The notes: a model not told the origin generated them from the sequence alone. A stretch of DNA of 64,000 nt from Candidatus Latescibacterota bacterium (GCA_965208105.1 OZ242318.1:1600001-1664000), one strand, 5' to 3'; positions 1 to 64,000 are shown, counted from the first letter of the stretch. Program-made: numbers and translations.

Positions 1-380
1 ACGCTGCTGTATGGACCGAGCATGGCGTGGATCGAGTCGGAGGAGACGAACCCGGAGTAGAGGCCGGCGCTCTTCCGCGGATCGCTCTCGTCATCGCGAA
101 TCACCAGCCGCACCGGCCTGCCGGCGATGCCTCCCCTCTCGTTCAGCAACTCGACGGCCAAACGGTAGCCGAATGCAAGTCCATTGCCCGCGCCGGCAAA
201 CCTCCCGGTCTCGGCGAGAGCGGCCGCCAGCCTTACAGGTTCCGCTTCCGGCTCCGGTCCCGCCGGATCGTCGCCGCAATGGACTGCCGCCAGCGCTAGA
301 ACGGCAAGGCCGAGGAGAAAGATCGAAGACCGAAGGGAGCTGCCCGGATTCCGGGTATATCGATATCCATCTTTCATCAT
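1..380 (-). CDS. Branched-chain amino acid ABC transporter substrate-binding lipoprotein (LivJ/Peripla_BP_6-like), runs off window edge
   Basis: Not in the ORF track. Manual translation from ATG 380: MMKDGYRY...FLLGLAVLALAAVHC (lipobox-like)...ETGRFAGAG...LAVELLNERGGIAGRPVRLVIRDDESDP...MLGPYSS, typical of LivJ-type binding proteins. Confidence 0.8.
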   Translation of the reverse strand, partial: MMKDGYRYTRNPGSSLRSSIFLLGLAVLALAAVHCGDDPAGPEPEAEPVRLAAALAETGRFAGAGNGLAFGYRLAVELLNERGGIAGRPVRLVIRDDESDPRKSAGLYSGFVSSDSIHAMLGPYSS

Positions 381-387
381 GAGGCCC

Positions 388-1287
388 TCATTCCACAGTG
401 AATTCGAGGTCGTCGAGCTCCCGGCGCAGGGCGGCGCGGTCGGCCTCGTCGAGCGCTGCGCGGGGCGGGCGCACCGGACCAACGGCCAGCCCGCGCATGG
501 CGAGAATCTCCTTCACCGCCCCCAGCACGTCGAAGCGCATCAGGAGGGCGATCACCTGGTTCGCCCTGGCCTGCAGGTCCATGGCCGGGCGGATACGGCT
601 CTCCTCGAAGAGCCGGCGCATCTCGACGAACAGCCTGGGCATGATGTTGTAGGTGGAGCCGATGGCCGCGTCGCTGCCGGCGACCATGCCGCCGAGGCAG
701 ATCTCGTCCGGTCCGGAGATCAGGTTGAGGCGGTCCCCGCCCAGTTGCACCAGGCGCTGGAAGAGGTAGAAGTTGCTGTCGGTGAACTTGACGCCGCTGA
801 AGTTGGGGACGGCTTCCATGGCCTCGAGGAACTGCTCGGCCGAAACTCCCCGTGCCGCGGTGCGCTCGATCCAGTAGACGTAGAAGGGCAGATTGGTGGC
901 GGCTCCGATGGCGGCGTAGTGGGCGACGGCGGCCTCGAGGTCGTTGGGCCGGTCCACCGGGGCCACCGACGCAACTCCGTCGGCCCCCTCCGCGGCGGCG
1001 TGCCGGGCAAGCTCCACCGCGTTGGCGGTCGAGGTGGCGCCGACCTGGAAGATCAGGGGCACGGCACCGGCCACCGCGGCGATGGTCGTCTCGGCCATGG
1101 CCTTGCGCTCGGCCACGCTCATGGAGCCCCCTTCCCCCGTGCCGCCGCAGACGAAGAAGCCGCCTGAGCCGGCGTCGATCAGGTGCCCGACCAGGGGCTC
1201 GACCCGGTCCGGGGCCAGGGCCCCGCCGTCGTCGGTGAAAGGAGTGACGAGGGCGGGCCATATCCCGCGCGCCAGTTTTCCGGCCAT
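388..1287 (-). CDS. DHDPS-family class I aldolase, N-acetylneuraminate lyase-like
   Basis: PALVTPF, GGTGEG, Schiff-base GVKFTD and NanA-like IGSTYN motifs. Start moved to MAGKLARG. Confidence 0.8.
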   Translation of the reverse strand: MAGKLARGIWPALVTPFTDDGGALAPDRVEPLVGHLIDAGSGGFFVCGGTGEGGSMSVAERKAMAETTIAAVAGAVPLIFQVGATSTANAVELARHAAAEGADGVASVAPVDRPNDLEAAVAHYAAIGAATNLPFYVYWIERTAARGVSAEQFLEAMEAVPNFSGVKFTDSNFYLFQRLVQLGGDRLNLISGPDEICLGGMVAGSDAAIGSTYNIMPRLFVEMRRLFEESRIRPAMDLQARANQVIALLMRFDVLGAVKEILAMRGLAVGPVRPPRAALDEADRAALRRELDDLEFTVE

Positions 1288-1291
1288 AGCA

Positions 1292-2446
1292 TTATTCCTC
1301 CGAAGATTTCGGGCGGCCATCGACCACCTGGCCGCCGCGGATGGTAGTCACGGGCTCCCAGCAGCCGCCGCGCCGCTCCTCGCCGCCGACGTCGCGCAAG
1401 GGCAGGGCCTCCTCGTTCCAGCGCAGCACAGCCAGGTCGGCGCAGGCTCCCGGGGCCAGGGTGCCCACCTCGCCCTGCAGGCCGAGCACCGCGGCGGGGC
1501 GGGCGGTGGCTCGGGCGAAGACCTCCGATTCGGCCATGCCGGCGGCGATGAGCTTGGACATGGTGCGCGGCAGGTCGTGCTGGGGGCTGCCGCCCACGTG
1601 GCGGTTGTATTGGTCGGTGGAGATGGTATCGACGAGAAAGCCCTCGGCAATGGCTGCCTCGGCGATGGGAAAGCTGAAGGAGTTCATGCCGTGGCCCAGG
1701 TCGAAGAGCACCCCGCGGCGGCGAGCCTGCCACACCTCTTCGGCGATGCGGTCGCCGTCCATAAGGTTGCCGGGCAGGGCATTGAGGGAGTAGGTCGCCA
1801 CGTCGCCGGGACGCAGCAGAGCCAGCTGTTCGCCCAGGGGCCAGTCGTGCATGAGGCGGGGGCCAAACAGAATGGGCTTGCCGCTCGATTCGGCCGCCTC
1901 CAGCCCGGCGGCCAGAATGGGCCGGGGGTCGAGGTCGGGGCAGGCTCCCCCGGTGACGGTCACGGCAATGCCCCAGATGCCGCGGTCGTCGGCGGCGATG
2001 GCGCCGGCGCAGGCCCGGGCGTCGGCGTCGTCCGGGTGGTTGAAGCAGCACACCGGATGGGTCTCGCCGTGTTTGCACAGGTTGATCGCCAGCAGCACCC
2101 GGGTGCGCGAGGCCTCCATCACGGTGCAGCGGTAGTCATTCAGGTTCAGCGCCCCGGCGTCGCCCTGGGACATTACGGTGGTGACGCCCCGGGGCAGGAA
2201 GTGAAGGTCGGGGTCGATGCCGAAGCGCGACTGGCCCCGCGCCGGGTGGGCGTGGAAGTCGACCAGGCCGGGAAGAAGGAGGGCGTCGGCGAAGTCAAGC
2301 ACGGTGCGGGCGGGACCCTCGACGCCGGGGCCGGAGGAGACGATGCGGTCGCCGCGGACGGCCACCGCGCCGGGGCCGTCCAGGCCGCTGTCGGCGCAGA
2401 AGAGCCGGGGGGCGCGCACCAGAAGGTCAAAGGCTTCTTCGCTCAT
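1292..2446 (-). CDS. Amidohydrolase-superfamily metallohydrolase (dihydroorotase/deacetylase-like)
   Basis: PGLVDFHAH, GVTT..GDAG, FDLGHGMNSFSF, ISTD, GTLAPGACADLAVL. Confidence 0.8.
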   Translation of the reverse strand: MSEEAFDLLVRAPRLFCADSGLDGPGAVAVRGDRIVSSGPGVEGPARTVLDFADALLLPGLVDFHAHPARGQSRFGIDPDLHFLPRGVTTVMSQGDAGALNLNDYRCTVMEASRTRVLLAINLCKHGETHPVCCFNHPDDADARACAGAIAADDRGIWGIAVTVTGGACPDLDPRPILAAGLEAAESSGKPILFGPRLMHDWPLGEQLALLRPGDVATYSLNALPGNLMDGDRIAEEVWQARRRGVLFDLGHGMNSFSFPIAEAAIAEGFLVDTISTDQYNRHVGGSPQHDLPRTMSKLIAAGMAESEVFARATARPAAVLGLQGEVGTLAPGACADLAVLRWNEEALPLRDVGGEERRGGCWEPVTTIRGGQVVDGRPKSSEE

Positions 2447-2555
2447 GGGCGGGATTCGATCTCCTTTCGTTCCCCCGGATACATAGCAGGTGCCGTGAGG
2501 GGCGCAAATGGATTTGCTGGCCCGGGTTGCCGGGAGACCTGAGGCGAATTCCGGC

Positions 2556-3284
2556 TCAGGCCTTCTCCAGCAGCTCCCTCACCTTCTTGTTGCGCGTCAC
2601 CTCCGCCGGCCGCTTGCCGCCGGCGTTCCCGGCCCGGGGATCGGCGCCGTAGCGCAGCAGCACCTTCACCCCTTTCAGGTCTCCCCTGGCGGCAGCGCCG
2701 TGCAGGGCGGTGGAGCCGGGCGCGGCGGGGTCCTCGACGCCGCTGTCCACCTCTGCCCCGCGCTCGAGCAGCAGATCGAGCATGCCGGGGCAACCGCGGT
2801 TGAAGGAGGTGGCGTGTTTGAGGGCATCCCAGGACACGGTGCGGGACAGGCCCGGTCCCGAGCCGGCAATCCGGGCGCCGTGCTCCAGAAGCCAGGCCAT
2901 GGTGTCGAGGGCGGCGCCCTCGCAGGAGAAGATCAGCGGCGGCCCGTAGTCGTTGCCCACCCCGTCGACGTCCGCGCCGTGGGCGAGGAGCATCTCCATG
3001 GCCGGCACGCAGCGGTTGTAGAGGGCGGCGCGGCACATGGGAAAATTGCCGTACTCCGAGGCGTCGCCGCCCCGGGCAAGAAGGTAGACGAGGATTTCGG
3101 TCCGGTTGAGCACGGCGGCGTAAGTCAACGGCCGGTAGCGCAGAATCTCGGAGCGTTCCCTGGGCGTGAGTCCCTGGGGAAGGGGCTGGTGCAGCAGACC
3201 GGGATGCGAGTCCAGAAGCCGCTTGACCGCGGGCAGGTCGCCGGCTTCAATCGCCGCCTTTATCTCGCGGTTGTCGAGAGCCAT
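2556..3284 (-). CDS. Ankyrin-repeat protein
   Basis: Repeated ANK motifs: RPLTYAAVLNRTEILVYLLARGGD, LLAHGADVD, GSTALHGAAARGDLKGVKVLLRYGADP. Confidence 0.9.
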   Translation of the reverse strand: MALDNREIKAAIEAGDLPAVKRLLDSHPGLLHQPLPQGLTPRERSEILRYRPLTYAAVLNRTEILVYLLARGGDASEYGNFPMCRAALYNRCVPAMEMLLAHGADVDGVGNDYGPPLIFSCEGAALDTMAWLLEHGARIAGSGPGLSRTVSWDALKHATSFNRGCPGMLDLLLERGAEVDSGVEDPAAPGSTALHGAAARGDLKGVKVLLRYGADPRAGNAGGKRPAEVTRNKKVRELLEKA

Positions 3285-3333
3285 GGGAGGCTTTCGCTGA
3301 GGGGGAGTCCGGCCACCGCCCTATTTTCCCCAT

Positions 3334-4254
3334 TCACGCCGCATTCGTTTCACGCCGCGCCTGGTGCTGCCGCACCTGGGCTTCCCACTCCTCCCAGGTG
3401 GGTTTGCGGTCATCGCTGAGGACGACGAGGGGTACCTGGCCCGTTGCCAGCGCCCTGTCATGTACGAACTCGGCTGCCTGGCGCTGCTCCGCGCTCATGT
3501 CCGCCCGGCCAGGGGTGGGATAGTAGCGGACGTCGATGCTCCAGCGCGACTCCCGTGTCCTGTTCACCTTGCTGGTATGGACGCACAAATTGGACATGAA
3601 CAGGGCGCCTCCGGGCTCGAGAGGAATGGGCACCGGAGTGCCGCGGGCTTCCACGTCTTCCTCCATGCGCACGTTCAAATCTTCGCCCCGCGCTCCATCC
3701 AGCAGGCCCCAGCGGAAGCTGCCCGGGATGACCCAGCAACACCCGTTTTCGACGGTGGCTTCCACCAGCGGCACCCACACCGTGACCATGTGCAGCAACT
3801 CGGTGTGCTTCTCCTTCCTGCCGACAGCCGACTGGTCGATGTAGAGGCTGTCCTGGTGCCAGGGAAACGAAGTCACCACGCTGCCAGGGAGCTTGGTGCG
3901 GATGGCGGGCATGCAGGTACAGGTAACTTCGGGTCCCAGAAGCTGACGCAGCACCCCGAGGATGGCGGGGTTGTTGTAGAGATCGTAAAATTCGCGCCCG
4001 AAGGAACCGAATCCCCAGTTGCGCGGCAGGATGTCCAACTCCCTGCAGATGGATGCATAGCGCCCCTCGAAAGATTCGTCCGCGTAGGTAGAGGACAGCT
4101 TCCCCTGCGCGTACAGCTCATGGCTGTATCCGTCGACCCCGGCCTTGATGAAGTCGCGCATGGGCTCCAGGTCGCGGTCGTCGATCAGGTCTCTGACCAC
4201 CGCGTAGCCATCGCGTTCGTACGAGGTTTTTATTTCCTTGCCGCTACTTGTCAT
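3334..4254 (-). CDS. Phytanoyl-CoA dioxygenase (PhyH) family Fe(II)/2OG dioxygenase
   Basis: YERDGYAVV, PWHQD (HxD), TVWVPL..ATVENGC..IPGS, distal His VHTS, RWSIDVRY. Confidence 0.85.
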   Translation of the reverse strand: MTSSGKEIKTSYERDGYAVVRDLIDDRDLEPMRDFIKAGVDGYSHELYAQGKLSSTYADESFEGRYASICRELDILPRNWGFGSFGREFYDLYNNPAILGVLRQLLGPEVTCTCMPAIRTKLPGSVVTSFPWHQDSLYIDQSAVGRKEKHTELLHMVTVWVPLVEATVENGCCWVIPGSFRWGLLDGARGEDLNVRMEEDVEARGTPVPIPLEPGGALFMSNLCVHTSKVNRTRESRWSIDVRYYPTPGRADMSAEQRQAAEFVHDRALATGQVPLVVLSDDRKPTWEEWEAQVRQHQARRETNAA

Positions 4255-4469
4255 TTCCTAAAATGGCCCCCTTTTGAGGAAAATATATTGGGATTCAGGG
4301 TTCGGTAGAATAAGGTCCCCGGGGGGATTCCCTGTCAAGGCGCCGAGCCTCTCGATGGGCGCCGGGCCGGCCCCGGGGCGGCGCCCACTCATCCCTTGAC
4401 CGCCGGAGTCCCGCCGCATATGATGAGACCCTGTCTGCCGCGCACAATCCCCCTTTGAAGGAAGGAACC

Positions 4470-5117
4470 ATGCAAGCAAACCTCGTGACCCTGATCCGCA
4501 TATTCCTGGTATTCCTGGTCATCGGCCTCTACAAGGTCAACACCATCGCCTGCGGTGTGGCGGTGTTGCTGACCATCGCCACACTCTACATGGACGCTCT
4601 CGACGGCATCATCGCCCGCCGCCTCGGCACCGAATCCGATCTGGGCGCCATGTTCGACATCGCCGGGGACCGCATCGTGGAGAACGTGTTCTGGGTCTAT
4701 TTCTCCGCCATCGGCATGGTGAGCTTCTGGGCCGCGGCCATCGTCGTCGCCCGCAGCTTCCTCATCGACTGGCTGCGGACCCTGGCCTTCGTCGACGCGG
4801 GCAAGACCCCGTTCGGCACCAGGACCATGATGCGCAGCCGCTGGGCCAAGGCGCTGGTGAGCTCCCGCTTCAGCCGCGGGCTCTACGGCTTCACCAAGAC
4901 GGTGGTATTCGTCTATCTCGGCGCCGTGCTGCTGATTCAGTCAGGGCAGGCCGAGTACGGCTGGTCGATACGCGTCCCCACCGAGTTCCTGCTGCTGGCA
5001 GGGCATGCCCTCGTCTGGCTGACGGTGGTGATGTGCATCGTGAGGGGCGTTCCCGTGGTGTGGGACAGCCAGGAGGTCCTCTTCCGCAAAATGTTCCCCG
5101 GCCTGCTGCGGGACTAG
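4470..5117 (+). CDS. CDP-alcohol phosphatidyltransferase family protein
   Basis: ANLVTLIR and signature DALDGIIARRLGTESDLGAMFDIAGD; several TM helices; RBS gaagga before ATG 4470. Confidence 0.9.
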   Translation: MQANLVTLIRIFLVFLVIGLYKVNTIACGVAVLLTIATLYMDALDGIIARRLGTESDLGAMFDIAGDRIVENVFWVYFSAIGMVSFWAAAIVVARSFLIDWLRTLAFVDAGKTPFGTRTMMRSRWAKALVSSRFSRGLYGFTKTVVFVYLGAVLLIQSGQAEYGWSIRVPTEFLLLAGHALVWLTVVMCIVRGVPVVWDSQEVLFRKMFPGLLRD

Positions 5118-5125
5118 CCGTTGCC

Positions 5126-5764
5126 GTGAAAGCAGCCATATTCGATCTGGACGGCACCCTTCTGCCCGCAACCAGCGCGGAAAGAGAGTTCGTCCGCTTC
5201 GTCCTGCAGACCCGCAGGCGGACCGTTCCCGAGACGGTCGGAGCCCTGCTCTCCTGGATAGTCCACGTCCCCACCCGCGGCCTGCGCGCCAACAAGGCCC
5301 ACCTCCGCGGCGTCGAGGTCGATCTGTTGGAGGATACCGCGGAGGCGTTCTGCCGCCAGCGGCTGGCTCGGCGTATCCCGCGGCAGGCCAGGGACATGAT
5401 CGAATCCCATCGCGCCGCGGGGGATATCCTCGGCATCCTCTCCGGCTCTCCGCAGCTTTTGATAGCTCCTCTGAAGGACCTCCTGGGATTGGATTTCGTT
5501 GCCGGGACCGGGCTGGCTGGCAGGCGGGGCAGTTTGACCGGGGACCTGGAGGGTCCGCATCTCTCCGGAGCGGAGAAGGTCCGGCGGGCGCAGGAAGCGG
5601 CGTGCGCCTGTGATTTTTACCTGGCGCGGTCCGCGGCCTACGGCAACGCCTTCGCAGACCGCTACCTGCTGGAGGTAGTGGGCTGTCCCCGGGTGGTCAA
5701 CCCGGACCGCCGGCTGGCGCGGCTGGCGCGGCGCAAGGGCTGGCCCATCTCCATTTGGTCCTGA
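5126..5764 (+). CDS. HAD-IB family phosphatase (SerB-like)
   Basis: AIFDLDGTL, ILSGS, GAEK, AYGNAFAD..LLE.VG.P.VVNPD. GTG start 8 nt after the upstream stop. Confidence 0.85.
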   Translation: MKAAIFDLDGTLLPATSAEREFVRFVLQTRRRTVPETVGALLSWIVHVPTRGLRANKAHLRGVEVDLLEDTAEAFCRQRLARRIPRQARDMIESHRAAGDILGILSGSPQLLIAPLKDLLGLDFVAGTGLAGRRGSLTGDLEGPHLSGAEKVRRAQEAACACDFYLARSAAYGNAFADRYLLEVVGCPRVVNPDRRLARLARRKGWPISIWS

Positions 5765-6080
5765 AGGAAAATCCAGATGTCGCTGCGGGCCCCGGGAGAG
5801 GATGGGGCGGCCCGAAGACTGGCCCATCCCGGTCTGGGCTTGGTGGACAATCGCCTGGGCGCTGCCGGGCCGGGAGCTGACGCCCTCAGCCGCTGCTGCC
5901 CACCCGGGGCATTACCCGTTCGAGTAGCGCGGGCGACGGCAATGGGATATACTATCCCGGTGCAAGCACCAGTCAGCTTGCGGGAGGTCCGGGTGTCCAA
6001 GGCAGCGGTGGCGCAGAACCAGCAGGTTCGCAGCCGATCCTCGGCGCAGCCGGAAATACCAGGCAGGCAGGAGAAGCAGG

Positions 6081-7316
6081 ATGAGTGATCTGAAGATACG
6101 CGACGTCCGCGCCATCGCGACCGAGCCGCCCGGGGCGCGCACCCTGGTGGTGGTGAAGGTGGAGACCAGCGAGCCCGGCCTCTACGGCCTGGGATGCGCC
6201 TCCTTCTTCTCGCGCCCCACCGCGGTGGCCGCGGCCGTGGACGACTACCTCAAGCCCTATCTCGCCGGCAAATCTCCCGACGACATCGAGGACATCTGGC
6301 AGTCGTGCTACTCATCTTCCTACTGGCGCAGCGGCCCCGTGCTCAACAACGCCCTGAGCGGGGTGGACCAGGCCCTGTGGGACATCAAGGGCAAGGTGGC
6401 GGGGATGCCGGTCTACGAGCTCTTCGGAGGCAAGTCCCGCGAAGCCGCGGCGGTCTACGTGATCCCTGGTGGGAGCGACCTGTCCGAGTACGAGGACAAC
6501 GTCCGCGCCCTGCTGGAACAGGGCTTCCATCACCTGAAGCTGGGCTCGATACATCCCGCGATTCCGGGGAACGAGCCCGGCCGGGGGCCGCAGGCCGTCA
6601 GCGCCAAAGCCACCGACCCCTTCGAGCCGGCCCCCTTCGCCCGCAGCATCGTCAACGCATTCGACCATTTCCGCGCCACCTTCGGCCCCGAGCCGGAGAT
6701 TCTCTACGACGTGCACGAGCGCCTTCCTCCCATCCTGGGCCTGGCCCTGGCAAAGGACGTGGAGCGCTTCAAGCCCTTCTTCCTGGAGGACCTCTTTTCT
6801 CCGGAGGACAACGACTACTTCCGCCTGGTGCGCGAGCAGAGCTGCACTCCCATGGCCATGGGCGAGCTCTACAGCAACCCCCAGGAAATGGTCCCGGTGA
6901 TCAAGGACCGGCTCATCGACTTCATCCGGGTGCACGTGTCCACCATCGGCGGACTGACTCCGGCGCGCAAGCTTGCGGCCCTGTGCGAAGCCTTCAACGT
7001 GCGCAGCGCCTGGCACGGCTCCGCCGACGTCTCTCCGGTGGGCCACGCCGCCAACCTCATGCTCGACATGAACGTGTGGAACTTTGGCATCCAGGAGGCA
7101 TCGGCCTACCTGAACACCAACGAGACCCTGAAGGAGGTGTTCCCCGGACTTCCCGAGGTGCGCAACGGCTACATGTGGCCCAACGGCAGGCCCGGCCTGG
7201 GGATAGACCTGAACGAGGAGCTTGCCGCCCGCTTCCCGGTGAAGGACCCGGCGGCCCCCGCCATCAGGATGTGGGGCAATGCCCGGCGCGCCGACGGCAC
7301 CGTGATCAGACCTTAG
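6081..7316 (+). CDS. Enolase-superfamily acid-sugar dehydratase (RspA/mannonate dehydratase family)
   Basis: YWRSGPVLNNALSGVDQALWDIKGK, LYDVHERL, FFLEDL, MGEL, WHG..DVSPVGHAAN, NFGIQE. Confidence 0.88.
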   Translation: MSDLKIRDVRAIATEPPGARTLVVVKVETSEPGLYGLGCASFFSRPTAVAAAVDDYLKPYLAGKSPDDIEDIWQSCYSSSYWRSGPVLNNALSGVDQALWDIKGKVAGMPVYELFGGKSREAAAVYVIPGGSDLSEYEDNVRALLEQGFHHLKLGSIHPAIPGNEPGRGPQAVSAKATDPFEPAPFARSIVNAFDHFRATFGPEPEILYDVHERLPPILGLALAKDVERFKPFFLEDLFSPEDNDYFRLVREQSCTPMAMGELYSNPQEMVPVIKDRLIDFIRVHVSTIGGLTPARKLAALCEAFNVRSAWHGSADVSPVGHAANLMLDMNVWNFGIQEASAYLNTNETLKEVFPGLPEVRNGYMWPNGRPGLGIDLNEELAARFPVKDPAAPAIRMWGNARRADGTVIRP

Positions 7317-7346
7317 TTTTCACCCTATCGCCCAGGAGGAAAAGCA

Positions 7347-8939
7347 ATGAGCAAAGAGAGAGATCTCAAGGGAACCGGTCCATGGCAGGGGTTCTTCCCC
7401 GGCGACTGGGTAAGGCCGAGGAGCAACCCCGGGACCTGGATTGCACTGGTTGACGTCTCGGAGGTCTTTCCCGGCAACCGCAGCGTTTCGCGCCGGGGAG
7501 AGTACAACCTCTACGACGCCCCGGTTGGAGTAGAGCTCAAGATAGAAGAAGCCGCCAAGGCGGACATGGTCTTCGACGGAGTGGCGGAGTGGGAGAAGGA
7601 GGGTTGCTCGCCCGGCGACGTGTGGTACGAGGACGGCCGCTACCACATGTTCTACTACGCTGCAGAGTTAGGAACCTGCTACGCGGTCAGCGACGACTGC
7701 TACCACTGGACCCGCCCCGTTCTGGGCGAGGTGGAGTACAACGGATCGAAGGAGAACAACCTTCGCGCCAACCACCCGGCGGGAGGCATCTTCGAGGACC
7801 CCTCGGCGCCGCCCGAGGAGCGCTTCAAGGCCATGAGCGCCGGGTCCGGCTGGTTCGATCCCGACTCCTGGGAGAAGCTGGACAATGACGAAGCCGAAAA
7901 GCGCTGGGAGGCCATGCAGTACGAGGGGGCCGAATACAAAGGTCCCAAGGTGGTGCTGCGCGGGTGGATGGAGGGCTGGACCTCGCCGGACCGCTTCCAC
8001 GGCTGGAAGAAGATAGAGGAGCCCCTGGCGGAGTACTCGGTCAACGGGGGCATCGTGGCGGGGTACGATGAGGCCACCGGCACCTACTTCGCCTACCTGC
8101 AGCCCCAGGGCTTCCCCCCGGAGGACCCCAGGGGCATCGGCACCGGGGTCCAGGAGGTGGAGATGGTGCGCCGCGCCAACGGTTTCTGCCGGACCAGGGA
8201 TTTTCGCCGCTGGCCCGCGGCGAAGCTGGTGATGCACCCCGACTCGCAGGACGACCTGGACATCGCCTTCTACGCCCACAGCTACTTCCCCTATCCCGGA
8301 CGCACGGACCTGCACGGCATGCTCACCCCGGTCTTCCACCAGATGACCGGCCAGATGGACGTGCAGATCGCCTTCAGCCGGGACGGCCTCATCTGGTACC
8401 GCCCCGAACGCAAGGCCATCCTGACCCTGGGTCCGCCCGGTAGCGGCGAGGAGGGCATGATCGGCTCCTCCGGTATCTTCGAGCTGCCGGACGGGCACTG
8501 GGGCGCTCCCTACTGGGGCGAGTCCAGGCTGCACAACGTTCCGGGAGAGTACCAGGATTCCCTGTTCCCCCTGCAGCAGCCCAGGAAGATGGGATGGGCC
8601 CTGTGGAAACCGCACCGCTTCTGCGGATTCGAGGCTGGCACCGAGGGGCGCTTCACCATACCCACCATCTACCGGCGCAACAATGAGCTGCGGCTGAACT
8701 ACCGCTGCCGGCCGGGCGGCTGGGTGAGCGTGGAGCTCATGCGCATGATGCCGTCCATGTTCCACGGCGACGTCGACCCGCTCGGCGGCTTCACCTTCGA
8801 GGAGTGCGACCGCCTCTCCGGGGATTCTCCCGACCAGGTGGTGACCTGGAATGGGAAGAGCGACATCTCCGGGGTGGGCGAAATGGTGGCCATCCGCCTG
8901 AAGATGTTCCAGTCCAAGATATTCGCCTACCAGGTGTGA
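7347..8939 (+). CDS. Uncharacterised beta-propeller glycoside-hydrolase-like protein (GH32/43/130-like fold) with C-terminal beta-sandwich
   Basis: Blade-like motifs EDGRYHMFY, YAVSDD..HWTRP, FSRDGLIW.RP; C-terminal LRLN..GG.VSVEL..GFT.EECD.LSGD. Paralog of 37879..39387. Confidence 0.55.
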   Translation: MSKERDLKGTGPWQGFFPGDWVRPRSNPGTWIALVDVSEVFPGNRSVSRRGEYNLYDAPVGVELKIEEAAKADMVFDGVAEWEKEGCSPGDVWYEDGRYHMFYYAAELGTCYAVSDDCYHWTRPVLGEVEYNGSKENNLRANHPAGGIFEDPSAPPEERFKAMSAGSGWFDPDSWEKLDNDEAEKRWEAMQYEGAEYKGPKVVLRGWMEGWTSPDRFHGWKKIEEPLAEYSVNGGIVAGYDEATGTYFAYLQPQGFPPEDPRGIGTGVQEVEMVRRANGFCRTRDFRRWPAAKLVMHPDSQDDLDIAFYAHSYFPYPGRTDLHGMLTPVFHQMTGQMDVQIAFSRDGLIWYRPERKAILTLGPPGSGEEGMIGSSGIFELPDGHWGAPYWGESRLHNVPGEYQDSLFPLQQPRKMGWALWKPHRFCGFEAGTEGRFTIPTIYRRNNELRLNYRCRPGGWVSVELMRMMPSMFHGDVDPLGGFTFEECDRLSGDSPDQVVTWNGKSDISGVGEMVAIRLKMFQSKIFAYQV

Positions 8940-8967
8940 GGCGCGGGAGACTCCGGCAGGGCAAGCT

Positions 8968-10008
8968 TCAATCGCGCCAGAAGGCGACCCCCATGTGATA
9001 GCGCCGGTGGCCCGGGATGCGCTGGCAGTAGTAGGCGGTGAGGATGGTTCCGTCTTCCAACTGCAGGCTGGAGGGGTATCCGCCGTCGGTGCCCTGGGGA
9101 CCGGTGTTCGACTGGTAGACGTTGGTGTTGAACAGGACCCTCGGGTCGTCCCAGGTGACTCCTCCGTCGTCGCTGGTCATGGCGCAGACCCCCAGCATGC
9201 CGCGCAGGCGCACCCCGTAGGTGAGCAGGATCGATCCGTCCTGCAGCTCCAGCAGGTGGGCCGGCATGTGCCGCGCCGGCGTCACCGGACCGCGGCAGGT
9301 CCAGGTCTGCCCGCCGTCGTCGGAGGCGAAGATCTCGGTTTCGGCGGTCCTGGCGGTGCGGCTCGCGGCCAGCATCCGGCCGTCCCCCAGGGAAAGCAGG
9401 TCGGTCTCGTTGTACCTGTCCGCGCCGATGAGGCGGGCATCGCCCCAGGTGCGCCCGTCATCGTCGCTGAAGTAGACCCAGGCGCTGTCGCGGGTTTCGT
9501 CCTCCAGGTGGCCTTCCGGCGCCGAGTAGCAGGACACCGCCAGGCGGTTTCCCGGAAGCTTCACGATGTCCCCGAACGGCACGGCTCTCGTCACCCCGTC
9601 AGGATAGTTGAAGGACCCTTCCAGGGCCCAGGTCCGCCCCATGTCGGTGGAGCGGCAGACCACCGCTTCCTGGTTGCCCTTCTCCTCCTCTTCCCTGGGC
9701 CGGTCCAGCAACTGGCCCCGGGGCGGGGCGAAGCGGCGGCCGCTGCACAGGACCACGAAGGCGCCATCGTGGGTGAGACCCGCCGCCAGGTCGCCGCGGG
9801 TGCGGCCCGGCTCGTGGTGCACCGGAACGCTGAGAAAGGACCACAGCCTGCCCCCGTCCTTGCTGATCCAGCACTCGGACGACCCTTCCCACAACTGGTG
9901 GCAGGGCTCGCCGAATATGGTGGCCACGATGCTGCCGTCCGGCATTTGTGTCAGGTTTGGCCAGGCGCACTTGTTGTCAACCGCTACGTAGCGTTCGAGA
10001 ATGTCCAT
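8968..10008 (-). CDS. Sialidase-family (BNR/Asp-box) protein
   Basis: Five Asp-boxes (SKDGGRLW, STDMGRTW, SDDDGRTW, SDDGGQTW, SDDGGVTW) and GYPSS. No signal peptide. Confidence 0.8.
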   Translation of the reverse strand: MDILERYVAVDNKCAWPNLTQMPDGSIVATIFGEPCHQLWEGSSECWISKDGGRLWSFLSVPVHHEPGRTRGDLAAGLTHDGAFVVLCSGRRFAPPRGQLLDRPREEEEKGNQEAVVCRSTDMGRTWALEGSFNYPDGVTRAVPFGDIVKLPGNRLAVSCYSAPEGHLEDETRDSAWVYFSDDDGRTWGDARLIGADRYNETDLLSLGDGRMLAASRTARTAETEIFASDDGGQTWTCRGPVTPARHMPAHLLELQDGSILLTYGVRLRGMLGVCAMTSDDGGVTWDDPRVLFNTNVYQSNTGPQGTDGGYPSSLQLEDGTILTAYYCQRIPGHRRYHMGVAFWRD

Positions 10009-10049
10009 CTCTGCTCCTTCGCTTTAGGGGGAGGGGAGACCGTCAAGAA

Positions 10050-10326
10050 TAACCTGAAGAAACAATAGGCCGCTTCAGGGATTCCATGTCAAGATACTTT
10101 TGTAATGGGCACATTGTAATCGTTTTTCTGAAAAACACCGTTTCTTAACTGTTTTTCTTGGGTTTCAACCATTTTTTCGGAAATAAGTAGAAATTTAATC
10201 TTTTTATTCTGGTTTAGCCCTTTTTCTTCATTTTTCCATATGCAATCCCATAAGTAACTGTTTATTTCATAAAATCCGATTTTTAACTATATTTACAGTG
10301 AAATAACGATTTTATGAGATAGGTCC
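10050..10326. other. Strongly AT-rich intergenic segment (divergent promoter region or edge of a foreign insert)
   Basis: Runs of T/A contrast sharply with the GC-rich flanks. Confidence 0.6.
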
Positions 10327-11838
10327 ATGGAAACAAACGTTTCAGAAATACGGCCCTCGGGATACGCCTGGCTGCTGAGCAGATTCGGGTTGACCGCGAT
10401 GCCTGATCCCCACCGTTCCTCGGTCTCTACAACCGGCGGCCGCCAACAGAAAGTGCAGGGAGGTCACGTCGAAGATATTTACCCTCCCCAGTACTGGCCC
10501 GGTGAAAAAGTCGGGGATCACCTCGAGTTTGCCCTGAAATACGATGGCGTAAGCATGAATTCAATGAAGGTTATTTTCGAGGCCGCGGCGGAAACCGAGA
10601 TTGTGAACTACGTAAAATCCAAACCAACGGGGAAGTATGCCCGGCGAATATGGTTTTTTTATGAGTTTTTAACCGGTCGCAGGCTTCCCATCGAGGATCT
10701 ATCCAGGGGAAATTACCTGGAAGCGCTCGAGCCGGACCTCTACTACACTGTTGCTCGAGGAAGAAGATCCCGGAGACACCGCATCATCGACAACCTGCTC
10801 GGAACCGGAGAGTTCTGCCCTGTTGTCAGAAAAACCGACAAGCTCAAAAAAATGGACCCGGCCAGCTTGCAGAACAGATGCGAAGAGATAATCCAGTCCT
10901 ATCCTCCGCAACTGCTCAGAGGAGCGATAAGCTATCTCTACAACAAAGAAACCAAATCTTCCTTCGAGATAGAGAACATCAAACCCGACGCGGCGCGAAC
11001 TGAAAAATTCATAGCATATTTGACAATGGCGCGACAGCAGGATTTCTGCGCCAAGGAGTTGTTGATTGAACTGCAGAACCACATTGTCGATCCACGCTTC
11101 GCGAACCAGGACTACCGCACCATACAAAACTATGTAGGCCAGACGGTTTCTTACCAAAATGAACTCATTCACTATGTCTGCCCCAAGCCGGAAGATCTTC
11201 CCGGCCTCATGCAGGGACTCCTGACCACTCATCAGCTGATGATGGCCGGAGGCGTCTCTGCGATAATTCACGCGGCTGTGATAGCCTACGGTTTTGTTTT
11301 CATCCACCCGTTTGAAGACGCCAATGGTCGAATCCACAGGTTTCTAATCCACAACATTTTCTCAATTCGAGGCCTGGTCCCCGAAGACCTGATGTTTCCC
11401 GTTTCTGCCGCAATGCTCAACAATCCGGAAGATTACAACGACTCCCTCGAGGCGTTTTCGCTTCCGCTGACGCAACTGGTGAAATACAGTTTGGATGAAC
11501 TTGCCCGGATGACCGTCCACAACGACACCGCGCACTGGTATCGCTATATCGATATGACCGCACAGGCCGAGGCATTATGTGATTTTGTCACTCAAACCAT
11601 TGAAAATGAACTGGTAGAGGAGCTGTCCTTCCTTGCAAATTATGACGGCGCAAAAAAAACGATTCAGGACGTTATCGATATGCCTGACCGTCTGATAGAC
11701 CTGTTTATCCGAATTTGCCTCGAAAACAACGGAACGCTGTCCGCAAGCAAAAGAAAATCCCAGTTCGATTTTCTCAGTGACGATGAACTTTTATCAATGG
11801 AAAACGCCGTCAGAGAAAATTACTGGCGGTCATCCTGA
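10327..11838 (+). CDS. Fic family protein (large, with N-terminal extension)
   Basis: Fic motif HPFEDANGRIHR; HLEFALKYDG and KPTGKYARRIWFFYE N-terminal block; visibly lower GC. Confidence 0.9.
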   Translation: METNVSEIRPSGYAWLLSRFGLTAMPDPHRSSVSTTGGRQQKVQGGHVEDIYPPQYWPGEKVGDHLEFALKYDGVSMNSMKVIFEAAAETEIVNYVKSKPTGKYARRIWFFYEFLTGRRLPIEDLSRGNYLEALEPDLYYTVARGRRSRRHRIIDNLLGTGEFCPVVRKTDKLKKMDPASLQNRCEEIIQSYPPQLLRGAISYLYNKETKSSFEIENIKPDAARTEKFIAYLTMARQQDFCAKELLIELQNHIVDPRFANQDYRTIQNYVGQTVSYQNELIHYVCPKPEDLPGLMQGLLTTHQLMMAGGVSAIIHAAVIAYGFVFIHPFEDANGRIHRFLIHNIFSIRGLVPEDLMFPVSAAMLNNPEDYNDSLEAFSLPLTQLVKYSLDELARMTVHNDTAHWYRYIDMTAQAEALCDFVTQTIENELVEELSFLANYDGAKKTIQDVIDMPDRLIDLFIRICLENNGTLSASKRKSQFDFLSDDELLSMENAVRENYWRSS

Positions 11839-11951
11839 ACAGGAACACGGACAACCGGTCACACGGCGATGATTCCCTTATCCCCCAGGTTGCCATTCTC
11901 CTCCACCAATAACGCGGAGACCCCGGCAACCGGCGCACCGGGCTTCAGCGC

Positions 11952-12896
11952 ATGAAGACCGACCTGCGCTGCTCCCTCTACGTGCTGGCCTCGGCCGCGG
12001 CCGCGGCCGGCGGCCTACTGTTTACCGAGATCGCCATCAACTTCTACGCGGCCACAACCCTGCAGATCGCCTTCCTGGCCAACATCATCGGCGGCATCTT
12101 CCTGCTCCTTCCCTGCATCCGCGGCAGCCGGCCGTGGCAGGGCTGGCCCCTGCGCGATTGGCTGCGCTTCGCGGTCTCCGCGGTGACGATCTACGCGGCC
12201 GGGTTCGTTCTGCTCTACGCCGCCATCTCCCACGTCGGCGCCAGCAAGGTCATCCTCCTCGGCCGCGTCGAGGCCATCTTCGTCGTCGCTCTCGCGGTGA
12301 TCTTTCTCGGGGAACGCTGGTCCGCCCGCCACTGGTTCGCCACCTTCCTGGCCCTGGCCGGAGCCACCCTGATCAGCTTCGATCCCGCGGTCCTGCAACT
12401 GGCCTTCTCCTGGGGAGACGGGCTCACCCTGCTCTCCTCTCTGGTGGTGGCCGCCGGCATCGTCATCCTGAAGCCCCTCGTGGTGCGCCGCGACCCCCAG
12501 TTCGCCACCGGCCTCGGGCTGCTCGCCGGGGCCGTCTGCCTGGGGCCGTTCCTCCTCCTCGGGATGGGGAAGCCGGAGATCTCGATCCTGGCGGCAGGGC
12601 CTCTCCTGATGGTCCTGATGGTAATCCGCGGCATCCTGCTGGGGCTGTCCTGGGCGGCCTACAACGCCGCCATGAGGCATATCGGCGCATCCCGCTGCGC
12701 TGTGCTCTTCCTGTCGGTGTCCTTCCTCACCGTGGCCCTGCAGGTGCTGGTGGACGCCATCGCCCCCGGCCTCGGCCTGCGGATTCCGGTCAACCTGGAG
12801 ACGGCGGTCGCCGGCGGCGCAGTCATCTCGGTGGCTGTGGCCCTGGTCCAGGTCCAGCGCCATCCCGGGGGAGGCTCGGCCCGCCGAATGAACTGA
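11952..12896 (+). CDS. DMT/EamA family transporter
   Basis: About 10 TM helices in two repeats; AVIFLGERW, AMRHIGASR. Confidence 0.85.
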   Translation: MKTDLRCSLYVLASAAAAAGGLLFTEIAINFYAATTLQIAFLANIIGGIFLLLPCIRGSRPWQGWPLRDWLRFAVSAVTIYAAGFVLLYAAISHVGASKVILLGRVEAIFVVALAVIFLGERWSARHWFATFLALAGATLISFDPAVLQLAFSWGDGLTLLSSLVVAAGIVILKPLVVRRDPQFATGLGLLAGAVCLGPFLLLGMGKPEISILAAGPLLMVLMVIRGILLGLSWAAYNAAMRHIGASRCAVLFLSVSFLTVALQVLVDAIAPGLGLRIPVNLETAVAGGAVISVAVALVQVQRHPGGGSARRMN

Positions 12897-13058
12897 GGGC
12901 GCCCTCGGCGGACTCCGCCACCGGGAAACGCCCCGGGGATTCCTCTCCCGACATCCGCCTCCAGGAGGCCGGTGTCGGTTTGTCGCGCCAAAACCGATGA
13001 TCTAAATTTTCTCGAGGACGAGTAGTCCAACTTCGACCATTGGTCAGGAGAGGATAAC

Positions 13059-14225
13059 GTGAAATACAGGGATGCAATATCGGCACTAATTTTTTGCCTG
13101 GGATTCACCATTGCCGGTCCCGTGCCGCAAGGGCATGCCGAGACCAACCTGGACGGACAAGTCAGCCGCGAAGCACAGCGGGAGGGCAGATGGAAAATGG
13201 TTACCTCCGCGACCATGTACGGATTCTACCTGTACGGTCCGGGAACAGCCCGTTTGCTCGATATCGATTCAGCGCAGCAGATAGTCGGACTGGAGATGCT
13301 GATAGGCGGCGGCTCCTTTTTCTACTCGCTCAAGGCCACGAAAAACTACCGCCTGGGCGCCGGCCGCACCCAGCTGATTCTCGGGGGAAGTCTGGCCGGG
13401 ACCCTGTACGGATTTGGCCTACCCGTGTTCTTCGAAGAGGAAGACGACAGGCCGTATCTTGCCGCGGCGATGATCGCTACCCCGGCAGGCGGACTGCTAG
13501 CTCACAGGCTCAGTGCGCACCGGTGGTTCGAGAAGGGGGAAAGCGACCTGATCGTCAACGGTGGATTGGTCGGGGCGTTGTACGGAGTCGCCATTCCCTA
13601 CCTCGCCGACATAGAAGACTCGCGTGAATGGGCCCAGGCCAAAATCTATGTTGCCTCCGCGATGGCAGGTGCGCCGGCCGGGGTCTGGGCCACGACGAGA
13701 TTGATTCGCGGCAGACCGATCAACCAGGGGCGTGCCCATCTTCTCTCCCTGGGGGCCGTCGTCGGCGCCTCCTACGCAAGCGGCATCCTCAGCCTGGCGG
13801 ACGTGGAGGCCCCCCGAGCCCACGTACTCGCGGTCATGCTCGGCTTGCCGGCGGGCACCTGTTTCTCCTACCGGTGGACGGGTGCGGAGGAATATCCGAT
13901 CAAGCGGGCGAGATTGATTTCCCTGGGCGCCCTGGTTGGCAGCCTGTTCGGCTCCGGGGTTGCCCTGGTTGCCGAGGCCGAAGACCACAAACCTTACGTC
14001 CTGGCAAACATAATCGGATCGGCCGCGGGGATCTGGTACGCCCACGGTTTCTCCCGGGACAGCGACGGGACATCCGCCGCAGGCAACAACCGGAGTTCCA
14101 TTGCAGACAGGATCACCGTTTCCCTGCCCTCGCTCGGCCACTGGTTCACCATGGGCCTGATGATGCTCGACCAGCGGTCTCCCGGCGGGGGGACACCGGT
14201 GGAGTTGGTGCGCGTCTCGTTCTGA
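13059..14225 (+). CDS. Hypothetical secreted/membrane protein with Gly-rich hydrophobic repeats
   Basis: Signal peptide; four ~60-aa repeats (e.g. GRTQLILGGSLAGTLYG, GRAHLLSLGAVVGASYA); ends VELVRVSF; RBS ggagagga. Confidence 0.65.
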   Translation: MKYRDAISALIFCLGFTIAGPVPQGHAETNLDGQVSREAQREGRWKMVTSATMYGFYLYGPGTARLLDIDSAQQIVGLEMLIGGGSFFYSLKATKNYRLGAGRTQLILGGSLAGTLYGFGLPVFFEEEDDRPYLAAAMIATPAGGLLAHRLSAHRWFEKGESDLIVNGGLVGALYGVAIPYLADIEDSREWAQAKIYVASAMAGAPAGVWATTRLIRGRPINQGRAHLLSLGAVVGASYASGILSLADVEAPRAHVLAVMLGLPAGTCFSYRWTGAEEYPIKRARLISLGALVGSLFGSGVALVAEAEDHKPYVLANIIGSAAGIWYAHGFSRDSDGTSAAGNNRSSIADRITVSLPSLGHWFTMGLMMLDQRSPGGGTPVELVRVSF

Positions 14226-14340
14226 GCGGATCGGTTAGGAGCAGCGCGGGCATCCCGGCCCCGGTCCGGCTGCCGGTGGTCCACCGCTCTTTATCCCGGG
14301 AAAAGGAAGCGGAGCCGGACCGTCCTCCTACTCTCCGGGT

Positions 14341-16287
14341 TCACCTTTGCAAATATCGATCGAACCACTCCAGGTTGCGTCGCGCAAAGTCGAGCAGCAG
14401 CTTGGGCTCGGTCAGGCCATGGGGGGTGCGCGGGTAGACGACCATTTTAACCGGCACGCCTCGCCGCTTGAGGGCGCGGTAGAATTCATACCCCTGGGAA
14501 ATCGGCACCACGCTGTCATCCTCGGAATGCTGGATCAGGGTCGGCGTCGAAACCTCCTGGACGTGGAATATGGGCGAGCGCGCCAGGTAGATGTCCAGGT
14601 CGTCCCAGAACTCGGCGCCGAGATAGTCGGTGATGCAGGTCGGGATATCCGATGTGCCGGCGTCGCTCACCAGGTTGACCGGGCCCGCTCCCACCGAAGC
14701 CGCCTTGAAACGCCTGGTCCGCGTGATGGTCCACGCGGTCAGGTACCCGCCGTAGCTCCATCCCATCACACCCAGGCGCGTCGGGTCCGCCACACCCATT
14801 TCGATGGCGAAGTCCACCCCCTTCATGAGGTCCTCGTAGTCCCCGCCGCCCCAATCCCGGTAGTTGGCCTCGATGAACTTCCTGCCGTAACCGGACGAGC
14901 CTCGAACGTTGCAGCGCAAGACCGCGTAACCGCGGGCGGCGAAAGCGGCGATGGGATAAGGATTGTCAGGGTCGAGACCGGTGGTGAAGGTCCGGGTGAA
15001 CATGTCCATGGGTCCGCCGTGGACGATGAGCAGGAGCGGGTAGCGCTTTCCCGGTTCGCACCCCGCCGGATAGGTGAGCAACCCTTCGATTTCCAGACCA
15101 TCCGACGACTGGTAGCGGATGACCTCGGTGCGGTTCGAAGGAATGGCGGCCATGTGGCCGTTGACGCGGCTGATCTGCACCGGCTTGAAGCGGTCGAGGG
15201 AGGTGACGTACACCTCCGCGGGCCGGGTGGTACCCTGGGCGACGAAACCCACCATCGACCGGGATGGATTCAGGCTGGCGGAGGAAATCACCATGTCCAC
15301 CCGGTCCAGTTGCCGCGGCGGGCCGCCCTCGAGGGAGACGGCGAAAAGTCCGGTGGCGGTGCCGCGGGAATCGCTGTAGTACAGCGCGCGGCTGTCGACG
15401 GACCAACCGACCAGCTCGGGCCATCTTTCAAAGGTCTCCGCCAGGAGATGGTGGCCTCCACCGGCGGCGGGCGCGACGAACACGTCGGGCGTCGATGCCC
15501 AACTAAGCGGTCCGGTGCCAGCCTGGAACGCCAGCCAGCGCCCGTCAGGTGAATAGAGCGGCGAGCCCGAACCCTTCACCGGAAGCAGCGATTGAATCTC
15601 TCCGGTCTCCACCTCCACAACCGCGATCTCGGCCGAGGACCAGTCGTCGGTCCGCGGAGTCGGGGTGCGGGTGAACGCGATCCTTCTCCCATCGGGAGAC
15701 CAATCGAACATCCGACCGCCGAAGCAACTGCCCACGTTGAAATCTCCGCCCGTAAGCGGCCGGGACCGATCCCCTCCGCTGCCCTCATCTTCCACGGAGA
15801 TTAGCCACAATCGGTTCATCCTGAAGTTCTCGTCCACCACCCTGGCGTCGTCCTTCTCCTTCGCCGCCCGCCTCTCGGAGGGCGCAGGCGCATCGGGCAT
15901 GACGAAGGCGATCCACTTTCCGTCGGGCGACCACCTGAAAGAACCCACCTCCGTCTCGACGTGGGTCAACTGCCGGACCTCCTCGCTATCGGTGTGAAGC
16001 AGAAATAGGTTGGTACTCCCGGACCGGCTAGAGGTGAATCCTATCCACACTCCCTCCGGGGACCATTGCGGATTCCCGCAGGAGCTGTCGCCGAAGGTGC
16101 GCTGAACAACACCTGTGCCGCCGTCGCTGGAATAGATATGGGTGAGGTATTCGCTCTTGTCCGAGGTCATCACCGGCCGGGTCACGGTGAAGACCACCTG
16201 GCGTCCGTCGGGCGCAGGGTGGACATCGCCTACCGCCCAGACCTGGATCAGCTCGTCAAGAGAGGGAGTTGCGGGCATTCGGCGCAC
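14341..16287 (-). CDS. S9 family peptidase (acylaminoacyl/dipeptidyl aminopeptidase)
   Basis: PD40-like WSPDG repeats, VHGGP, GWSYGG nucleophile, HSEDD, YPRTPHG. Confidence 0.92.
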   Translation of the reverse strand: MRRMPATPSLDELIQVWAVGDVHPAPDGRQVVFTVTRPVMTSDKSEYLTHIYSSDGGTGVVQRTFGDSSCGNPQWSPEGVWIGFTSSRSGSTNLFLLHTDSEEVRQLTHVETEVGSFRWSPDGKWIAFVMPDAPAPSERRAAKEKDDARVVDENFRMNRLWLISVEDEGSGGDRSRPLTGGDFNVGSCFGGRMFDWSPDGRRIAFTRTPTPRTDDWSSAEIAVVEVETGEIQSLLPVKGSGSPLYSPDGRWLAFQAGTGPLSWASTPDVFVAPAAGGGHHLLAETFERWPELVGWSVDSRALYYSDSRGTATGLFAVSLEGGPPRQLDRVDMVISSASLNPSRSMVGFVAQGTTRPAEVYVTSLDRFKPVQISRVNGHMAAIPSNRTEVIRYQSSDGLEIEGLLTYPAGCEPGKRYPLLLIVHGGPMDMFTRTFTTGLDPDNPYPIAAFAARGYAVLRCNVRGSSGYGRKFIEANYRDWGGGDYEDLMKGVDFAIEMGVADPTRLGVMGWSYGGYLTAWTITRTRRFKAASVGAGPVNLVSDAGTSDIPTCITDYLGAEFWDDLDIYLARSPIFHVQEVSTPTLIQHSEDDSVVPISQGYEFYRALKRRGVPVKMVVYPRTPHGLTEPKLLLDFARRNLEWFDRYLQR

Positions 16288-16420
16288 CTAAATGGGAGTG
16301 GAGTGAGATGCGGCTCGACGGGGCCTACCTTCGTCACCGGCCGGTCGGTTGCCGTGGAAGGTTCGTCAGGTCAAATTGTGTCGGCGAATCTTCTGAAATG
16401 AGGGTCGGACGGGCAAATGC

Positions 16421-16915
16421 TCATCCCGAGTGCTCGCCGCCGCTCTCGCCACCCTCGCCTCCGCCCGAGTGCTCACCTCCGCCCTCGGCTTCACCGGAGT
16501 GCTCACCGCCTTCGCCGGAGTGCTCTCCCCCGCTGCCGCCTCCCCCAACTTCCGGATGCGCGCTCCAGGTGACGAAGGGTTCGCTCGTGGCCTCCAGGGT
16601 AATCGCAATGGTCTGGCCGGGCGCCAGGTCCACCGGCGGCGTCGGGCCCAGCTCCGTTCCATTCGACAGGTGAACTTCCACCCGGACCTGCGGCAGCGTC
16701 TCCGAGGTCGTGTTCTCCACCGTGCCGGTGAAGCTGTTGGTCTCCGAGTCGTACGACAGGATGAGCCGCGCCCCGGAGCGGGTGTGGTCATAGGTCTCGC
16801 CGATTCCGAACTGCTGGGCCGACTCCTCGTCGCTTTCGGTCGAGGCGGAGGGATTGTCATCTGAACAGGCAGCCAACGAGGCAGCCGCAACGCAGAAAAA
16901 GAAGAAGAGTTTCAC
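16421..16915 (-). CDS. Lipoprotein with Ig-like (FxLYD-like) domain and C-terminal GEHS repeats
   Basis: Lipobox LAAC; GTVENTT..TL..VRVEVHLSNG.ELG....DLAPG; tail with four GEHS units. Confidence 0.7.
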   Translation of the reverse strand: MKLFFFFCVAAASLAACSDDNPSASTESDEESAQQFGIGETYDHTRSGARLILSYDSETNSFTGTVENTTSETLPQVRVEVHLSNGTELGPTPPVDLAPGQTIAITLEATSEPFVTWSAHPEVGGGGSGGEHSGEGGEHSGEAEGGGEHSGGGEGGESGGEHSG

Positions 16916-16996
16916 CGTAATTCCTTTCCAGAATGGGGTGATGGTCTCCGGCCTGGCAAAGTCACACTAAAGAATCGAGCCGCGGACTCTAAGCCC

Positions 16997-17674
16997 TCAT
17001 TGACGCTTTCGATTAGAAGATGTTTTCCTTGAATCGTCCAGTTGTTCTTCGACGATTTCACTACCCCGCGCGGCGATGCGCATGGCGACCCGCGGGACCC
17101 AGTTGCGCGGGCGGCCCAGCAAGGGGCCGCGGACGACCTCGAAGCCGGCGCGGCGGAACAGCGGTTCGGTGCCGAAGTAGACGTTGTCGTCCCTGCTGCG
17201 TTCTCCGCCGCTACGGGGATAAGCCTCCACCGCGGGCGCGCCATGTTCTTTGGCGAATGCCACCGCGGCGCGAATGAGGGCGAGGGCGATGCCGCGGCCG
17301 CGCCGGCCCTTGCGCACCGTAACGCAGGGAATCACCCAGACGGGATCGGCGTCCACCGGGGGTGTGGCGCGGGAGCGGACGATCCGCGTCAGTTCGCTCC
17401 GGGGAGCCACCGCGATCCAGCCGACCGCCTCGCCGCTCTCATAGGCCAGCAGACCCGGGGCGCGGCGGGCGCCGGCAAGGCGGGTCATCGCCTCCCGGCG
17501 GCGCGGACCCAATGGCCCGGAGCCGGGCAACTGACGCGTCTGCGCCTCGGTCAGGCGCGGAAACATGCACCAGCAGCCGGCGCCCCAGCTCCCCCGCAGG
17601 ACGACCCCCAGATCGTCGATGAGCTCCGGCGTCAATGGTCTGAATTCAATGGTGCCGCATGCTTTGTCGGACAA
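16997..17674 (-). CDS. GNAT family N-acetyltransferase
   Basis: CWCM, GLLAY..GEAVGWIAV, acetyl-CoA motif RRGRGIA.ALI, VEAYP, FRRAGFE. Confidence 0.85.
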   Translation of the reverse strand: MSDKACGTIEFRPLTPELIDDLGVVLRGSWGAGCWCMFPRLTEAQTRQLPGSGPLGPRRREAMTRLAGARRAPGLLAYESGEAVGWIAVAPRSELTRIVRSRATPPVDADPVWVIPCVTVRKGRRGRGIALALIRAAVAFAKEHGAPAVEAYPRSGGERSRDDNVYFGTEPLFRRAGFEVVRGPLLGRPRNWVPRVAMRIAARGSEIVEEQLDDSRKTSSNRKRQ

Positions 17675-17830
17675 GTGTCGCTCCTCGAGGGTATTGCAAC
17701 GTGGACGCGGCAGGGTCGCGCCACGATACCGAGGTAGGAAAATAATCGCTTCCCGAGGGTGTTGGGATGCCGCTCCCGGCAGGAGGCCGGGGCAGCCTGC
17801 GGGAGAACGCCCGGACGCGGTCCAGGGCGC

Positions 17831-18499
17831 TCAGCTGGCGCTCGGCTGCGAAACCCCAATGAGGCTGTCGCGGGTGACGAGCCGCGCCAGCTCCTCCTCG
17901 CTCATGCCTTCGGTCCCCGGCGGCCGCATGGGCAGGACCAGGTAGCGCATGTCGGCGGTGCTGTCGTGGACGCGGATCTCCATCTCCTCGGCGATTTCGG
18001 TCCCGAACTCGGCCAGCACGGCGCGAGGCTCGCGCACCGCGCGGCTGCGGTAGCTGCGCGACTTGTACCAGTCCGGCGGCGGTCCGAGCAGGAAGCGCGG
18101 ATAGCACGAACACAGGGTGCACACCACCAGGTTGTGAGCACGGGGGGTGTTTTCCATCACCAGGACCGGAAACTGTCCGGTGTCAATTCCAAGATCCGCC
18201 GCGGCCTTCGCCGAATCGGCAAGGAGCCGCCGGCGAAAACCGTCATCGACCCATGCCCGGGCGACCAGCCGCGCCCCCTGGACGAGGCTGAGGGAGTCCA
18301 TGCGCTCGACCTGGGCGCGCATGTCGGCGGCCGAGACTATTCCCTTCTCGATGAGGAGGCCAGTCACCGCCATCAGCATCACCTGATGGTGGGACAGGGG
18401 GGTGTCCTCCAGGTCCGGCTGGGGAGGATGGCGATGGTCCTCATCCACCTTGTCTCCATGCCCTTTATGGTGTCCGCCTTGGTGTGCCAATTCTCTCAT
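17831..18499 (-). CDS. Cobalt-type nitrile hydratase alpha / thiocyanate hydrolase gamma-like subunit
   Basis: Metal motif VCTLCSCY, GARLVARAW, VREPRAVLAEFG, DSTADMRYLVLPMRP. ATG overlaps the upstream stop (ATGA). Confidence 0.93.
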   Translation of the reverse strand: MRELAHQGGHHKGHGDKVDEDHRHPPQPDLEDTPLSHHQVMLMAVTGLLIEKGIVSAADMRAQVERMDSLSLVQGARLVARAWVDDGFRRRLLADSAKAAADLGIDTGQFPVLVMENTPRAHNLVVCTLCSCYPRFLLGPPPDWYKSRSYRSRAVREPRAVLAEFGTEIAEEMEIRVHDSTADMRYLVLPMRPPGTEGMSEEELARLVTRDSLIGVSQPSAS

Positions 18500-18795
18500 T
18501 CCCTTTCTTCCGGCGCCGGCGCAAGCCAGTGCTCGTAGATCTCGATCTCCACTCGGTCCCCGTCGCTTCCCTTGTAGTCCGGCCACAGCGCACGGCTGGG
18601 GAAGCTGACCCGGTACAGCACCTGGTCCTCCGCGTCCCGCTTGCCGTAGGCGAGCTGCTCGGGATTGGGGAAGCTGCCGCAGACCCTTTCCACTTTCCCG
18701 GACTTGCCGCGGCAGTACCACGGGGTGCGGACGTGGCCGGGCGGAAAGCGAGGCCGCACCCGCACCCGGTCGCCCGGCGCGAATCTTGGCTTCAT
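18496..18795 (-). CDS. Nitrile hydratase beta C-terminal (SH3-like) half / ScnA-like subunit
   Basis: FAPGDRVRV, GHVRTPWYCRGKSG, LYRVSF...LW, EIYEHWL; own GGAGG RBS. Confidence 0.9.
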   Translation of the reverse strand: MKPRFAPGDRVRVRPRFPPGHVRTPWYCRGKSGKVERVCGSFPNPEQLAYGKRDAEDQVLYRVSFPSRALWPDYKGSDGDRVEIEIYEHWLAPAPEERE

Positions 18796-18886
18796 GTCCC
18801 ATCAGCCTCCCGGGGAAAATCGTCTCGCCACGGCAGTGTTCCAGTAGCGAAGATCGGCTCAATTCCTTTGCCCGAAGTCAGCGCGG

Positions 18887-19204
18887 TCACGGCAACCCGC
18901 CCAGCTTGCCGGCCTCGATCTCGGCCATGCGCTCGCCGAGCTCGCTCACCTCGATGATCCTCTTCTCGAGCAGGAGGTTGGTCATCGACGCCATCCAGCG
19001 CTCGTAGTAGCCCAGGCGGTCGTAGGCATCGGCTCCCAGCTCCTCGATCCCCCGGCGCAGTTCGTCCACGCTGAGGATTTTCCGTCTGCCGAGAAGGACC
19101 ATGAGAGCATCAACCCTCTTCTCCCACGGTGCCCTGTCGTGCTCTTCCCGGTCGATGGGACCGGCTTCGAGCCCGCCCATGTCGTGGTGTCTCCTTGCGG
19201 TCAT
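18887..19204 (-). CDS. Nitrile hydratase beta N-terminal half / ScnB-like subunit
   Basis: HDMGG, WEKRV, DELRRGIE, YYERW, LLEKRII. Start MTARRHHDMGG. Confidence 0.88.
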   Translation of the reverse strand: MTARRHHDMGGLEAGPIDREEHDRAPWEKRVDALMVLLGRRKILSVDELRRGIEELGADAYDRLGYYERWMASMTNLLLEKRIIEVSELGERMAEIEAGKLGGLP

Positions 19205-19305
19205 TGAGGAATCTCTTTTTCTCCCTTTATCCCGGGGATTGGACGCCTGCCGGCAGGAGCAGCCTAGGGCATTTCCCCCCAGCCCTACCTCCCGCCTTGC
19301 TCGGC

Positions 19306-20019
19306 TCACGCAATGAACTTGCCATAATCCAGGATGGTCGCATACACCATGAGACCGATGATGAACAGCCAGCCGGCCAGCGCCAGCGGCGCGTGAAGCC
19401 GCAGTAAACCGGGGTGCAATTTCTCCAGGAGGTAGAGGCAGATCTTGCCGCCATCCAGCGGCGGAACCGGCAACAGGTTGAGGAATGCAAGGTTGAGACT
19501 GAGAACGATGGAAAAGTTCAGCAGCTTGACCGCGTCGGTACCGGCGAACTGCCCTCCCTGAACGACGATTCCGACGATTCCCGACAGTTGATCGGGGCGG
19601 GAAAAAAGCAACGGGATGGCCGCGAAAAACTCCTGGATCGTGTCCAGTGTTTGTGAGACCGGCAGAACAAAGGCGCCGGAGAAGGAAAAGCCGGAGGTCA
19701 GCCAGTTCAAGATGGCGAAGCAAAACAACGGAAGCAGGATGTTCGCCAACGGCCCTCCCAGGGCGAAAAGAATCCGCCTGCCCACAGGAATCCGGAAGAA
19801 TTCGGTCTCGTCAGCGATGTCGGGCAACACATATCCCCCTACGGGAATCCACGAGAGTCGATATTCGGTGCTGCCTCTTTTTATCCCCCACAACTTTGGG
19901 CCCAGGCCTATGGAAAATCTCGCTACGGGCATCCCCACCCATCGCGCCACGAGAAAATGCCCGAGTTCATGAAAGAGAATCAGCAGGCCGACCAGCCAGC
20001 CGGCGATGAGGTAGTCCAT
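19306..20019 (-). CDS. Site-2 protease (M50/RseP-like, no PDZ domain)
   Basis: HELGH, FSIGLGP, IPVGGYV, GGPLAN, NLLPVPPLDGG. Confidence 0.92.
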   Translation of the reverse strand: MDYLIAGWLVGLLILFHELGHFLVARWVGMPVARFSIGLGPKLWGIKRGSTEYRLSWIPVGGYVLPDIADETEFFRIPVGRRILFALGGPLANILLPLFCFAILNWLTSGFSFSGAFVLPVSQTLDTIQEFFAAIPLLFSRPDQLSGIVGIVVQGGQFAGTDAVKLLNFSIVLSLNLAFLNLLPVPPLDGGKICLYLLEKLHPGLLRLHAPLALAGWLFIIGLMVYATILDYGKFIA

Positions 20020-20026
20020 GTGCTCC

Positions 20027-20839
20027 TCAGTTTCGGCCTTGCGAAGTGCCGACCTTCCTGCCGGCGATCAGAAGCATTTGCGGCAGTCCCTCCAAAGGCG
20101 CGCACTCCCACCCCTCGGCGGCGTCGCCGATCTCCTCGAATCTGATCAGCTCGGCCCCCTGCTCGATGACCGCGTTGAGGTACTGGGAAACCGTCCAGTG
20201 AAACTCGTACTGCTTCACGTCGCCGGGTTGATTGGCGAGCAGATCCTCGGTGGCGCTGTATTCATGCGGGCCATTGTCGAAGTAGCTTGCCTGAACCTCC
20301 AGGGAGTCAGCCGAATCCTTCCAAATCCTGCGGAAGGGATGGTACTCGTTGACCAGGAACAGACCTCCCGGCCGCAGAATCCGGATGGCTTCGCGGTAGT
20401 AGGCCCGGAGATCGGAAACCCAGACCCCCACGTGGCCGCCGGTGTACACCAGGTCATAGCCGGAGCTTTCCAGGCAGCTCAGGTCGGCGACGTCCGCCTC
20501 CACGAATCTGATGGAAAGGTCCAGATCGGCGGCGCGGCGGCGGGCTACGCTCAATTGTTCGGCGGAGATGTCCACGGAGGTTACCCGGGCGCCCATCCCC
20601 GCAAAACCGAAGACGGCGAGATTGTCTCCGCTGCCCAGAACGCAGACCTCCCGATTCTCCACCGTGCCGATCAGGTCGAGCTCCTGCGGCAGAAAGATCT
20701 GCTCGGGCTGCCGGTGGGCGATGCGCCAGGTGCCGCGCCTGTCGTGCATGGCCTCCCAGGCCGGTGAACCCAGATTCCAGCGGTCCCTGTTTGCCAGGTG
20801 ATAGTCGTTCACGGCCGGCAAGTCCAGTCTGCGATCCAT
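20027..20839 (-). CDS. Class I SAM-dependent methyltransferase
   Basis: VCVLGSGD, GARVTSVDIS, YDLVY, RILRPGGLF...EYHPF. Confidence 0.85.
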   Translation of the reverse strand: MDRRLDLPAVNDYHLANRDRWNLGSPAWEAMHDRRGTWRIAHRQPEQIFLPQELDLIGTVENREVCVLGSGDNLAVFGFAGMGARVTSVDISAEQLSVARRRAADLDLSIRFVEADVADLSCLESSGYDLVYTGGHVGVWVSDLRAYYREAIRILRPGGLFLVNEYHPFRRIWKDSADSLEVQASYFDNGPHEYSATEDLLANQPGDVKQYEFHWTVSQYLNAVIEQGAELIRFEEIGDAAEGWECAPLEGLPQMLLIAGRKVGTSQGRN

Positions 20840-20861
20840 GTGCACTCCTCTCGGGTCCCGG

Positions 20862-21338
20862 CTAAATGTACATCTGGATGGAGAACATCCCGTAGCCAAA
20901 GCGCTCGTAGAACCGGTAGGTGCGCGACCAGTCCACGTTGTTCGATCCCACCATGGAGCGCCTGATCCCCTCCGCTCTCGACCTCGACAGCAACGCCTCT
21001 ACAAGCCGGCCTCCAACTCCCCTGTCGCGGTGGTCGAGGTGAACGAAGACCTCGTGAATATGCAGGAACCATTCGCCCTCGGGCTTGAACAGGGTGTGCT
21101 TTTTCACCGCTCCCGCGGCGTAAGCTATGACCACCTCCTCATGCTCGCCCACCAGGAAGTAGCCCCCATCGAGCCAGGACCCGAGCCGCTCGTCGCCTTC
21201 CTTCAGCCCGGGATATCCCGTCGTACAGCCTTCGGCCGACCAGAGTTTCGACAAGCCCACGACGGCCGGGAAATCGCCGGCTCGAGCAGGCCTGATATCA
21301 TAACCATTATCCCGTTGCCTATCCCGTTGCCGGCTCAT
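20862..21338 (-). CDS. GNAT family N-acetyltransferase
   Basis: IRPA, FVHLDHRDRGVGGRLV, FYERFGY. Confidence 0.85.
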   Translation of the reverse strand: MSRQRDRQRDNGYDIRPARAGDFPAVVGLSKLWSAEGCTTGYPGLKEGDERLGSWLDGGYFLVGEHEEVVIAYAAGAVKKHTLFKPEGEWFLHIHEVFVHLDHRDRGVGGRLVEALLSRSRAEGIRRSMVGSNNVDWSRTYRFYERFGYGMFSIQMYI

Positions 21339-21350
21339 GTTTTCCCCTTC

Positions 21351-21968
21351 TCAGGGCAGCCTCACCGCGACAAGATGGGACTTTTCCAGGGGCAGGATGT
21401 GGGTCAGGTAATCGGGGTCCTCGTCCAGCCCGCGTTTGAATGCCGCCCAATCCGGGTCCTCGTCCCATTGTTCGACCTTGGACCAGCCGTCGACGAAGAG
21501 GAAGGCCCTCGGCGTCATCCGGCTTTGCAGAAGGGGAAACATGGGACCGAACGCGTGTAGGCCAAAATCGACGAAGACGAAGTCCACGCGCTCGGGGAGG
21601 GCTGCGATAAAGGCGTCCCCCTCTCCGGATTGACATTCCACCAGGTGGTCCAGGCCGGCCCGGCGCAGATTGCCCTGGGCAACCGCAGTTTTCTCTGGCA
21701 CCTGGTCCAGGCTGAAGACGCGACCCCCGGTGCGTTGGGCCGCTGCGGCCAGGTGCAGGGTGGAGTAGCCGTGGGAGGTGCCGAACTCCACGAGGACCCT
21801 CGCCGGTTGGCGGATGGCGGCGAAACAGAGGTATCGGGCCACCTGGGGGCTGACCGCCTTGAGGCGCATGGGATCGGTGGAGCCGGCGCGGCGCTCCCGG
21901 CGGTCGCGCCTGTGCAGGCCGTCGACGATGGCTCGTTGCTCCGGCGTGAACAGGTCTTCGATTTGCAT
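21351..21968 (-). CDS. O-methyltransferase-like class I SAM methyltransferase
   Basis: LVEFGTSHGYSTLHLA, NLRRAGL, VDFVFVD. Confidence 0.85.
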   Translation of the reverse strand: MQIEDLFTPEQRAIVDGLHRRDRRERRAGSTDPMRLKAVSPQVARYLCFAAIRQPARVLVEFGTSHGYSTLHLAAAAQRTGGRVFSLDQVPEKTAVAQGNLRRAGLDHLVECQSGEGDAFIAALPERVDFVFVDFGLHAFGPMFPLLQSRMTPRAFLFVDGWSKVEQWDEDPDWAAFKRGLDEDPDYLTHILPLEKSHLVAVRLP

Positions 21969-22011
21969 GGCAGAATCCTTCGGCTCATCACCCCCCGGCG
22001 CACGGCACCCC

Positions 22012-23049
22012 TCATCGATCGGCGCGCCGGGTCATCTTGAGGGCCTCTACGGGGCGGCCCTCGGGCAGGGCCCGCAGCCAGACGCCGTCGAGAAAGAAAT
22101 CCTCGCCGCGCCCGCTGACCTCGAAGCCCAGCTCCCTGAACAGCCGTTGCTTTTCTTCATCCTCCCCGGATACGGTGGCGACGAACTCGCGGGCATCGCG
22201 CCCCCGCCCCCATTCCATCGCCGCGAGGATGAGGCCGGGCCAATCCTTCAGATAGTAGGGATGGGTGAATCCATCCACCGAACACACCCCATCCGCCTCG
22301 AGCTTCGCGCTGGAAAGGCCGACCACCTTCTGGCGCTCACCGGCCCGCGCCGCGAAGAAGGTGGAGCCGGGCTGCTGCAGCATGTCCACGTAGGCGCCGC
22401 ACTGACCGGCGAAACTGCGGCGCACGGAGTAGCGCGTGGTGAAGATGCCGGCATTGCAGTCCATCACCTGCCAGTCGTGCGGGGTATGCACCAGCGGCAC
22501 CGCCGGAGTCCGGTCTGCCGCTTCCCCTGGAAAAATGGCCGCCGGGCCCAGGCCGCGGAAGTAGTCGGTGAAATACGCCTCGGGGGACTCCCCGGACATG
22601 GCCTGCACCAGGGCGTTGGAGCCGACCAGCTTCGAGTAGCCGACGCGGGCGTAGAGGCGGTCCGCATCCTGGTTGCCGCCCCCCATGACGATGGCCTCAC
22701 CGCCCATCTCGCGGAAATCCCGGACCGGCCGCTCGAAGAGGACGCGCCCGATGCCGCGGCGGCGAAACCCGGGATCGGTGGCCGGCATGCCGAATTCGGC
22801 GAGCTTCGGGTCGCGACGGGAGATCCACAGCATGGAGGTCCCCGCCAACTGCCCCCGGACGCGGGCCAGATAGAGCACCTTGCGGTCCTCCGGCCGGTCG
22901 CGGTCGCTGAGGCACTCGACGTACCAGGACAGGTCCGAGCCCTGGCCGATCTGCTCCGGCACCTTGGTCCACAACTCGTGGACCTCTATGGCCAGGGCCC
23001 GGTCCTCGATCGGGGATTCGATCCGGGTGATCTCGAGCTCGCTCGCCAT
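22012..23049 (-). CDS. GNAT family protein (probable tandem GNAT domains)
   Basis: ATDPGFRRRGIGRVL, RLYARVGY; second domain ends LFRELGFE. Confidence 0.75.
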   Translation of the reverse strand: MASELEITRIESPIEDRALAIEVHELWTKVPEQIGQGSDLSWYVECLSDRDRPEDRKVLYLARVRGQLAGTSMLWISRRDPKLAEFGMPATDPGFRRRGIGRVLFERPVRDFREMGGEAIVMGGGNQDADRLYARVGYSKLVGSNALVQAMSGESPEAYFTDYFRGLGPAAIFPGEAADRTPAVPLVHTPHDWQVMDCNAGIFTTRYSVRRSFAGQCGAYVDMLQQPGSTFFAARAGERQKVVGLSSAKLEADGVCSVDGFTHPYYLKDWPGLILAAMEWGRGRDAREFVATVSGEDEEKQRLFRELGFEVSGRGEDFFLDGVWLRALPEGRPVEALKMTRRADR

Positions 23050-23292
23050 CAGGACCTCACTTCAGGGAAGGTTTCCAGCCGCGCGGGCATCGGGGCCGCA
23101 CCGTCAAGCCGGGCGATACCGGCGAGGGCTGCGGACCCTTCGAGCAAAACCGGGCCGCTGCCAAATGGCGCCGGACGGCGCCAACTTCCAGCCGATTGTC
23201 CGCGGGATGCATTTTCGCTCATGCGGCTTTCGATAACGGCGGTGTCATGCGATTCATGACCAATAGTAAGGGTTCCCCCCGGGCGGGCAAGC

Positions 23293-24804
23293 TCAGCCCC
23301 CGGCCAGGTCCAGGGTCGATCCGCGTTCGTCGCCGGCGACCCGCCAGCGCATGGTGGTCAGCCGTCCCAGGAAGCGCTCGTCGTGGCTGACCAGCAGCAG
23401 GCCGCAGGGGCACTCTTCCAGCGCCTCCTCGAGGCATTGGATGGAGGGAAGGTCGAGATGGTTGGTCGGCTCGTCCATGACGATCAGGTGGGGCAGCCGG
23501 GCGATACCCAGCGCCAGCAGGATCTTGCGCACTTCACCGGGACTGGGCTCGGCGCTCTCGAGCAATCTGTGCGGCCTGGACCCCAGCCGGCTCACCGCGG
23601 TCATGGTGCGGCCCAACTCCGCCGGGGGCAGGGAGCGCAGCTCGGCGAGAACCCGGCGCGCCTCCCCGGCGCTGATTTCCTGGGGCAGGTAGACCAGCCG
23701 TTCGGGCTCGATATTGAGCCGCCGCAGCAGGTGGCGCACCAGGGTGCTCTTGCCGCCGCCATTGGGGCCGGAGAGCGCCACCCGGTCCGCGGGCCGCATC
23801 ACCAGGTCGGGATGCTCGAGGGTCCGGCGGCCTCCGAGATCAATCTTCCCGGCGGCCAGGCGCAGGAGATAGTCGCGCTTCGACCGCTCCCTGCCGAGCC
23901 ATATCCCCATGTCGTAGGTCTTCCTGACCCGGATCTCCTCGGCCTTCCGCCGCGCCTGCTGCAGGCGGCCGTCCATCTGCCGCAGCAGCCGCCCGCTCTG
24001 GCCGTCCTTGCCGCTCACCCGCGCCAGATTGCGCTTGTAGCGTTCGCTGTTGTCCTTGCCCAGGCCGCGCTTGGAGCGGCGCTTGTCCGCGCGCGCCGCC
24101 TCCTCCCGCCGCCGCGCCACCTCGCGCTCGAGCCGGTCGCGCTGCCGCCGCGCCTGCTCGGCTTCGCGCCGCAGGCCTCCCTCCTCCAGGGCCTCCTGTT
24201 GAACTCCCCGGGAATAGCCCCCGGGCCGCACAGTGGCTCCCGGGGGGTCGACGAAGACGCACTGGCGGCAGAGCTGGTCGAGGAGGTCCCGGTCGTGGCT
24301 GACCAGAAGCCCCACACCCCCATAGTCCCGCAACGCCCCCTGCAACAGCCCGCGCGCCGGGGCATCGATGTGGTTGGTCGGCTCATCGACGGCGAGCACC
24401 GGGGGCTGCTGCCACAGCGCCGCGGCGATCTGCGCCCGCTTGCGCTCGCCGTGGCTCAGGCTCTCCCAGCGTTCGATCCAGTCGGACTCCAGCCCCAAGC
24501 GGCCTTTGACCTCCCAGGCCTCGCCGTCCATCGCCTCCAGCAGGAGGCCCAGCAGGGGCGGGGGATCGTCGGTGCGCTGGGCGCAGTAGACGCTCTCCCC
24601 CGGCCCCAGCACCGACCCGGCATCGGGGGGAAAGGCCCCCACCGCCAGCTTGAGCAGGGTCGTCTTTCCCGACCCGTTGGCCCCGACAATGCCCGTCCAC
24701 CCCTGCGGAAAGTGCAGCGTCAGGCCGCCGAACAGCGGATCGCTCATGGTCTCGTAGGCGAATTCCACCTCGCTGAAACGTATCTCGTTCATACCCGTCA
24801 CCAT
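23293..24804 (-). CDS. ABC-F family ribosome-associated ATPase (candidate antibiotic-resistance ABC-F)
   Basis: Two NBDs (GANGSGKTT/LSHGE/DEPTNHID; GPNGGGKST/SPGE/DEPTNHLD), long Arg/Lys-rich linker, no TM segments. Start may be ATG 24792. Confidence 0.9.
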   Translation of the reverse strand: MVTGMNEIRFSEVEFAYETMSDPLFGGLTLHFPQGWTGIVGANGSGKTTLLKLAVGAFPPDAGSVLGPGESVYCAQRTDDPPPLLGLLLEAMDGEAWEVKGRLGLESDWIERWESLSHGERKRAQIAAALWQQPPVLAVDEPTNHIDAPARGLLQGALRDYGGVGLLVSHDRDLLDQLCRQCVFVDPPGATVRPGGYSRGVQQEALEEGGLRREAEQARRQRDRLEREVARRREEAARADKRRSKRGLGKDNSERYKRNLARVSGKDGQSGRLLRQMDGRLQQARRKAEEIRVRKTYDMGIWLGRERSKRDYLLRLAAGKIDLGGRRTLEHPDLVMRPADRVALSGPNGGGKSTLVRHLLRRLNIEPERLVYLPQEISAGEARRVLAELRSLPPAELGRTMTAVSRLGSRPHRLLESAEPSPGEVRKILLALGIARLPHLIVMDEPTNHLDLPSIQCLEEALEECPCGLLLVSHDERFLGRLTTMRWRVAGDERGSTLDLAGG

Positions 24805-24806
24805 TC

Positions 24807-24837
24807 AACAAAAAAACCGCCCGGGATCCAGGCGGTT
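24807..24837 (-). terminator. Intrinsic terminator immediately upstream of the ABC-F start (attenuator)
   Basis: Minus strand AACCGCCTGG-ATC-CCGGGCGGTT followed by TTTTTGTT. Confidence 0.8.
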
Positions 24838-24947
24838 CGTTGGCTTCGCTCATCTGAAATGTCGACCGGTCTCCTACCGTGAAATACTTCGCCCTGCAGC
24901 CTGCGGTAAAAGACTCGGCTCTACTGCTCGTTCACTCGCTGCGCGGG

Positions 24948-24977
24948 CTATTTCGCAAAAGACCAGATGCGTATCAT
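24948..24977 (-). CDS. Putative leader peptide MIRIWSFAK
   Basis: GAGG RBS 5 nt before ATG; 9 codons plus TAG; lies between the promoter and the terminator upstream of ABC-F. Confidence 0.6.
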   Translation of the reverse strand: MIRIWSFAK

Positions 24978-25012
24978 CCTAACCTCTTGTTGGGTTTTGG
25001 ACCATTTATCTG

Positions 25013-25042
25013 AAGGTAAGCCTCGACCCCCCAAGCGGTCAA
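25013..25042 (-). promoter_or_regulatory. Putative sigma70 promoter of the ABC-F leader
   Basis: TTGACC-N18-TACCTT on the minus strand, about 35 nt upstream of the uORF ATG. Confidence 0.45.
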
Positions 25043-25185
25043 GGACCACCGCAGGCCGGCCGAGGATATGAAGCCTGTGCGGACCGGCTCCCGGTAGCCG
25101 CGGCGCGGGCGGCAGGTGGTGCCCCTCGGCTGGGAACACGTCGATGCAGTTGCCGGGGCTGATGGGATGGGTAATCCTCGCACAG

Positions 25186-27948
25186 CTAGTGCGCCTCGAG
25201 CCAGTTTCTTCCGATGCCTACCTCGACCTCCACCGGCACGGTCAGGGGCAGGGAGCTGCGCATGCATTCCGCTATCAGTAGCGGCAGGGTGTCTTCCTCC
25301 GATTTGTGCAGGTCGAAGACCAGCTCGTCATGGACCTGGAGCAGCATCCTCGTCTTGCACTCCCTCGCCTTCAGCTCCCCGTGTATCCGGTTCATGGCCA
25401 GCTTGATCAGGTCGGCCGCGCTGCCCTGGATGCGCGAGTTTATCGCGTTGCGCTCCTCGCCGCGCTTGGTGGTGTGGTTGCGCGAGTTGATGTCGCGGAG
25501 GTAGCGCCTGCGGCCCGTCATGGTCTCCACGAAACCGTGCTCCTCGGCGAACTGGATGGTTTCCTCCATGTACTTGAGGGTGCCCGGATACTTGGCGAAG
25601 TACTGGTCGATCAGCTCCTGGGCATGGCCCCTGGGTATGTTGAGGCGCTCGGCCAGGCCGAAGGCGGAGATGCCGTAGATGATGCCGAAGTTCACCGTCT
25701 TGGCGCGGCGCCGCATCTCGTCGGTGACCCCCTCGTAATCCACCTCGAAGATCTTCATGGCCGTGGCCGAGTGGATGTCCTCGTTGCGCAGGAAGGTGGT
25801 CATCATGCCCTCGTCGCGGCTCAGCTCGGCGGCGATGCGCAGCTCGATCTGCGAATAGTCGGCGGCCATCAGCAGGTAATCGTCGCTGCGCGGCACGAAG
25901 GCCTTTCTGATCTGGCGCCCCATCTCGGTGCGCACCGGAATGGTCTGCAGATTGGGACCGTAGGACTGGATTCGTCCCGTGGCGATGACCGCCTGCTCGT
26001 AGGAGGTATGCACCCGCCCGGTCTTCTCGAACACCGAGTTCGGCAACTGGCTCACGTAGACGGAGTTGAGCTTGGTGCACATGCGGTAGTGCAGGATCTG
26101 CTCCACGATCTCGTGCCTCGGAGCCAGGCGGCGCAGCACCGCCTCGGCGGTGGAGTACTGCCCGGTCTTGGCGGTGCGCTTGGCGTTGGGATCGATCTTC
26201 AGCTTGTCGAAGAGGATGTGGCCGAGCTGCTTGGCGGAGTTGAAATCGACCGGCTCTCCGGCCAGCTCGGCGATGCGGTCCGACGACCGTTTGATCTCCT
26301 CGTCGAGAAAGGTGGACAGATGCTTCAGTTGGTCCACGTCCATGCGCACCCCTTCGAATTCCATCTCCACCAGGGCCGGCACCAGGGGGCACTCGATGGT
26401 GGCGAACACGGTCTCCTGACCCATCTCCTTGACCCGCGGGCGCAGCACCTCGGCCAGTTGCAGGGTGATGTCCGCGTCCTCGACCGCGTACTCCACCACC
26501 TGCTCGAGGGGGACCTCCTTGAGGGTGCCCTGGTCCTCGCCCTTTTCCCCGATGAGGCTGGTTATGGATATGGGGGTGTAGCCGAGCAGGGCCTGGGAGA
26601 GGTAGTCCATGGTGCGCCTGAGCTCGGGCACGGCCACGTAGGCGGCGAGCATGGTGTCGAAAATCCGGCAGGAAACGGTGAGCCCGTGCCAGCGCAGGAC
26701 CGACAGGTCGAACTTGATGTTGTGTCCTATGAGCTCCTTTTCGGGGTCGGCGAACAACGGGCGGAACTCGTCGATCAGGGCCATGACCCCATCGCGGTCC
26801 TCCGGCATGGGGACGTAGCAACCGGTGTGCGGTTTCAGGGAGAAGGCGAACCCCAGAATGTCGCAGGTCTTCTGGTCCAGGCTGGTGGTCTCCATGTCGA
26901 AGCAGAAGGACTGCGCGCGGGAGAGCTCTTTCAGCAGGTCGCGGCGGGACTCGGGCGTGTCGACACAGCGGTAATCGTGCTCGACGGTCGCGATGGTCTT
27001 GAGCTCATCGGAGGAGAACAGGTCCCCCTGGCTGGCGCCGATCTTCAACCGCGGCACGGCCGAGAAGTCGTCGCCGAAGAGCCGCTTGCCCAGGGTGTTG
27101 AACTCCAGCTCGACGAACAGCTTCTTCAGGTCCTCGTCGTTCATCTCCTTGACCGTCAGCGCATCGGGGGTCACCTCCAGGGGGACGTTGCGCTCGATGG
27201 TGACCAGTTCCTTCGACAGCAGCGCCAGCTCGCGGTTATCCTCGATCTTCTCCCGCTGCTTCCCCTTGAGCTGGTCGGTGTTGTCCAGCAGGTTCTCGAT
27301 GCTGCCGAACTGGGCGATGAGCTTGCGCGCGGTCTTCTCGCCTACCCCTGGAACCCCGGGCACGTTGTCGCTGGAGTCCCCCATCAGCCCCAGCATGTCG
27401 ATGACCTGATCGACCCTCTCGATCCCCCACTTCTCCAGTATCTGGTCCACCCCCATGGTCTCGAGGTTGTCTCCTGTATTGCCAGGCTTGCAGATGAACG
27501 AGTGCTCGGATACGAGCTGTCCGTAGTCCTTGTCCGGGGTCACCATGAAGGTGGTGAAGCCCGCCTCGTCGGCCTGTTTCGCCAGGGTGCCGATGACGTC
27601 GTCGGCCTCCCAGCCGGGGACGCGCAGGACCGGGATGTTGAACCCCTCGATGAGCCGGAACAGGTAGGGCAGCGCCGCGCCGAGGTCTTCCGGCATGGCC
27701 TCTCTCTGGGCTTTGTACTCGGCATACTTCTCGTGCCGGTGGGTGGGTTCCGGGGTGTCGAACACCGCGGCGATGTGGGTGGGTTCGTTCTTGTTGAGAA
27801 TGCCAAGGATGGTGTTGGCGAGGGCGAACACCATGGAGGCGTTCATTCCCGTCGACGTCATCCTCGGATTGCGCAGCAACCCGAAGTGGCCGCGATAGGC
27901 CAGGGCCATGCCATCCAGCAGGAAGAGAGTTTTTTGCGTTTCGGCCAT
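25186..27948 (-). CDS. polA: DNA polymerase I
   Basis: 5'-3' exonuclease (LLDG, EADDVIGT, GDSSDNVPGVPGVGEKTA), 3'-5' exonuclease (FDMETT, GHNIKFD), polymerase motifs ADYSQIELR, RRRAKTVNFGIIYG, QVHDEL. Confidence 0.98.
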   Translation of the reverse strand: MAETQKTLFLLDGMALAYRGHFGLLRNPRMTSTGMNASMVFALANTILGILNKNEPTHIAAVFDTPEPTHRHEKYAEYKAQREAMPEDLGAALPYLFRLIEGFNIPVLRVPGWEADDVIGTLAKQADEAGFTTFMVTPDKDYGQLVSEHSFICKPGNTGDNLETMGVDQILEKWGIERVDQVIDMLGLMGDSSDNVPGVPGVGEKTARKLIAQFGSIENLLDNTDQLKGKQREKIEDNRELALLSKELVTIERNVPLEVTPDALTVKEMNDEDLKKLFVELEFNTLGKRLFGDDFSAVPRLKIGASQGDLFSSDELKTIATVEHDYRCVDTPESRRDLLKELSRAQSFCFDMETTSLDQKTCDILGFAFSLKPHTGCYVPMPEDRDGVMALIDEFRPLFADPEKELIGHNIKFDLSVLRWHGLTVSCRIFDTMLAAYVAVPELRRTMDYLSQALLGYTPISITSLIGEKGEDQGTLKEVPLEQVVEYAVEDADITLQLAEVLRPRVKEMGQETVFATIECPLVPALVEMEFEGVRMDVDQLKHLSTFLDEEIKRSSDRIAELAGEPVDFNSAKQLGHILFDKLKIDPNAKRTAKTGQYSTAEAVLRRLAPRHEIVEQILHYRMCTKLNSVYVSQLPNSVFEKTGRVHTSYEQAVIATGRIQSYGPNLQTIPVRTEMGRQIRKAFVPRSDDYLLMAADYSQIELRIAAELSRDEGMMTTFLRNEDIHSATAMKIFEVDYEGVTDEMRRRAKTVNFGIIYGISAFGLAERLNIPRGHAQELIDQYFAKYPGTLKYMEETIQFAEEHGFVETMTGRRRYLRDINSRNHTTKRGEERNAINSRIQGSAADLIKLAMNRIHGELKARECKTRMLLQVHDELVFDLHKSEEDTLPLLIAECMRSSLPLTVPVEVEVGIGRNWLEAH

Positions 27949-28095
27949 GTGAAAGGACCTCCCGGTTTCGGAACCTCGCGCAGGCACCATGCGGTCCGCG
28001 CCGGCGGAGTGTATAGCCGGACCGCCGTTAAATAAGGCACTATTTACCGGTGCTCTGTCAAGGTGCTGGACGCGGGGCAGGTCCCGACGACCTTC

Positions 28096-30243
28096 TCACG
28101 GCGGCGCAGGAATCAGGTCCACCGCCTGCCCGCAGTCTATCAGGGAGGTATTGGTCATGTCGACGCTGCTGGTCTCGTGCATCTGCAGGCAGCTTTGCCC
28201 GCCCAGGATGGTGGCTCCGGACAAATCGGCCCTGCCGGCCCTACCCACCCGGATGCCGTACCAACCCCCGCCGGACGAAGCCCCGGCGGCGTCGGATGAA
28301 CGGAAGGTGACGCTCCCCGCCCCGGCGTCGAGGGCGCCCTCGACGATGAGCTCGGCACGGGCGCCGTCCACGCCGCCGCCGGTCTCGTCGCCGCCGGCGA
28401 AGGCCACCGTGGACCCAGGGGAGAGGGTCAGCTTCACCCCCGCGGGAACCGTCACGTCGCCTCTCAGGACCACGTGGTCGTCCCAGGGCTCGAGGCGGTA
28501 GAGCCTTCCCTCCCCCGGATCGAGGTAGGCGGAAAAGGAGGCGGAAAGGCCGTTGCTGGTGGCCACCATCTCACCGCTGCGGATGTCCTCGACCAAGTAG
28601 GAGTAGTCCGGACCGTTCAACTGCGACGGCTTCAGGGTGATGTCCACCCACCGGGGTGGGTCGGAAGGCCGGCAGCGGCGGTTGACCACCATCAGGTAGC
28701 GCGAGCTATCGTCATGGGTGAAGGCGCCCAGGTGGAAATCGGCCGGGTCGGAGAGGCCCTGCACGAAGGCTGAGGGGGCGTCGCCGGGAAAGACCGCGTC
28801 GGAGGTCAGGCGCAACAGGGTGTCGTCCAGTTCCTGCAGCATGGCGTTGAGGGACTGCACTTCGGTCCATTTGGGGGTGATCCCGTAGTTTTCGTCCACC
28901 AGGCCGTGAATATCGGCTGTCCTATCGTTATCTACAAAGCTGGAATACATGAAGTAGTAAATGCCGGTCACCCCGTGGGCCAGAGCCAGATAGACCTGCA
29001 CCCGGATCTCCTCGGGGGTCGGCTCGCGCAGGCCGAGGGGCCAGTCATGGGCCTGGACAACCGCCCACAGAGGTATGCCGGCCTCCTTGGCCACCTCGCG
29101 GGCGCGCCCATACCAGGTGACGTAACTGTCCAGGGCGCCCTGCAGGCGAGCCGCGTAGCCTGCCTGGCCGGGCTCGGGCACATACAGCCCGAAGGTGTAG
29201 AAATCAACCAGAAACTCCGAGGGAGCCACCGTGCCCACGAAGTGCTGCATGTAATCTTTGCGGGTCCGGTTGAAGGCCACCACGCCGGACTTGCCGGTGC
29301 GCGCCTTGATGATGTCGTTCACGTATGCCACGCTCTCGTCCTTTTCGGTCCACCGGGGCTCGTCGTCCAGGTAGAACCGCCAGGGGGGGTCCACCGGGTC
29401 GCCGTCGTAGGCGGCCAGGTCGTTCTCGATCCCGCGGTCGAAGTCACCGGCGAATAGCCTGTAGCCGTGAGTGTCGTGCGCCCTGATCTCGTCCACCCAT
29501 AAATTCCCCTCCCCGCTCCATTCGATCTGGTAGCGCACCCGGTCGCCGCCGGGGGGCACGAAATAGCGCAGGAGAAAGTCCTGGTAGGTATCGGGGGAGT
29601 GAAACTCCAGCTTGCGCACGTCGCGCGAGCGCAGCAAGGTTCCGTCGGAATGCCTGAGGATTCTCAGGGTGGCGATCCGGTCGAAGCCGCGATTGTCGTC
29701 CGTCTTCAGGCGGAAGACGTGAAGGCCGTATCGACCCCGGGTGGCGATTACCCGCCCCCGGCTGTTCACCTCCTGCTCCACGTAACGCAGGAAAATGGCC
29801 GCGCTCCACCTGGTGGAAGTGTCCAGCATGAGCCCCGGGGCGTGATCGGCCGTATTCACGTGCCAGGCGTCACCGTCCCGCACCCCGACAGGATGGATAA
29901 AGATATTCTCGTTCTCGGCTTCCAGGGTCTTGGTCCAATATCTCCGGCTCTCCGCCCGCCATCCAGGAGGGACATTCCAGCTGTACAATTGAACCTTGAG
30001 TCCCCGCTGGCGAGCCAGGTCCATGAAAACGCCATTGACGGAGGCATTGTTCCTGGTTTCAAGAGCGGCGTGAATGGTGTTGAAGTTGGCGGCGGCCACC
30101 TGGTCGAGCCGGGCGGCAAACTGCCCCGACTGGTTGTTGAACAGGCCAGGGAACCAGGCCCCGATGGGGAACTCCCCGGCGGGACTCGCACTGTGACCAA
30201 GAAGAAGGAAAGCCGAAGCCAGGAGGATACCGGCGGCGCCCAC
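28096..30243 (-). CDS. Secreted glycoside-hydrolase-like TIM-barrel protein with C-terminal beta-helix segment
   Basis: GGAGG RBS plus GTG start, signal peptide; FYLDDEP, VDFY, WAVVQA, PTPEEIRVQVYLALAHGVTGIYYF; C-terminal GDVTVPAGVKLTLSPG..LIVEGAL..WYGI. Confidence 0.55.
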   Translation of the reverse strand: MGAAGILLASAFLLLGHSASPAGEFPIGAWFPGLFNNQSGQFAARLDQVAAANFNTIHAALETRNNASVNGVFMDLARQRGLKVQLYSWNVPPGWRAESRRYWTKTLEAENENIFIHPVGVRDGDAWHVNTADHAPGLMLDTSTRWSAAIFLRYVEQEVNSRGRVIATRGRYGLHVFRLKTDDNRGFDRIATLRILRHSDGTLLRSRDVRKLEFHSPDTYQDFLLRYFVPPGGDRVRYQIEWSGEGNLWVDEIRAHDTHGYRLFAGDFDRGIENDLAAYDGDPVDPPWRFYLDDEPRWTEKDESVAYVNDIIKARTGKSGVVAFNRTRKDYMQHFVGTVAPSEFLVDFYTFGLYVPEPGQAGYAARLQGALDSYVTWYGRAREVAKEAGIPLWAVVQAHDWPLGLREPTPEEIRVQVYLALAHGVTGIYYFMYSSFVDNDRTADIHGLVDENYGITPKWTEVQSLNAMLQELDDTLLRLTSDAVFPGDAPSAFVQGLSDPADFHLGAFTHDDSSRYLMVVNRRCRPSDPPRWVDITLKPSQLNGPDYSYLVEDIRSGEMVATSNGLSASFSAYLDPGEGRLYRLEPWDDHVVLRGDVTVPAGVKLTLSPGSTVAFAGGDETGGGVDGARAELIVEGALDAGAGSVTFRSSDAAGASSGGGWYGIRVGRAGRADLSGATILGGQSCLQMHETSSVDMTNTSLIDCGQAVDLIPAPP

Positions 30244-30244
30244 C

Positions 30245-30661
30245 CTATTCCTCCATGTTGTCGAGGCCACCGCCGAACCGGGGCTCGGCAACGGTCGAGA
30301 TGCGCTCCTGCAGCGGAGTCCAGGGGACATCGCAGCAGGGGTCTCCTCCGGGGAGGTAGTCATGTGAACCGCCTCGAGTGGTTCTGGCGCTCCACCTGAA
30401 GAGGTAATACCCTCTTTCCTCGTCTTTCGGGGTGTCCCCGGGATTGCCCAGGGCGTCCCAGGGGACAGCCCCCTCCAGCCACTGGCCCGCAAGGGCGGCC
30501 TCCACCTCGTCCAGGTCTTCTCCCTCGCCTGGGCCGCTGCGGCCCCAGTCCCGCCAGTCGCCATCGACGGCGAAGCTCGAGGCATCCTGACCATGGGCAA
30601 CCCCGGTCCCACATCCCAACGCCAGGGCGCAATGCAAACCGATGCAGACCTTTCTCGCCAT
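30245..30661 (-). CDS. Small secreted hypothetical protein (VDGDxxDW motif, DOMON/CBM9-like start)
   Basis: 3' part of track ORF 30245..31600; AGGAG RBS; signal peptide MARKVCIGLHCALALGCGTGVAHG; FAVDGDWRDW, LEGAVPWDALG. Confidence 0.5.
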   Translation of the reverse strand: MARKVCIGLHCALALGCGTGVAHGQDASSFAVDGDWRDWGRSGPGEGEDLDEVEAALAGQWLEGAVPWDALGNPGDTPKDEERGYYLFRWSARTTRGGSHDYLPGGDPCCDVPWTPLQERISTVAEPRFGGGLDNMEE

Positions 30662-30753
30662 CCGCACTACAGGACTCCTTGCCGAAAAATTTCGCTGCGC
30701 CGGCTCCGCCCCGATCATCTCCCGTTCAGGGAGCCGGCGAGCAGCCACCCGGT

Positions 30754-32367
30754 CTACTTGAGGTAGACCAGCCTCCGGGTCTGCACCCCGTCCGGGTAGC
30801 TCAGGCGGACGAGATAGATCCCCGCCGCCACCTCGGCGCCGCGGCGGTCGCGGCCGTTCCAGGATGCCTGGTAGGCGCCGGCGTCCTGGACCTGGTCCAC
30901 GAGCGTATCTACCGGCTGGCCGAGGACATTGTAGACCTCCAGCCGCACACGACCCGGGGAAGCCAGATCGTAGGCGATCAGGGTGCCGGAGTTGAACGGG
31001 TTGGGGGCGTTGGGATACAGCTCGCTGGCAGCCGGTCCCCGCCCCGCGGCCGCCTTGGCCGCCGCAAGCTGTTCCACCGCCACCACGCGCATGCCCCCAC
31101 CCAGGGTCAGCTCCAGGAACTGGCGCCGGCCGCTGTTGAGAGGGATGCTGTTCCACTCGCCCAGCACCAGGCCGTCGGCGCTGCGGGCGCGGGCGCGGTA
31201 ATAGCCGTTGACACCAGGAAAGAGGGTCAGGTCCAGGCGACCGGCCTCGCCGGTTGTGGCGCGCCAGGCGTAGTGGGGCCGGCGTCCGGAGATGGCGCGG
31301 GAAAATTCCACCGTCACACTTTCTCCCGCGGCGCCCGGGACCGCAGCCTCCACCTCCGTCCGCGGCGCAATGTCCCACAGCAGAGCGGTAAAGTACCTGC
31401 TCTCTCTCCCGCTCCTGCTGCTGCTGCCGCTGGCCAGGGTGCGGCCGTCCGGTGAAAAGGCCACCGAGGAGACCCAGCCCGTATGCCTGTTCAGGGTGAG
31501 AGCGGCCTCTAGCCGGCCGCTGTCCACATCCCACAGCCGGATGGCGTCCAGGTGAGCGCTGGCCAGGACCTTTCCGTCCGGGGAGAAGGTCACGGACCAT
31601 ACCCAGTCCCCGGCACCATATTCAGGGGGCCTCTCCAGGACCATTCCGGGTTTGCCCGTCTGCGCATCCCACAACCGCACCGCTCCGTCCCAGCCGGCGC
31701 TGGCCAGGGTGCGGCCGTCCGGGGAGAACGCCACCGACTCCACCCTGCCGTCATGCCCGTCCAGGATGATCCCGGGTTGGCCGCTGTCCACGTCCCACAA
31801 GTGGATGCGGTAGTCGCCTCCGCCTGAGGCCAGGGTGCGTCCGTCGGCGGAGAACGCCAGGGACTCGACCTCGCCCTCATGTCCCTCCAGAGCTGCCCTG
31901 AGCTGGCCGCCGGCCGCATCCCATATGCGGATCTCTCCTCCGCCGGCTCCGGCGAGGGTGCGCCCGTCCGGAGAGAACGCCACCGAGCGCACGAACCCCG
32001 GATACCCGCCCAGGGTGCCCATGAGCCGGCCGCTGCCGACCTGCCACAGGCGGATTTCTCCGCGGCCGCCCGAGGCCAGGGTCCTGCTGTCGGGAGCGAA
32101 GGCCACCGAGCGCACGAATCCGCTGTCGAGGTGGTCTCCGAGCAGGCCGGTGCGGAGATTGTAGAGCCAGATGCCGATGCTGCTCGGCACCGCCAACCAT
32201 GCGCCGTTGGGTGCGTATTCGATGTCACCGGAGAGCAGGCCCTCGCCGAAGCGGTCGCGGACCCCTTCAGGCAGCAGCAGGCGGGTATATCCCTTGGCAA
32301 GGACATCCTGCACTGGAACCGCCAGGAGCAACGGGGTGATGAGGTTGAGCAACCGGAAACTTTTCAT
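30754..32367 (-). CDS. Secreted WD40-repeat protein with C-terminal FlgD-Ig/T9SS-type-A-like domain
   Basis: Six or seven repeats VxSVAFSPDGRTLAS..D..IRLWD; C-terminal LYPNAPNPFN...YNVLGQ.V.TLV...WNGRD..G..VAAGIYLVRL. Confidence 0.9.
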   Translation of the reverse strand: MKSFRLLNLITPLLLAVPVQDVLAKGYTRLLLPEGVRDRFGEGLLSGDIEYAPNGAWLAVPSSIGIWLYNLRTGLLGDHLDSGFVRSVAFAPDSRTLASGGRGEIRLWQVGSGRLMGTLGGYPGFVRSVAFSPDGRTLAGAGGGEIRIWDAAGGQLRAALEGHEGEVESLAFSADGRTLASGGGDYRIHLWDVDSGQPGIILDGHDGRVESVAFSPDGRTLASAGWDGAVRLWDAQTGKPGMVLERPPEYGAGDWVWSVTFSPDGKVLASAHLDAIRLWDVDSGRLEAALTLNRHTGWVSSVAFSPDGRTLASGSSSRSGRESRYFTALLWDIAPRTEVEAAVPGAAGESVTVEFSRAISGRRPHYAWRATTGEAGRLDLTLFPGVNGYYRARARSADGLVLGEWNSIPLNSGRRQFLELTLGGGMRVVAVEQLAAAKAAAGRGPAASELYPNAPNPFNSGTLIAYDLASPGRVRLEVYNVLGQPVDTLVDQVQDAGAYQASWNGRDRRGAEVAAGIYLVRLSYPDGVQTRRLVYLK

Positions 32368-32447
32368 CCGGGGACTTTCACCAGGCCTGACAGGAACCAC
32401 GGGTCAACGAAGACATGGAGTATTAAAATAACGGAAAAATACATGAT

Positions 32448-35400
32448 TCAGTATACATAGCGCATGCCAACCTGTAGCTGGCGTGGATTGCCCAGGCCGG
32501 ACTGCACGGTTCCGTCGAAATTGAACAGCAGGCCCGAGGTGGAGGGGTCGCGGAAGTTGTCGGCGTCGAGCAGGTTGAAGACCTCGACGATGGCCTCCAG
32601 GCGGCCGCCGCCAACGGGGATGGGTCGGGACAGGCGAATGTCCCAGGAGAAGAACCCCTTCTCCTTCCGCAGGGTGTTGCGCGCGAGGATGCTGCCGTCG
32701 CCGCATATGCGATCGGACGCGGCGCCCCAAGGGACTACCGCGGGCTGCCCCGAGCCCCGGTTGCCCTCGCCGCATGATTCGGAGACCGGCTGCGCCGAGT
32801 AGTAGCTCATGCGCTGGTTGAGGAAGAGCCCGGAGGGCAGCGCCGTCAGTGCCCAGGCGTTGAGACGGTGGCGCTGGTCGCGGTCCGAGTAACCCCACTC
32901 GCGCTCCAGGCGGGCGGCATCGACGTAGCGGTAGGTGAAGGGGTCGCGCTCGTTGTCGTCGTCGGATTTGTCCCACGACAGGGTATAGTTGACCTGGAAC
33001 TGCAGCTCCTCTCCCATCATCTGCCGCAAGCCGAAGCCGAGGCCGTGGTAACGCGACTCTGCCGTGCTTTCGACCACGGTCAGGTCGCCGATGCCGTTGC
33101 CGCCGTCGGCTCCCAGGCCGGTCGCCCATGGAGAGCCGAAGACGGGATCGTTGCGGTTGACGAAGCGCGTCAGCTCATCGGTGCGGGAGTAGGTGTAGCC
33201 CAGGGAGCCGACCAACCCCGATGGATGCAGCTCCCGCTCGATGCCCGCATTCAGACTGAAAGTCCGCGGGTTCCGGAAATCCCGATCGAAGACGAAGACG
33301 TTGGGACGGAAGGGATCCCCTTCGGGAGAGGGCAGCAGTTCACCGTAGGTCGGCGGCGGCCCGAGAACGGGGGTCAGGGCGCTGGAGCGGAACATCGATT
33401 GGCCGCGAGAGCCGTTGGTCGAACGCGTGCTTGCCAGGTTGAGTCCGGGAACGCGGGCGTAGTACAAACCGGCGCTGACGCGCAACAAGGTCGTTTTGTC
33501 GCCGCGCAGATCGTAGGCAACCCCCAGACGCGGCTGGAACATGGTCCAGTCCGAGGGGATCCTGCCGTTGGAGGGGAACCGGTAGGTCCCGCTCTCGTTG
33601 GTCACTTCCCTGCCGATGAAACCGGCGAAGAACACCTGGCCGGGAGGAGTGATCGGATCGGGCTGAATCTGCGCTTCCCATCGCAGGCCGTAGTTGAGGG
33701 TGAGCCTGGGCGAGAGCTTCCAGCTGTCCTGTACGAAAAGGGCCAGCTCGTGCTGCCGGATCTTCTGGGTGCCGGCCTCCTCCACGGTCAGGCCGCCGGC
33801 CCCGGACTGCTGCAAATAGATCAGCACCGGCCCGGTGATTCCGGTTCCCTCGGGGCAGGCCCCGGTGGTGCTGGCGCCGCCGCCGGAGCACTCGACGTAG
33901 CCGTTGCCCTGCTCGACGAAGTTGAGAAAGCCGTCCACCGAGCTGAAGATGTAGCGGCCGTTGGCGAAACCGATGAAGGTCTGCACCGATTCGACCCGGT
34001 TCCATTCGACGCCGGCCTTGATCAGGTGGTCCCCCCTGGCGAGGGAGATGTTGTCGAGCACCTGGATGCGGGTGTCGTAGTAATCGACCGGAATGAAGAA
34101 GGGCATCCCGAAGCGATAGCCATGGAGGAAATCCATGGCGGTGTCGGGGAAGGGCCGGCCGCTGGCGGGGTTGAGAGGCCCCCGGTAGTGCCGGGGGCGT
34201 TCCTCGCGGGAAACCTGGAAGCGCAGCTCGTTGGCCGCCGTGGAAGAGAGCTCCGACAGCACACTGCCGTTGAAGGCGTGGGACCAGTCCCACTCCACGG
34301 CGTTGGCGCTGCGGGCCCAGGAATCCACGTCGAAAGTCCCGTTTTCCTGCTCCGACCAGGTGTAGTTGTACTTCAAGGTGAGGTAGTGCTCCCCGGCGAG
34401 GCGGGTATCGATCCTGGCCAGGAAGGCGCGGGCGTCGTCGCTGCGCTCGATGGGTCCGTAGTCGCCGGCCAGGGCTCCTTCGAACTGCCCGTCCATGAAG
34501 GCGCGCAGGCGGGCGTCGATGCGTTCTTTGTCCTCCTGCCTGGTATCTCTCAGAACCTGCTGATCATAGGCGGTGAAGAAAAAGGCCCTGTCCTTCACCA
34601 GGGGGCCGCCCAGGGTGAAGCCGAACTGTCCCTGGCTGAAATCCGCATTGCGCTTCAGCTCATCGTGCCGGGCTTGGGCGGAAAAGGCGTCGTTCTTGGC
34701 GAAAAAATGCAGCGAGCCGGCTACTCGATTGGTGCCCGACTTGGTGATGACGTTGACGAAGCCGCCGCCGGAGCGTCCGAACTCGGCGTTGGCCCCCTGG
34801 GGCACCACCACCATCTCCTCGACCGCGTCGAGATTGAAGGTGAAGGCCGGCCGCTGGCCACCGCGCTGCTCTCCGAAGAAGGGATTGTTGAAATCGGCGC
34901 CGTCCACCGAGATGTTGTTGTGAATGCCGCGCTGACCGGCGATGCTCAACTCGTCCCCGTCGGGGCCCTGGACGATGGCCACTCCGGGGGTCAGCAGGGC
35001 CAGGTTGAGGAAGTTGCGCCCATTGTTGGGGAGATCGCGCACCGCCTCTTCCGGCAGGCGGGTGGCCGCCTCGCTCTGGGTTACATCCACCGCAGGCATG
35101 GCTGCAGCCACCACCATCTCCTCCATCTGGGGCACCATTTCAACCACCAGCTCCACCGTCTCGCCGACCCGCACCTGGATCCCGGTTTTCCGCACCTCTG
35201 CCCGTCCTCCGGCCTGGACCGCCACCTCGTAGAATCCGAGGGGCAGCAGGGTCGCGGTGAACCGTCCGGAAGAGGACGCGCTCAGGGTGCGCCGGTAGTT
35301 GGTCCGGGTCTCCCTGAGCTCGACGGAGGCGTTGGCGACAGGATTGCCGAACTGGTCGCGGACAAGTCCGCGGACGACCCCGGTGGTGGCCTGTGACTGG

Positions 35401-35477
35401 GCCCAAGACATGTCGACCGGGAAGGCCCAGAGGAGAAGGTAAAGGATATAGACCAGGCCAATTCGGTGGGTGGGCAT
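32448..35477 (-). CDS. TonB-dependent receptor (Oar-like, N-terminal carboxypeptidase-regulatory-like domain)
   Basis: Signal peptide, LPNNGRNFLNLALLTPGV, AEFGRSGGG.VNVITKSGTN, FQPRLGVAYD, C-terminal PRQLQVGMRYVY. Confidence 0.92.
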   Translation of the reverse strand: MPTHRIGLVYILYLLLWAFPVDMSWAQSQATTGVVRGLVRDQFGNPVANASVELRETRTNYRRTLSASSSGRFTATLLPLGFYEVAVQAGGRAEVRKTGIQVRVGETVELVVEMVPQMEEMVVAAAMPAVDVTQSEAATRLPEEAVRDLPNNGRNFLNLALLTPGVAIVQGPDGDELSIAGQRGIHNNISVDGADFNNPFFGEQRGGQRPAFTFNLDAVEEMVVVPQGANAEFGRSGGGFVNVITKSGTNRVAGSLHFFAKNDAFSAQARHDELKRNADFSQGQFGFTLGGPLVKDRAFFFTAYDQQVLRDTRQEDKERIDARLRAFMDGQFEGALAGDYGPIERSDDARAFLARIDTRLAGEHYLTLKYNYTWSEQENGTFDVDSWARSANAVEWDWSHAFNGSVLSELSSTAANELRFQVSREERPRHYRGPLNPASGRPFPDTAMDFLHGYRFGMPFFIPVDYYDTRIQVLDNISLARGDHLIKAGVEWNRVESVQTFIGFANGRYIFSSVDGFLNFVEQGNGYVECSGGGASTTGACPEGTGITGPVLIYLQQSGAGGLTVEEAGTQKIRQHELALFVQDSWKLSPRLTLNYGLRWEAQIQPDPITPPGQVFFAGFIGREVTNESGTYRFPSNGRIPSDWTMFQPRLGVAYDLRGDKTTLLRVSAGLYYARVPGLNLASTRSTNGSRGQSMFRSSALTPVLGPPPTYGELLPSPEGDPFRPNVFVFDRDFRNPRTFSLNAGIERELHPSGLVGSLGYTYSRTDELTRFVNRNDPVFGSPWATGLGADGGNGIGDLTVVESTAESRYHGLGFGLRQMMGEELQFQVNYTLSWDKSDDDNERDPFTYRYVDAARLEREWGYSDRDQRHRLNAWALTALPSGLFLNQRMSYYSAQPVSESCGEGNRGSGQPAVVPWGAASDRICGDGSILARNTLRKEKGFFSWDIRLSRPIPVGGGRLEAIVEVFNLLDADNFRDPSTSGLLFNFDGTVQSGLGNPRQLQVGMRYVY

Positions 35478-35548
35478 AAGCTATCTCATCCGGCAGGGTG
35501 ATGGGAGAAAGAAGCTGAGAGGCCAGGCACCGGCTTCCCAGGATGGCT

Positions 35549-35920
35549 TCATCGATGCGGAACAGGCGTTCCCTGGTGGAACCTGAGCTGCCAGCCGTGT
35601 TCCGCTCGAGACCAGATCGAGCTGCGGTTCCCCAGCTCTTCGACTCCGTCGCAAGTCAGGCAACTTATGTAGGTCACCAAGGCTACATCGGGGCTGAGCA
35701 GGCGCGCCCGGAAGTTCGTCAGTGGCAGTCTTGCGGCAATGGTCTGGCTTTCGATCCCCAGGGTGTCTTCCCGGCTGTAGACGCGTCCCGACCTGCCGAA
35801 CTCGAGGAAGTCGGGTGCCAGCGTCCGCTCCATCCAGTCCATGTCGAAGCGGGTTTCTGATTTCCACAGCCCTTCTTCCAGTCGCTCCAGTTGCTTCTGA
35901 TCCGCGCTGCCGAGTTCCAT
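35549..35920 (-). CDS. DUF4440 / NTF2-like protein
   Basis: LAPDFLEFGRSGRVYSR, RSSIW, WQLRFHQGT. Confidence 0.85.
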   Translation of the reverse strand: MELGSADQKQLERLEEGLWKSETRFDMDWMERTLAPDFLEFGRSGRVYSREDTLGIESQTIAARLPLTNFRARLLSPDVALVTYISCLTCDGVEELGNRSSIWSRAEHGWQLRFHQGTPVPHR

Positions 35921-36032
35921 GGGTTTTAGCGTTCCTCCAGCCAAATGCCGCTGCTGAGCCTGAACGCCGGCTGGTATCGAGGCGGCTGATTGGAAATTCA
36001 GGATGCAGATTGTTGCAGATCAGGAGGAGGGG

Positions 36033-36881
36033 TCACTGCACCACCGCATCTTCACCCAGGTGCTCTCGAATCCACTCTCTCAGCGGCACGTCTTCTTCCC
36101 TGGGAGAGGTGTAGCCATGCCAGCCGCTGGGGCTCGCTCCAAGCAGCTGCTGTCGGATCGGGTCGCAACGGTCCATAAGGTGCTCCACCGTCATGTCGTC
36201 CCGCGGCCGCAGCCAGCGGTAGCTGTAGCCGTAGAACAGCACCTTGCGCGCGTCCGGCGAAAAGTTGTGGCCGGCCGCGTGCCAGATCCGCCGGTCGAAG
36301 AATACCGCGTCTCCCGGCACCACCTGGACCGGCACGGCGCCCGCCGGGTCCTGGTCCTCGTCCACCGGCATCTCAATCTCGTTCTTCAGGTGCGAGCCTG
36401 GTAGGACATGGAAGTTGCCGCGGTGGGTCTCGGAGCAGTCGGTAAGAAAGTATGCCACCTTGAGCGAGACCCTCGGCCTGGGGAGGGTCTCAAGGTCGAG
36501 GTTGAGCCGGCCGCTGTCCTGGTGCCATCCCAATCGTTTGCGTTCGGGCACGGCCCCGTCCAGGGGCGGAGTGACCATCATGTGCGAGTGATAAAGCTGG
36601 ATGTGCCAGCCCAGAATCCCGAAGACCTTGGCGAAGGTCTTGGGCCAGTCGAGCAACTCCAGGAACAGTTCGTCCTTGCCGACGAAGTCGAACAGATTGT
36701 GCTTCTGGTGCTTTTCCAGGCCCAGTTGCGACCGGCTCTCGGCGTCGAGGCGATCGACCACGGGGATGAGCTCGTTTACCAGGTCAAGGGGCAGCACATC
36801 GCGGACGATGAAGAAACCGTCCTCGGCAAACTGGCGGCTCTCCTCCTCGGTCAAGGCGTACTGCAGGCAGGTGGAATCCAT
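36033..36881 (-). CDS. PhyH family Fe(II)/2OG dioxygenase (ectoine hydroxylase-like)
   Basis: GWHQDS, LKVAYFLTD, GNFHVLPGSH, RIWHAA, RKVLFYGY. Confidence 0.85.
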   Translation of the reverse strand: MDSTCLQYALTEEESRQFAEDGFFIVRDVLPLDLVNELIPVVDRLDAESRSQLGLEKHQKHNLFDFVGKDELFLELLDWPKTFAKVFGILGWHIQLYHSHMMVTPPLDGAVPERKRLGWHQDSGRLNLDLETLPRPRVSLKVAYFLTDCSETHRGNFHVLPGSHLKNEIEMPVDEDQDPAGAVPVQVVPGDAVFFDRRIWHAAGHNFSPDARKVLFYGYSYRWLRPRDDMTVEHLMDRCDPIRQQLLGASPSGWHGYTSPREEDVPLREWIREHLGEDAVVQ

Positions 36882-37053
36882 GCAAAACCTCCAACAAGGT
36901 CAGGTAGAACAAGGAACCTTATCGAGCATTCTGTCAAGGCGGTGGCCGCTCTCCGATGGCGCAGCCGTAAGCAATTCACCTGCTGATAGCTCCAATCTAC
37001 CTGGAGTTGTTGTAGAGCAAGTCCGGCAGTAGTTGCCAATTCAGTCTAGGCCA

Positions 37054-37851
37054 TTAGAAAAAGGTCTCGGAGTTGTGGACGGGGTCATAGCCGACCTCCC
37101 GCCGCGGTGTTTCGATGTCGAAGATGTTATAGGTGTTGTCCGAGATCACAAAGTAATGGGCGCCGCTGGGCAGGTTGCCGGCGCAATGGCTCTGGAAGCA
37201 GGCATGGACCATGCGGGCAGCGTCCTCCTGGTGGCACCACACCGCGAAGTAGCCAGGCTCCGGCAAATGGAGGTCGTTGCGTGGGTTGACCCCGCCCCAG
37301 CGCATGGCGATCGCACTGTGGCCTCGGGCGGCCGCCTTTTTCACCCACTCCTCCACGTAGGCCTTTTCGCGCCCATAGTCGTTGACCGGGTGCGCCGGCT
37401 CCCTTGCGGAAATCCGGGGCGGCCAATGAACTATCTGGTCGAATCTGCGCTCGGCCAGGGTCCGGTAGAAGCCCTCCTGGTTAAAGTCGTACAGGCCGTC
37501 CATGGCGTGGACCGAGCTGGAGCCAATGATCATCGGCGGAATCTTCTGGGCGAGGACCGCTTCGAATACGAGGTCGGCCATCCGGTTCATCTCCGCCAGG
37601 CCGCCGGCGCGGGCAAGGTAAACGACCAGGTCGCGGCCGGGAAGCAGGGCGCGGAACTCCTCCGGGGATGCCGTGATGTCGAGGTCGATGAAATCCTTTT
37701 GGGCGTCCGGCTCCGTCGCCTTGTCAGGGGCGCCGGGCAAATCAACCGAAACGATGCGGTAGCGTCTGTCCAGCCGCGGCAGATAGGTCCGCAGCCCCGA
37801 TCCGATTATGCCGCGGCCGCCGATGAGCAAAACGTTGAATTGGGATGGCAT
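37054..37851 (-). CDS. NAD-dependent epimerase/dehydrogenase (extended SDR, uronate dehydrogenase-like)
   Basis: GGRGIIG, SSSVHA, YGREK, VISDN...FDIE..RREVGYDP. Confidence 0.75.
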   Translation of the reverse strand: MPSQFNVLLIGGRGIIGSGLRTYLPRLDRRYRIVSVDLPGAPDKATEPDAQKDFIDLDITASPEEFRALLPGRDLVVYLARAGGLAEMNRMADLVFEAVLAQKIPPMIIGSSSVHAMDGLYDFNQEGFYRTLAERRFDQIVHWPPRISAREPAHPVNDYGREKAYVEEWVKKAAARGHSAIAMRWGGVNPRNDLHLPEPGYFAVWCHQEDAARMVHACFQSHCAGNLPSGAHYFVISDNTYNIFDIETPRREVGYDPVHNSETFF

Positions 37852-37878
37852 AAGCTCTCTCCTGCTAGCTTCTTCTTC

Positions 37879-39387
37879 CTACATTGCCGTCGAGAACATT
37901 TGAGCCCGCGCCAACTGGAACCGCAGCGAGAGGTTCCGGCCCTCGAGCGCCGACAGGTCGCTCCTGCCTCGCCAGGTCACCGTTCCGGCGACGTGGTCCC
38001 CTTCCAGCACGTCGCAGTCTTCCACCCCGAAACCTTCGATCTCCTCCAGCGGCGAAGCTGGTGTGGTCGGCCGGTGCGCCAGCCCCACCTTGATCCAGCC
38101 GCCCTGCTGGGTGCGGAAGTTGAGCCGCAGTTCCACCCCCCTGCAGAGGCGCTCCACGGTGGAGAAGCGCCCTTCGGTGGCGACCTCGAGCGCGACCAGG
38201 CGATCCGGCTGCCACAATGCCCAGCGGTACTCGCTCATGGGTTTTTCGGCGGTTGACAGGAAGGCGCCCCCGCCGTCGTGGCGCTGGAAATGACACAGCA
38301 CCGGAAGCCCCCATTCGTCGCCGACAGGGACCAGATTGGGGCTGGCGTAGAGGGCGCCGTACTCCTCGCCGTGGATCTGGCGCCCGACCACGGGACGGCG
38401 CTCGGGCCGATTCCACAGCCAGCCGTCGCGGCTGCTGGCTATCTGGATGTCCAGGGTCGAGGAGAGGCGGTGATAGATGGTGGGAAACATCAGGTGGCGA
38501 CGGCTGCCCGGACAGCGGCAGTAGCAGGGTGTGTAGATGTCCTCGTCCGGGGCGTCGTGGGCATCGACGGTGAGCACCAGGCGGGTGGGATGCCAGTTGC
38601 CGAATTCGGCACCCCCGGTGCGCCGCACCGAGCGCCGGCGCTCCAGGTTGCCGCGCAGATAGGCCACGTACTCGCCGGTGTCCTCGTCGAAAGCCGCGAT
38701 GTTCTGGGTGTCGAGCTGGGTGTGCCCCGCGTCGTAGACCGGCTCTTCCAGCACTGTCCAGCGCAACCCGTCCGGGGACACGGCGCCGCGCAGAATGTGC
38801 CGAATATCGGCTTCCGCATCGATCTGCTCCGGGGTGTAGCCGTTGAGCTCCATGGCGCGGCGCACCTCGCGGATTTCCAGCTTGGTCTGGCGCTGGTTGG
38901 GCACGGGCTGGCCGTGCCGGTAGAGCTGGCCGCGGGACTCGATGGCCTTGTAGCGCGCTTCCGGCGCTGCGGTCGGATCGCGGAAGATGGAGTGGATGTC
39001 GAAGGTCCGGTGGTCCTGGATGATATTGTTGGCCGTCGATCCCTGGTACTCGTAGAGACCCAGATCGGGGAAGTCCCAGTTGAAGCCATCGGCACTCTCG
39101 GCGTAGCGGTTGAAGGAGCCCGATTCCTCCTGCGAGCTGCGCTGGTCGTACCACAGGCGCAGCCGGCCATCTTCGTGCAGCACCATCATGTGGCTCAGGT
39201 TGTTCTTATCCCAGGGGGGATCCGGCCGCATGAACACCTCGGACATGCGCGCCGGTTGCACCTTGAGGGCGATGCCCTGCGGCGGGTCCTGGAGCCAGGC
39301 TCGACCTTTCTCGTCGCGGCCGGCCTGCCCCGGCCAGATGCCGAACCAATCGAGGAACGGCTGAGGTACCAAAGACGTTGCGCTCAT
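37879..39387 (-). CDS. Uncharacterised beta-propeller glycoside-hydrolase-like protein (paralog of 7347..8939)
   Basis: EDGRLRLWY, YAESADGFNW, SPDGLRW, DTQN, SSRDGWLWNRP, ELRLNF..GGWIKV. Confidence 0.55.
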   Translation of the reverse strand: MSATSLVPQPFLDWFGIWPGQAGRDEKGRAWLQDPPQGIALKVQPARMSEVFMRPDPPWDKNNLSHMMVLHEDGRLRLWYDQRSSQEESGSFNRYAESADGFNWDFPDLGLYEYQGSTANNIIQDHRTFDIHSIFRDPTAAPEARYKAIESRGQLYRHGQPVPNQRQTKLEIREVRRAMELNGYTPEQIDAEADIRHILRGAVSPDGLRWTVLEEPVYDAGHTQLDTQNIAAFDEDTGEYVAYLRGNLERRRSVRRTGGAEFGNWHPTRLVLTVDAHDAPDEDIYTPCYCRCPGSRRHLMFPTIYHRLSSTLDIQIASSRDGWLWNRPERRPVVGRQIHGEEYGALYASPNLVPVGDEWGLPVLCHFQRHDGGGAFLSTAEKPMSEYRWALWQPDRLVALEVATEGRFSTVERLCRGVELRLNFRTQQGGWIKVGLAHRPTTPASPLEEIEGFGVEDCDVLEGDHVAGTVTWRGRSDLSALEGRNLSLRFQLARAQMFSTAM

Positions 39388-39502
39388 TTGGGGCTCCTTT
39401 TCAGCATGTGATGAGGTATCCACCAAACCGGGTCAACTTCATCCTGTACATTTACACCAATCTGGTCCCTTGACGAGAAAGAGTGAAAACCAACCACCTC
39501 AT

Positions 39503-39538
39503 GGGTGAAAATCACCCACGTCAAGGGTGATTTTCACC
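39503..39538. promoter_or_regulatory. Double palindromic operator-like element
   Basis: Perfect 14-bp inverted repeat GGTGAAAATCACCC-N7-GGGTGATTTTCACC. Each arm is itself GGTGA-N3-TCACC. The spacer holds a minus-strand TTGACG. Confidence 0.6.
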
Positions 39539-39592
39539 TGATGAGGTATAGAGCCCGCGGCCATGAGGCCATAAATCGCCGCAGCAACTGGG

Positions 39593-41491
39593 CTATTTTG
39601 GCCGGAGGCCGCTGCGCACCAGGGATTCCCAGCAGAGCAGTGGCGCTTCATCGAGCAGCGCCGCGACCGCCGCCTGCAGGTCCCCGGGGGCTTCGCCAGC
39701 GGGACCCAGATGGGCGAGACGGCTCAGGGCGTCCATTGCAAAGCCGACGCAGATGATGTTCTCGTCGCTGCGGACGACCTCCTCCAATGCTCGCACGGCC
39801 GGCTCCAGCGCGGACCCGGTAATCGCGGTGCCGTGGGAACAGAGGATGACCATGGACCACAGCGCGTTCTCGCGCACCGCCGAGCGCACCGGCTTGAAGC
39901 GCTCGAGGCCGAAATCGACGCCGCCGCCCTCGCACACGTCGCATTCATCGGTGGGACGCACGAACTTGATGCTCCGGCCTTGCGCCAGGTCCATTGCCGG
40001 CCGGTTCTCCTCGCGGCCCAGACTCTGCACCAGGGCTTGGAGGCAGGAGGGAATCAGCTCCCGGCCGGTCCCGGTGGCCAGCGCGCGGCGGCCGAGGCAG
40101 CCCAGGGTGCCGGCGGCGACGGCGCGGACATACACCGAGGGGTCCGCGCTCAGGCGTTTCACGACCGTCTGCAGAACCTCGTCGTCGAGGGGACTGGCGT
40201 CTCCCAGGCCGTACACCCCCGCCTTGCGGACCCATTTGACCGCTGAATCAGCCGCCTCGAGAAAGGTTGCGGTGGCCTCCGGACCGACGGCAACCAGCCC
40301 ATAGGTGGCCGCCCGCCTCACACTCTCCCGCTCGTTGCGGAGGGCCTCGCCGAGCAGCCGCAGCGCCAGGACCGGATCGCCGATGGAGGCCAGCCTGTAG
40401 GCGGCGCCGACGCGGGCCGGCTCCGCCTCCTCGCCCTTGGCGAGCAGCCGGTTGAACAGGCGGCCGGCCTCGGCTTCCCGGTCCGCGGAGGACAGGGCGG
40501 CGGACTCGGGACGCGGTGGCGGCGTTCCCCCCGTCCGCATCCAGTGGTTGTGGTAGCGCCAGACCGCGGTGACGTCGCCGCCGGCGGCGGACCGGTCAAT
40601 GCTGGTCAGCGGGTCCTCCCCAAGCCCGTTCCAGTCCACCTCTTGGGGCGCTCCATCGCCGCCGCCGGGACCGGTGGTGCGATAGATCCAGAAGCGCCAC
40701 ATGAAGCGCGGGTTGTCCTCCCAGGTGCGCCAGTCGTCGCGGCGGTGGTTGCCTCGGTGAAACATGTTGTGGGAGTACAGCACGATGCTGCCGGCGCGCA
40801 GCGGGGCGGCTTCGAACGGCTGCACCAGCGGCCAGCCCAGGTCGGCGACCGCCTCCTGCATGCGCAGGTCGTGGGCGGTGCGGCGATGGACGACATCCCC
40901 GGTGTCGTAGGGGGAATCGGGGCCGCTGACCACCTGGCCTTCCATGCCGCTGATCTGGTAGCGGAAATCGAGGTGATCGGACCCGGCGAAGTTGTCGTGG
41001 TTCTCCTCGTGGTTGAAGGTCCAGTATTGCGAGTAGGGCAGGGTCGCCGTCGGGCCCATTTCCCCGCGCACCGCCTGGGGATAGTAGAGCATTTCGATCT
41101 GCACCGCCTGGTGGTGGCGCTGTTTGCGGCTGTTGTAGGGGCCGTTGTCGTCCTTGTGCCAGTGCTGGTCGCGGGCGCCGCTGGCGAAGGTGGCGTTGTG
41201 GGTGAAGGGCACGATGGCCCAGTTCTCCCCGGCCAGTTGATTGCAGGCGGCGACCACGCCGGGGGCGCTGATCACCTCGAGCACTTCCGCAACCAGCCCG
41301 GGTGTGACGAACTCGCCGGCCGCCACCGCCTGTTTTTCGCGCTGGTGGATGCGATCGTGGATCTCCGCCGGGATGCCCAGGCTTTCCGGAGGGAGGACGA
41401 CCATTCCGCGGCTGGCGAAATCCCGCACCAGGTGCTCGGGGGCGCTGTAGGCCAGCGGAGGCGAGGCGGAGGAGAGCTCATTGGCGTTCAT
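39593..41491 (-). CDS. PhyH-like dioxygenase fused to HEAT/PBS-lyase repeats
   Basis: HWHKDD, YYPQ....MGPT, FHRG; C-terminal ESVRRAATYGL, KWVRKAGVYGLG, VYVRAVAAGTLG. Confidence 0.75.
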   Translation of the reverse strand: MNANELSSASPPLAYSAPEHLVRDFASRGMVVLPPESLGIPAEIHDRIHQREKQAVAAGEFVTPGLVAEVLEVISAPGVVAACNQLAGENWAIVPFTHNATFASGARDQHWHKDDNGPYNSRKQRHHQAVQIEMLYYPQAVRGEMGPTATLPYSQYWTFNHEENHDNFAGSDHLDFRYQISGMEGQVVSGPDSPYDTGDVVHRRTAHDLRMQEAVADLGWPLVQPFEAAPLRAGSIVLYSHNMFHRGNHRRDDWRTWEDNPRFMWRFWIYRTTGPGGGDGAPQEVDWNGLGEDPLTSIDRSAAGGDVTAVWRYHNHWMRTGGTPPPRPESAALSSADREAEAGRLFNRLLAKGEEAEPARVGAAYRLASIGDPVLALRLLGEALRNERESVRRAATYGLVAVGPEATATFLEAADSAVKWVRKAGVYGLGDASPLDDEVLQTVVKRLSADPSVYVRAVAAGTLGCLGRRALATGTGRELIPSCLQALVQSLGREENRPAMDLAQGRSIKFVRPTDECDVCEGGGVDFGLERFKPVRSAVRENALWSMVILCSHGTAITGSALEPAVRALEEVVRSDENIICVGFAMDALSRLAHLGPAGEAPGDLQAAVAALLDEAPLLCWESLVRSGLRPK

Positions 41492-41801
41492 GGCGGTTCA
41501 ATCTCCGTGCTGTTTCCGGCTCCGTTCATTTTGCCCTGGCATTATGTAGTCGAAAAAACTCGGAGTAACAACCCGGAACGAGCTTTCGGGATACCCCTTG
41601 CGCCAAGGTCCTGAACCAGGTCAATTGTTCCCCGGGCATATGAAATCCGGTTACCTCACTGACCGAATTAAGCTTAAATGAGTAAGTTTTCAAGTTTCGA
41701 ATCTCTAAAATTCATCCCGATTATTGTCCGGTTGATTAACTTCTGCACAGTTTATCGACGGCCATGCTCGTTTCCATCCTTGAAATAAGGTGACCAGGTT
41801 C

Positions 41802-42173
41802 ATGATTGAGAAAATTGCCACATCCGCAGTCTACGTGACCGATCAGGTGACAGCCATCCGCTTTTGGGCGGAACAGGTGGGATTCGAGGTCCGGAGAGAT
41901 CATCCCATGGGCCCCGAAGCCAGGTGGGTTGAAATGGCCCCGCCAGACGCAGACTCCTGTATCGTCATTTACCCGAAAAGAATGATGGAAGATTGGGCTG
42001 AACGGAAGCCTTCAATCGTATTCGAATGTGAAGATATTGCAGGAACCTACGAGTCGATGGCCGCACGAGGCGTGGAATTCTCCCGGGAGCCGGAAGAGAT
42101 GCCCTGGGGCAAGTTCGCCATCTTCATGGACCCGGAAGGGAACTGGTACGGCTTGCGGGAGAGGGCGAGATGA
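41802..42173 (+). CDS. VOC/glyoxalase family protein
   Basis: VYVTDQ..A.RFW...GFE, RWVE, RGVEF...PEEMPWGKFAIFMDPEGN. Confidence 0.9.
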   Translation: MIEKIATSAVYVTDQVTAIRFWAEQVGFEVRRDHPMGPEARWVEMAPPDADSCIVIYPKRMMEDWAERKPSIVFECEDIAGTYESMAARGVEFSREPEEMPWGKFAIFMDPEGNWYGLRERAR

Positions 42174-42237
42174 GTTTCCCCGCTGGGGACCCCCCGGCCT
42201 GTGCCCTCGCTCGAAGGCTTACACTCGTGCGCAGGAA

Positions 42238-45120
42238 CTAGATCAGCCGGCCATACTCGGTGAAGCCGATCAGCCCGCGCACGAAGAAGGTCCACCCTTC
42301 GTAGTTCTTGTAGCGCTGAAAGAGATCGTCGAAGTCCACCTCGTTGCGGTTTACCCCGAAGATGGTGTGCAGATCATAGCCGAAGTAGCGCGAGCGGTTG
42401 GCCAGGGTCACGAAGGTGGAGCGCTGCTCGAAGTTCTCCCGCCGCAGGGTCCGGTTGTTGACCCGGTAGGGCAGCGGACCCCACCCCTGGGTCCCCGCCT
42501 GCAGCACCGTCCGGCTCATCAGCGGGTATCTCATTTTGAAGATGGGAATGATCCGGTGCTCGCCATGCAGGACGCGGCCGGCCTCGTGGTCGTTCTGGCG
42601 CAACAGCACCACCTTGAACTGGGGCGTAACCGTCAGCCTGCCCCAGCTCCAGTTGTAGTCAATGCGGCTCACCACGGTCCAGAGATCCAGGCGTCGCCGG
42701 CGCTGGAACCGGTCGTTGGGCAGGCGGCCTCCCTGCTGCCAGTTGAGCCGCAGGCGCAGCTTCTGCACCAGGTTCAGCGTCGACCAGGGATGCAGGCGGC
42801 CCTCCAGGTATGTCTCGTTGACGAAGCTGTCCTGGTATGACAGCAGGTCCGGCTGCCGGCTCCTCCTCCTGCTTTTGAATGGGTCCGCAATATCGTCCTG
42901 CACGCGGCGGAGGCCGGTCTCGAAGAAGAGCCGCCGCAGCCGCCCGATCCCTTCCCTGCGGTAGCTCACCAGGGCATAGAGAGAGCGGTTCCTGCCGCCG
43001 CTGGCGATCCCCTCGACGGCGTAACGCCCCAGCGCCACCGACCCGTGCCGGCCCAGGCCGGCCTGCCCGAAGAGATGGAAGCCGCGCTGGTCCGTATCGT
43101 AGGGGTGGTCCGCGTCCCAATCGTCCTCGCGGTGGTCGGGCTCGTCGTTGTGGTTGCGGTCCAGGCCGTAGACGTACTCGTTGGGCTCCACCTCGTACAT
43201 CATGAAGAGCTCCTCGTAGTCGGGGACTCCATTGGCGTTGCGGTCCGTGTCCACGATCCCGTCCCTGTCCTCGTCCTCGCCGGGGTAGGTCCCGTCCCTA
43301 TCCCCCCCCGATCCTCCGGGGCTGCCGAGAATATTGCCCAGGGAGAAATCGGGGTAGCGGTCCCCGTCCTCGTTGTCCTGCACCAGCCTCCAGATGGCGG
43401 TGTGGTTGAACAACCCCAGGAAAGGACTGGTGCCGCGGCTGGCGCTGTAGCTGTATTCCTTGTACAGGTAGGTCTCCATCTCGGTGGTGAAGTCCGGGTG
43501 CATGGAAAAGTACTCCGCGCCCACCCGGCCCCCTCCGAAGCGGTGCAGCGCATTGACGAAGTATGCCGAGCCCCGGCGCCCGAAGCGTGGGCTCTCATCG
43601 AGCAGAGGTCTCCGCTCCAGGCGCGCCGGGTAGCGCCCGTACACGGCAGAGCGAGCGTACTCGGCGCTCAGCTCCAGCCACCTCAACACCAGGTTCGCGT
43701 CTGCGCTGGAGGTGAAGATGGCCGTGTTCTCGCCCACCTGGAAGCGCACACGTCCGAGATTGGATCCATCCTCCACCCGTCCCCGCGCCCGCAGGGCCCG
43801 ACGGTAGAATGTGCTGCTGAAGCGCTGCTCGAATTTCGCTGCGGTCTCGTTGCCCTCGTTCAGATAGAGGCCGGCCCAGTCCACCCGGTAGTCGTTGCCG
43901 ACGATCGCTTCGACCGCAACGGACTCGACGTAGGGTTCCCCTCCCAGATCGAACAGATAGACCAGCTCCTCTTCTCCATCGGCATGCAGGATGGCCAGCG
44001 GATCTTCGAGCTCGAAGTTCGCCAGCAGACCCTCCAGGTGAGTTTCCTTGCCCACGTCGGCGCCCGCGGCGTTCTCCAGCAGATAGAGGTAGTCCGCGAA
44101 AAGCGGAATCTCCCGGCCGTAGTAGTAGTTGCGCGGACCGCTGATACCGTTGTAGAAGAGCGGAAGAAATTCCCCCGACGAAAGGGTGCGCCCCACCTGC
44201 GAGGGGACGCCCGCCCGGTGCCGGACCACCTGCGGCTGCAGGTCGGGCCGCTCCCGCCCGTTGAGGATCAGCCGCACCTCCTGCACCACCGCTCCGCCTC
44301 TGCCATCTTCCGGCGCGTCATCGGCAAACCGCACCAGGATCCACTCGTACAGGGGCTGATCAAGGCGCAGCTTGCCCTTGATGCTGTTATTGGGCTCGGT
44401 GCTGTGGTAGGAATGCAGGTTCACGCCGTTCAGGCCCAGGCGCAGGGCCCCCAGGTCGGCCTGGACGCGGCCTCCCGCCAGCAGAGTGGAATGCTCGGCC
44501 TCCACCTGCCCCGCGTTTTCGGAGGGCATGGACGATTCCCTGTTGGGCCTGGAAATGCGCGACCCCAGGGCGGTGAACTTCAGGTACGGGGTGGAAAGGT
44601 CCAGACGCAGTCCGTTGAGGTCGGTCTTCGACAGGGTCAGCGGCGACAGGTGGGCTATCAGCCCGTCGCCGACGATGGCGCTGTAGCCCCAACCGCCGTA
44701 GCCGTCGCTCGCCACCGCCATGTTCATGAACACCTGGTGCCACCCCGACCAGTCCTTGAAGAGCTCGCTGCCATGCCTCTGCTCCTGTTGACGCCGCTCG
44801 ATCCAGGTGAACAGGTCGAAGCCGGTGGTCAGGTAGTCCCCCAGGGGGCTCCAAAGGGTCTGGGCCCGGTCGACGCCGATGGCGAAGTTCCCGCCGAGCA
44901 GCGACCCCATGGTGCGCACGGTCCAGCTGTGCTCGGGATAGTTGGTGAATGGATTGAAGGCGAAGTTGCGGTAGGGAGGACGCTCGTGGCGCAGAAAAGA
45001 CCGTGTCTCCAGCGCCCCGGCAAGTGCCAGCCGGGGTGGCTCCTCAGCCACTGCCGGCGTCCATGGGACCAGGCAGAAGATCAGGAGGGGGAGGCGAGAC
45101 CAGCTCCGGCCCTTCAGCAT
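42238..45120 (-). CDS. Large secreted/outer-membrane hypothetical protein with DxDxDG Ca-binding-like repeats (paralog of 56424..59429)
   Basis: Signal peptide; amphipathic beta-strand pattern; DNEDGDRYPD, DEDRDGIVD, DRNANGVPD, DRNHNDEPD. Confidence 0.7.
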   Translation of the reverse strand: MLKGRSWSRLPLLIFCLVPWTPAVAEEPPRLALAGALETRSFLRHERPPYRNFAFNPFTNYPEHSWTVRTMGSLLGGNFAIGVDRAQTLWSPLGDYLTTGFDLFTWIERRQQEQRHGSELFKDWSGWHQVFMNMAVASDGYGGWGYSAIVGDGLIAHLSPLTLSKTDLNGLRLDLSTPYLKFTALGSRISRPNRESSMPSENAGQVEAEHSTLLAGGRVQADLGALRLGLNGVNLHSYHSTEPNNSIKGKLRLDQPLYEWILVRFADDAPEDGRGGAVVQEVRLILNGRERPDLQPQVVRHRAGVPSQVGRTLSSGEFLPLFYNGISGPRNYYYGREIPLFADYLYLLENAAGADVGKETHLEGLLANFELEDPLAILHADGEEELVYLFDLGGEPYVESVAVEAIVGNDYRVDWAGLYLNEGNETAAKFEQRFSSTFYRRALRARGRVEDGSNLGRVRFQVGENTAIFTSSADANLVLRWLELSAEYARSAVYGRYPARLERRPLLDESPRFGRRGSAYFVNALHRFGGGRVGAEYFSMHPDFTTEMETYLYKEYSYSASRGTSPFLGLFNHTAIWRLVQDNEDGDRYPDFSLGNILGSPGGSGGDRDGTYPGEDEDRDGIVDTDRNANGVPDYEELFMMYEVEPNEYVYGLDRNHNDEPDHREDDWDADHPYDTDQRGFHLFGQAGLGRHGSVALGRYAVEGIASGGRNRSLYALVSYRREGIGRLRRLFFETGLRRVQDDIADPFKSRRRSRQPDLLSYQDSFVNETYLEGRLHPWSTLNLVQKLRLRLNWQQGGRLPNDRFQRRRRLDLWTVVSRIDYNWSWGRLTVTPQFKVVLLRQNDHEAGRVLHGEHRIIPIFKMRYPLMSRTVLQAGTQGWGPLPYRVNNRTLRRENFEQRSTFVTLANRSRYFGYDLHTIFGVNRNEVDFDDLFQRYKNYEGWTFFVRGLIGFTEYGRLI

Positions 45121-45209
45121 ATCGTCACCTGTTCATCGGGTGTGCCGCCGGCAGAGCCGCATTCCTGAACGAAGGACCATGGCACCAGGCGGGGCGAGCC
45201 CGATCCCGT

Positions 45210-45869
45210 TCAGGGCTTGCGCGCCAATATGGTCCAATGCCAGGCACCCGGGTATACCTGCCCTGCCAGGGTTTGCTCCTCTTCCCGCAGCCTTACGACT
45301 TTCCAGCCGGCGAGCAATCGCTGTACCTCCTCGCCGTCGGAGTAGTGATGCTCGTGGCCACCATCGCCTTTTTCGGGATTGACGAAGGTATAGGGCTCGA
45401 CCTCGGTCCCCTTGCCGCACCATTCGTTGCGGGTGCTGTTGAGAGTAATGAACAACAGTCCGGTCTTCCTCAGCACCCGGTGAATCTCCCGGAGAGCGGA
45501 CTCCATGTCACCGAGGGTGGCGTGATAGATCACGTTGTAGCACAGGACGAAGTCGAACTCCTCGTCGCCGAAGGGCAACTGCAGCATGTCGCCCTGCCTT
45601 ATGTCCGCCTCGAGGCTCTGGGATTTCAGCCATCTGCTGCAATGCCGGAAACCACTGGCGGCAGGCTCGATCCCGGAGGTTGCGAACCCTTCGCCGGCAA
45701 AAAGGACCACGTGCCGCCCCAGGCCGAAGCCCAGGTCCAGGACGCGGGACCTTTTCTCCTTGCGGAGCCTGGGAATGAGGCCCCGCACTTCATCGTCCGC
45801 CACGCTCCAGGACCTCAGGGAATCGCTCTTCTTCCAAAGTGACTCGAAATCCCTATCGTCGTCACCCAA
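45210..45869 (-). CDS. Class I SAM-dependent methyltransferase
   Basis: VLDLGFGLGRH, GDMLQLPF.DEEFD, EIHRVLRKTG. Confidence 0.88.
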   Translation of the reverse strand: MGDDDRDFESLWKKSDSLRSWSVADDEVRGLIPRLRKEKRSRVLDLGFGLGRHVVLFAGEGFATSGIEPAASGFRHCSRWLKSQSLEADIRQGDMLQLPFGDEEFDFVLCYNVIYHATLGDMESALREIHRVLRKTGLLFITLNSTRNEWCGKGTEVEPYTFVNPEKGDGGHEHHYSDGEEVQRLLAGWKVVRLREEEQTLAGQVYPGAWHWTILARKP

Positions 45870-46255
45870 GGAATAATCCTCTCTCGTTCAGGATGAATGA
45901 ACCCGCCCACTCCCCCGGGATCGGGCGGATCACAGCTACAGGCAGCCCAGCTCAAAGCGCGGGGTGAAGATTTCCCCGCATTATTCACACGCGCCCCATC
46001 CGCCCGTTGCCGCTGCATATAAATAGCAAAAAGATGGGGGCAACGTGGGCAAGCGGCTCCCATCTCTCTCTGCCATAAAATATAAACAATCTTCTCGCCC
46101 GGGTCAAGTAAAATTTACTTAAACCCAATAAAAATAGAATGATAGGAAATTTTTTACTTGACAGATTTCCGCCCTCCGGTATTTTTTCAGGCACCAGTCC
46201 CTCGTCCATGGACATCTGGGAACCGCAGTTGTATCACCTGCCGTGGAGGGAACCC

Positions 46256-48415
46256 ATGAAGGATGCCATATCCGCTCTCGTCGATCTGTCCGGACCCACC
46301 GGGCGGATGCCCTTTCACCTCTCCCCTGACGGACGGCTACTCGCGCTCGGCCTACAGGAGCGTGGCGACCGCCCGCGGGGACCGAAGTTCGACCAGTGGG
46401 GAGTCCCCCGGGAAATGGCCGGCAGTTCGGTGGTGGTCGTCGATACCGCCACCGGTAAATCGACACGGCCCTTCCCCGAAGGCAGCGAGAGCTGGGGGGC
46501 CCGGTGGTCTCCGTCGGGCGACAGGCTGGCGGCCTGCGTGCGCCACGAGGGAGTCGCGTGTCTGGGCATTTGGGAAGTTGGAACGGGGGAGATCGAGCTG
46601 CTGCGGGAGGCTCCTGTGCTGGTCCGCTATGGCTTCGATCTGCCCCAGTGGACCCCCGATGGAGAGGGGATTGTAGTGCCCCTCTGGCCTGCCGGCCGCG
46701 AATACCGGGAGGACGAGGACGATCCCGTGCCCGAAATCGACGTCAGGTCCTTCGATCCCGAGGCGGCGACCGAGGCCGATCCCGCTATAACAAGGCGGCG
46801 GTGCGACCTGGGCCATGTCAGCCTCTCGACCGGATCCGCCACCAGGCTGCTCCGGCAATGGGACTCCGGACATTGGCGCATCGCTCCCGACGGCCGCCAC
46901 GTGGCCTGCACCCGCCACCTCGAATATGTAGCGCGCCTGCAGTACTCCCTGTCCGAGCTTTTCACCGTGGATATTGAGACTGGCGTGGAGAGGGTGCTCA
47001 CCTCGGACATGGCCGGCGCCTTCAGCATCAACTACGCCTGGTCCCCGAATTCTGCCCGCATCGCCTATACCTCCTGCGGCAGAGGCCGGCCCGACGAGCT
47101 GTTCATCGTCGCCGCCGACGGCTCCCAGGAGCCGGTAAATCTGACTCCAGGGCCCGAGTTCGACCTCCTGCTGAAGTACGACACCCCGCGATGGAGTCCG
47201 GATGGATCGAAGCTGCACTCGCTCGGCGGCAGGGACTGGTGGCAGTTCGACCTGGAATCCGGCCGCCACAGCCGCGCTTCGGTCCCCGAAGAGTGGACCC
47301 TGCGCCATTGGATCGCCCGGCCGGCGCAACCCACGCTGCAACTGACCCGGGCCGGGGACCTGCCCGTCGTCCTGCGGAACCAGGCCGACCTGAGCGAGCA
47401 GGTGGCCCATCTGGACCAGGACGGTGAGTTGAGACAGGCGGCGGATATACCGGGCACCTGCGTGAGCCGCGTCTGGCACATGGAGGTGGACGATTCCTCC
47501 GGGTGCTGCTACCTGATGGCGGAGGAAGCGCACCGTCCGCCCTCGGTGCTGCGCATCAAGACTGGAAGCCATGACTGGCTATTCTGCGTGGCTCCCGAGG
47601 TCCAGGGGTCCATGCTCGGCCGCAGTGAGCTCATCGACTTCGCAGCGGGCGGCAGGCAATGCCGGGGAACGATGCTGCTTCCTCCCCAGGCGAACCCGCC
47701 GTACCCGATGATCGTCAGCGTGTACGGAGGCTACCGAGGCGCGGAGGTGATCAATCGCTTCGGCCTCCAGGGAGCTCCCCACGCCGTCGAGCCGCAGCTC
47801 CTGTGCGGCGCCGGCTACGCGGTGCTGCTACCGGAGGTGCCGCTGGGAGAGAGGGACCCGATGGCCGGTCTGGTGGAGCCGGTACTGGCCGCGGTGGAGC
47901 GGGCGGTCGAGCTCGGTCTGGCCGACGACGGGCGCGTGGGTCTGATGGGGACGAGCTACGGCGGCTACAGCGTGGTGTCGCTGATCGCGCAGACCGAGAG
48001 GTTCCGGGCCGCACTGGCCGTTGCCCCTTGGGGTGTGAACATGATGAGCATCTACGCCCGGCAGAATGGCGGAGGCATAGGCTGGTGCGAAACCGGCCAG
48101 GCCCGCCTGGGGGGCTCGCCCTGGGAGAACCGGGAAGCCTACATCGAGAACTCGCCCTTCTTCCTCCTGGACCGGGTGTCCACCCCCCTGCTGGTGGTCT
48201 GCGGCACAGGGGACCAGCCCGGCTCCAACCAGGCCGAGGAGACCTTCGTCGCCCTGCGCCGGCTAGGAAAGCGCGTCGAGCTGCGGCTCTACAGGGACGA
48301 GGGCCACGGCACAAGTTCCTGGTCCCGCCATGCCCTCGACGATCTCTACCGGCGCGTCCTGGAATGGTTCGACTGCCACCTGGCCGAGGGGCAGACCCAC
48401 GAGGAAATCGCTTAA
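46256..48415 (+). CDS. S9 family peptidase
   Basis: WSP propeller repeats, GTSYGG, GTGD, DEGHG; GGAGG RBS before MKDAIS. Confidence 0.88.
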   Translation: MKDAISALVDLSGPTGRMPFHLSPDGRLLALGLQERGDRPRGPKFDQWGVPREMAGSSVVVVDTATGKSTRPFPEGSESWGARWSPSGDRLAACVRHEGVACLGIWEVGTGEIELLREAPVLVRYGFDLPQWTPDGEGIVVPLWPAGREYREDEDDPVPEIDVRSFDPEAATEADPAITRRRCDLGHVSLSTGSATRLLRQWDSGHWRIAPDGRHVACTRHLEYVARLQYSLSELFTVDIETGVERVLTSDMAGAFSINYAWSPNSARIAYTSCGRGRPDELFIVAADGSQEPVNLTPGPEFDLLLKYDTPRWSPDGSKLHSLGGRDWWQFDLESGRHSRASVPEEWTLRHWIARPAQPTLQLTRAGDLPVVLRNQADLSEQVAHLDQDGELRQAADIPGTCVSRVWHMEVDDSSGCCYLMAEEAHRPPSVLRIKTGSHDWLFCVAPEVQGSMLGRSELIDFAAGGRQCRGTMLLPPQANPPYPMIVSVYGGYRGAEVINRFGLQGAPHAVEPQLLCGAGYAVLLPEVPLGERDPMAGLVEPVLAAVERAVELGLADDGRVGLMGTSYGGYSVVSLIAQTERFRAALAVAPWGVNMMSIYARQNGGGIGWCETGQARLGGSPWENREAYIENSPFFLLDRVSTPLLVVCGTGDQPGSNQAEETFVALRRLGKRVELRLYRDEGHGTSSWSRHALDDLYRRVLEWFDCHLAEGQTHEEIA
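48315..48372 (+). repeat. 58-bp direct repeat, copy 1 (3' end of the S9 gene)
   Basis: 52/58 identical to 50103..50160 (hand-aligned). Confidence 0.85.
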
Positions 48416-48444
48416 GAATACTTCTCGAACCCATGGGAGGAGAT

Positions 48445-50091
48445 ATGTGGCCGACCCTGCGAGACTTCCTCAGAGTGCCCGGCGAGCTTACGGGCAAGGG
48501 TGTTCGCATTGCCGTCGTCGACGGGGATTTTCCCAGCCATCCCGATATCACCAGCAACGAACGACGCACGACCTGGAAAGTGATGGTGATGGAGCCGGAC
48601 CCGCAGCCCAGGGTGCTCGCGGCGGAGCCAGGACCATGGAAAGGAGGCGCTCATGGCCTGTGGGCGGCGGCCTCGGCGGCCGGATCCGGTGCCGAATCCC
48701 GGGGCCTGTACCGGGGTATGGCGCCGGAAGCCGATCTTTTCCTCGTAGCCGAGTACTTCCCCGGCCAGGGAGAAGACCCCGAAGGGCGGTATGCGGCTCA
48801 TCTCAAGGCGCTGGAATGGGTCCGGGACAACTGGAGGGAGCACGAGATACGAGCCGTATTGTCGGCGCGCCGATGTGGAGTCGACTCGAGCCTTCTGCCC
48901 TGGCAAACCGAGCCAGTGCGCATCTTGTGCGAAGAAATAGCGGCCGCAGGAGTGCTGGTAATGGCAGGGTCGGGGAATACCTCCGACCGCACCGCCGGGA
49001 CTACCGAAGCCGCGGCTCCGTCGGTCCTTTCCGTCGGCGGGATCGCGATCCCTCCAGAAGGGGACCTGGACCGGGCGGAAATGTTTCCGGGGAGCCGGGG
49101 TACGACCTTCGAAGGAAAATGGATTCCGGAGATTCTGGCGCCGGCGGAGAACGTCGTCCTTCCCCATGGAACCGATGAAGAGGTCGACAGCCACTTCTAC
49201 GGCAGGATAGACGATCTTCCACGGGGCTATGCCCGCGAACTCGGGACATCGTTCTCGGGGCCGATCGCTCTTGGAGCAGCAGCGTGCGTGTGGCAGGCGC
49301 ATCCGGACTGGACATCCCGGGAGATGAAAACGGCCCTCATCGCTTCGTCGCTTAAGCGTCCACGGTGGTCGGACCTGCGCGCCGGCCTGGTCTCGGTCGA
49401 AGGCGCTGCGGCGATGGCAGGCCCGCAGGACCCACCGGCGGCGTTCCCCTATCAGACCTGGTCAGCCTGGCGCAAGCACCCGGTCGAATCCCGGATCGAC
49501 CGGCTCGGTTCCGCCGATTCCGACCAGGTAAAGGATATCATTCTTTCCTTTCTCGGCGATGCACTCCCCAACGAGGCCCTCAAACCAATCGGTGAGTGTT
49601 CAACCCATCTGACACCCGGGGTTCGCGCCGCTGCCCTTTGCGCCCTTGCAAGCGAAGCGCCGGAGGTGGAACCTGATCGCATCGCGGAAGGAATTGGGGA
49701 CGATTCGCCGATTGTCCGATCAGCGGCGGTACATCTTCTGCAAAATTGCCGGGCTTTGTGGTCAGAGTGCGGCGCATCTCTGATCCCCCTCTTCAATGAC
49801 CCCAGCCTGGATGTCCGCTATGTATCCGTTCGCCTCGCCGAAAGGATGGCTCATCCGCGCTTTGCAGAGGCAATCGCCTCCGGTCTCGAAGAGGACGCCC
49901 GCCACGATCGAGCATGCCACTTCGGGACACGAAGAGAGGCATTGGAAGCGATAACCGGCCATCGCCTGCCGCAGAATCCCTCTTACGTGCATGGACATCC
50001 GCATTACTCGGGCAAGCTCCGTCATGGGCGCCTGGACCTGGCGCATCGGTGGGAGGATTGGCTCCGAAATGACTGGCCGGGCAGGGCGTGA
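48445..50091 (+). CDS. S8 subtilase-family serine peptidase with C-terminal HEAT repeats
   Basis: TGKGVRIAVVDGD, AHG, YRGMAPEA, GSGN, GTSFSGP; C-terminal VRAAALCAL, IVRSAAVHLL, DVRYVSV; GGAGG RBS. Confidence 0.85.
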   Translation: MWPTLRDFLRVPGELTGKGVRIAVVDGDFPSHPDITSNERRTTWKVMVMEPDPQPRVLAAEPGPWKGGAHGLWAAASAAGSGAESRGLYRGMAPEADLFLVAEYFPGQGEDPEGRYAAHLKALEWVRDNWREHEIRAVLSARRCGVDSSLLPWQTEPVRILCEEIAAAGVLVMAGSGNTSDRTAGTTEAAAPSVLSVGGIAIPPEGDLDRAEMFPGSRGTTFEGKWIPEILAPAENVVLPHGTDEEVDSHFYGRIDDLPRGYARELGTSFSGPIALGAAACVWQAHPDWTSREMKTALIASSLKRPRWSDLRAGLVSVEGAAAMAGPQDPPAAFPYQTWSAWRKHPVESRIDRLGSADSDQVKDIILSFLGDALPNEALKPIGECSTHLTPGVRAAALCALASEAPEVEPDRIAEGIGDDSPIVRSAAVHLLQNCRALWSECGASLIPLFNDPSLDVRYVSVRLAERMAHPRFAEAIASGLEEDARHDRACHFGTRREALEAITGHRLPQNPSYVHGHPHYSGKLRHGRLDLAHRWEDWLRNDWPGRA

Positions 50092-50102
50092 GGCTCGACC
50101 GG

Positions 50103-50173
50103 GTTCCTGGTCCCGCGATGCCCTCGCCGACCTATTCCGGCGAGTCCTGGAATGGTTCGATCGGGGTTTTTGA
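50103..50173 (+). pseudogene. Remnant 3' end of an S9 peptidase paralog (direct repeat copy 2)
   Basis: Encodes SWSRDALADLFRRVLEWFDRGF*, versus SWSRHALDDLYRRVLEWFD in the intact gene. Confidence 0.75.
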
Positions 50174-50284
50174 TCGGGATTCAAGAACACGAATGAAGGA
50201 TTCCATATCTCATTCAGGTAGTTGAGCCGGTCAATTGTGCCGGGGAGTTGGATTTTCTACCTTGGGCACCAGCGATAATTCCCC

Positions 50285-51556
50285 ATGAACGGCGGTGCCT
50301 TGCCCAACGTAGAAGCAGAACTGAACGGCGTGACCTACCGCATGCCGGACTCCCCGGTGGCGGTGGTATGCGTCGACGGTGGCGACCCGGAGTACTTCGA
50401 GGCGGCCGCAAGGGCCGGCGCCGTGCCCACCGTATCCCGCTTCATGGCAGCGGGCTTCAGCGCCATCGCCCACTGCGGCATTCCAAGCTTCACCTGTCCC
50501 AACAATATCTCCATCGCCACCGGGGCTCCGCCCAGCGTGCACGGCATCTCGGGGAACTTTTATCTCGACCGCGAGACCGGCCAGGCCGTGGTCATGACCG
50601 GACCCGAGCTGATGCGGTGCCGTACCATCTTCGACGTGGTGTCGAAGACGGGTGTCAGAACGGCGGTCATAACCGCGAAGGACAAGCTCCGCAAGCAGCT
50701 CGGCAATGGACTGGATGTCAGCGCCGGCAACGTCTGCTTCTCCTCCCAGCACGCCGACCGCTGCAGCAGGAGCGAACACGGCATTGCGGACGGGCTGGGC
50801 CTGGTGGGACAGCCTCTTCCAGGCATGTACTCCTGGGAGCTGTCGCTCTTCGTGCTCGACGCGGGGATCAGGCTCCTCGAGCAGGACGATCCGCCGGCCC
50901 TGCTCTACCTCTCCCTGACCGACTACGTCCAGCACAAGTTCGCCCCCGACCATGAGGAGGCCCTCGCCTTCTACGCGGCGATGGATAGCCGGTTCGCCCG
51001 GCTCGAGCAGTTGGGTGCGACCGTGGCCCTGGTCGCCGATCACGGCATGAAGGACAAGTGCGCCGCCGACGGAAGCTACAACATCGTCTACCTGCAGGAC
51101 CTCCTGGACGAGCGCTTCGGCCCCGGCGCCGCCACGGTCATCTGCCCGATCACCGACGCCTTCGTGGGCCACCACGGGTCCCTCGGCGGCTTCGTCCGCG
51201 TCTACTGTTTCGGCGGGTTGCAACCGGCGGCGGTGGCCGACTACATCCGCCCCATCGAGGGAATCGAGGAGGTGCTGCAGCGCGAGGAGGCGGCAAGCCG
51301 GTTCGACCTTCCCCTGGACGTCGAAGGCGACGTGGTGGTGCTCGCCACCGAGGATTATTGCGTCGGTATGAAACGAGCGGACCACGACCTCGCCGATCTG
51401 CACGGCGAGCGCCTGCGGTCGCATGGCGGCCTATCCGAACGGTCCGTGCCGTTCATCATCAGCCGTCCGCTCAGTGCCGAGTACAGCGCCCGCGCCAAGG
51501 GCGAGCAGCTGATGAACCATCAGATCTTCGACTACGCCATGAACGGCACCGCCTGA
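50285..51556 (+). CDS. phnA: Phosphonoacetate hydrolase
   Basis: VVCVDG, PSFTCPNNISIATG.PP.VHGI.GN, YLSLTDYVQHK, ADHGM, LRSHGG. Confidence 0.88.
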   Translation: MNGGALPNVEAELNGVTYRMPDSPVAVVCVDGGDPEYFEAAARAGAVPTVSRFMAAGFSAIAHCGIPSFTCPNNISIATGAPPSVHGISGNFYLDRETGQAVVMTGPELMRCRTIFDVVSKTGVRTAVITAKDKLRKQLGNGLDVSAGNVCFSSQHADRCSRSEHGIADGLGLVGQPLPGMYSWELSLFVLDAGIRLLEQDDPPALLYLSLTDYVQHKFAPDHEEALAFYAAMDSRFARLEQLGATVALVADHGMKDKCAADGSYNIVYLQDLLDERFGPGAATVICPITDAFVGHHGSLGGFVRVYCFGGLQPAAVADYIRPIEGIEEVLQREEAASRFDLPLDVEGDVVVLATEDYCVGMKRADHDLADLHGERLRSHGGLSERSVPFIISRPLSAEYSARAKGEQLMNHQIFDYAMNGTA

Positions 51557-51569
51557 CCGGGACCGGGGC

Positions 51570-51603
51570 AAATAAAAACGCGGAGCAGCCAGGCCGCTCC
51601 GCG
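51570..51603 (-). terminator. Intrinsic terminator after the Spy/CpxP gene
   Basis: Minus strand CGCGGAGCGGC-CTG-GCTGCTCCGCG followed by TTTTTATTT. Confidence 0.7.
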
Positions 51604-51628
51604 CATCGATCGATATGGGGTTTGCTGG

Positions 51629-52207
51629 TTACCGCTTGCCGCGCCAGCGTTTTCCTCTGCTGTAAAACGCCTCGTCCTTCATCTCCTCGAGCCTTTCGCG
51701 CTGCTCGTCCGTCAGGACCTTCTCCAGGGCGGTGCGGTGCTTTTTGCGCGTGGCGCGCATCTCCTCGCGCTGCTCCTTGCGCAGCTCCCCGATCTGTTCC
51801 CTCTGCTCGTCGGTCAGGTCCAACTTAGCGAAGGGCCTTGCGCCGCGCCCTATGCCTTCACCATCCGTGCCCCAGCGGCCGCGCCTGCCGAAAAACTCCC
51901 CGCCCTCGGCCCGCATTTCCCTCACGGCCTCCAACTGCTCTTCGGTCAGAGTTCCAATAACGGCCTGGCGATGCTCCCTGCGCATGGCCGCCATGGCCCG
52001 GCGCTGCTCGCCCAGAGCTTCCCTGTGCCCCCGGCGCAACTCGCGCAACTGTTCCTTCTGCTCACCGGTCAAATCGAGATGATCCAGCATCCTTGCCATG
52101 GGCTGTCTGTGCTCCCACATCCCCTTTCCCCCCTGGGCGACTGCGACGGTTATGAGCGCGCCGAGTGTCAGCGCGGCTCCGGCTGAGATGATCCATTTCG
52201 TTTTCAC
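51629..52207 (-). CDS. Spy/CpxP family periplasmic protein (LTxxQ repeats)
   Basis: Signal peptide; LDLTGEQ, TLTEEQ, LDLTDEQ, VLTDEQ. Confidence 0.85.
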   Translation of the reverse strand: MKTKWIISAGAALTLGALITVAVAQGGKGMWEHRQPMARMLDHLDLTGEQKEQLRELRRGHREALGEQRRAMAAMRREHRQAVIGTLTEEQLEAVREMRAEGGEFFGRRGRWGTDGEGIGRGARPFAKLDLTDEQREQIGELRKEQREEMRATRKKHRTALEKVLTDEQRERLEEMKDEAFYSRGKRWRGKR

Positions 52208-52309
52208 TTTTCCTTCTCCGCGTTGGTTGGGTTCACCGCCCCATTGGGCGGCTGCTGAGAAACGGCCATTTCTCCTCTCTCACCCATTTAGACCGCAGCA
52301 CCGATCCAT

Positions 52310-52414
52310 TCATTCCCGCATGGTATAATTTTTCCCTCGGCAGCCGGTCCAGCTCCGGCTCGGGGCGATGCCCCAGATGTAGTTCGCGATCCAGTTGAGG
52401 TCGCCGTTGCTCAT
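52310..52414 (-). pseudogene. hsdM: Truncated type I R-M methyltransferase (HsdM) N-terminus
   Basis: AGGAG RBS plus MSNGDLNWIANYIWGIA (resembles the HsdM start ..NWIANFIWGIADDVLRD), then unrelated residues and a stop after 34 aa. Confidence 0.65.
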
Positions 52415-53226
52415 TCTCCTGGTTCTCCAAGAGGTGTGAGGGCTGAGGAAGGTCCGAGTGGCGACGCCTTCGCGGCGGAAGAATTCACCGGCCTGAGGGT
52501 ATAGGCGATGCGGGCATAGTAGAACCTGCTCAGCCCCTCGAAGCCGGAGTCGGTGCCGACGATGAGCCAGAGCCCGCCTTCGCCGTCGGTGGTTACACGC
52601 ACCGGATTGTCGGCATTGTCAAGGGATTTCAGCCGGTATTCATCGCCTTCCACCTCGGGGTGGGCGGCGTTTCCCACCACGACCATGGTTTCGCCGCTGT
52701 TGGCCTGGTTCCCCTTGTCGATGTTCATTCTGAGGTTTTCACCCACGGCCTGTGGTTCGACGGTGGAGGCGCCTACTTTGACGAACACGCTCTCTCCCGG
52801 CGATCCTCCGATTCCGACCAGGCCGGCGGCAACATTGGTCGCCAGGTCGAGGGAGGCGAATACCTCGTAGTCCGCATCCTCCATGAGCCCGTCGATCCGC
52901 CTCTTGAAGAACATGAACAGGTCGTCGCTGCGATTGTGTCCCTGGATGTAGAGGCCATTGCCTTCGAGGCCAGGGGGAAGAGGGCGATGACCGGAGTCGA
53001 GTTCGTAGATGGACGGATCGAAGTCGGCCGGAAGGTCGGCGAATCCGGCGGTCCAGCCCTCCGCGCCGCTTTGAAAGGTGAATTGGAACTCGGTCTCCGT
53101 TGTCCCCTGGTTGGAGGTGCAGGAGGTCCCCGCCAGGCAGGCGACGAGGGCAGCGGCGGCCACAGCAGCATGCGCCATCCGGCGAATCAGGGTCTGATCA
53201 TCAGGGTATGGGCTGGAGTTTCTCAT
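52411..53226 (-). CDS. Hypothetical lipoprotein
   Basis: Signal/lipobox ..LVACLAGTSC; conserved-looking blocks GFADLP, NRSDDLFMF, GIGGSPGESVFVK, MNIDKGNQ, GTDSGFEG. Start may be 53178. Confidence 0.65.
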   Translation of the reverse strand: MRNSSPYPDDQTLIRRMAHAAVAAAALVACLAGTSCTSNQGTTETEFQFTFQSGAEGWTAGFADLPADFDPSIYELDSGHRPLPPGLEGNGLYIQGHNRSDDLFMFFKRRIDGLMEDADYEVFASLDLATNVAAGLVGIGGSPGESVFVKVGASTVEPQAVGENLRMNIDKGNQANSGETMVVVGNAAHPEVEGDEYRLKSLDNADNPVRVTTDGEGGLWLIVGTDSGFEGLSRFYYARIAYTLRPVNSSAAKASPLGPSSALTPLGEPGE

Positions 53227-53325
53227 CAGGTACGATCCGGTTAAGGAAGGGAACACTCGGGCGGTCAGACGATAGACCAGCAGGAGCACCTCTGCTCGAC
53301 GATTGGAAGAGGTCTTCGACTGCAG

Positions 53326-53394
53326 GCCCTGTTCCTGCCCCCGGGTCGGACTCAGGTCGGCCCAGCGGATTTCTCCCCTCAATATTCGGGCCAA
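53326..53394 (-). pseudogene. Truncated PemK/MazF-family toxin N-terminus
   Basis: MARILRGEIRWADLSPTRGQEQG (MazF RGE..WADL.P..G.EQ motif) overlaps the antitoxin end. The expected RPVLV continuation is absent. Confidence 0.75.
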
Positions 53395-53621
53395 TTTTTC
53401 AGATCCTCCGCGATTCCCTCATCGGCCAGCCCTTGTTCGGCTACGGGGTCCAATTTCGCACATTCACTGGCAAGACGGCCACGGCTGAGCCGTTCCAGTT
53501 TTTCAGCTACGGCTTCCTGGATCACCTGACTTCGGTTTTTATATGCACGCTGACCCACCAAGTAGTCCAGTTGCCTGACGATTTTTTCGTCCAGGGTAAT
53601 CGCGATCTTTGCTTTGATCAT
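53379..53621 (-). CDS. Ribbon-helix-helix (CopG-like) antitoxin
   Basis: KIAITLDE..V..LD.LV......NRSQVIQEAV; overlaps the toxin start. Confidence 0.85.
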   Translation of the reverse strand: MIKAKIAITLDEKIVRQLDYLVGQRAYKNRSQVIQEAVAEKLERLSRGRLASECAKLDPVAEQGLADEGIAEDLKNWPEY

Positions 53622-53728
53622 GACGAATCCTCCATGGTTTGACGATCTTTCATTCCACATCAGTTTGTCAACTGCCAACCTGGATTTTCACCGCCACTGC
53701 GGGGTCCGGCCATGCCCCCGCGACCGGC

Positions 53729-54970
53729 TCACGGCGCGTAGCGATAGACCACGGTCAACTGCGCCGCGTCCGTGATGCCCGAGTCCGCGTGGTAGTAGAT
53801 GTTCACGCGGCCCGTGCCGCAGTCGCCGAATTCGTCGCAGGCGAGTTCGCCGATGATTCCCTGGAAGCCGGCCGTCTCCCCGATCTCCCGGCGCAGGTCG
53901 CCCCGGTCGATGTACAACTTCCCGCCCTCCTCCACGGCGACGGATTCGATGGCGCTGAGAAGCAGGGTGGTGGCGTCGTATGCGTGAAAAATGAAGTTGG
54001 CGTCGGCGGCATCCTTGTACGCGGCCGACAGCGCCCTGGCGTCCTTGCCGGTCACCTGATTGGCGTTGCCGCCGAAATCCGAGTCGTGCCCCGAGAGATA
54101 GACCCCTTCCGATTCCGGCTTTGCGAGGAACTCCTGCGTGGCGGTGGAGGAGCCGGCGATGAGCGTTGCCTCTTCCAACTGCTCCACCTTCCTCGCCTGG
54201 CTGACGAAATGGTAGCCCTCGGCCGCAAAAAGCGGAAGGAAGATGCCGTCCGGTCCGGCGGCGGCGAAATTCTCCAGCACCGCGCTCATGTCCGTGTCGC
54301 CCTTGTCGACGGTGGCGACGGCGACCACCTCGCCGCCGAGGGCGCTGAAGGCGTTGACGAAGGAGGTGGCGAGGCCGTGGGTGACCGAGTCGCCGTCGTG
54401 CACGGCGGCCATCCGCCGCAGACCCAGCTCGTCATGGGCGAAGTGGGCGACCGCCCGCGCCTGGTAGAGGCCGTTGCTGTAGACGCGGAAGTAGCCGGGA
54501 TGGTAGTCCGGCCCCGGGTTGCCCGCCAGGTCCGAGGTGAGATCGGGGGAGGCGTTCGCCGGCGAGATCATCGCCAGCCCGGCCACGCTGAGCACGGGGG
54601 AGGCACCCACCGACGCCTCGGAACAGGCCGGTCCGATGACACCCACCACCTGGGGGTCGGCCGCGATCGCCCGCGCGCCCTCGGCGCCGCCTGCGCTCGA
54701 ACACCTGGTATCCAGCGGCTGGCCGAGTGAAACCGCGCGGCCGTGGATGGAGCCATGGTCCTCGGCCGCCAGCTCGATGGCCTCCTGGATCGATTCGGCA
54801 ATACTCTTCACCCCGGTGAGCGGCAGCATGGAGCGCACCTGCACAGCCGCGCCCGCGCCGACTTCGACCGCGCCGAGCGCTCCCGCCTCGAAGCCGAGCG
54901 GCTCTTCCTTTTCTCCGCACCCTGACGCGAGGGCGGCAAGCAATGCTACGAGGAAAACTCTGTTGACCAT
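53729..54970 (-). CDS. Branched-chain amino acid ABC transporter substrate-binding lipoprotein
   Basis: Lipobox LASGC, VVGVIGPACS, MISPANASPDLT, YFRV, AYDA, FQGIIG. Start MVNRVF. Confidence 0.88.
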   Translation of the reverse strand: MVNRVFLVALLAALASGCGEKEEPLGFEAGALGAVEVGAGAAVQVRSMLPLTGVKSIAESIQEAIELAAEDHGSIHGRAVSLGQPLDTRCSSAGGAEGARAIAADPQVVGVIGPACSEASVGASPVLSVAGLAMISPANASPDLTSDLAGNPGPDYHPGYFRVYSNGLYQARAVAHFAHDELGLRRMAAVHDGDSVTHGLATSFVNAFSALGGEVVAVATVDKGDTDMSAVLENFAAAGPDGIFLPLFAAEGYHFVSQARKVEQLEEATLIAGSSTATQEFLAKPESEGVYLSGHDSDFGGNANQVTGKDARALSAAYKDAADANFIFHAYDATTLLLSAIESVAVEEGGKLYIDRGDLRREIGETAGFQGIIGELACDEFGDCGTGRVNIYYHADSGITDAAQLTVVYRYAP

Positions 54971-55062
54971 TGCCGTACATCTCCTGATGGTTTTGCGCGT
55001 GGGCGTTGCGAATTCAATCCAGGTCGCGGATCGCGGGTCCAGGAAATGGAACGCCTGGCACC

Positions 55063-56271
55063 TCACCCGCCGGCGACGAACGGCTCGCGCTGAAACGACA
55101 TGAGGAGCTCGGGACCGCTTTCGGTCACGTGGCAGACGTCGCCGAGGGGAACGAACATCTTCCCGGACCCGGGAAGCGAGAATGTCGAGTGGAGGACCGC
55201 GGTGGTGCCTGCCTGGAATGGGGCCGCGTTGCTTTCGTTCAGCACCGGGCTCTCGCTGTAGTCCAGCCCCAGGCCGTGGCCCAGGCGGCCACCCTGGATC
55301 TCCCAGCCGCTCTCGGAAGCCTTCTCCCGCACCTCCCTGGCTACGCCTGCAACCGGAGCGCCCGGCTTCATCACCGCGAGTCCGGCGTCCTGGGCTTCCC
55401 GCGTAAGGGTGCAGATGCGCTCGAGCTCGGCGCAGGGCTCGCCGAGGGAACCGCTGCGATGGCCGTGGCACCAGTACCCCTTGTAGACGACGTAGGAGCA
55501 GGCGGCCAGAAGGTCGCCGGCTTGCAGCACCCGAAGGTGGGGCTTGACCTCGAGCTTGACGTCCGACCAGTCCGGCGCCGGTCCGGAGGCGATCCAGTAT
55601 TTGGCGACGTCGGCCCCCCGCCGGCGGATGGCGCGCTCCATTTCGGCAACCACCTCGATGCCGCGCATGCCGGGGCGGGCGGTCTTCACCAGGGTCTCGA
55701 AGCCGAGGTCGCTGAGCGCCGCGGCCTGGCGCATCATCTCCACTTCATCTGGGGTCTTGGCGTAGCGCAGCTCGGCGACGATGTCCCGGGTCGCGGCGAA
55801 CTTCCGCCCCAGACCCCGGACCATGGCCTGGTGAAAGGGGTGCGGCATGTTGTCGACCCCGACGACGCCCACCTGCCTGTCTCCAAAGCCGCTCTCTTCG
55901 AGGATTTTCAGGGTTTCGGCGGCGAAGCTCCCCGGAGCTCCCGGCTTGCCGGTGTCGACGGCTACGGCGTTGGGGTCGACCGCGGCCACCAAACGCACGT
56001 CGTCGAGTGGGGACACCTCGAGGACGAGGTCGCGCATGTAGGGCAGCCCGGCGAACATCAGCGCCGCCTCACCCACTCTGGGGACGACGACGGCCGAGTC
56101 GACGATGCGGTCGCAGTCCGCCCACCCCGACAGATAAGCCACGTGGCCTGTCTGCCCCCACATATGCTCCATCGCCGGCGAGTAGACGAACAGCGCGCCG
56201 AGGTCCTCTTCCTCCAGGAACTGCTGCACCTTGCCGATGCGATCGGCAATCCTTTCGCGGGATATCGCCAT
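55063..56271 (-). CDS. M24 family (Xaa-Pro peptidase/creatinase-like) protein with altered metal ligands
   Basis: Creatinase-N domain, LRYAKTPDEVEMMRQAA, GHGLGL, pita-bread fold motifs. Confidence 0.8.
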   Translation of the reverse strand: MAISRERIADRIGKVQQFLEEEDLGALFVYSPAMEHMWGQTGHVAYLSGWADCDRIVDSAVVVPRVGEAALMFAGLPYMRDLVLEVSPLDDVRLVAAVDPNAVAVDTGKPGAPGSFAAETLKILEESGFGDRQVGVVGVDNMPHPFHQAMVRGLGRKFAATRDIVAELRYAKTPDEVEMMRQAAALSDLGFETLVKTARPGMRGIEVVAEMERAIRRRGADVAKYWIASGPAPDWSDVKLEVKPHLRVLQAGDLLAACSYVVYKGYWCHGHRSGSLGEPCAELERICTLTREAQDAGLAVMKPGAPVAGVAREVREKASESGWEIQGGRLGHGLGLDYSESPVLNESNAAPFQAGTTAVLHSTFSLPGSGKMFVPLGDVCHVTESGPELLMSFQREPFVAGG

Positions 56272-56340
56272 GACTGCTCCCTATCCTTTTAGGTGGTCCT
56301 CGACCACACCGAGCCCTCTCGCTTCCAGATCGCCTTCATC

Positions 56341-56405
56341 CGTGGAATTGGTTCAAATCGTGGAATTGGTACAAATGTAAAGTTTAACTTGAAAAATATA
56401 CCAAT
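56341..56405. repeat. 18-bp tandem repeat plus inverted half-site upstream of the M24 gene (operator-like)
   Basis: CGTGGAATTGGTTCAAAT / CGTGGAATTGGTACAAAT (17/18). TACCAAT at 56399-56405 is inverted to ATTGGTA at 56365-56371. Confidence 0.6.
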
Positions 56406-56423
56406 ATTCTTCGGAATTCGGCG

Positions 56424-59400
56424 TTAGAGCGGGCGACCGTGCTCGGAAAAACCGATGATCGCCCGCGCGAAGAACGACATGGTGTCGAACTCGGCGGTCC
56501 GGAGCAGCGGATCGTCGTACTTCCTGCTATCCCTGGTGAGGCCGAGAGTGGTGAACAGATCGTAGCCGAAATAGGATGAGCGATTGATGGCGTGGATGAA
56601 CAGGGTCCGGCGCTCGAAACTCTCGCGGCTGCGCACCCGGTCTTCATGGCGGAAGGGCGCCGGCCCCAGCCCCTGGATGCCGCACTGAATGGTCGTCCGG
56701 CTCATGACAGGATACTCCACCCGCAGGATCGGCATCCAGGTGAGCCGCGATTGCAAGGCGCGGCTGGCGTAGGTGCCTCCCGGTTGGCGGTCGGCCTTGC
56801 GGTCCACCAGGCGCAGCATGGTGAACTTGAACTGCGGCTGCACCGTCGCTCCCCACAGGCGAATGGCGTAGTCCACGCGGCTGACCACGGCGAAATAGTC
56901 CAGGCGGCGGGACTGTTTGCCGCCTCCGCCTGTTCCCCCTCCACGCTGCCAGTTGAGCCGCAGGCGCAGCTTCTGCACTAGGTTCAGGGCAGACCATGGA
57001 TTCAGCCGCGCTTCCAGGTAGCTCTCATTGACCAGGCTGTCCCGGTAGTTCAGCGGATCGTCGACGAAGTAGTTGGCGAAAACCGTGGCGTAGCCGGGGG
57101 TGAACCCGGACCCGGTGGAGAAGCTGTGCCCCTGGTTGGGGATCTCCTCCAGCACGGCGAACTCGTCGGCTATGTCATCCCGGACCCGCCGCAGATGATT
57201 CTCCAAAAACAGGAGGCGCATGCCCCGGACCCCCTCGCGGCGGTAGCTGAGCAGGGCGTAGGTGGACCTGTTGCCTCCGGGTCCGGCCAGCTGGCGGACG
57301 GCGTAGCGGCCCAGGGTTACGGACCAGCGGCGGTTCAGGTCCATCTGCCCGAACAGTTGGGTGCCGCGCTGGTCCGCATCGTAGGGATGGTCGGGGTCGC
57401 GATCGTCCTCGAGGTGGTCCGGATCGTCGTTGTTGTTGCGGTCGAGGCCGTACTCGAACTCGTTCGATTCCACGTAGTACTGGAGAAAGGGCTCGCGGTA
57501 GTCGGGGACGCCGTTCAGATTGCGGTTGGTATCGGGAAGGCCGTCGCGGTCCTGATCCCGCCCCGGGAACACGCCGTCGGGGTCGACGAATTGATCGTCC
57601 TTGGGGGTGCCCAGTATCTTGCCGATGCGGACGTCAGGATAGCGGTCCCCGTCCTCGTTGTCCTGCACCAGGTGCCAGTAGACCGTGTCGTTGGCCAGGG
57701 CGTCCAGCACGCCGCCGTTGAGGGAGTACTCGCCATGCAGGTAGCCCCGCATCTCGGTTGTGAAGCCGGGATTGATGGCAAAGTGCTCAGCCCCCAGCCG
57801 CCACCTGCCGAGCCAGCGGGTCGCGTTGATGAAGTAAGCCCGGCCGCGGCGGGCGAAGCGGGGACTGCGGGCGAAGGCGGGGACGCGGTCCGCGTGAGCG
57901 GGATAGCGGCCGTAGAGGGCGGATTGAGCAATTTCCGCGTTGAGTTCCATCCCCGCCAGGCGGAGGCTGCCGTCGACGCCGTAGGTGAATAGCGCCGTGT
58001 TCTCTCCCACGTGAAACCGCACCCTGTCCAGGTTCGCCAGGTCCCGCACGTTTCCTCTCGCCCGCACCATGGTCTCGTAGAACGAGGTGCGGTACTGCTG
58101 CGCGTAGTTGCGGCCGTTGGGATTTCCCAGCCACAAAGTCGCCACGTCGATGCGGTAGTCGTTGCCTACGAGGGCATCCACCTCCACCGATTGCACCGCG
58201 GACTCCCCCCGCAGGTCGAACATGAATATCAGTTGCCAGTCTCCGTCCGCCCGCAGAACAGCTCCCGGGGTCTCCGCCTGGAAGTGCGCCAGTAGACCAT
58301 CAAGGTTGGTGGCCCTGCTGACGTCGTGCCCGGCCTCGTGGTCGGAGCGGTAGAAGTAGTCGGCGTAGAAGGGCACCTCGCGGCCCCGGTAGTAGAGGGT
58401 GGCGGTGCGCTCGGGGCCCGAGAAGCGATTGTAGATTTGGGGGCGGAACTCGCCGGTCGCGCGGGACACGGACCCCACCTGGATGGGCACTTTGGCGCGG
58501 TGGCGGATCACCCGGGGGCGCAGGTCCGGGCGCGCCATGCCGTTGACGATCAGGCCCACCTCGTGGACCACCGGACCGCCGCGCCCGTCGCGGGGCGAGT
58601 CGTCGGAGAAGCGCACGATCAGCCAGTCCACCATGGGCCGTTCGGGCCGGATCACCCCCTTGAGGCTGTTGCCGGGCCGGCTGCTCTCGTAGCTGTGCAG
58701 GTTGACGCCGTTGAACCCGAGGCGCAGGGACCCCACCCGACCCTCGGCGCGGCCGCCCAGAAGCATGGTTGAAAAGTCCGCGGTGTGCCGTCCCTCGTCG
58801 ACCCACGAGGGAATATCCCGGTAGTAGTCCGGCGGCCGCTCCAGGCGCGATGCCAGGCCGGTGAAGCCGACCCCCGGCACGGCCGCGTCGAAACGCAGGC
58901 CGTTGACGTCCACCCGCGACAGTGTCAGCGGGGTGAACCGGGCAATCAAACCGTCTCCGACCACGATGCTGTAGCCCCTTTTCCCGTAGCCGTCGCGGCC
59001 GACCACGAGATGGTCGAATACCGGCTGAAAGATATTCAGATCGGCGGTGACCACGCTGCCGTATCGCTTCCCGGCAGGGCGCCGCTCGATCCAGTGATAG
59101 AGGTCGTATCCGGTGATGAGCCGATCGCCCATGGGGCCGTAGAACGCCCGCCGCAGATCCTGGTAGGGAAAGGAGTGGTTGGGATAGTTTGCAAAGCTGT
59201 CGTGAGCGAAGTTGCGGTAGGGAATCGAGCTGCGCTGCAGGAAGGACCTGGAGGGCACGGTGGACGACAGGTGCAGGCGGTGCTGGTCCTGAGCGGGGGC
59301 TTCCGGCGGCCGGGCCAGGAGCAGCGCCCAGACACACAGCCGGCAGACCGCGCCTGTTCCCTGCCGCGCTGCCGGTCTGGGCTTCGACTTTGGAGGCGAT

Positions 59401-59429
59401 CCTCTAAGACAGCGCCACATCGGCAACAA
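56424..59429 (-). CDS. Large secreted/outer-membrane hypothetical protein with DxDxDG repeats (paralog of 42238..45120)
   Basis: Collinear shared blocks PYRNFA, VGDGLIA, NGVNLHSY, LVQDNEDGDRYPD, LNLVQKLRLRLNWQ, YFGYDL. Start uncertain. Confidence 0.7.
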   Translation of the reverse strand: MLPMWRCLRGSPPKSKPRPAARQGTGAVCRLCVWALLLARPPEAPAQDQHRLHLSSTVPSRSFLQRSSIPYRNFAHDSFANYPNHSFPYQDLRRAFYGPMGDRLITGYDLYHWIERRPAGKRYGSVVTADLNIFQPVFDHLVVGRDGYGKRGYSIVVGDGLIARFTPLTLSRVDVNGLRFDAAVPGVGFTGLASRLERPPDYYRDIPSWVDEGRHTADFSTMLLGGRAEGRVGSLRLGFNGVNLHSYESSRPGNSLKGVIRPERPMVDWLIVRFSDDSPRDGRGGPVVHEVGLIVNGMARPDLRPRVIRHRAKVPIQVGSVSRATGEFRPQIYNRFSGPERTATLYYRGREVPFYADYFYRSDHEAGHDVSRATNLDGLLAHFQAETPGAVLRADGDWQLIFMFDLRGESAVQSVEVDALVGNDYRIDVATLWLGNPNGRNYAQQYRTSFYETMVRARGNVRDLANLDRVRFHVGENTALFTYGVDGSLRLAGMELNAEIAQSALYGRYPAHADRVPAFARSPRFARRGRAYFINATRWLGRWRLGAEHFAINPGFTTEMRGYLHGEYSLNGGVLDALANDTVYWHLVQDNEDGDRYPDVRIGKILGTPKDDQFVDPDGVFPGRDQDRDGLPDTNRNLNGVPDYREPFLQYYVESNEFEYGLDRNNNDDPDHLEDDRDPDHPYDADQRGTQLFGQMDLNRRWSVTLGRYAVRQLAGPGGNRSTYALLSYRREGVRGMRLLFLENHLRRVRDDIADEFAVLEEIPNQGHSFSTGSGFTPGYATVFANYFVDDPLNYRDSLVNESYLEARLNPWSALNLVQKLRLRLNWQRGGGTGGGGKQSRRLDYFAVVSRVDYAIRLWGATVQPQFKFTMLRLVDRKADRQPGGTYASRALQSRLTWMPILRVEYPVMSRTTIQCGIQGLGPAPFRHEDRVRSRESFERRTLFIHAINRSSYFGYDLFTTLGLTRDSRKYDDPLLRTAEFDTMSFFARAIIGFSEHGRPL

Positions 59430-59502
59430 CTACCTGTCTCTCGGTGAAATACTGATAGGCAGCCTGCCGCAGGGCATCATCCGGCTCACCCGGTATGGGC
59501 TG

Positions 59503-60348
59503 CTAGGACTCGACCCAGTGGCGGTACAACGGCTTGACATCGGGTGGCAGTCCGTCGTAGACCTCGCGCCTTACCAGGGGCTCGGTGCGCATCCTGTCGT
59601 CGCCCCGGTCGGTCCAGTAACTGCGCTCCAGCGACCCCTCCCGGCACAGTCCCATGTTGAACCACCACGGGATCCAGCGCATGACCAGGCAGGTGCGCCT
59701 CCTGCCGGAGCTGTTGGGCATGATGCTGTGCCAGGTGCGGCCGTCGAGCATGAGCACGCTGCCGCCTGCGCCGGTGGCCTGCAACTCCGTCGGGTAGGTC
59801 GCAAAGCGGTCAATATGGGGGCCGGGGGACTGCCCGAACCTGTGGCTGCCGGGGACCACGGCGGTAGCGCCGTTGTCCTCGGTGAACGGGGTCAGCATCC
59901 ACAGGGTGTTGACGAGGACAGGCGCCTCGGGAAGGGACTTGAAGAGTTTGGCGGATATATGGCCGTCCTGGTTGTAGGGCCAGTCGCAGTGCAGCCCGCG
60001 GCGCCGGGCGCCGATGCCCACCGCCACGCCGCAGTCCTGGGCGAGATAGTGGGGTCCCAGCAGCCCCTCGAGGGCACCCGCCAGGCGCGGTTCGCAGAGG
60101 TAGGGGACGAAGGACTGGTCGTGGTTGAGCAGGCCCCGGGGGCGCGCCTCCTTGCCGTTTTCGACCAGGTCGGGATCGGACCACTGAGCGGGGTCCTCGC
60201 CGTCTGCGGGGAAGCGGTCGGGCTGCAGCAGCTCCGTGGTGCGCTCGACGCTGGCGAGCACCCGCGGGACCTCATCTTCGGGGATGACGCCCGGGATGAC
60301 GCAGAACCCGTCGATCTGCATGTGCATGACAATCTGCTCGACGTCCAT
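59503..60348 (-). CDS. PhyH family Fe(II)/2OG dioxygenase
   Basis: DGFCVIPGVI, GLHCD, NTLWMLTPFTEDNGAT.VVPGSH, RTWHS. Confidence 0.85.
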   Translation of the reverse strand: MDVEQIVMHMQIDGFCVIPGVIPEDEVPRVLASVERTTELLQPDRFPADGEDPAQWSDPDLVENGKEARPRGLLNHDQSFVPYLCEPRLAGALEGLLGPHYLAQDCGVAVGIGARRRGLHCDWPYNQDGHISAKLFKSLPEAPVLVNTLWMLTPFTEDNGATAVVPGSHRFGQSPGPHIDRFATYPTELQATGAGGSVLMLDGRTWHSIMPNSSGRRRTCLVMRWIPWWFNMGLCREGSLERSYWTDRGDDRMRTEPLVRREVYDGLPPDVKPLYRHWVES

Positions 60349-60690
60349 TAGCTCCTCCCGGCCCAACTATTTTACCCACCCTGGCTGCCCCGTGCAACCG
60401 CGGGATGGCAGGCCATTCCCCCAGGCCATTTTCCCGCTTCCGGGCCTGAGGTCCGGGCTCACGGCCGCGGCTGGCGCGGGCTCGCCAGGCGGCTGCGCGG
60501 GGAGGCCGCCGGCGCCTGCCATACCGGCGCTCAGGTATGTAATTTCCGCGGGGAAGGCACACCAGGCTCGTACCGTCCTCCATGGCCCCGAGCTTGGCAT
60601 CCTCCCCTTTATTTTGTTTTTTCAATCCGAAGTCGGAGAGATGATTTCTCGCGGGAAATAGTTATCGTGTCCCCTGCAAAGGAGGGATAA

Positions 60691-63600
60691 ATGACCGCAG
60701 CAGCAAGCGTTTTCCGCGTCCTGACCGCACTTTGGATCACGCTCGTACTGATCCCGGCTGCAGCCGGCGCCGGCACGGGCGGAAAGATCCTGGGCGTGGT
60801 CAAGGATGCCACCAGCGGAGCCGAGCTGCCCGGAACCAATATCGCGCTGACCGGAACCGAGCTGGAGACCACCGCGGACGAGAAGGGCCGCTTCTTCATC
60901 CTCAACGTGCCCGCGGGCACCTACACCCTAAGGGCCACCCATATCGGCTACGCGGCCTATACCCTCGAGGACGTGCGGGTATCGGCCGATTTGAGTACGC
61001 AAGTAGAGGTCGAGCTGACTTCTTCCGATATCCGGGTCGAGGAGGTGATCGTACAGGCGCAACGGCCCATCATCGACAAGAACGCCACCAACGCGGTGCG
61101 CATCGTCGATGCCGAGGACCTGGAAATTCTACCCTTCAGAGGCGTAGGTGGGGTGCTCAACCTGCAGCCCGGCGTGGTCCTGGACGAGGGCTCCCTGCAC
61201 ATCCGCGGCTCCCGTTCGGACGAGATCGGCTACTATGTCGATGGCGCCAGCGTGCGCAACCCGGTTTCGGGGGGAATGGCGGTCTACCTGATCGACGAGG
61301 CCGTGCAGGAGATCCAGCTCCAGGCCGGCGGCTTCAACGCCGAGTACGGCGGCGCCAACGCGGGCATCGTCCTGCAGGGACTGCGCACCGGGGCGCCCGA
61401 ATGGCAGGTCGGCCTGCTCACCGAGACCGACAATTTCACCTCTCCCTACAAGAAACGCTTCGGTACCTACTCCTACGGCTACTCCACCCAGGTCCTCACC
61501 TTGAGCGGCCCGGTGGCCGGCAGCAAAAAGGTGCGTGCCTTCCTGGCCGGACAACGCCGGATGAAGGAATTCCCGAGCATCTACTGGGACGGGTTCCGGT
61601 TCGAGGACCTGGTCGATTCGGGAAACCGCGGCGGGCGGGTCCACTGGGGCGAGGACGCCGAGGGCAATGCCGTGCCGGACTCGGTGGACCTGCATCTGAG
61701 GCCGGGAAACATCGACCATTCCGCTTCCGAGCGCATCAGCTTCAACGGCACCCTGCTCGTCGATCTGCAGCCCTACCAGCTGCGCCTCACCAGCCTTTAT
61801 TCCAAGGGGCTTGGCGAGCTCAACTCCCTCCCCATCTACAACATGCTCAATACGGCGCGCCTGCCCGAAGCCGAGCGGGTGTCGAGCCTGTTCAACATCA
61901 AGGGCACCCACTTCCTCAGCCCCAACACCTTCTACGAACTGAACGCCAGTCTCTACAGCCAGGGCTCCGAAATCTTCGATCCGGCGTTCGACGACAACTA
62001 CATGCTCTACAACGACAGCCTCGCCGTTGCCCAGGTCGACGATTCCTTCACTCCCTACTCATCCCAGGGGGTCTCGCCGCGGCCCTACGACCTGAGCGGC
62101 TTCCCCTTCGCCCGGCCAGGGGCCCTGGCCACCTATTACGGCAAGAGCGAGGACGGCTACTACGGAGTCAGCGGCAGCCTCACGAGCCAGACCGATATCC
62201 ACCAGTACAAGCTGGGGTTCGATCTCCAGCGCTGGTCATCGCGTCGCTTCGGCATCTCCGCCAGCGCGCTCCGCAACGCCATCGAGAACAACTACCCCGA
62301 GCTGGACGCGGTCTACGACCGCTACTACGCCGGCGAGATCGACGCGGACGAGGTGCTGGACGAGCTCATCGCCCGGGCCGAGTCCCTGCCCGACGGCGAG
62401 GGCAGCCTGGACGACTTCGCCTCCCTCATCCGCAATACCAGCCGGGGGGACTACTTCGGATTCGACGCCTTCGGGAGGCGGGACGAGGGCACCGGTCTCG
62501 AGGCGCCCCGCCATCCGCTGCTGGCCTCGGCCTACGTCCAGGACAAGGCCGAGTACAACGACCTCGTGGTGAACGCCGGCCTGCGCTGGGACTACTTCGA
62601 CGCCGCCAGCTTCCGCTTCAAGGACCCCGCGGCCCCGCGTCGCAACGATGCCGACTTCACCATCGACATCGACTCCATGGCCGCCACGCGCACCTTCCAC
62701 GAGTTCAGCCCGCGGCTGGGGTTCTCTTTTCCGGTGTCGGAGTTCACCGTTTTCCACGTCCAATACGGCCGCTTCTCGCAGATGCCCGCCATGCGCACCA
62801 TGTTCACCGGCGGGGCGCGGCTGGCGCTGGAGCTGGGCGGACAGAACTTCATCTCCGCTCCCACCGCCTTCGACATCGAGCCGATCCGCACCACCCAGTA
62901 CGAAATCGGCTTCGAGCACCAGTTCACCACGGCGGCATCCTTCGACATCACCGGCTTCTACCGCGACGTGAAGGGGCAGTTGCAGCTGCGGCGGCAGGAC
63001 ATCTCCTCCCTGGCGCAGAACGCCAACGCCTACAACTTTCTGCAGAACGGCGACTTCGCCACCACCAAGGGCCTGGAGTTCGTCCTCAAGCTGCGCCGGG
63101 TAAACCGCGTGCGGGCCGAGCTCAACTATACCCTGTCCGACGCGCGCGGCACCGGATCGTCGACCAGCTCGGCCGTTTCCGGGGTGGAAAACAACTCCAG
63201 CCTGCCGACCATCATCTCGCCCCTCGATTTCAACGAGACCCACCGGGGCAACCTCTTCGTCGACTATCGCTTCGCCGACAACGAGGCCAGCGCGCTTCTC
63301 CGCAGCCTGGGTGCCAACATCCTGATGAGGTTCAGCAGCGGCCACAACTTCACCCTGTTCGGCGGCTCCATCGGCCAGCGGGGCCCCGAGGAAGGAGGCA
63401 TTCTGGCCAGCGACGACCCGCGCAGCCGCACCCCCCTGGAGAGCATCAACACCTCTTCGACGCCCTGGACCTTCGAGGCCGACCTCAAGCTGGACAAGGG
63501 GATAGATCTGTTCGGCACCGACGTCGAGCTCTACCTCTACGTATACAACCTGTTCAACCGCAGGAACATCACCAACGTCTACGGGCGCACCGGCAACGCC

Positions 63601-63789
63601 GAGGACGACGGCTTCCTCACCGATCCCAACCTGAGCGGCCAGATCGTCGAGGCCAGCGGCGGGGCCACCTACCGGGAGCTCTACGAGTCCATCAACCTGG
63701 CCAACCGGCAGCACTTCTGGACCACCTCAGGGGGCGATCTCTTCGACAGTCCGCGCCAGATGCGCCTTGGGGTCGAGCTGGACTTCTAG
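60691..63789 (+). CDS. TonB-dependent receptor (carboxypeptidase-regulatory-like N-terminus)
   Basis: Signal peptide, GKILGVVKDA, HIRGSR...YYVDG, GGFNAEYG, FSPRLGFSFP, C-terminal PRQMRLGVELDF. Confidence 0.92.
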   Translation: MTAAASVFRVLTALWITLVLIPAAAGAGTGGKILGVVKDATSGAELPGTNIALTGTELETTADEKGRFFILNVPAGTYTLRATHIGYAAYTLEDVRVSADLSTQVEVELTSSDIRVEEVIVQAQRPIIDKNATNAVRIVDAEDLEILPFRGVGGVLNLQPGVVLDEGSLHIRGSRSDEIGYYVDGASVRNPVSGGMAVYLIDEAVQEIQLQAGGFNAEYGGANAGIVLQGLRTGAPEWQVGLLTETDNFTSPYKKRFGTYSYGYSTQVLTLSGPVAGSKKVRAFLAGQRRMKEFPSIYWDGFRFEDLVDSGNRGGRVHWGEDAEGNAVPDSVDLHLRPGNIDHSASERISFNGTLLVDLQPYQLRLTSLYSKGLGELNSLPIYNMLNTARLPEAERVSSLFNIKGTHFLSPNTFYELNASLYSQGSEIFDPAFDDNYMLYNDSLAVAQVDDSFTPYSSQGVSPRPYDLSGFPFARPGALATYYGKSEDGYYGVSGSLTSQTDIHQYKLGFDLQRWSSRRFGISASALRNAIENNYPELDAVYDRYYAGEIDADEVLDELIARAESLPDGEGSLDDFASLIRNTSRGDYFGFDAFGRRDEGTGLEAPRHPLLASAYVQDKAEYNDLVVNAGLRWDYFDAASFRFKDPAAPRRNDADFTIDIDSMAATRTFHEFSPRLGFSFPVSEFTVFHVQYGRFSQMPAMRTMFTGGARLALELGGQNFISAPTAFDIEPIRTTQYEIGFEHQFTTAASFDITGFYRDVKGQLQLRRQDISSLAQNANAYNFLQNGDFATTKGLEFVLKLRRVNRVRAELNYTLSDARGTGSSTSSAVSGVENNSSLPTIISPLDFNETHRGNLFVDYRFADNEASALLRSLGANILMRFSSGHNFTLFGGSIGQRGPEEGGILASDDPRSRTPLESINTSSTPWTFEADLKLDKGIDLFGTDVELYLYVYNLFNRRNITNVYGRTGNAEDDGFLTDPNLSGQIVEASGGATYRELYESINLANRQHFWTTSGGDLFDSPRQMRLGVELDF

Positions 63790-64000
63790 GGGAAGGAATA
63801 CAGGATGGCGCGGGGGCAAGCGGCACCGCCCGGCGCGGCCTGTAGCGGGAGCAGGTCCAGGATGATGCTTGGATGGGGCGTGGAGGAGAAGGACCGCCTG
63901 GCGCGGGCGGTGGCGGAAGGACGCTCCGGGTGACGCGGGATAGGGGGCCCAGCGAGCATGGCTGGCCGGACTCGGCGAATGTGAATGCCTGAGAACTGGT

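Follow-up and report, generated by a model that had tools for sequence, protein, structure and literature searches.

From their sequences, the three genes studied here appear to encode a split-beta, cobalt-type enzyme of the nitrile hydratase (NHase)/thiocyanate hydrolase (SCNase) family; they lie in the window, i.e., the whole 64,000-nucleotide stretch of Candidatus Latescibacterota DNA that was analysed (GCA_965208105.1, OZ242318.1:1600001-1664000). The enzyme is an ordinary representative of a large clade that belongs to the known three-subunit kind of NHase; it is no SCNase and no unique hybrid either. We consider it quite likely that the cassette specifies a working, activator-independent, three-subunit Co-type NHase.

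The open reading frames and their Pfam matches (Table 1) place the genes betaN, betaC and alpha on the minus strand, within the limits given by the initial annotation, and bear out the motifs it had quoted. In betaN, HHDMGG and DELRRGIE are both found, as well as a Tyr-Tyr-x-x-Trp segment, and VCTLCSCYPR can be read directly in alpha with all the metal-binding Cys and the Ser in place. The two beta halves lie in different reading frames and are separated by the 91 nt previously claimed, while the GGAGG ribosome-binding site attributed to betaC was recovered as GGGAGG. Further downstream, the betaC stop codon and the alpha start codon overlap as ATGA. The cassette and its flanks do not differ in GC content, and no sigma-70-like promoter was found. 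Six terminator-like sites were detected, with about 2.5 expected by chance, and none of them falls inside the NHase genes or at their immediate ends (17700-19300).

Table 1. Features of the NHase cassette, with positions counted from the first letter of the window.
Feature	Positions	Strand	Description
betaN	18887-19204	minus	105 aa, P0001; PF21006 (NHase_beta_N), 72.3 bits; N-terminal half of beta
betaC	18496-18795	minus	99 aa, P0002; PF02211 (NHase_beta_C), 77.3 bits; C-terminal SH3-like half of beta
alpha	17831-18499	minus	222 aa, P0003; PF02979 (NHase_alpha), 253.7 bits; catalytic subunit
betaN/betaC spacer	18796-18886	minus	91 nt
GGGAGG in betaN/betaC spacer	18806-18811	minus	10 nt ahead of the betaC ATG
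DELRR of betaN, residues 47-51	19052-19066	minus	Leu49, pocket position; Arg50, conserved beta Arg
GHVRTPWY of betaC, residues 20-27	18715-18738	minus	contains the second conserved beta Arg, Arg23
CTLCSCYPR of alpha, residues 127-135	18095-18121	minus	metal-binding Cys cluster and Arg135
His-rich N-terminal tail of alpha	18377-18499	minus	8 His within the first 41 residues

Regarding solved structures, SCNase chains score below NHase chains for all three subunits. The best match of alpha is the Co-type NHase alpha chain 3qxe_A (E 1.9e-57, 197 bits, vs 177 for the SCNase gamma chain 2dd4_C), and the one of betaN is the Co-NHase beta chain 3qxe_B (40.6 bits, vs 36.7 for SCNase beta 2dd4_B). For betaC, the Fe-type NHase beta chain 2ahj_B (61.6 bits) comes first, followed by the Co-type 3qxe_B (58.3) and SCNase alpha 2dd4_A (40.4). 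On the NCBI equivalog model for NHase alpha (nitrile_alph), the window protein just missed the cut-off (239.8 vs 249.85); on nitrile_beta, betaN and betaC stayed far below it (63.2 and 73.4 vs 152.2), as is to be expected of half chains. Features of the Co-type NHase superfamily are nonetheless present, with an alpha domain bearing the CTLCSC site and the N- and C-domains of beta carried by separate proteins. The Thr of the Cys-Thr-Leu-Cys-Ser-Cys motif marks the Co type and, together with the Co-type top matches of alpha, it points to cobalt as the probable metal.

Canonical Co-NHases, represented by the Pseudomonas putida enzyme (3qxe) and by the Rhodococcus rhodochrous, Parageobacillus and Klebsiella michiganensis operons, provide the best solved matches of alpha and betaN and a near-best one of betaC. 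They share with the window enzyme the metal motif, the beta Tyr-Tyr-x-x-Trp segment and the two beta Arg but differ by their single fused beta chain, by a Trp after CSC-YP and by a Phe at the beta pocket site. Moreover, their operons carry an accessory protein, an amidase and a cobalt transporter alongside, and the window cassette has none of these. With a beta chain encoded by two genes ahead of alpha and no activator found, the enzyme fits instead the known activator-free three-subunit kind, ToyJKL and AnhDEA being here compared by description. The initial annotation had named SCNase and ToyJKL as examples of the split-beta architecture, and an activator-free version has also been described for AnhD-AnhE-AnhA, the three-subunit, cobalt-type NHase of Streptomyces canus CGMCC 13662, whose genome is stated to hold no activator gene (PMC7329996). 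The same source indicates that AnhD doubles as metal and swapping chaperone (PMC7329996). Acetamiprid, thiacloprid and benzonitrile are known substrates of this enzyme. The window cassette has in common with AnhDEA the order of N-terminal beta half, C-terminal beta half and alpha, the cobalt type, the lack of an activator gene and an N-terminal beta half akin to accessory proteins. Indeed, in the whole 4.85-Mb genome, where no accessory gene was found, TIGR03889 matches only betaN, at 23 bits vs a cut-off of 46. As for ToyJKL, the toyocamycin NHase of Streptomyces rimosus, it likewise has three subunits rather than two (PMC12648386), and its alpha subunit reportedly needs no partner to be active and to modify itself (as cited in PMC7329996). 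ToyJKL belongs to the toy biosynthetic cluster, and its substrate is a nucleoside nitrile; the window has no such cluster.

The claim that the split of the beta chain is genuine was confirmed among relatives. One genome per species was scanned, and the best 80 of the 283 loci encoding a relative were examined; these span Latescibacterota, Alpha- and Gammaproteobacteria, Dehalococcoidia, Gaiellaceae and other Actinomycetota, Planctomycetota, Enterobacteriaceae and others. The two beta halves could both be located at 74 of these 80 loci and are separate open reading frames in 73 of them, the sole exception being a locus (L068) in which beta looks fused; the order betaN-betaC-alpha holds in 71 of the 74. 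A search for longer betaN homologues returned no fused betaN+betaC form among the best 120, which counts as weak evidence. The same three-gene layout also occurs in RefSeq plasmids of Streptomyces sp. NBC_01176, Planktothrix agardhii PCC7805, Agrobacterium pusense and Burkholderia sp. PAMC 26561. The beta split is real and it is not unusual. In the plasmid records, the beta halves are annotated as 'SH3-like domain-containing protein' or 'nitrile hydratase'. Among close relatives, the junction between betaN and betaC measures -4 (an overlap), about 5, 23, 91 or 248 nt, and among the relatives compared, the length of 91 nt recurs only in the same-genus locus L002. Since the junction varies in this way, the 91-nt spacer is a local detail and no conserved element is implied.

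The initial annotation had further proposed, from a by-eye alignment, that an Arg follows CSC-YP in alpha and that a Leu replaces the Arg found at beta position 90 of SCNase. Both assignments hold. Arg135 is read directly, and phmmer aligns Leu49 of betaN with residue 90, an Arg, of SCNase beta 2dd4_B (residue number by our own count), the two following Arg of this chain being aligned with Arg50 and Arg51. In the P. putida enzyme, the same column is occupied by the Phe of DEFRH (3qxe_B). The GHVRTPWY motif of betaC aligns with GHIRMPAY of 2ahj_B and GHTRMPRY of 3qxe_B, so that Arg50 of betaN and Arg23 of betaC both align with conserved Arg of the solved beta chains; the Arg held by this betaC motif would have a catalytic role. 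In alpha, the residue after CSC-YP is Arg vs Trp in the three aligned Co-NHases; in the SCNase gamma chain, the corresponding Arg is the one that the initial annotation numbers 136.

What comparison with homologues did not support is the conclusion drawn from these residues, namely a peculiar hybrid pocket, neither classic NHase nor SCNase, that may accept an unknown polar or anionic nitrile. Among the best 120 of more than 8000 database homologues of alpha (72-100% identity), the motif reads CTLCSCYPR in 112 and CTLCSCYPK in 8, hence Arg or Lys in all 120. When the window and the 80 loci are taken together, the residue after CSC-YP is Arg in 61, Thr in 11, Lys in 6, Gly in 2 and Ile in 1 (Arg or Lys in 67 of 81), and it is never Trp. 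The beta pocket column, for the 75 rows available from the window and the loci, contains Leu in 60, Met in 10, His in 2, Phe in 2 and Ser in 1. The best 120 homologues of the alpha subunit of a Streptomyces plasmid enzyme (L082) have YPR in every case, and the split loci L082, L084 and L088 all combine the alpha Arg with a Lys in the beta pocket. Two of these three loci adjoin an aquaporin gene. Conversely, the canonical fused-beta operons with accessory protein and amidase have Trp after CSC-YP in 3 of 3, and Phe in the beta pocket in both of those whose beta row was correctly picked. Being present in nearly all the split-beta enzymes sampled, and not in SCNase alone, the alpha Arg thus goes with the split-beta lineage as a whole; the beta pocket column alone varies between subgroups.

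The combination of Arg135 and Leu49 is hence, as far as the aligned sequences indicate, the norm of a large and widespread enzyme branch and not a one-off. Because the Arg/Leu pair is so widespread, it is the mark of a large family instead of pointing to a particular substrate, and it gives no ground for assuming an anionic one. Our guess is that a single Arg in a pocket that is hydrophobic otherwise might favor nitriles that are polar but not anionic. The literature searched, with its thin coverage of subscription journals, contained no paper dealing with the Arg/Leu pocket in this clade.

That the cassette might be orthologous to ScnABC, and encode an SCNase turning SCN- into carbonyl sulfide and ammonia, is extremely improbable. 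The enzyme of Thiobacillus thioparus (PDB 2dd4) does have three subunits encoded in the same betaN-type, betaC-type, alpha-type order, a CTLCSC cobalt site and an Arg after CSC-YP, and its chains are significant solved matches to all three window subunits; this gene order is however common to many proteins that are not SCNases. To obtain true SCNases, the equivalog model of SCNase gamma, TIGR03887, was searched in 401 genomes of one order, where seven proteins passed at 338-400 bits, the next best reaching 234 bits with none between; sub-threshold matches were present in 112 of the 401 genomes, a tally which is the only one to include the two genomes flagged as unpublished (G208 and G297). With 206.3 bits, the window alpha misses the cut-off of 291.45. 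All seven true SCNases contain CSCYPRPIL in gamma and have Arg at both the gamma-type and the beta-90 sites, so that they read Arg-Arg-Arg (7/7) where the window reads Leu-Arg-Arg. Moreover, betaN and betaC are devoid of the N-terminal extensions of the solved SCNase chains: 2dd4_B aligns with betaN from residue 45 onwards and 2dd4_A with betaC from residue 34. Finally, the SCNase operon has a downstream activator (PMC7193024), which the window cassette does not.

Phylogeny leads to the same assignment. Two alpha trees, of 100 and 44 rows, were built leaving out ToyJKL and the S. canus enzyme, and on both of them the window alpha stands outside the SCNase clade. The seven SCNases group together with an SH-aLRT of 99 in the 100-row tree and support of 100/99 in the 44-row tree, and the window belongs to a separate clade of seven rows with L002-L007 (SH-aLRT 99 and 100/100, respectively), composed of Latescibacterota and proteobacterial metagenome-assembled genomes (MAGs). 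In the 44-row tree, whose deep branches are poorly supported, this clade joins four further proteobacterial rows at 98/96. The Streptomyces plasmid enzyme L082, which combines the same gene order with a Lys in place of the window's Leu and is accompanied by linked aquaporin and HoxN transporter genes, falls off the window clade on both trees; among the best 120 homologues of its alpha, neither S. canus nor S. rimosus is named. By model score, alignment and trees, the window enzyme is thus not an SCNase. The Arg after CSC-YP is the common state of split-beta NHases and no SCNase signature, and in our sample it was the beta-site Arg alone that set the seven true SCNases apart.

The surroundings of the NHase genes tell little of a dedicated pathway. 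The genome, a single 4.85-Mb contig that is 93.9% complete, has one NHase alpha gene. A scan of the flanking open reading frames agreed with the earlier statement that no amidase and no accessory gene of the P14K/NhlE type adjoins the cassette, and no linked amidase, cobalt transporter or regulator was found at it. The amidase-signature family has ten matches at nine places, all outside the window and the nearest about 147 kb off, and the one NicO-type transporter of the genome is far from the cassette. A search of the genome for aldoxime dehydratase gave no match, control genomes being equally silent. On the same strand, an M50 peptidase gene lies upstream and a GNAT acetyltransferase gene downstream.

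Such neighbors could suggest a tailoring enzyme of a secondary-metabolite pathway acting on their product, as ToyJKL does for toyocamycin (PMC12648386), given that GNAT acetyltransferases, SAM methyltransferases and the M50 peptidase flank the cassette on the same strand and that the Planktothrix homologue adjoins asnB, TauD, methyltransferase and GST genes. We regard this role as improbable. Among the 80 loci, the flanking genes recur only in L002, from a same-genus Latescibacterota genome; no core biosynthetic gene was seen among the flanking open reading frames scanned from 11952 to 24804, and the closest proteobacterial cassettes are located in quite different contexts. When the 3930 open reading frames from the 80 loci were clustered, no neighbor family reached beyond 11 loci, and the larger clusters consisted of the NHase genes themselves in alternative reading frames.

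The distribution of the cassette is patchy as well. Among 60 relatives searched, 35 carry an NHase alpha gene, but only the same-genus genome has the window type (79% identity), the other 34 being 49-59% identical to the window alpha. The next closest cassettes, with 73-77% identity, belong to proteobacterial MAGs (among the best 80 of 283 loci). This patchy presence among kin and the unshared neighbors fit a self-contained cassette spread horizontally, though its GC content matches that of its flanks.

The preferred reading, a three-subunit Co-type NHase working without an activator, offers a plausible scheme. The alpha subunit would supply the Cys-Thr-Leu-Cys-Ser-Cys metal site, and betaN and betaC together would stand in for the single beta chain, providing Arg50 and Arg23, respectively. 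Cobalt may be captured by the His-rich tail of alpha; at least 4 His are present in this tail in all of the best 120 homologues, with a median of 10. By analogy with AnhD of the S. canus enzyme, betaN might double as a swapping chaperone. Maturation probably proceeds without a separate accessory protein, a reading that fits the likeness of betaN to accessory proteins and, by analogy, the His-rich alpha tail. The reaction is presumably the hydration of an organic nitrile into its amide, the substrate being an ordinary nitrile, probably polar but not anionic, rather than thiocyanate, and the resulting amide would pass to one of the amidases that are not linked to the cassette.

Metagenomes provide a view of where such cassettes occur. 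Runs with a word share below 0.2 being left out, segments of the operon, nearly identical or with about 95% identity, were found in runs that carry a sponge or marine metagenome label; no RNA run was among those listed. Three of the sponge-labelled runs, each from a different study, contain contigs of 750-900 nt that are about 94-95% identical to the cassette, with 35-52 differences, and single contigs span alpha-betaC-betaN or betaC-betaN. The lack of linked pathway genes could be taken to mean that the cassette is a decaying or silent remnant without function. This is hardly credible, as the three open reading frames are intact and keep every conserved metal-binding and Arg residue, 94-95% identical copies persist in independent metagenomes, and the window clade is 72-92% conserved across phyla.

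The sponge label also raises the question of whether the enzyme processes a sponge-derived nitrile such as aeroplysinin-1, which we judge very unlikely. Besides the related copies in sponge-labelled metagenomes from several studies, NHase genes are listed, without detail, in sponge Latescibacterota MAGs (PMC12993501), and an aeroplysinin-1-specific NHase of host or symbiont origin, partly rescued by cobalt, has been purified from Aplysina cavernicola (PMC3766881). The same source indicates that this preparation preferred Mn and displayed 26- and 72-kDa bands (PMC3766881), whereas the window subunits of 222, 105 and 99 residues correspond by our own arithmetic to about 25, 12 and 11 kDa, none of which fits the 72-kDa band. 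In addition, none of the five de-novo peptides of the Aplysina preparation was found in the genome or the loci, bar an 8-mer located, with a single mismatch, at an unrelated site, and the window clade is also present in MAGs without habitat assignment.

A bolder proposal, to which we give equally little credence, is that the His-tailed clade with alpha Arg and beta Leu would form a functionally distinct, self-maturing NHase subfamily, whose sponge-symbiont members, the present one included, would hydrate polar nitriles of the host, for instance the bromotyrosine nitrile aeroplysinin-1. If true, this would reveal which microbe performs the wound-activated conversion of nitrile to amide in the sponge, a source long sought. 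More generally, the Arg that stands in alpha instead of Trp in essentially all split-beta enzymes would tune the family to polar or heteroatom-bound nitriles.

At the more conservative level of a split-beta Co-type NHase, the cassette belongs to a clade of three-subunit Co-NHases that is very large, crosses phyla and apparently matures by itself; no characterised member of this clade was identified on trees built without ToyJKL and the S. canus enzyme. For the source genome, the cassette would represent an accessory trait that its sponge-associated genus of Latescibacterota gained horizontally, and the clade as a whole might yield a compact, activator-free biocatalyst.

Regarding the beta pocket site, i.e., the alignment column occupied by Leu49 (DELRR) in the betaN subunit of the window, a lysine is present in the three-subunit nitrile hydratases (NHases) of three plasmid-borne loci, from Streptomyces (L082), Agrobacterium (L084) and Burkholderia (L088). 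A cobalt transporter (HoxN or CbtAB) is linked to the NHase in all three cases, an aquaporin gene adjoins it in L082 and L084, and the gene order betaC-alpha-betaN is found in L084 and L088. On the 100-row alpha-subunit tree, these enzymes join the clade of the seven true thiocyanate hydrolases (SH-aLRT 99); on the 44-row tree, the same grouping is supported at only 86/53.

Among the Dehalococcoidia, two distinct situations are encountered. In one subclade (loci L034, L036, L038, L045, L063, L066 and L070), a pair of paralogs of the alanine-racemase-N / D-serine-dehydratase type separates the beta genes from alpha, at the betaC-alpha junction, and a luciferase-like monooxygenase is encoded close by in six of the seven loci, the exception being L036; such a monooxygenase is likewise located near the NHase genes of the Enterobacteriaceae locus L015. 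In four other loci (L042, L047, L049 and L054), the alpha subunit carries Thr, not Arg, after CSC-YP, and a search for a beta half within 6 kb on either side of alpha detected none. Of all 74 genome loci with both beta halves, L068 is the sole one in which a single ORF matches both betaN and betaC and, because the betaN match is partial, this ORF may stem from a secondary fusion event or reflect a frameshift in the assembly.

The flanks of the window cassette were compared with L002, a Latescibacterota locus of the same genus (see table). The window genes MT205 and GNAT345, which belong to the methyltransferase/GNAT run, have no counterpart in the fetched part of L002, where the methyltransferase is instead separated from the M50 gene by a VIT/VWA protein. 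Since the S9 peptidase ORF of the window is matched by two ORFs in L002, a frameshift is suggested in the latter. The GC content of the window dips locally to 44-49%, versus 60-70% across the remainder of the profiled 18 kb.

Features of the window flanks and of the compared loci
Sequence	Feature	Coordinates	Strand	Remark
Window	GC dip	10000-11800		
Window	S9 peptidase	14341-16287		single 648-aa ORF
Window	two SAM methyltransferases and two GNAT acetyltransferases	20027-23049	minus	in a run, directly upstream of M50 peptidase
Window	ABC-F ATPase	23293-24804		after the methyltransferase/GNAT run
L002	S9 peptidase matches	8877-10197		two overlapping ORFs
L068	betaN + betaC	5369-5998		

Finally, many metagenomic database proteins of ~199 aa (e.g., P0243, P0249, P0272 and P0362) are made up of two tandem NHase_beta_N domains without a beta_C domain. 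Either copy is ~51% identical to the window betaN, and, in P0243, the Leu49 column is occupied by Arg in the first copy. These proteins could be fused 'two-copy' chaperones, reminiscent of alpha(accessory)2 complexes.
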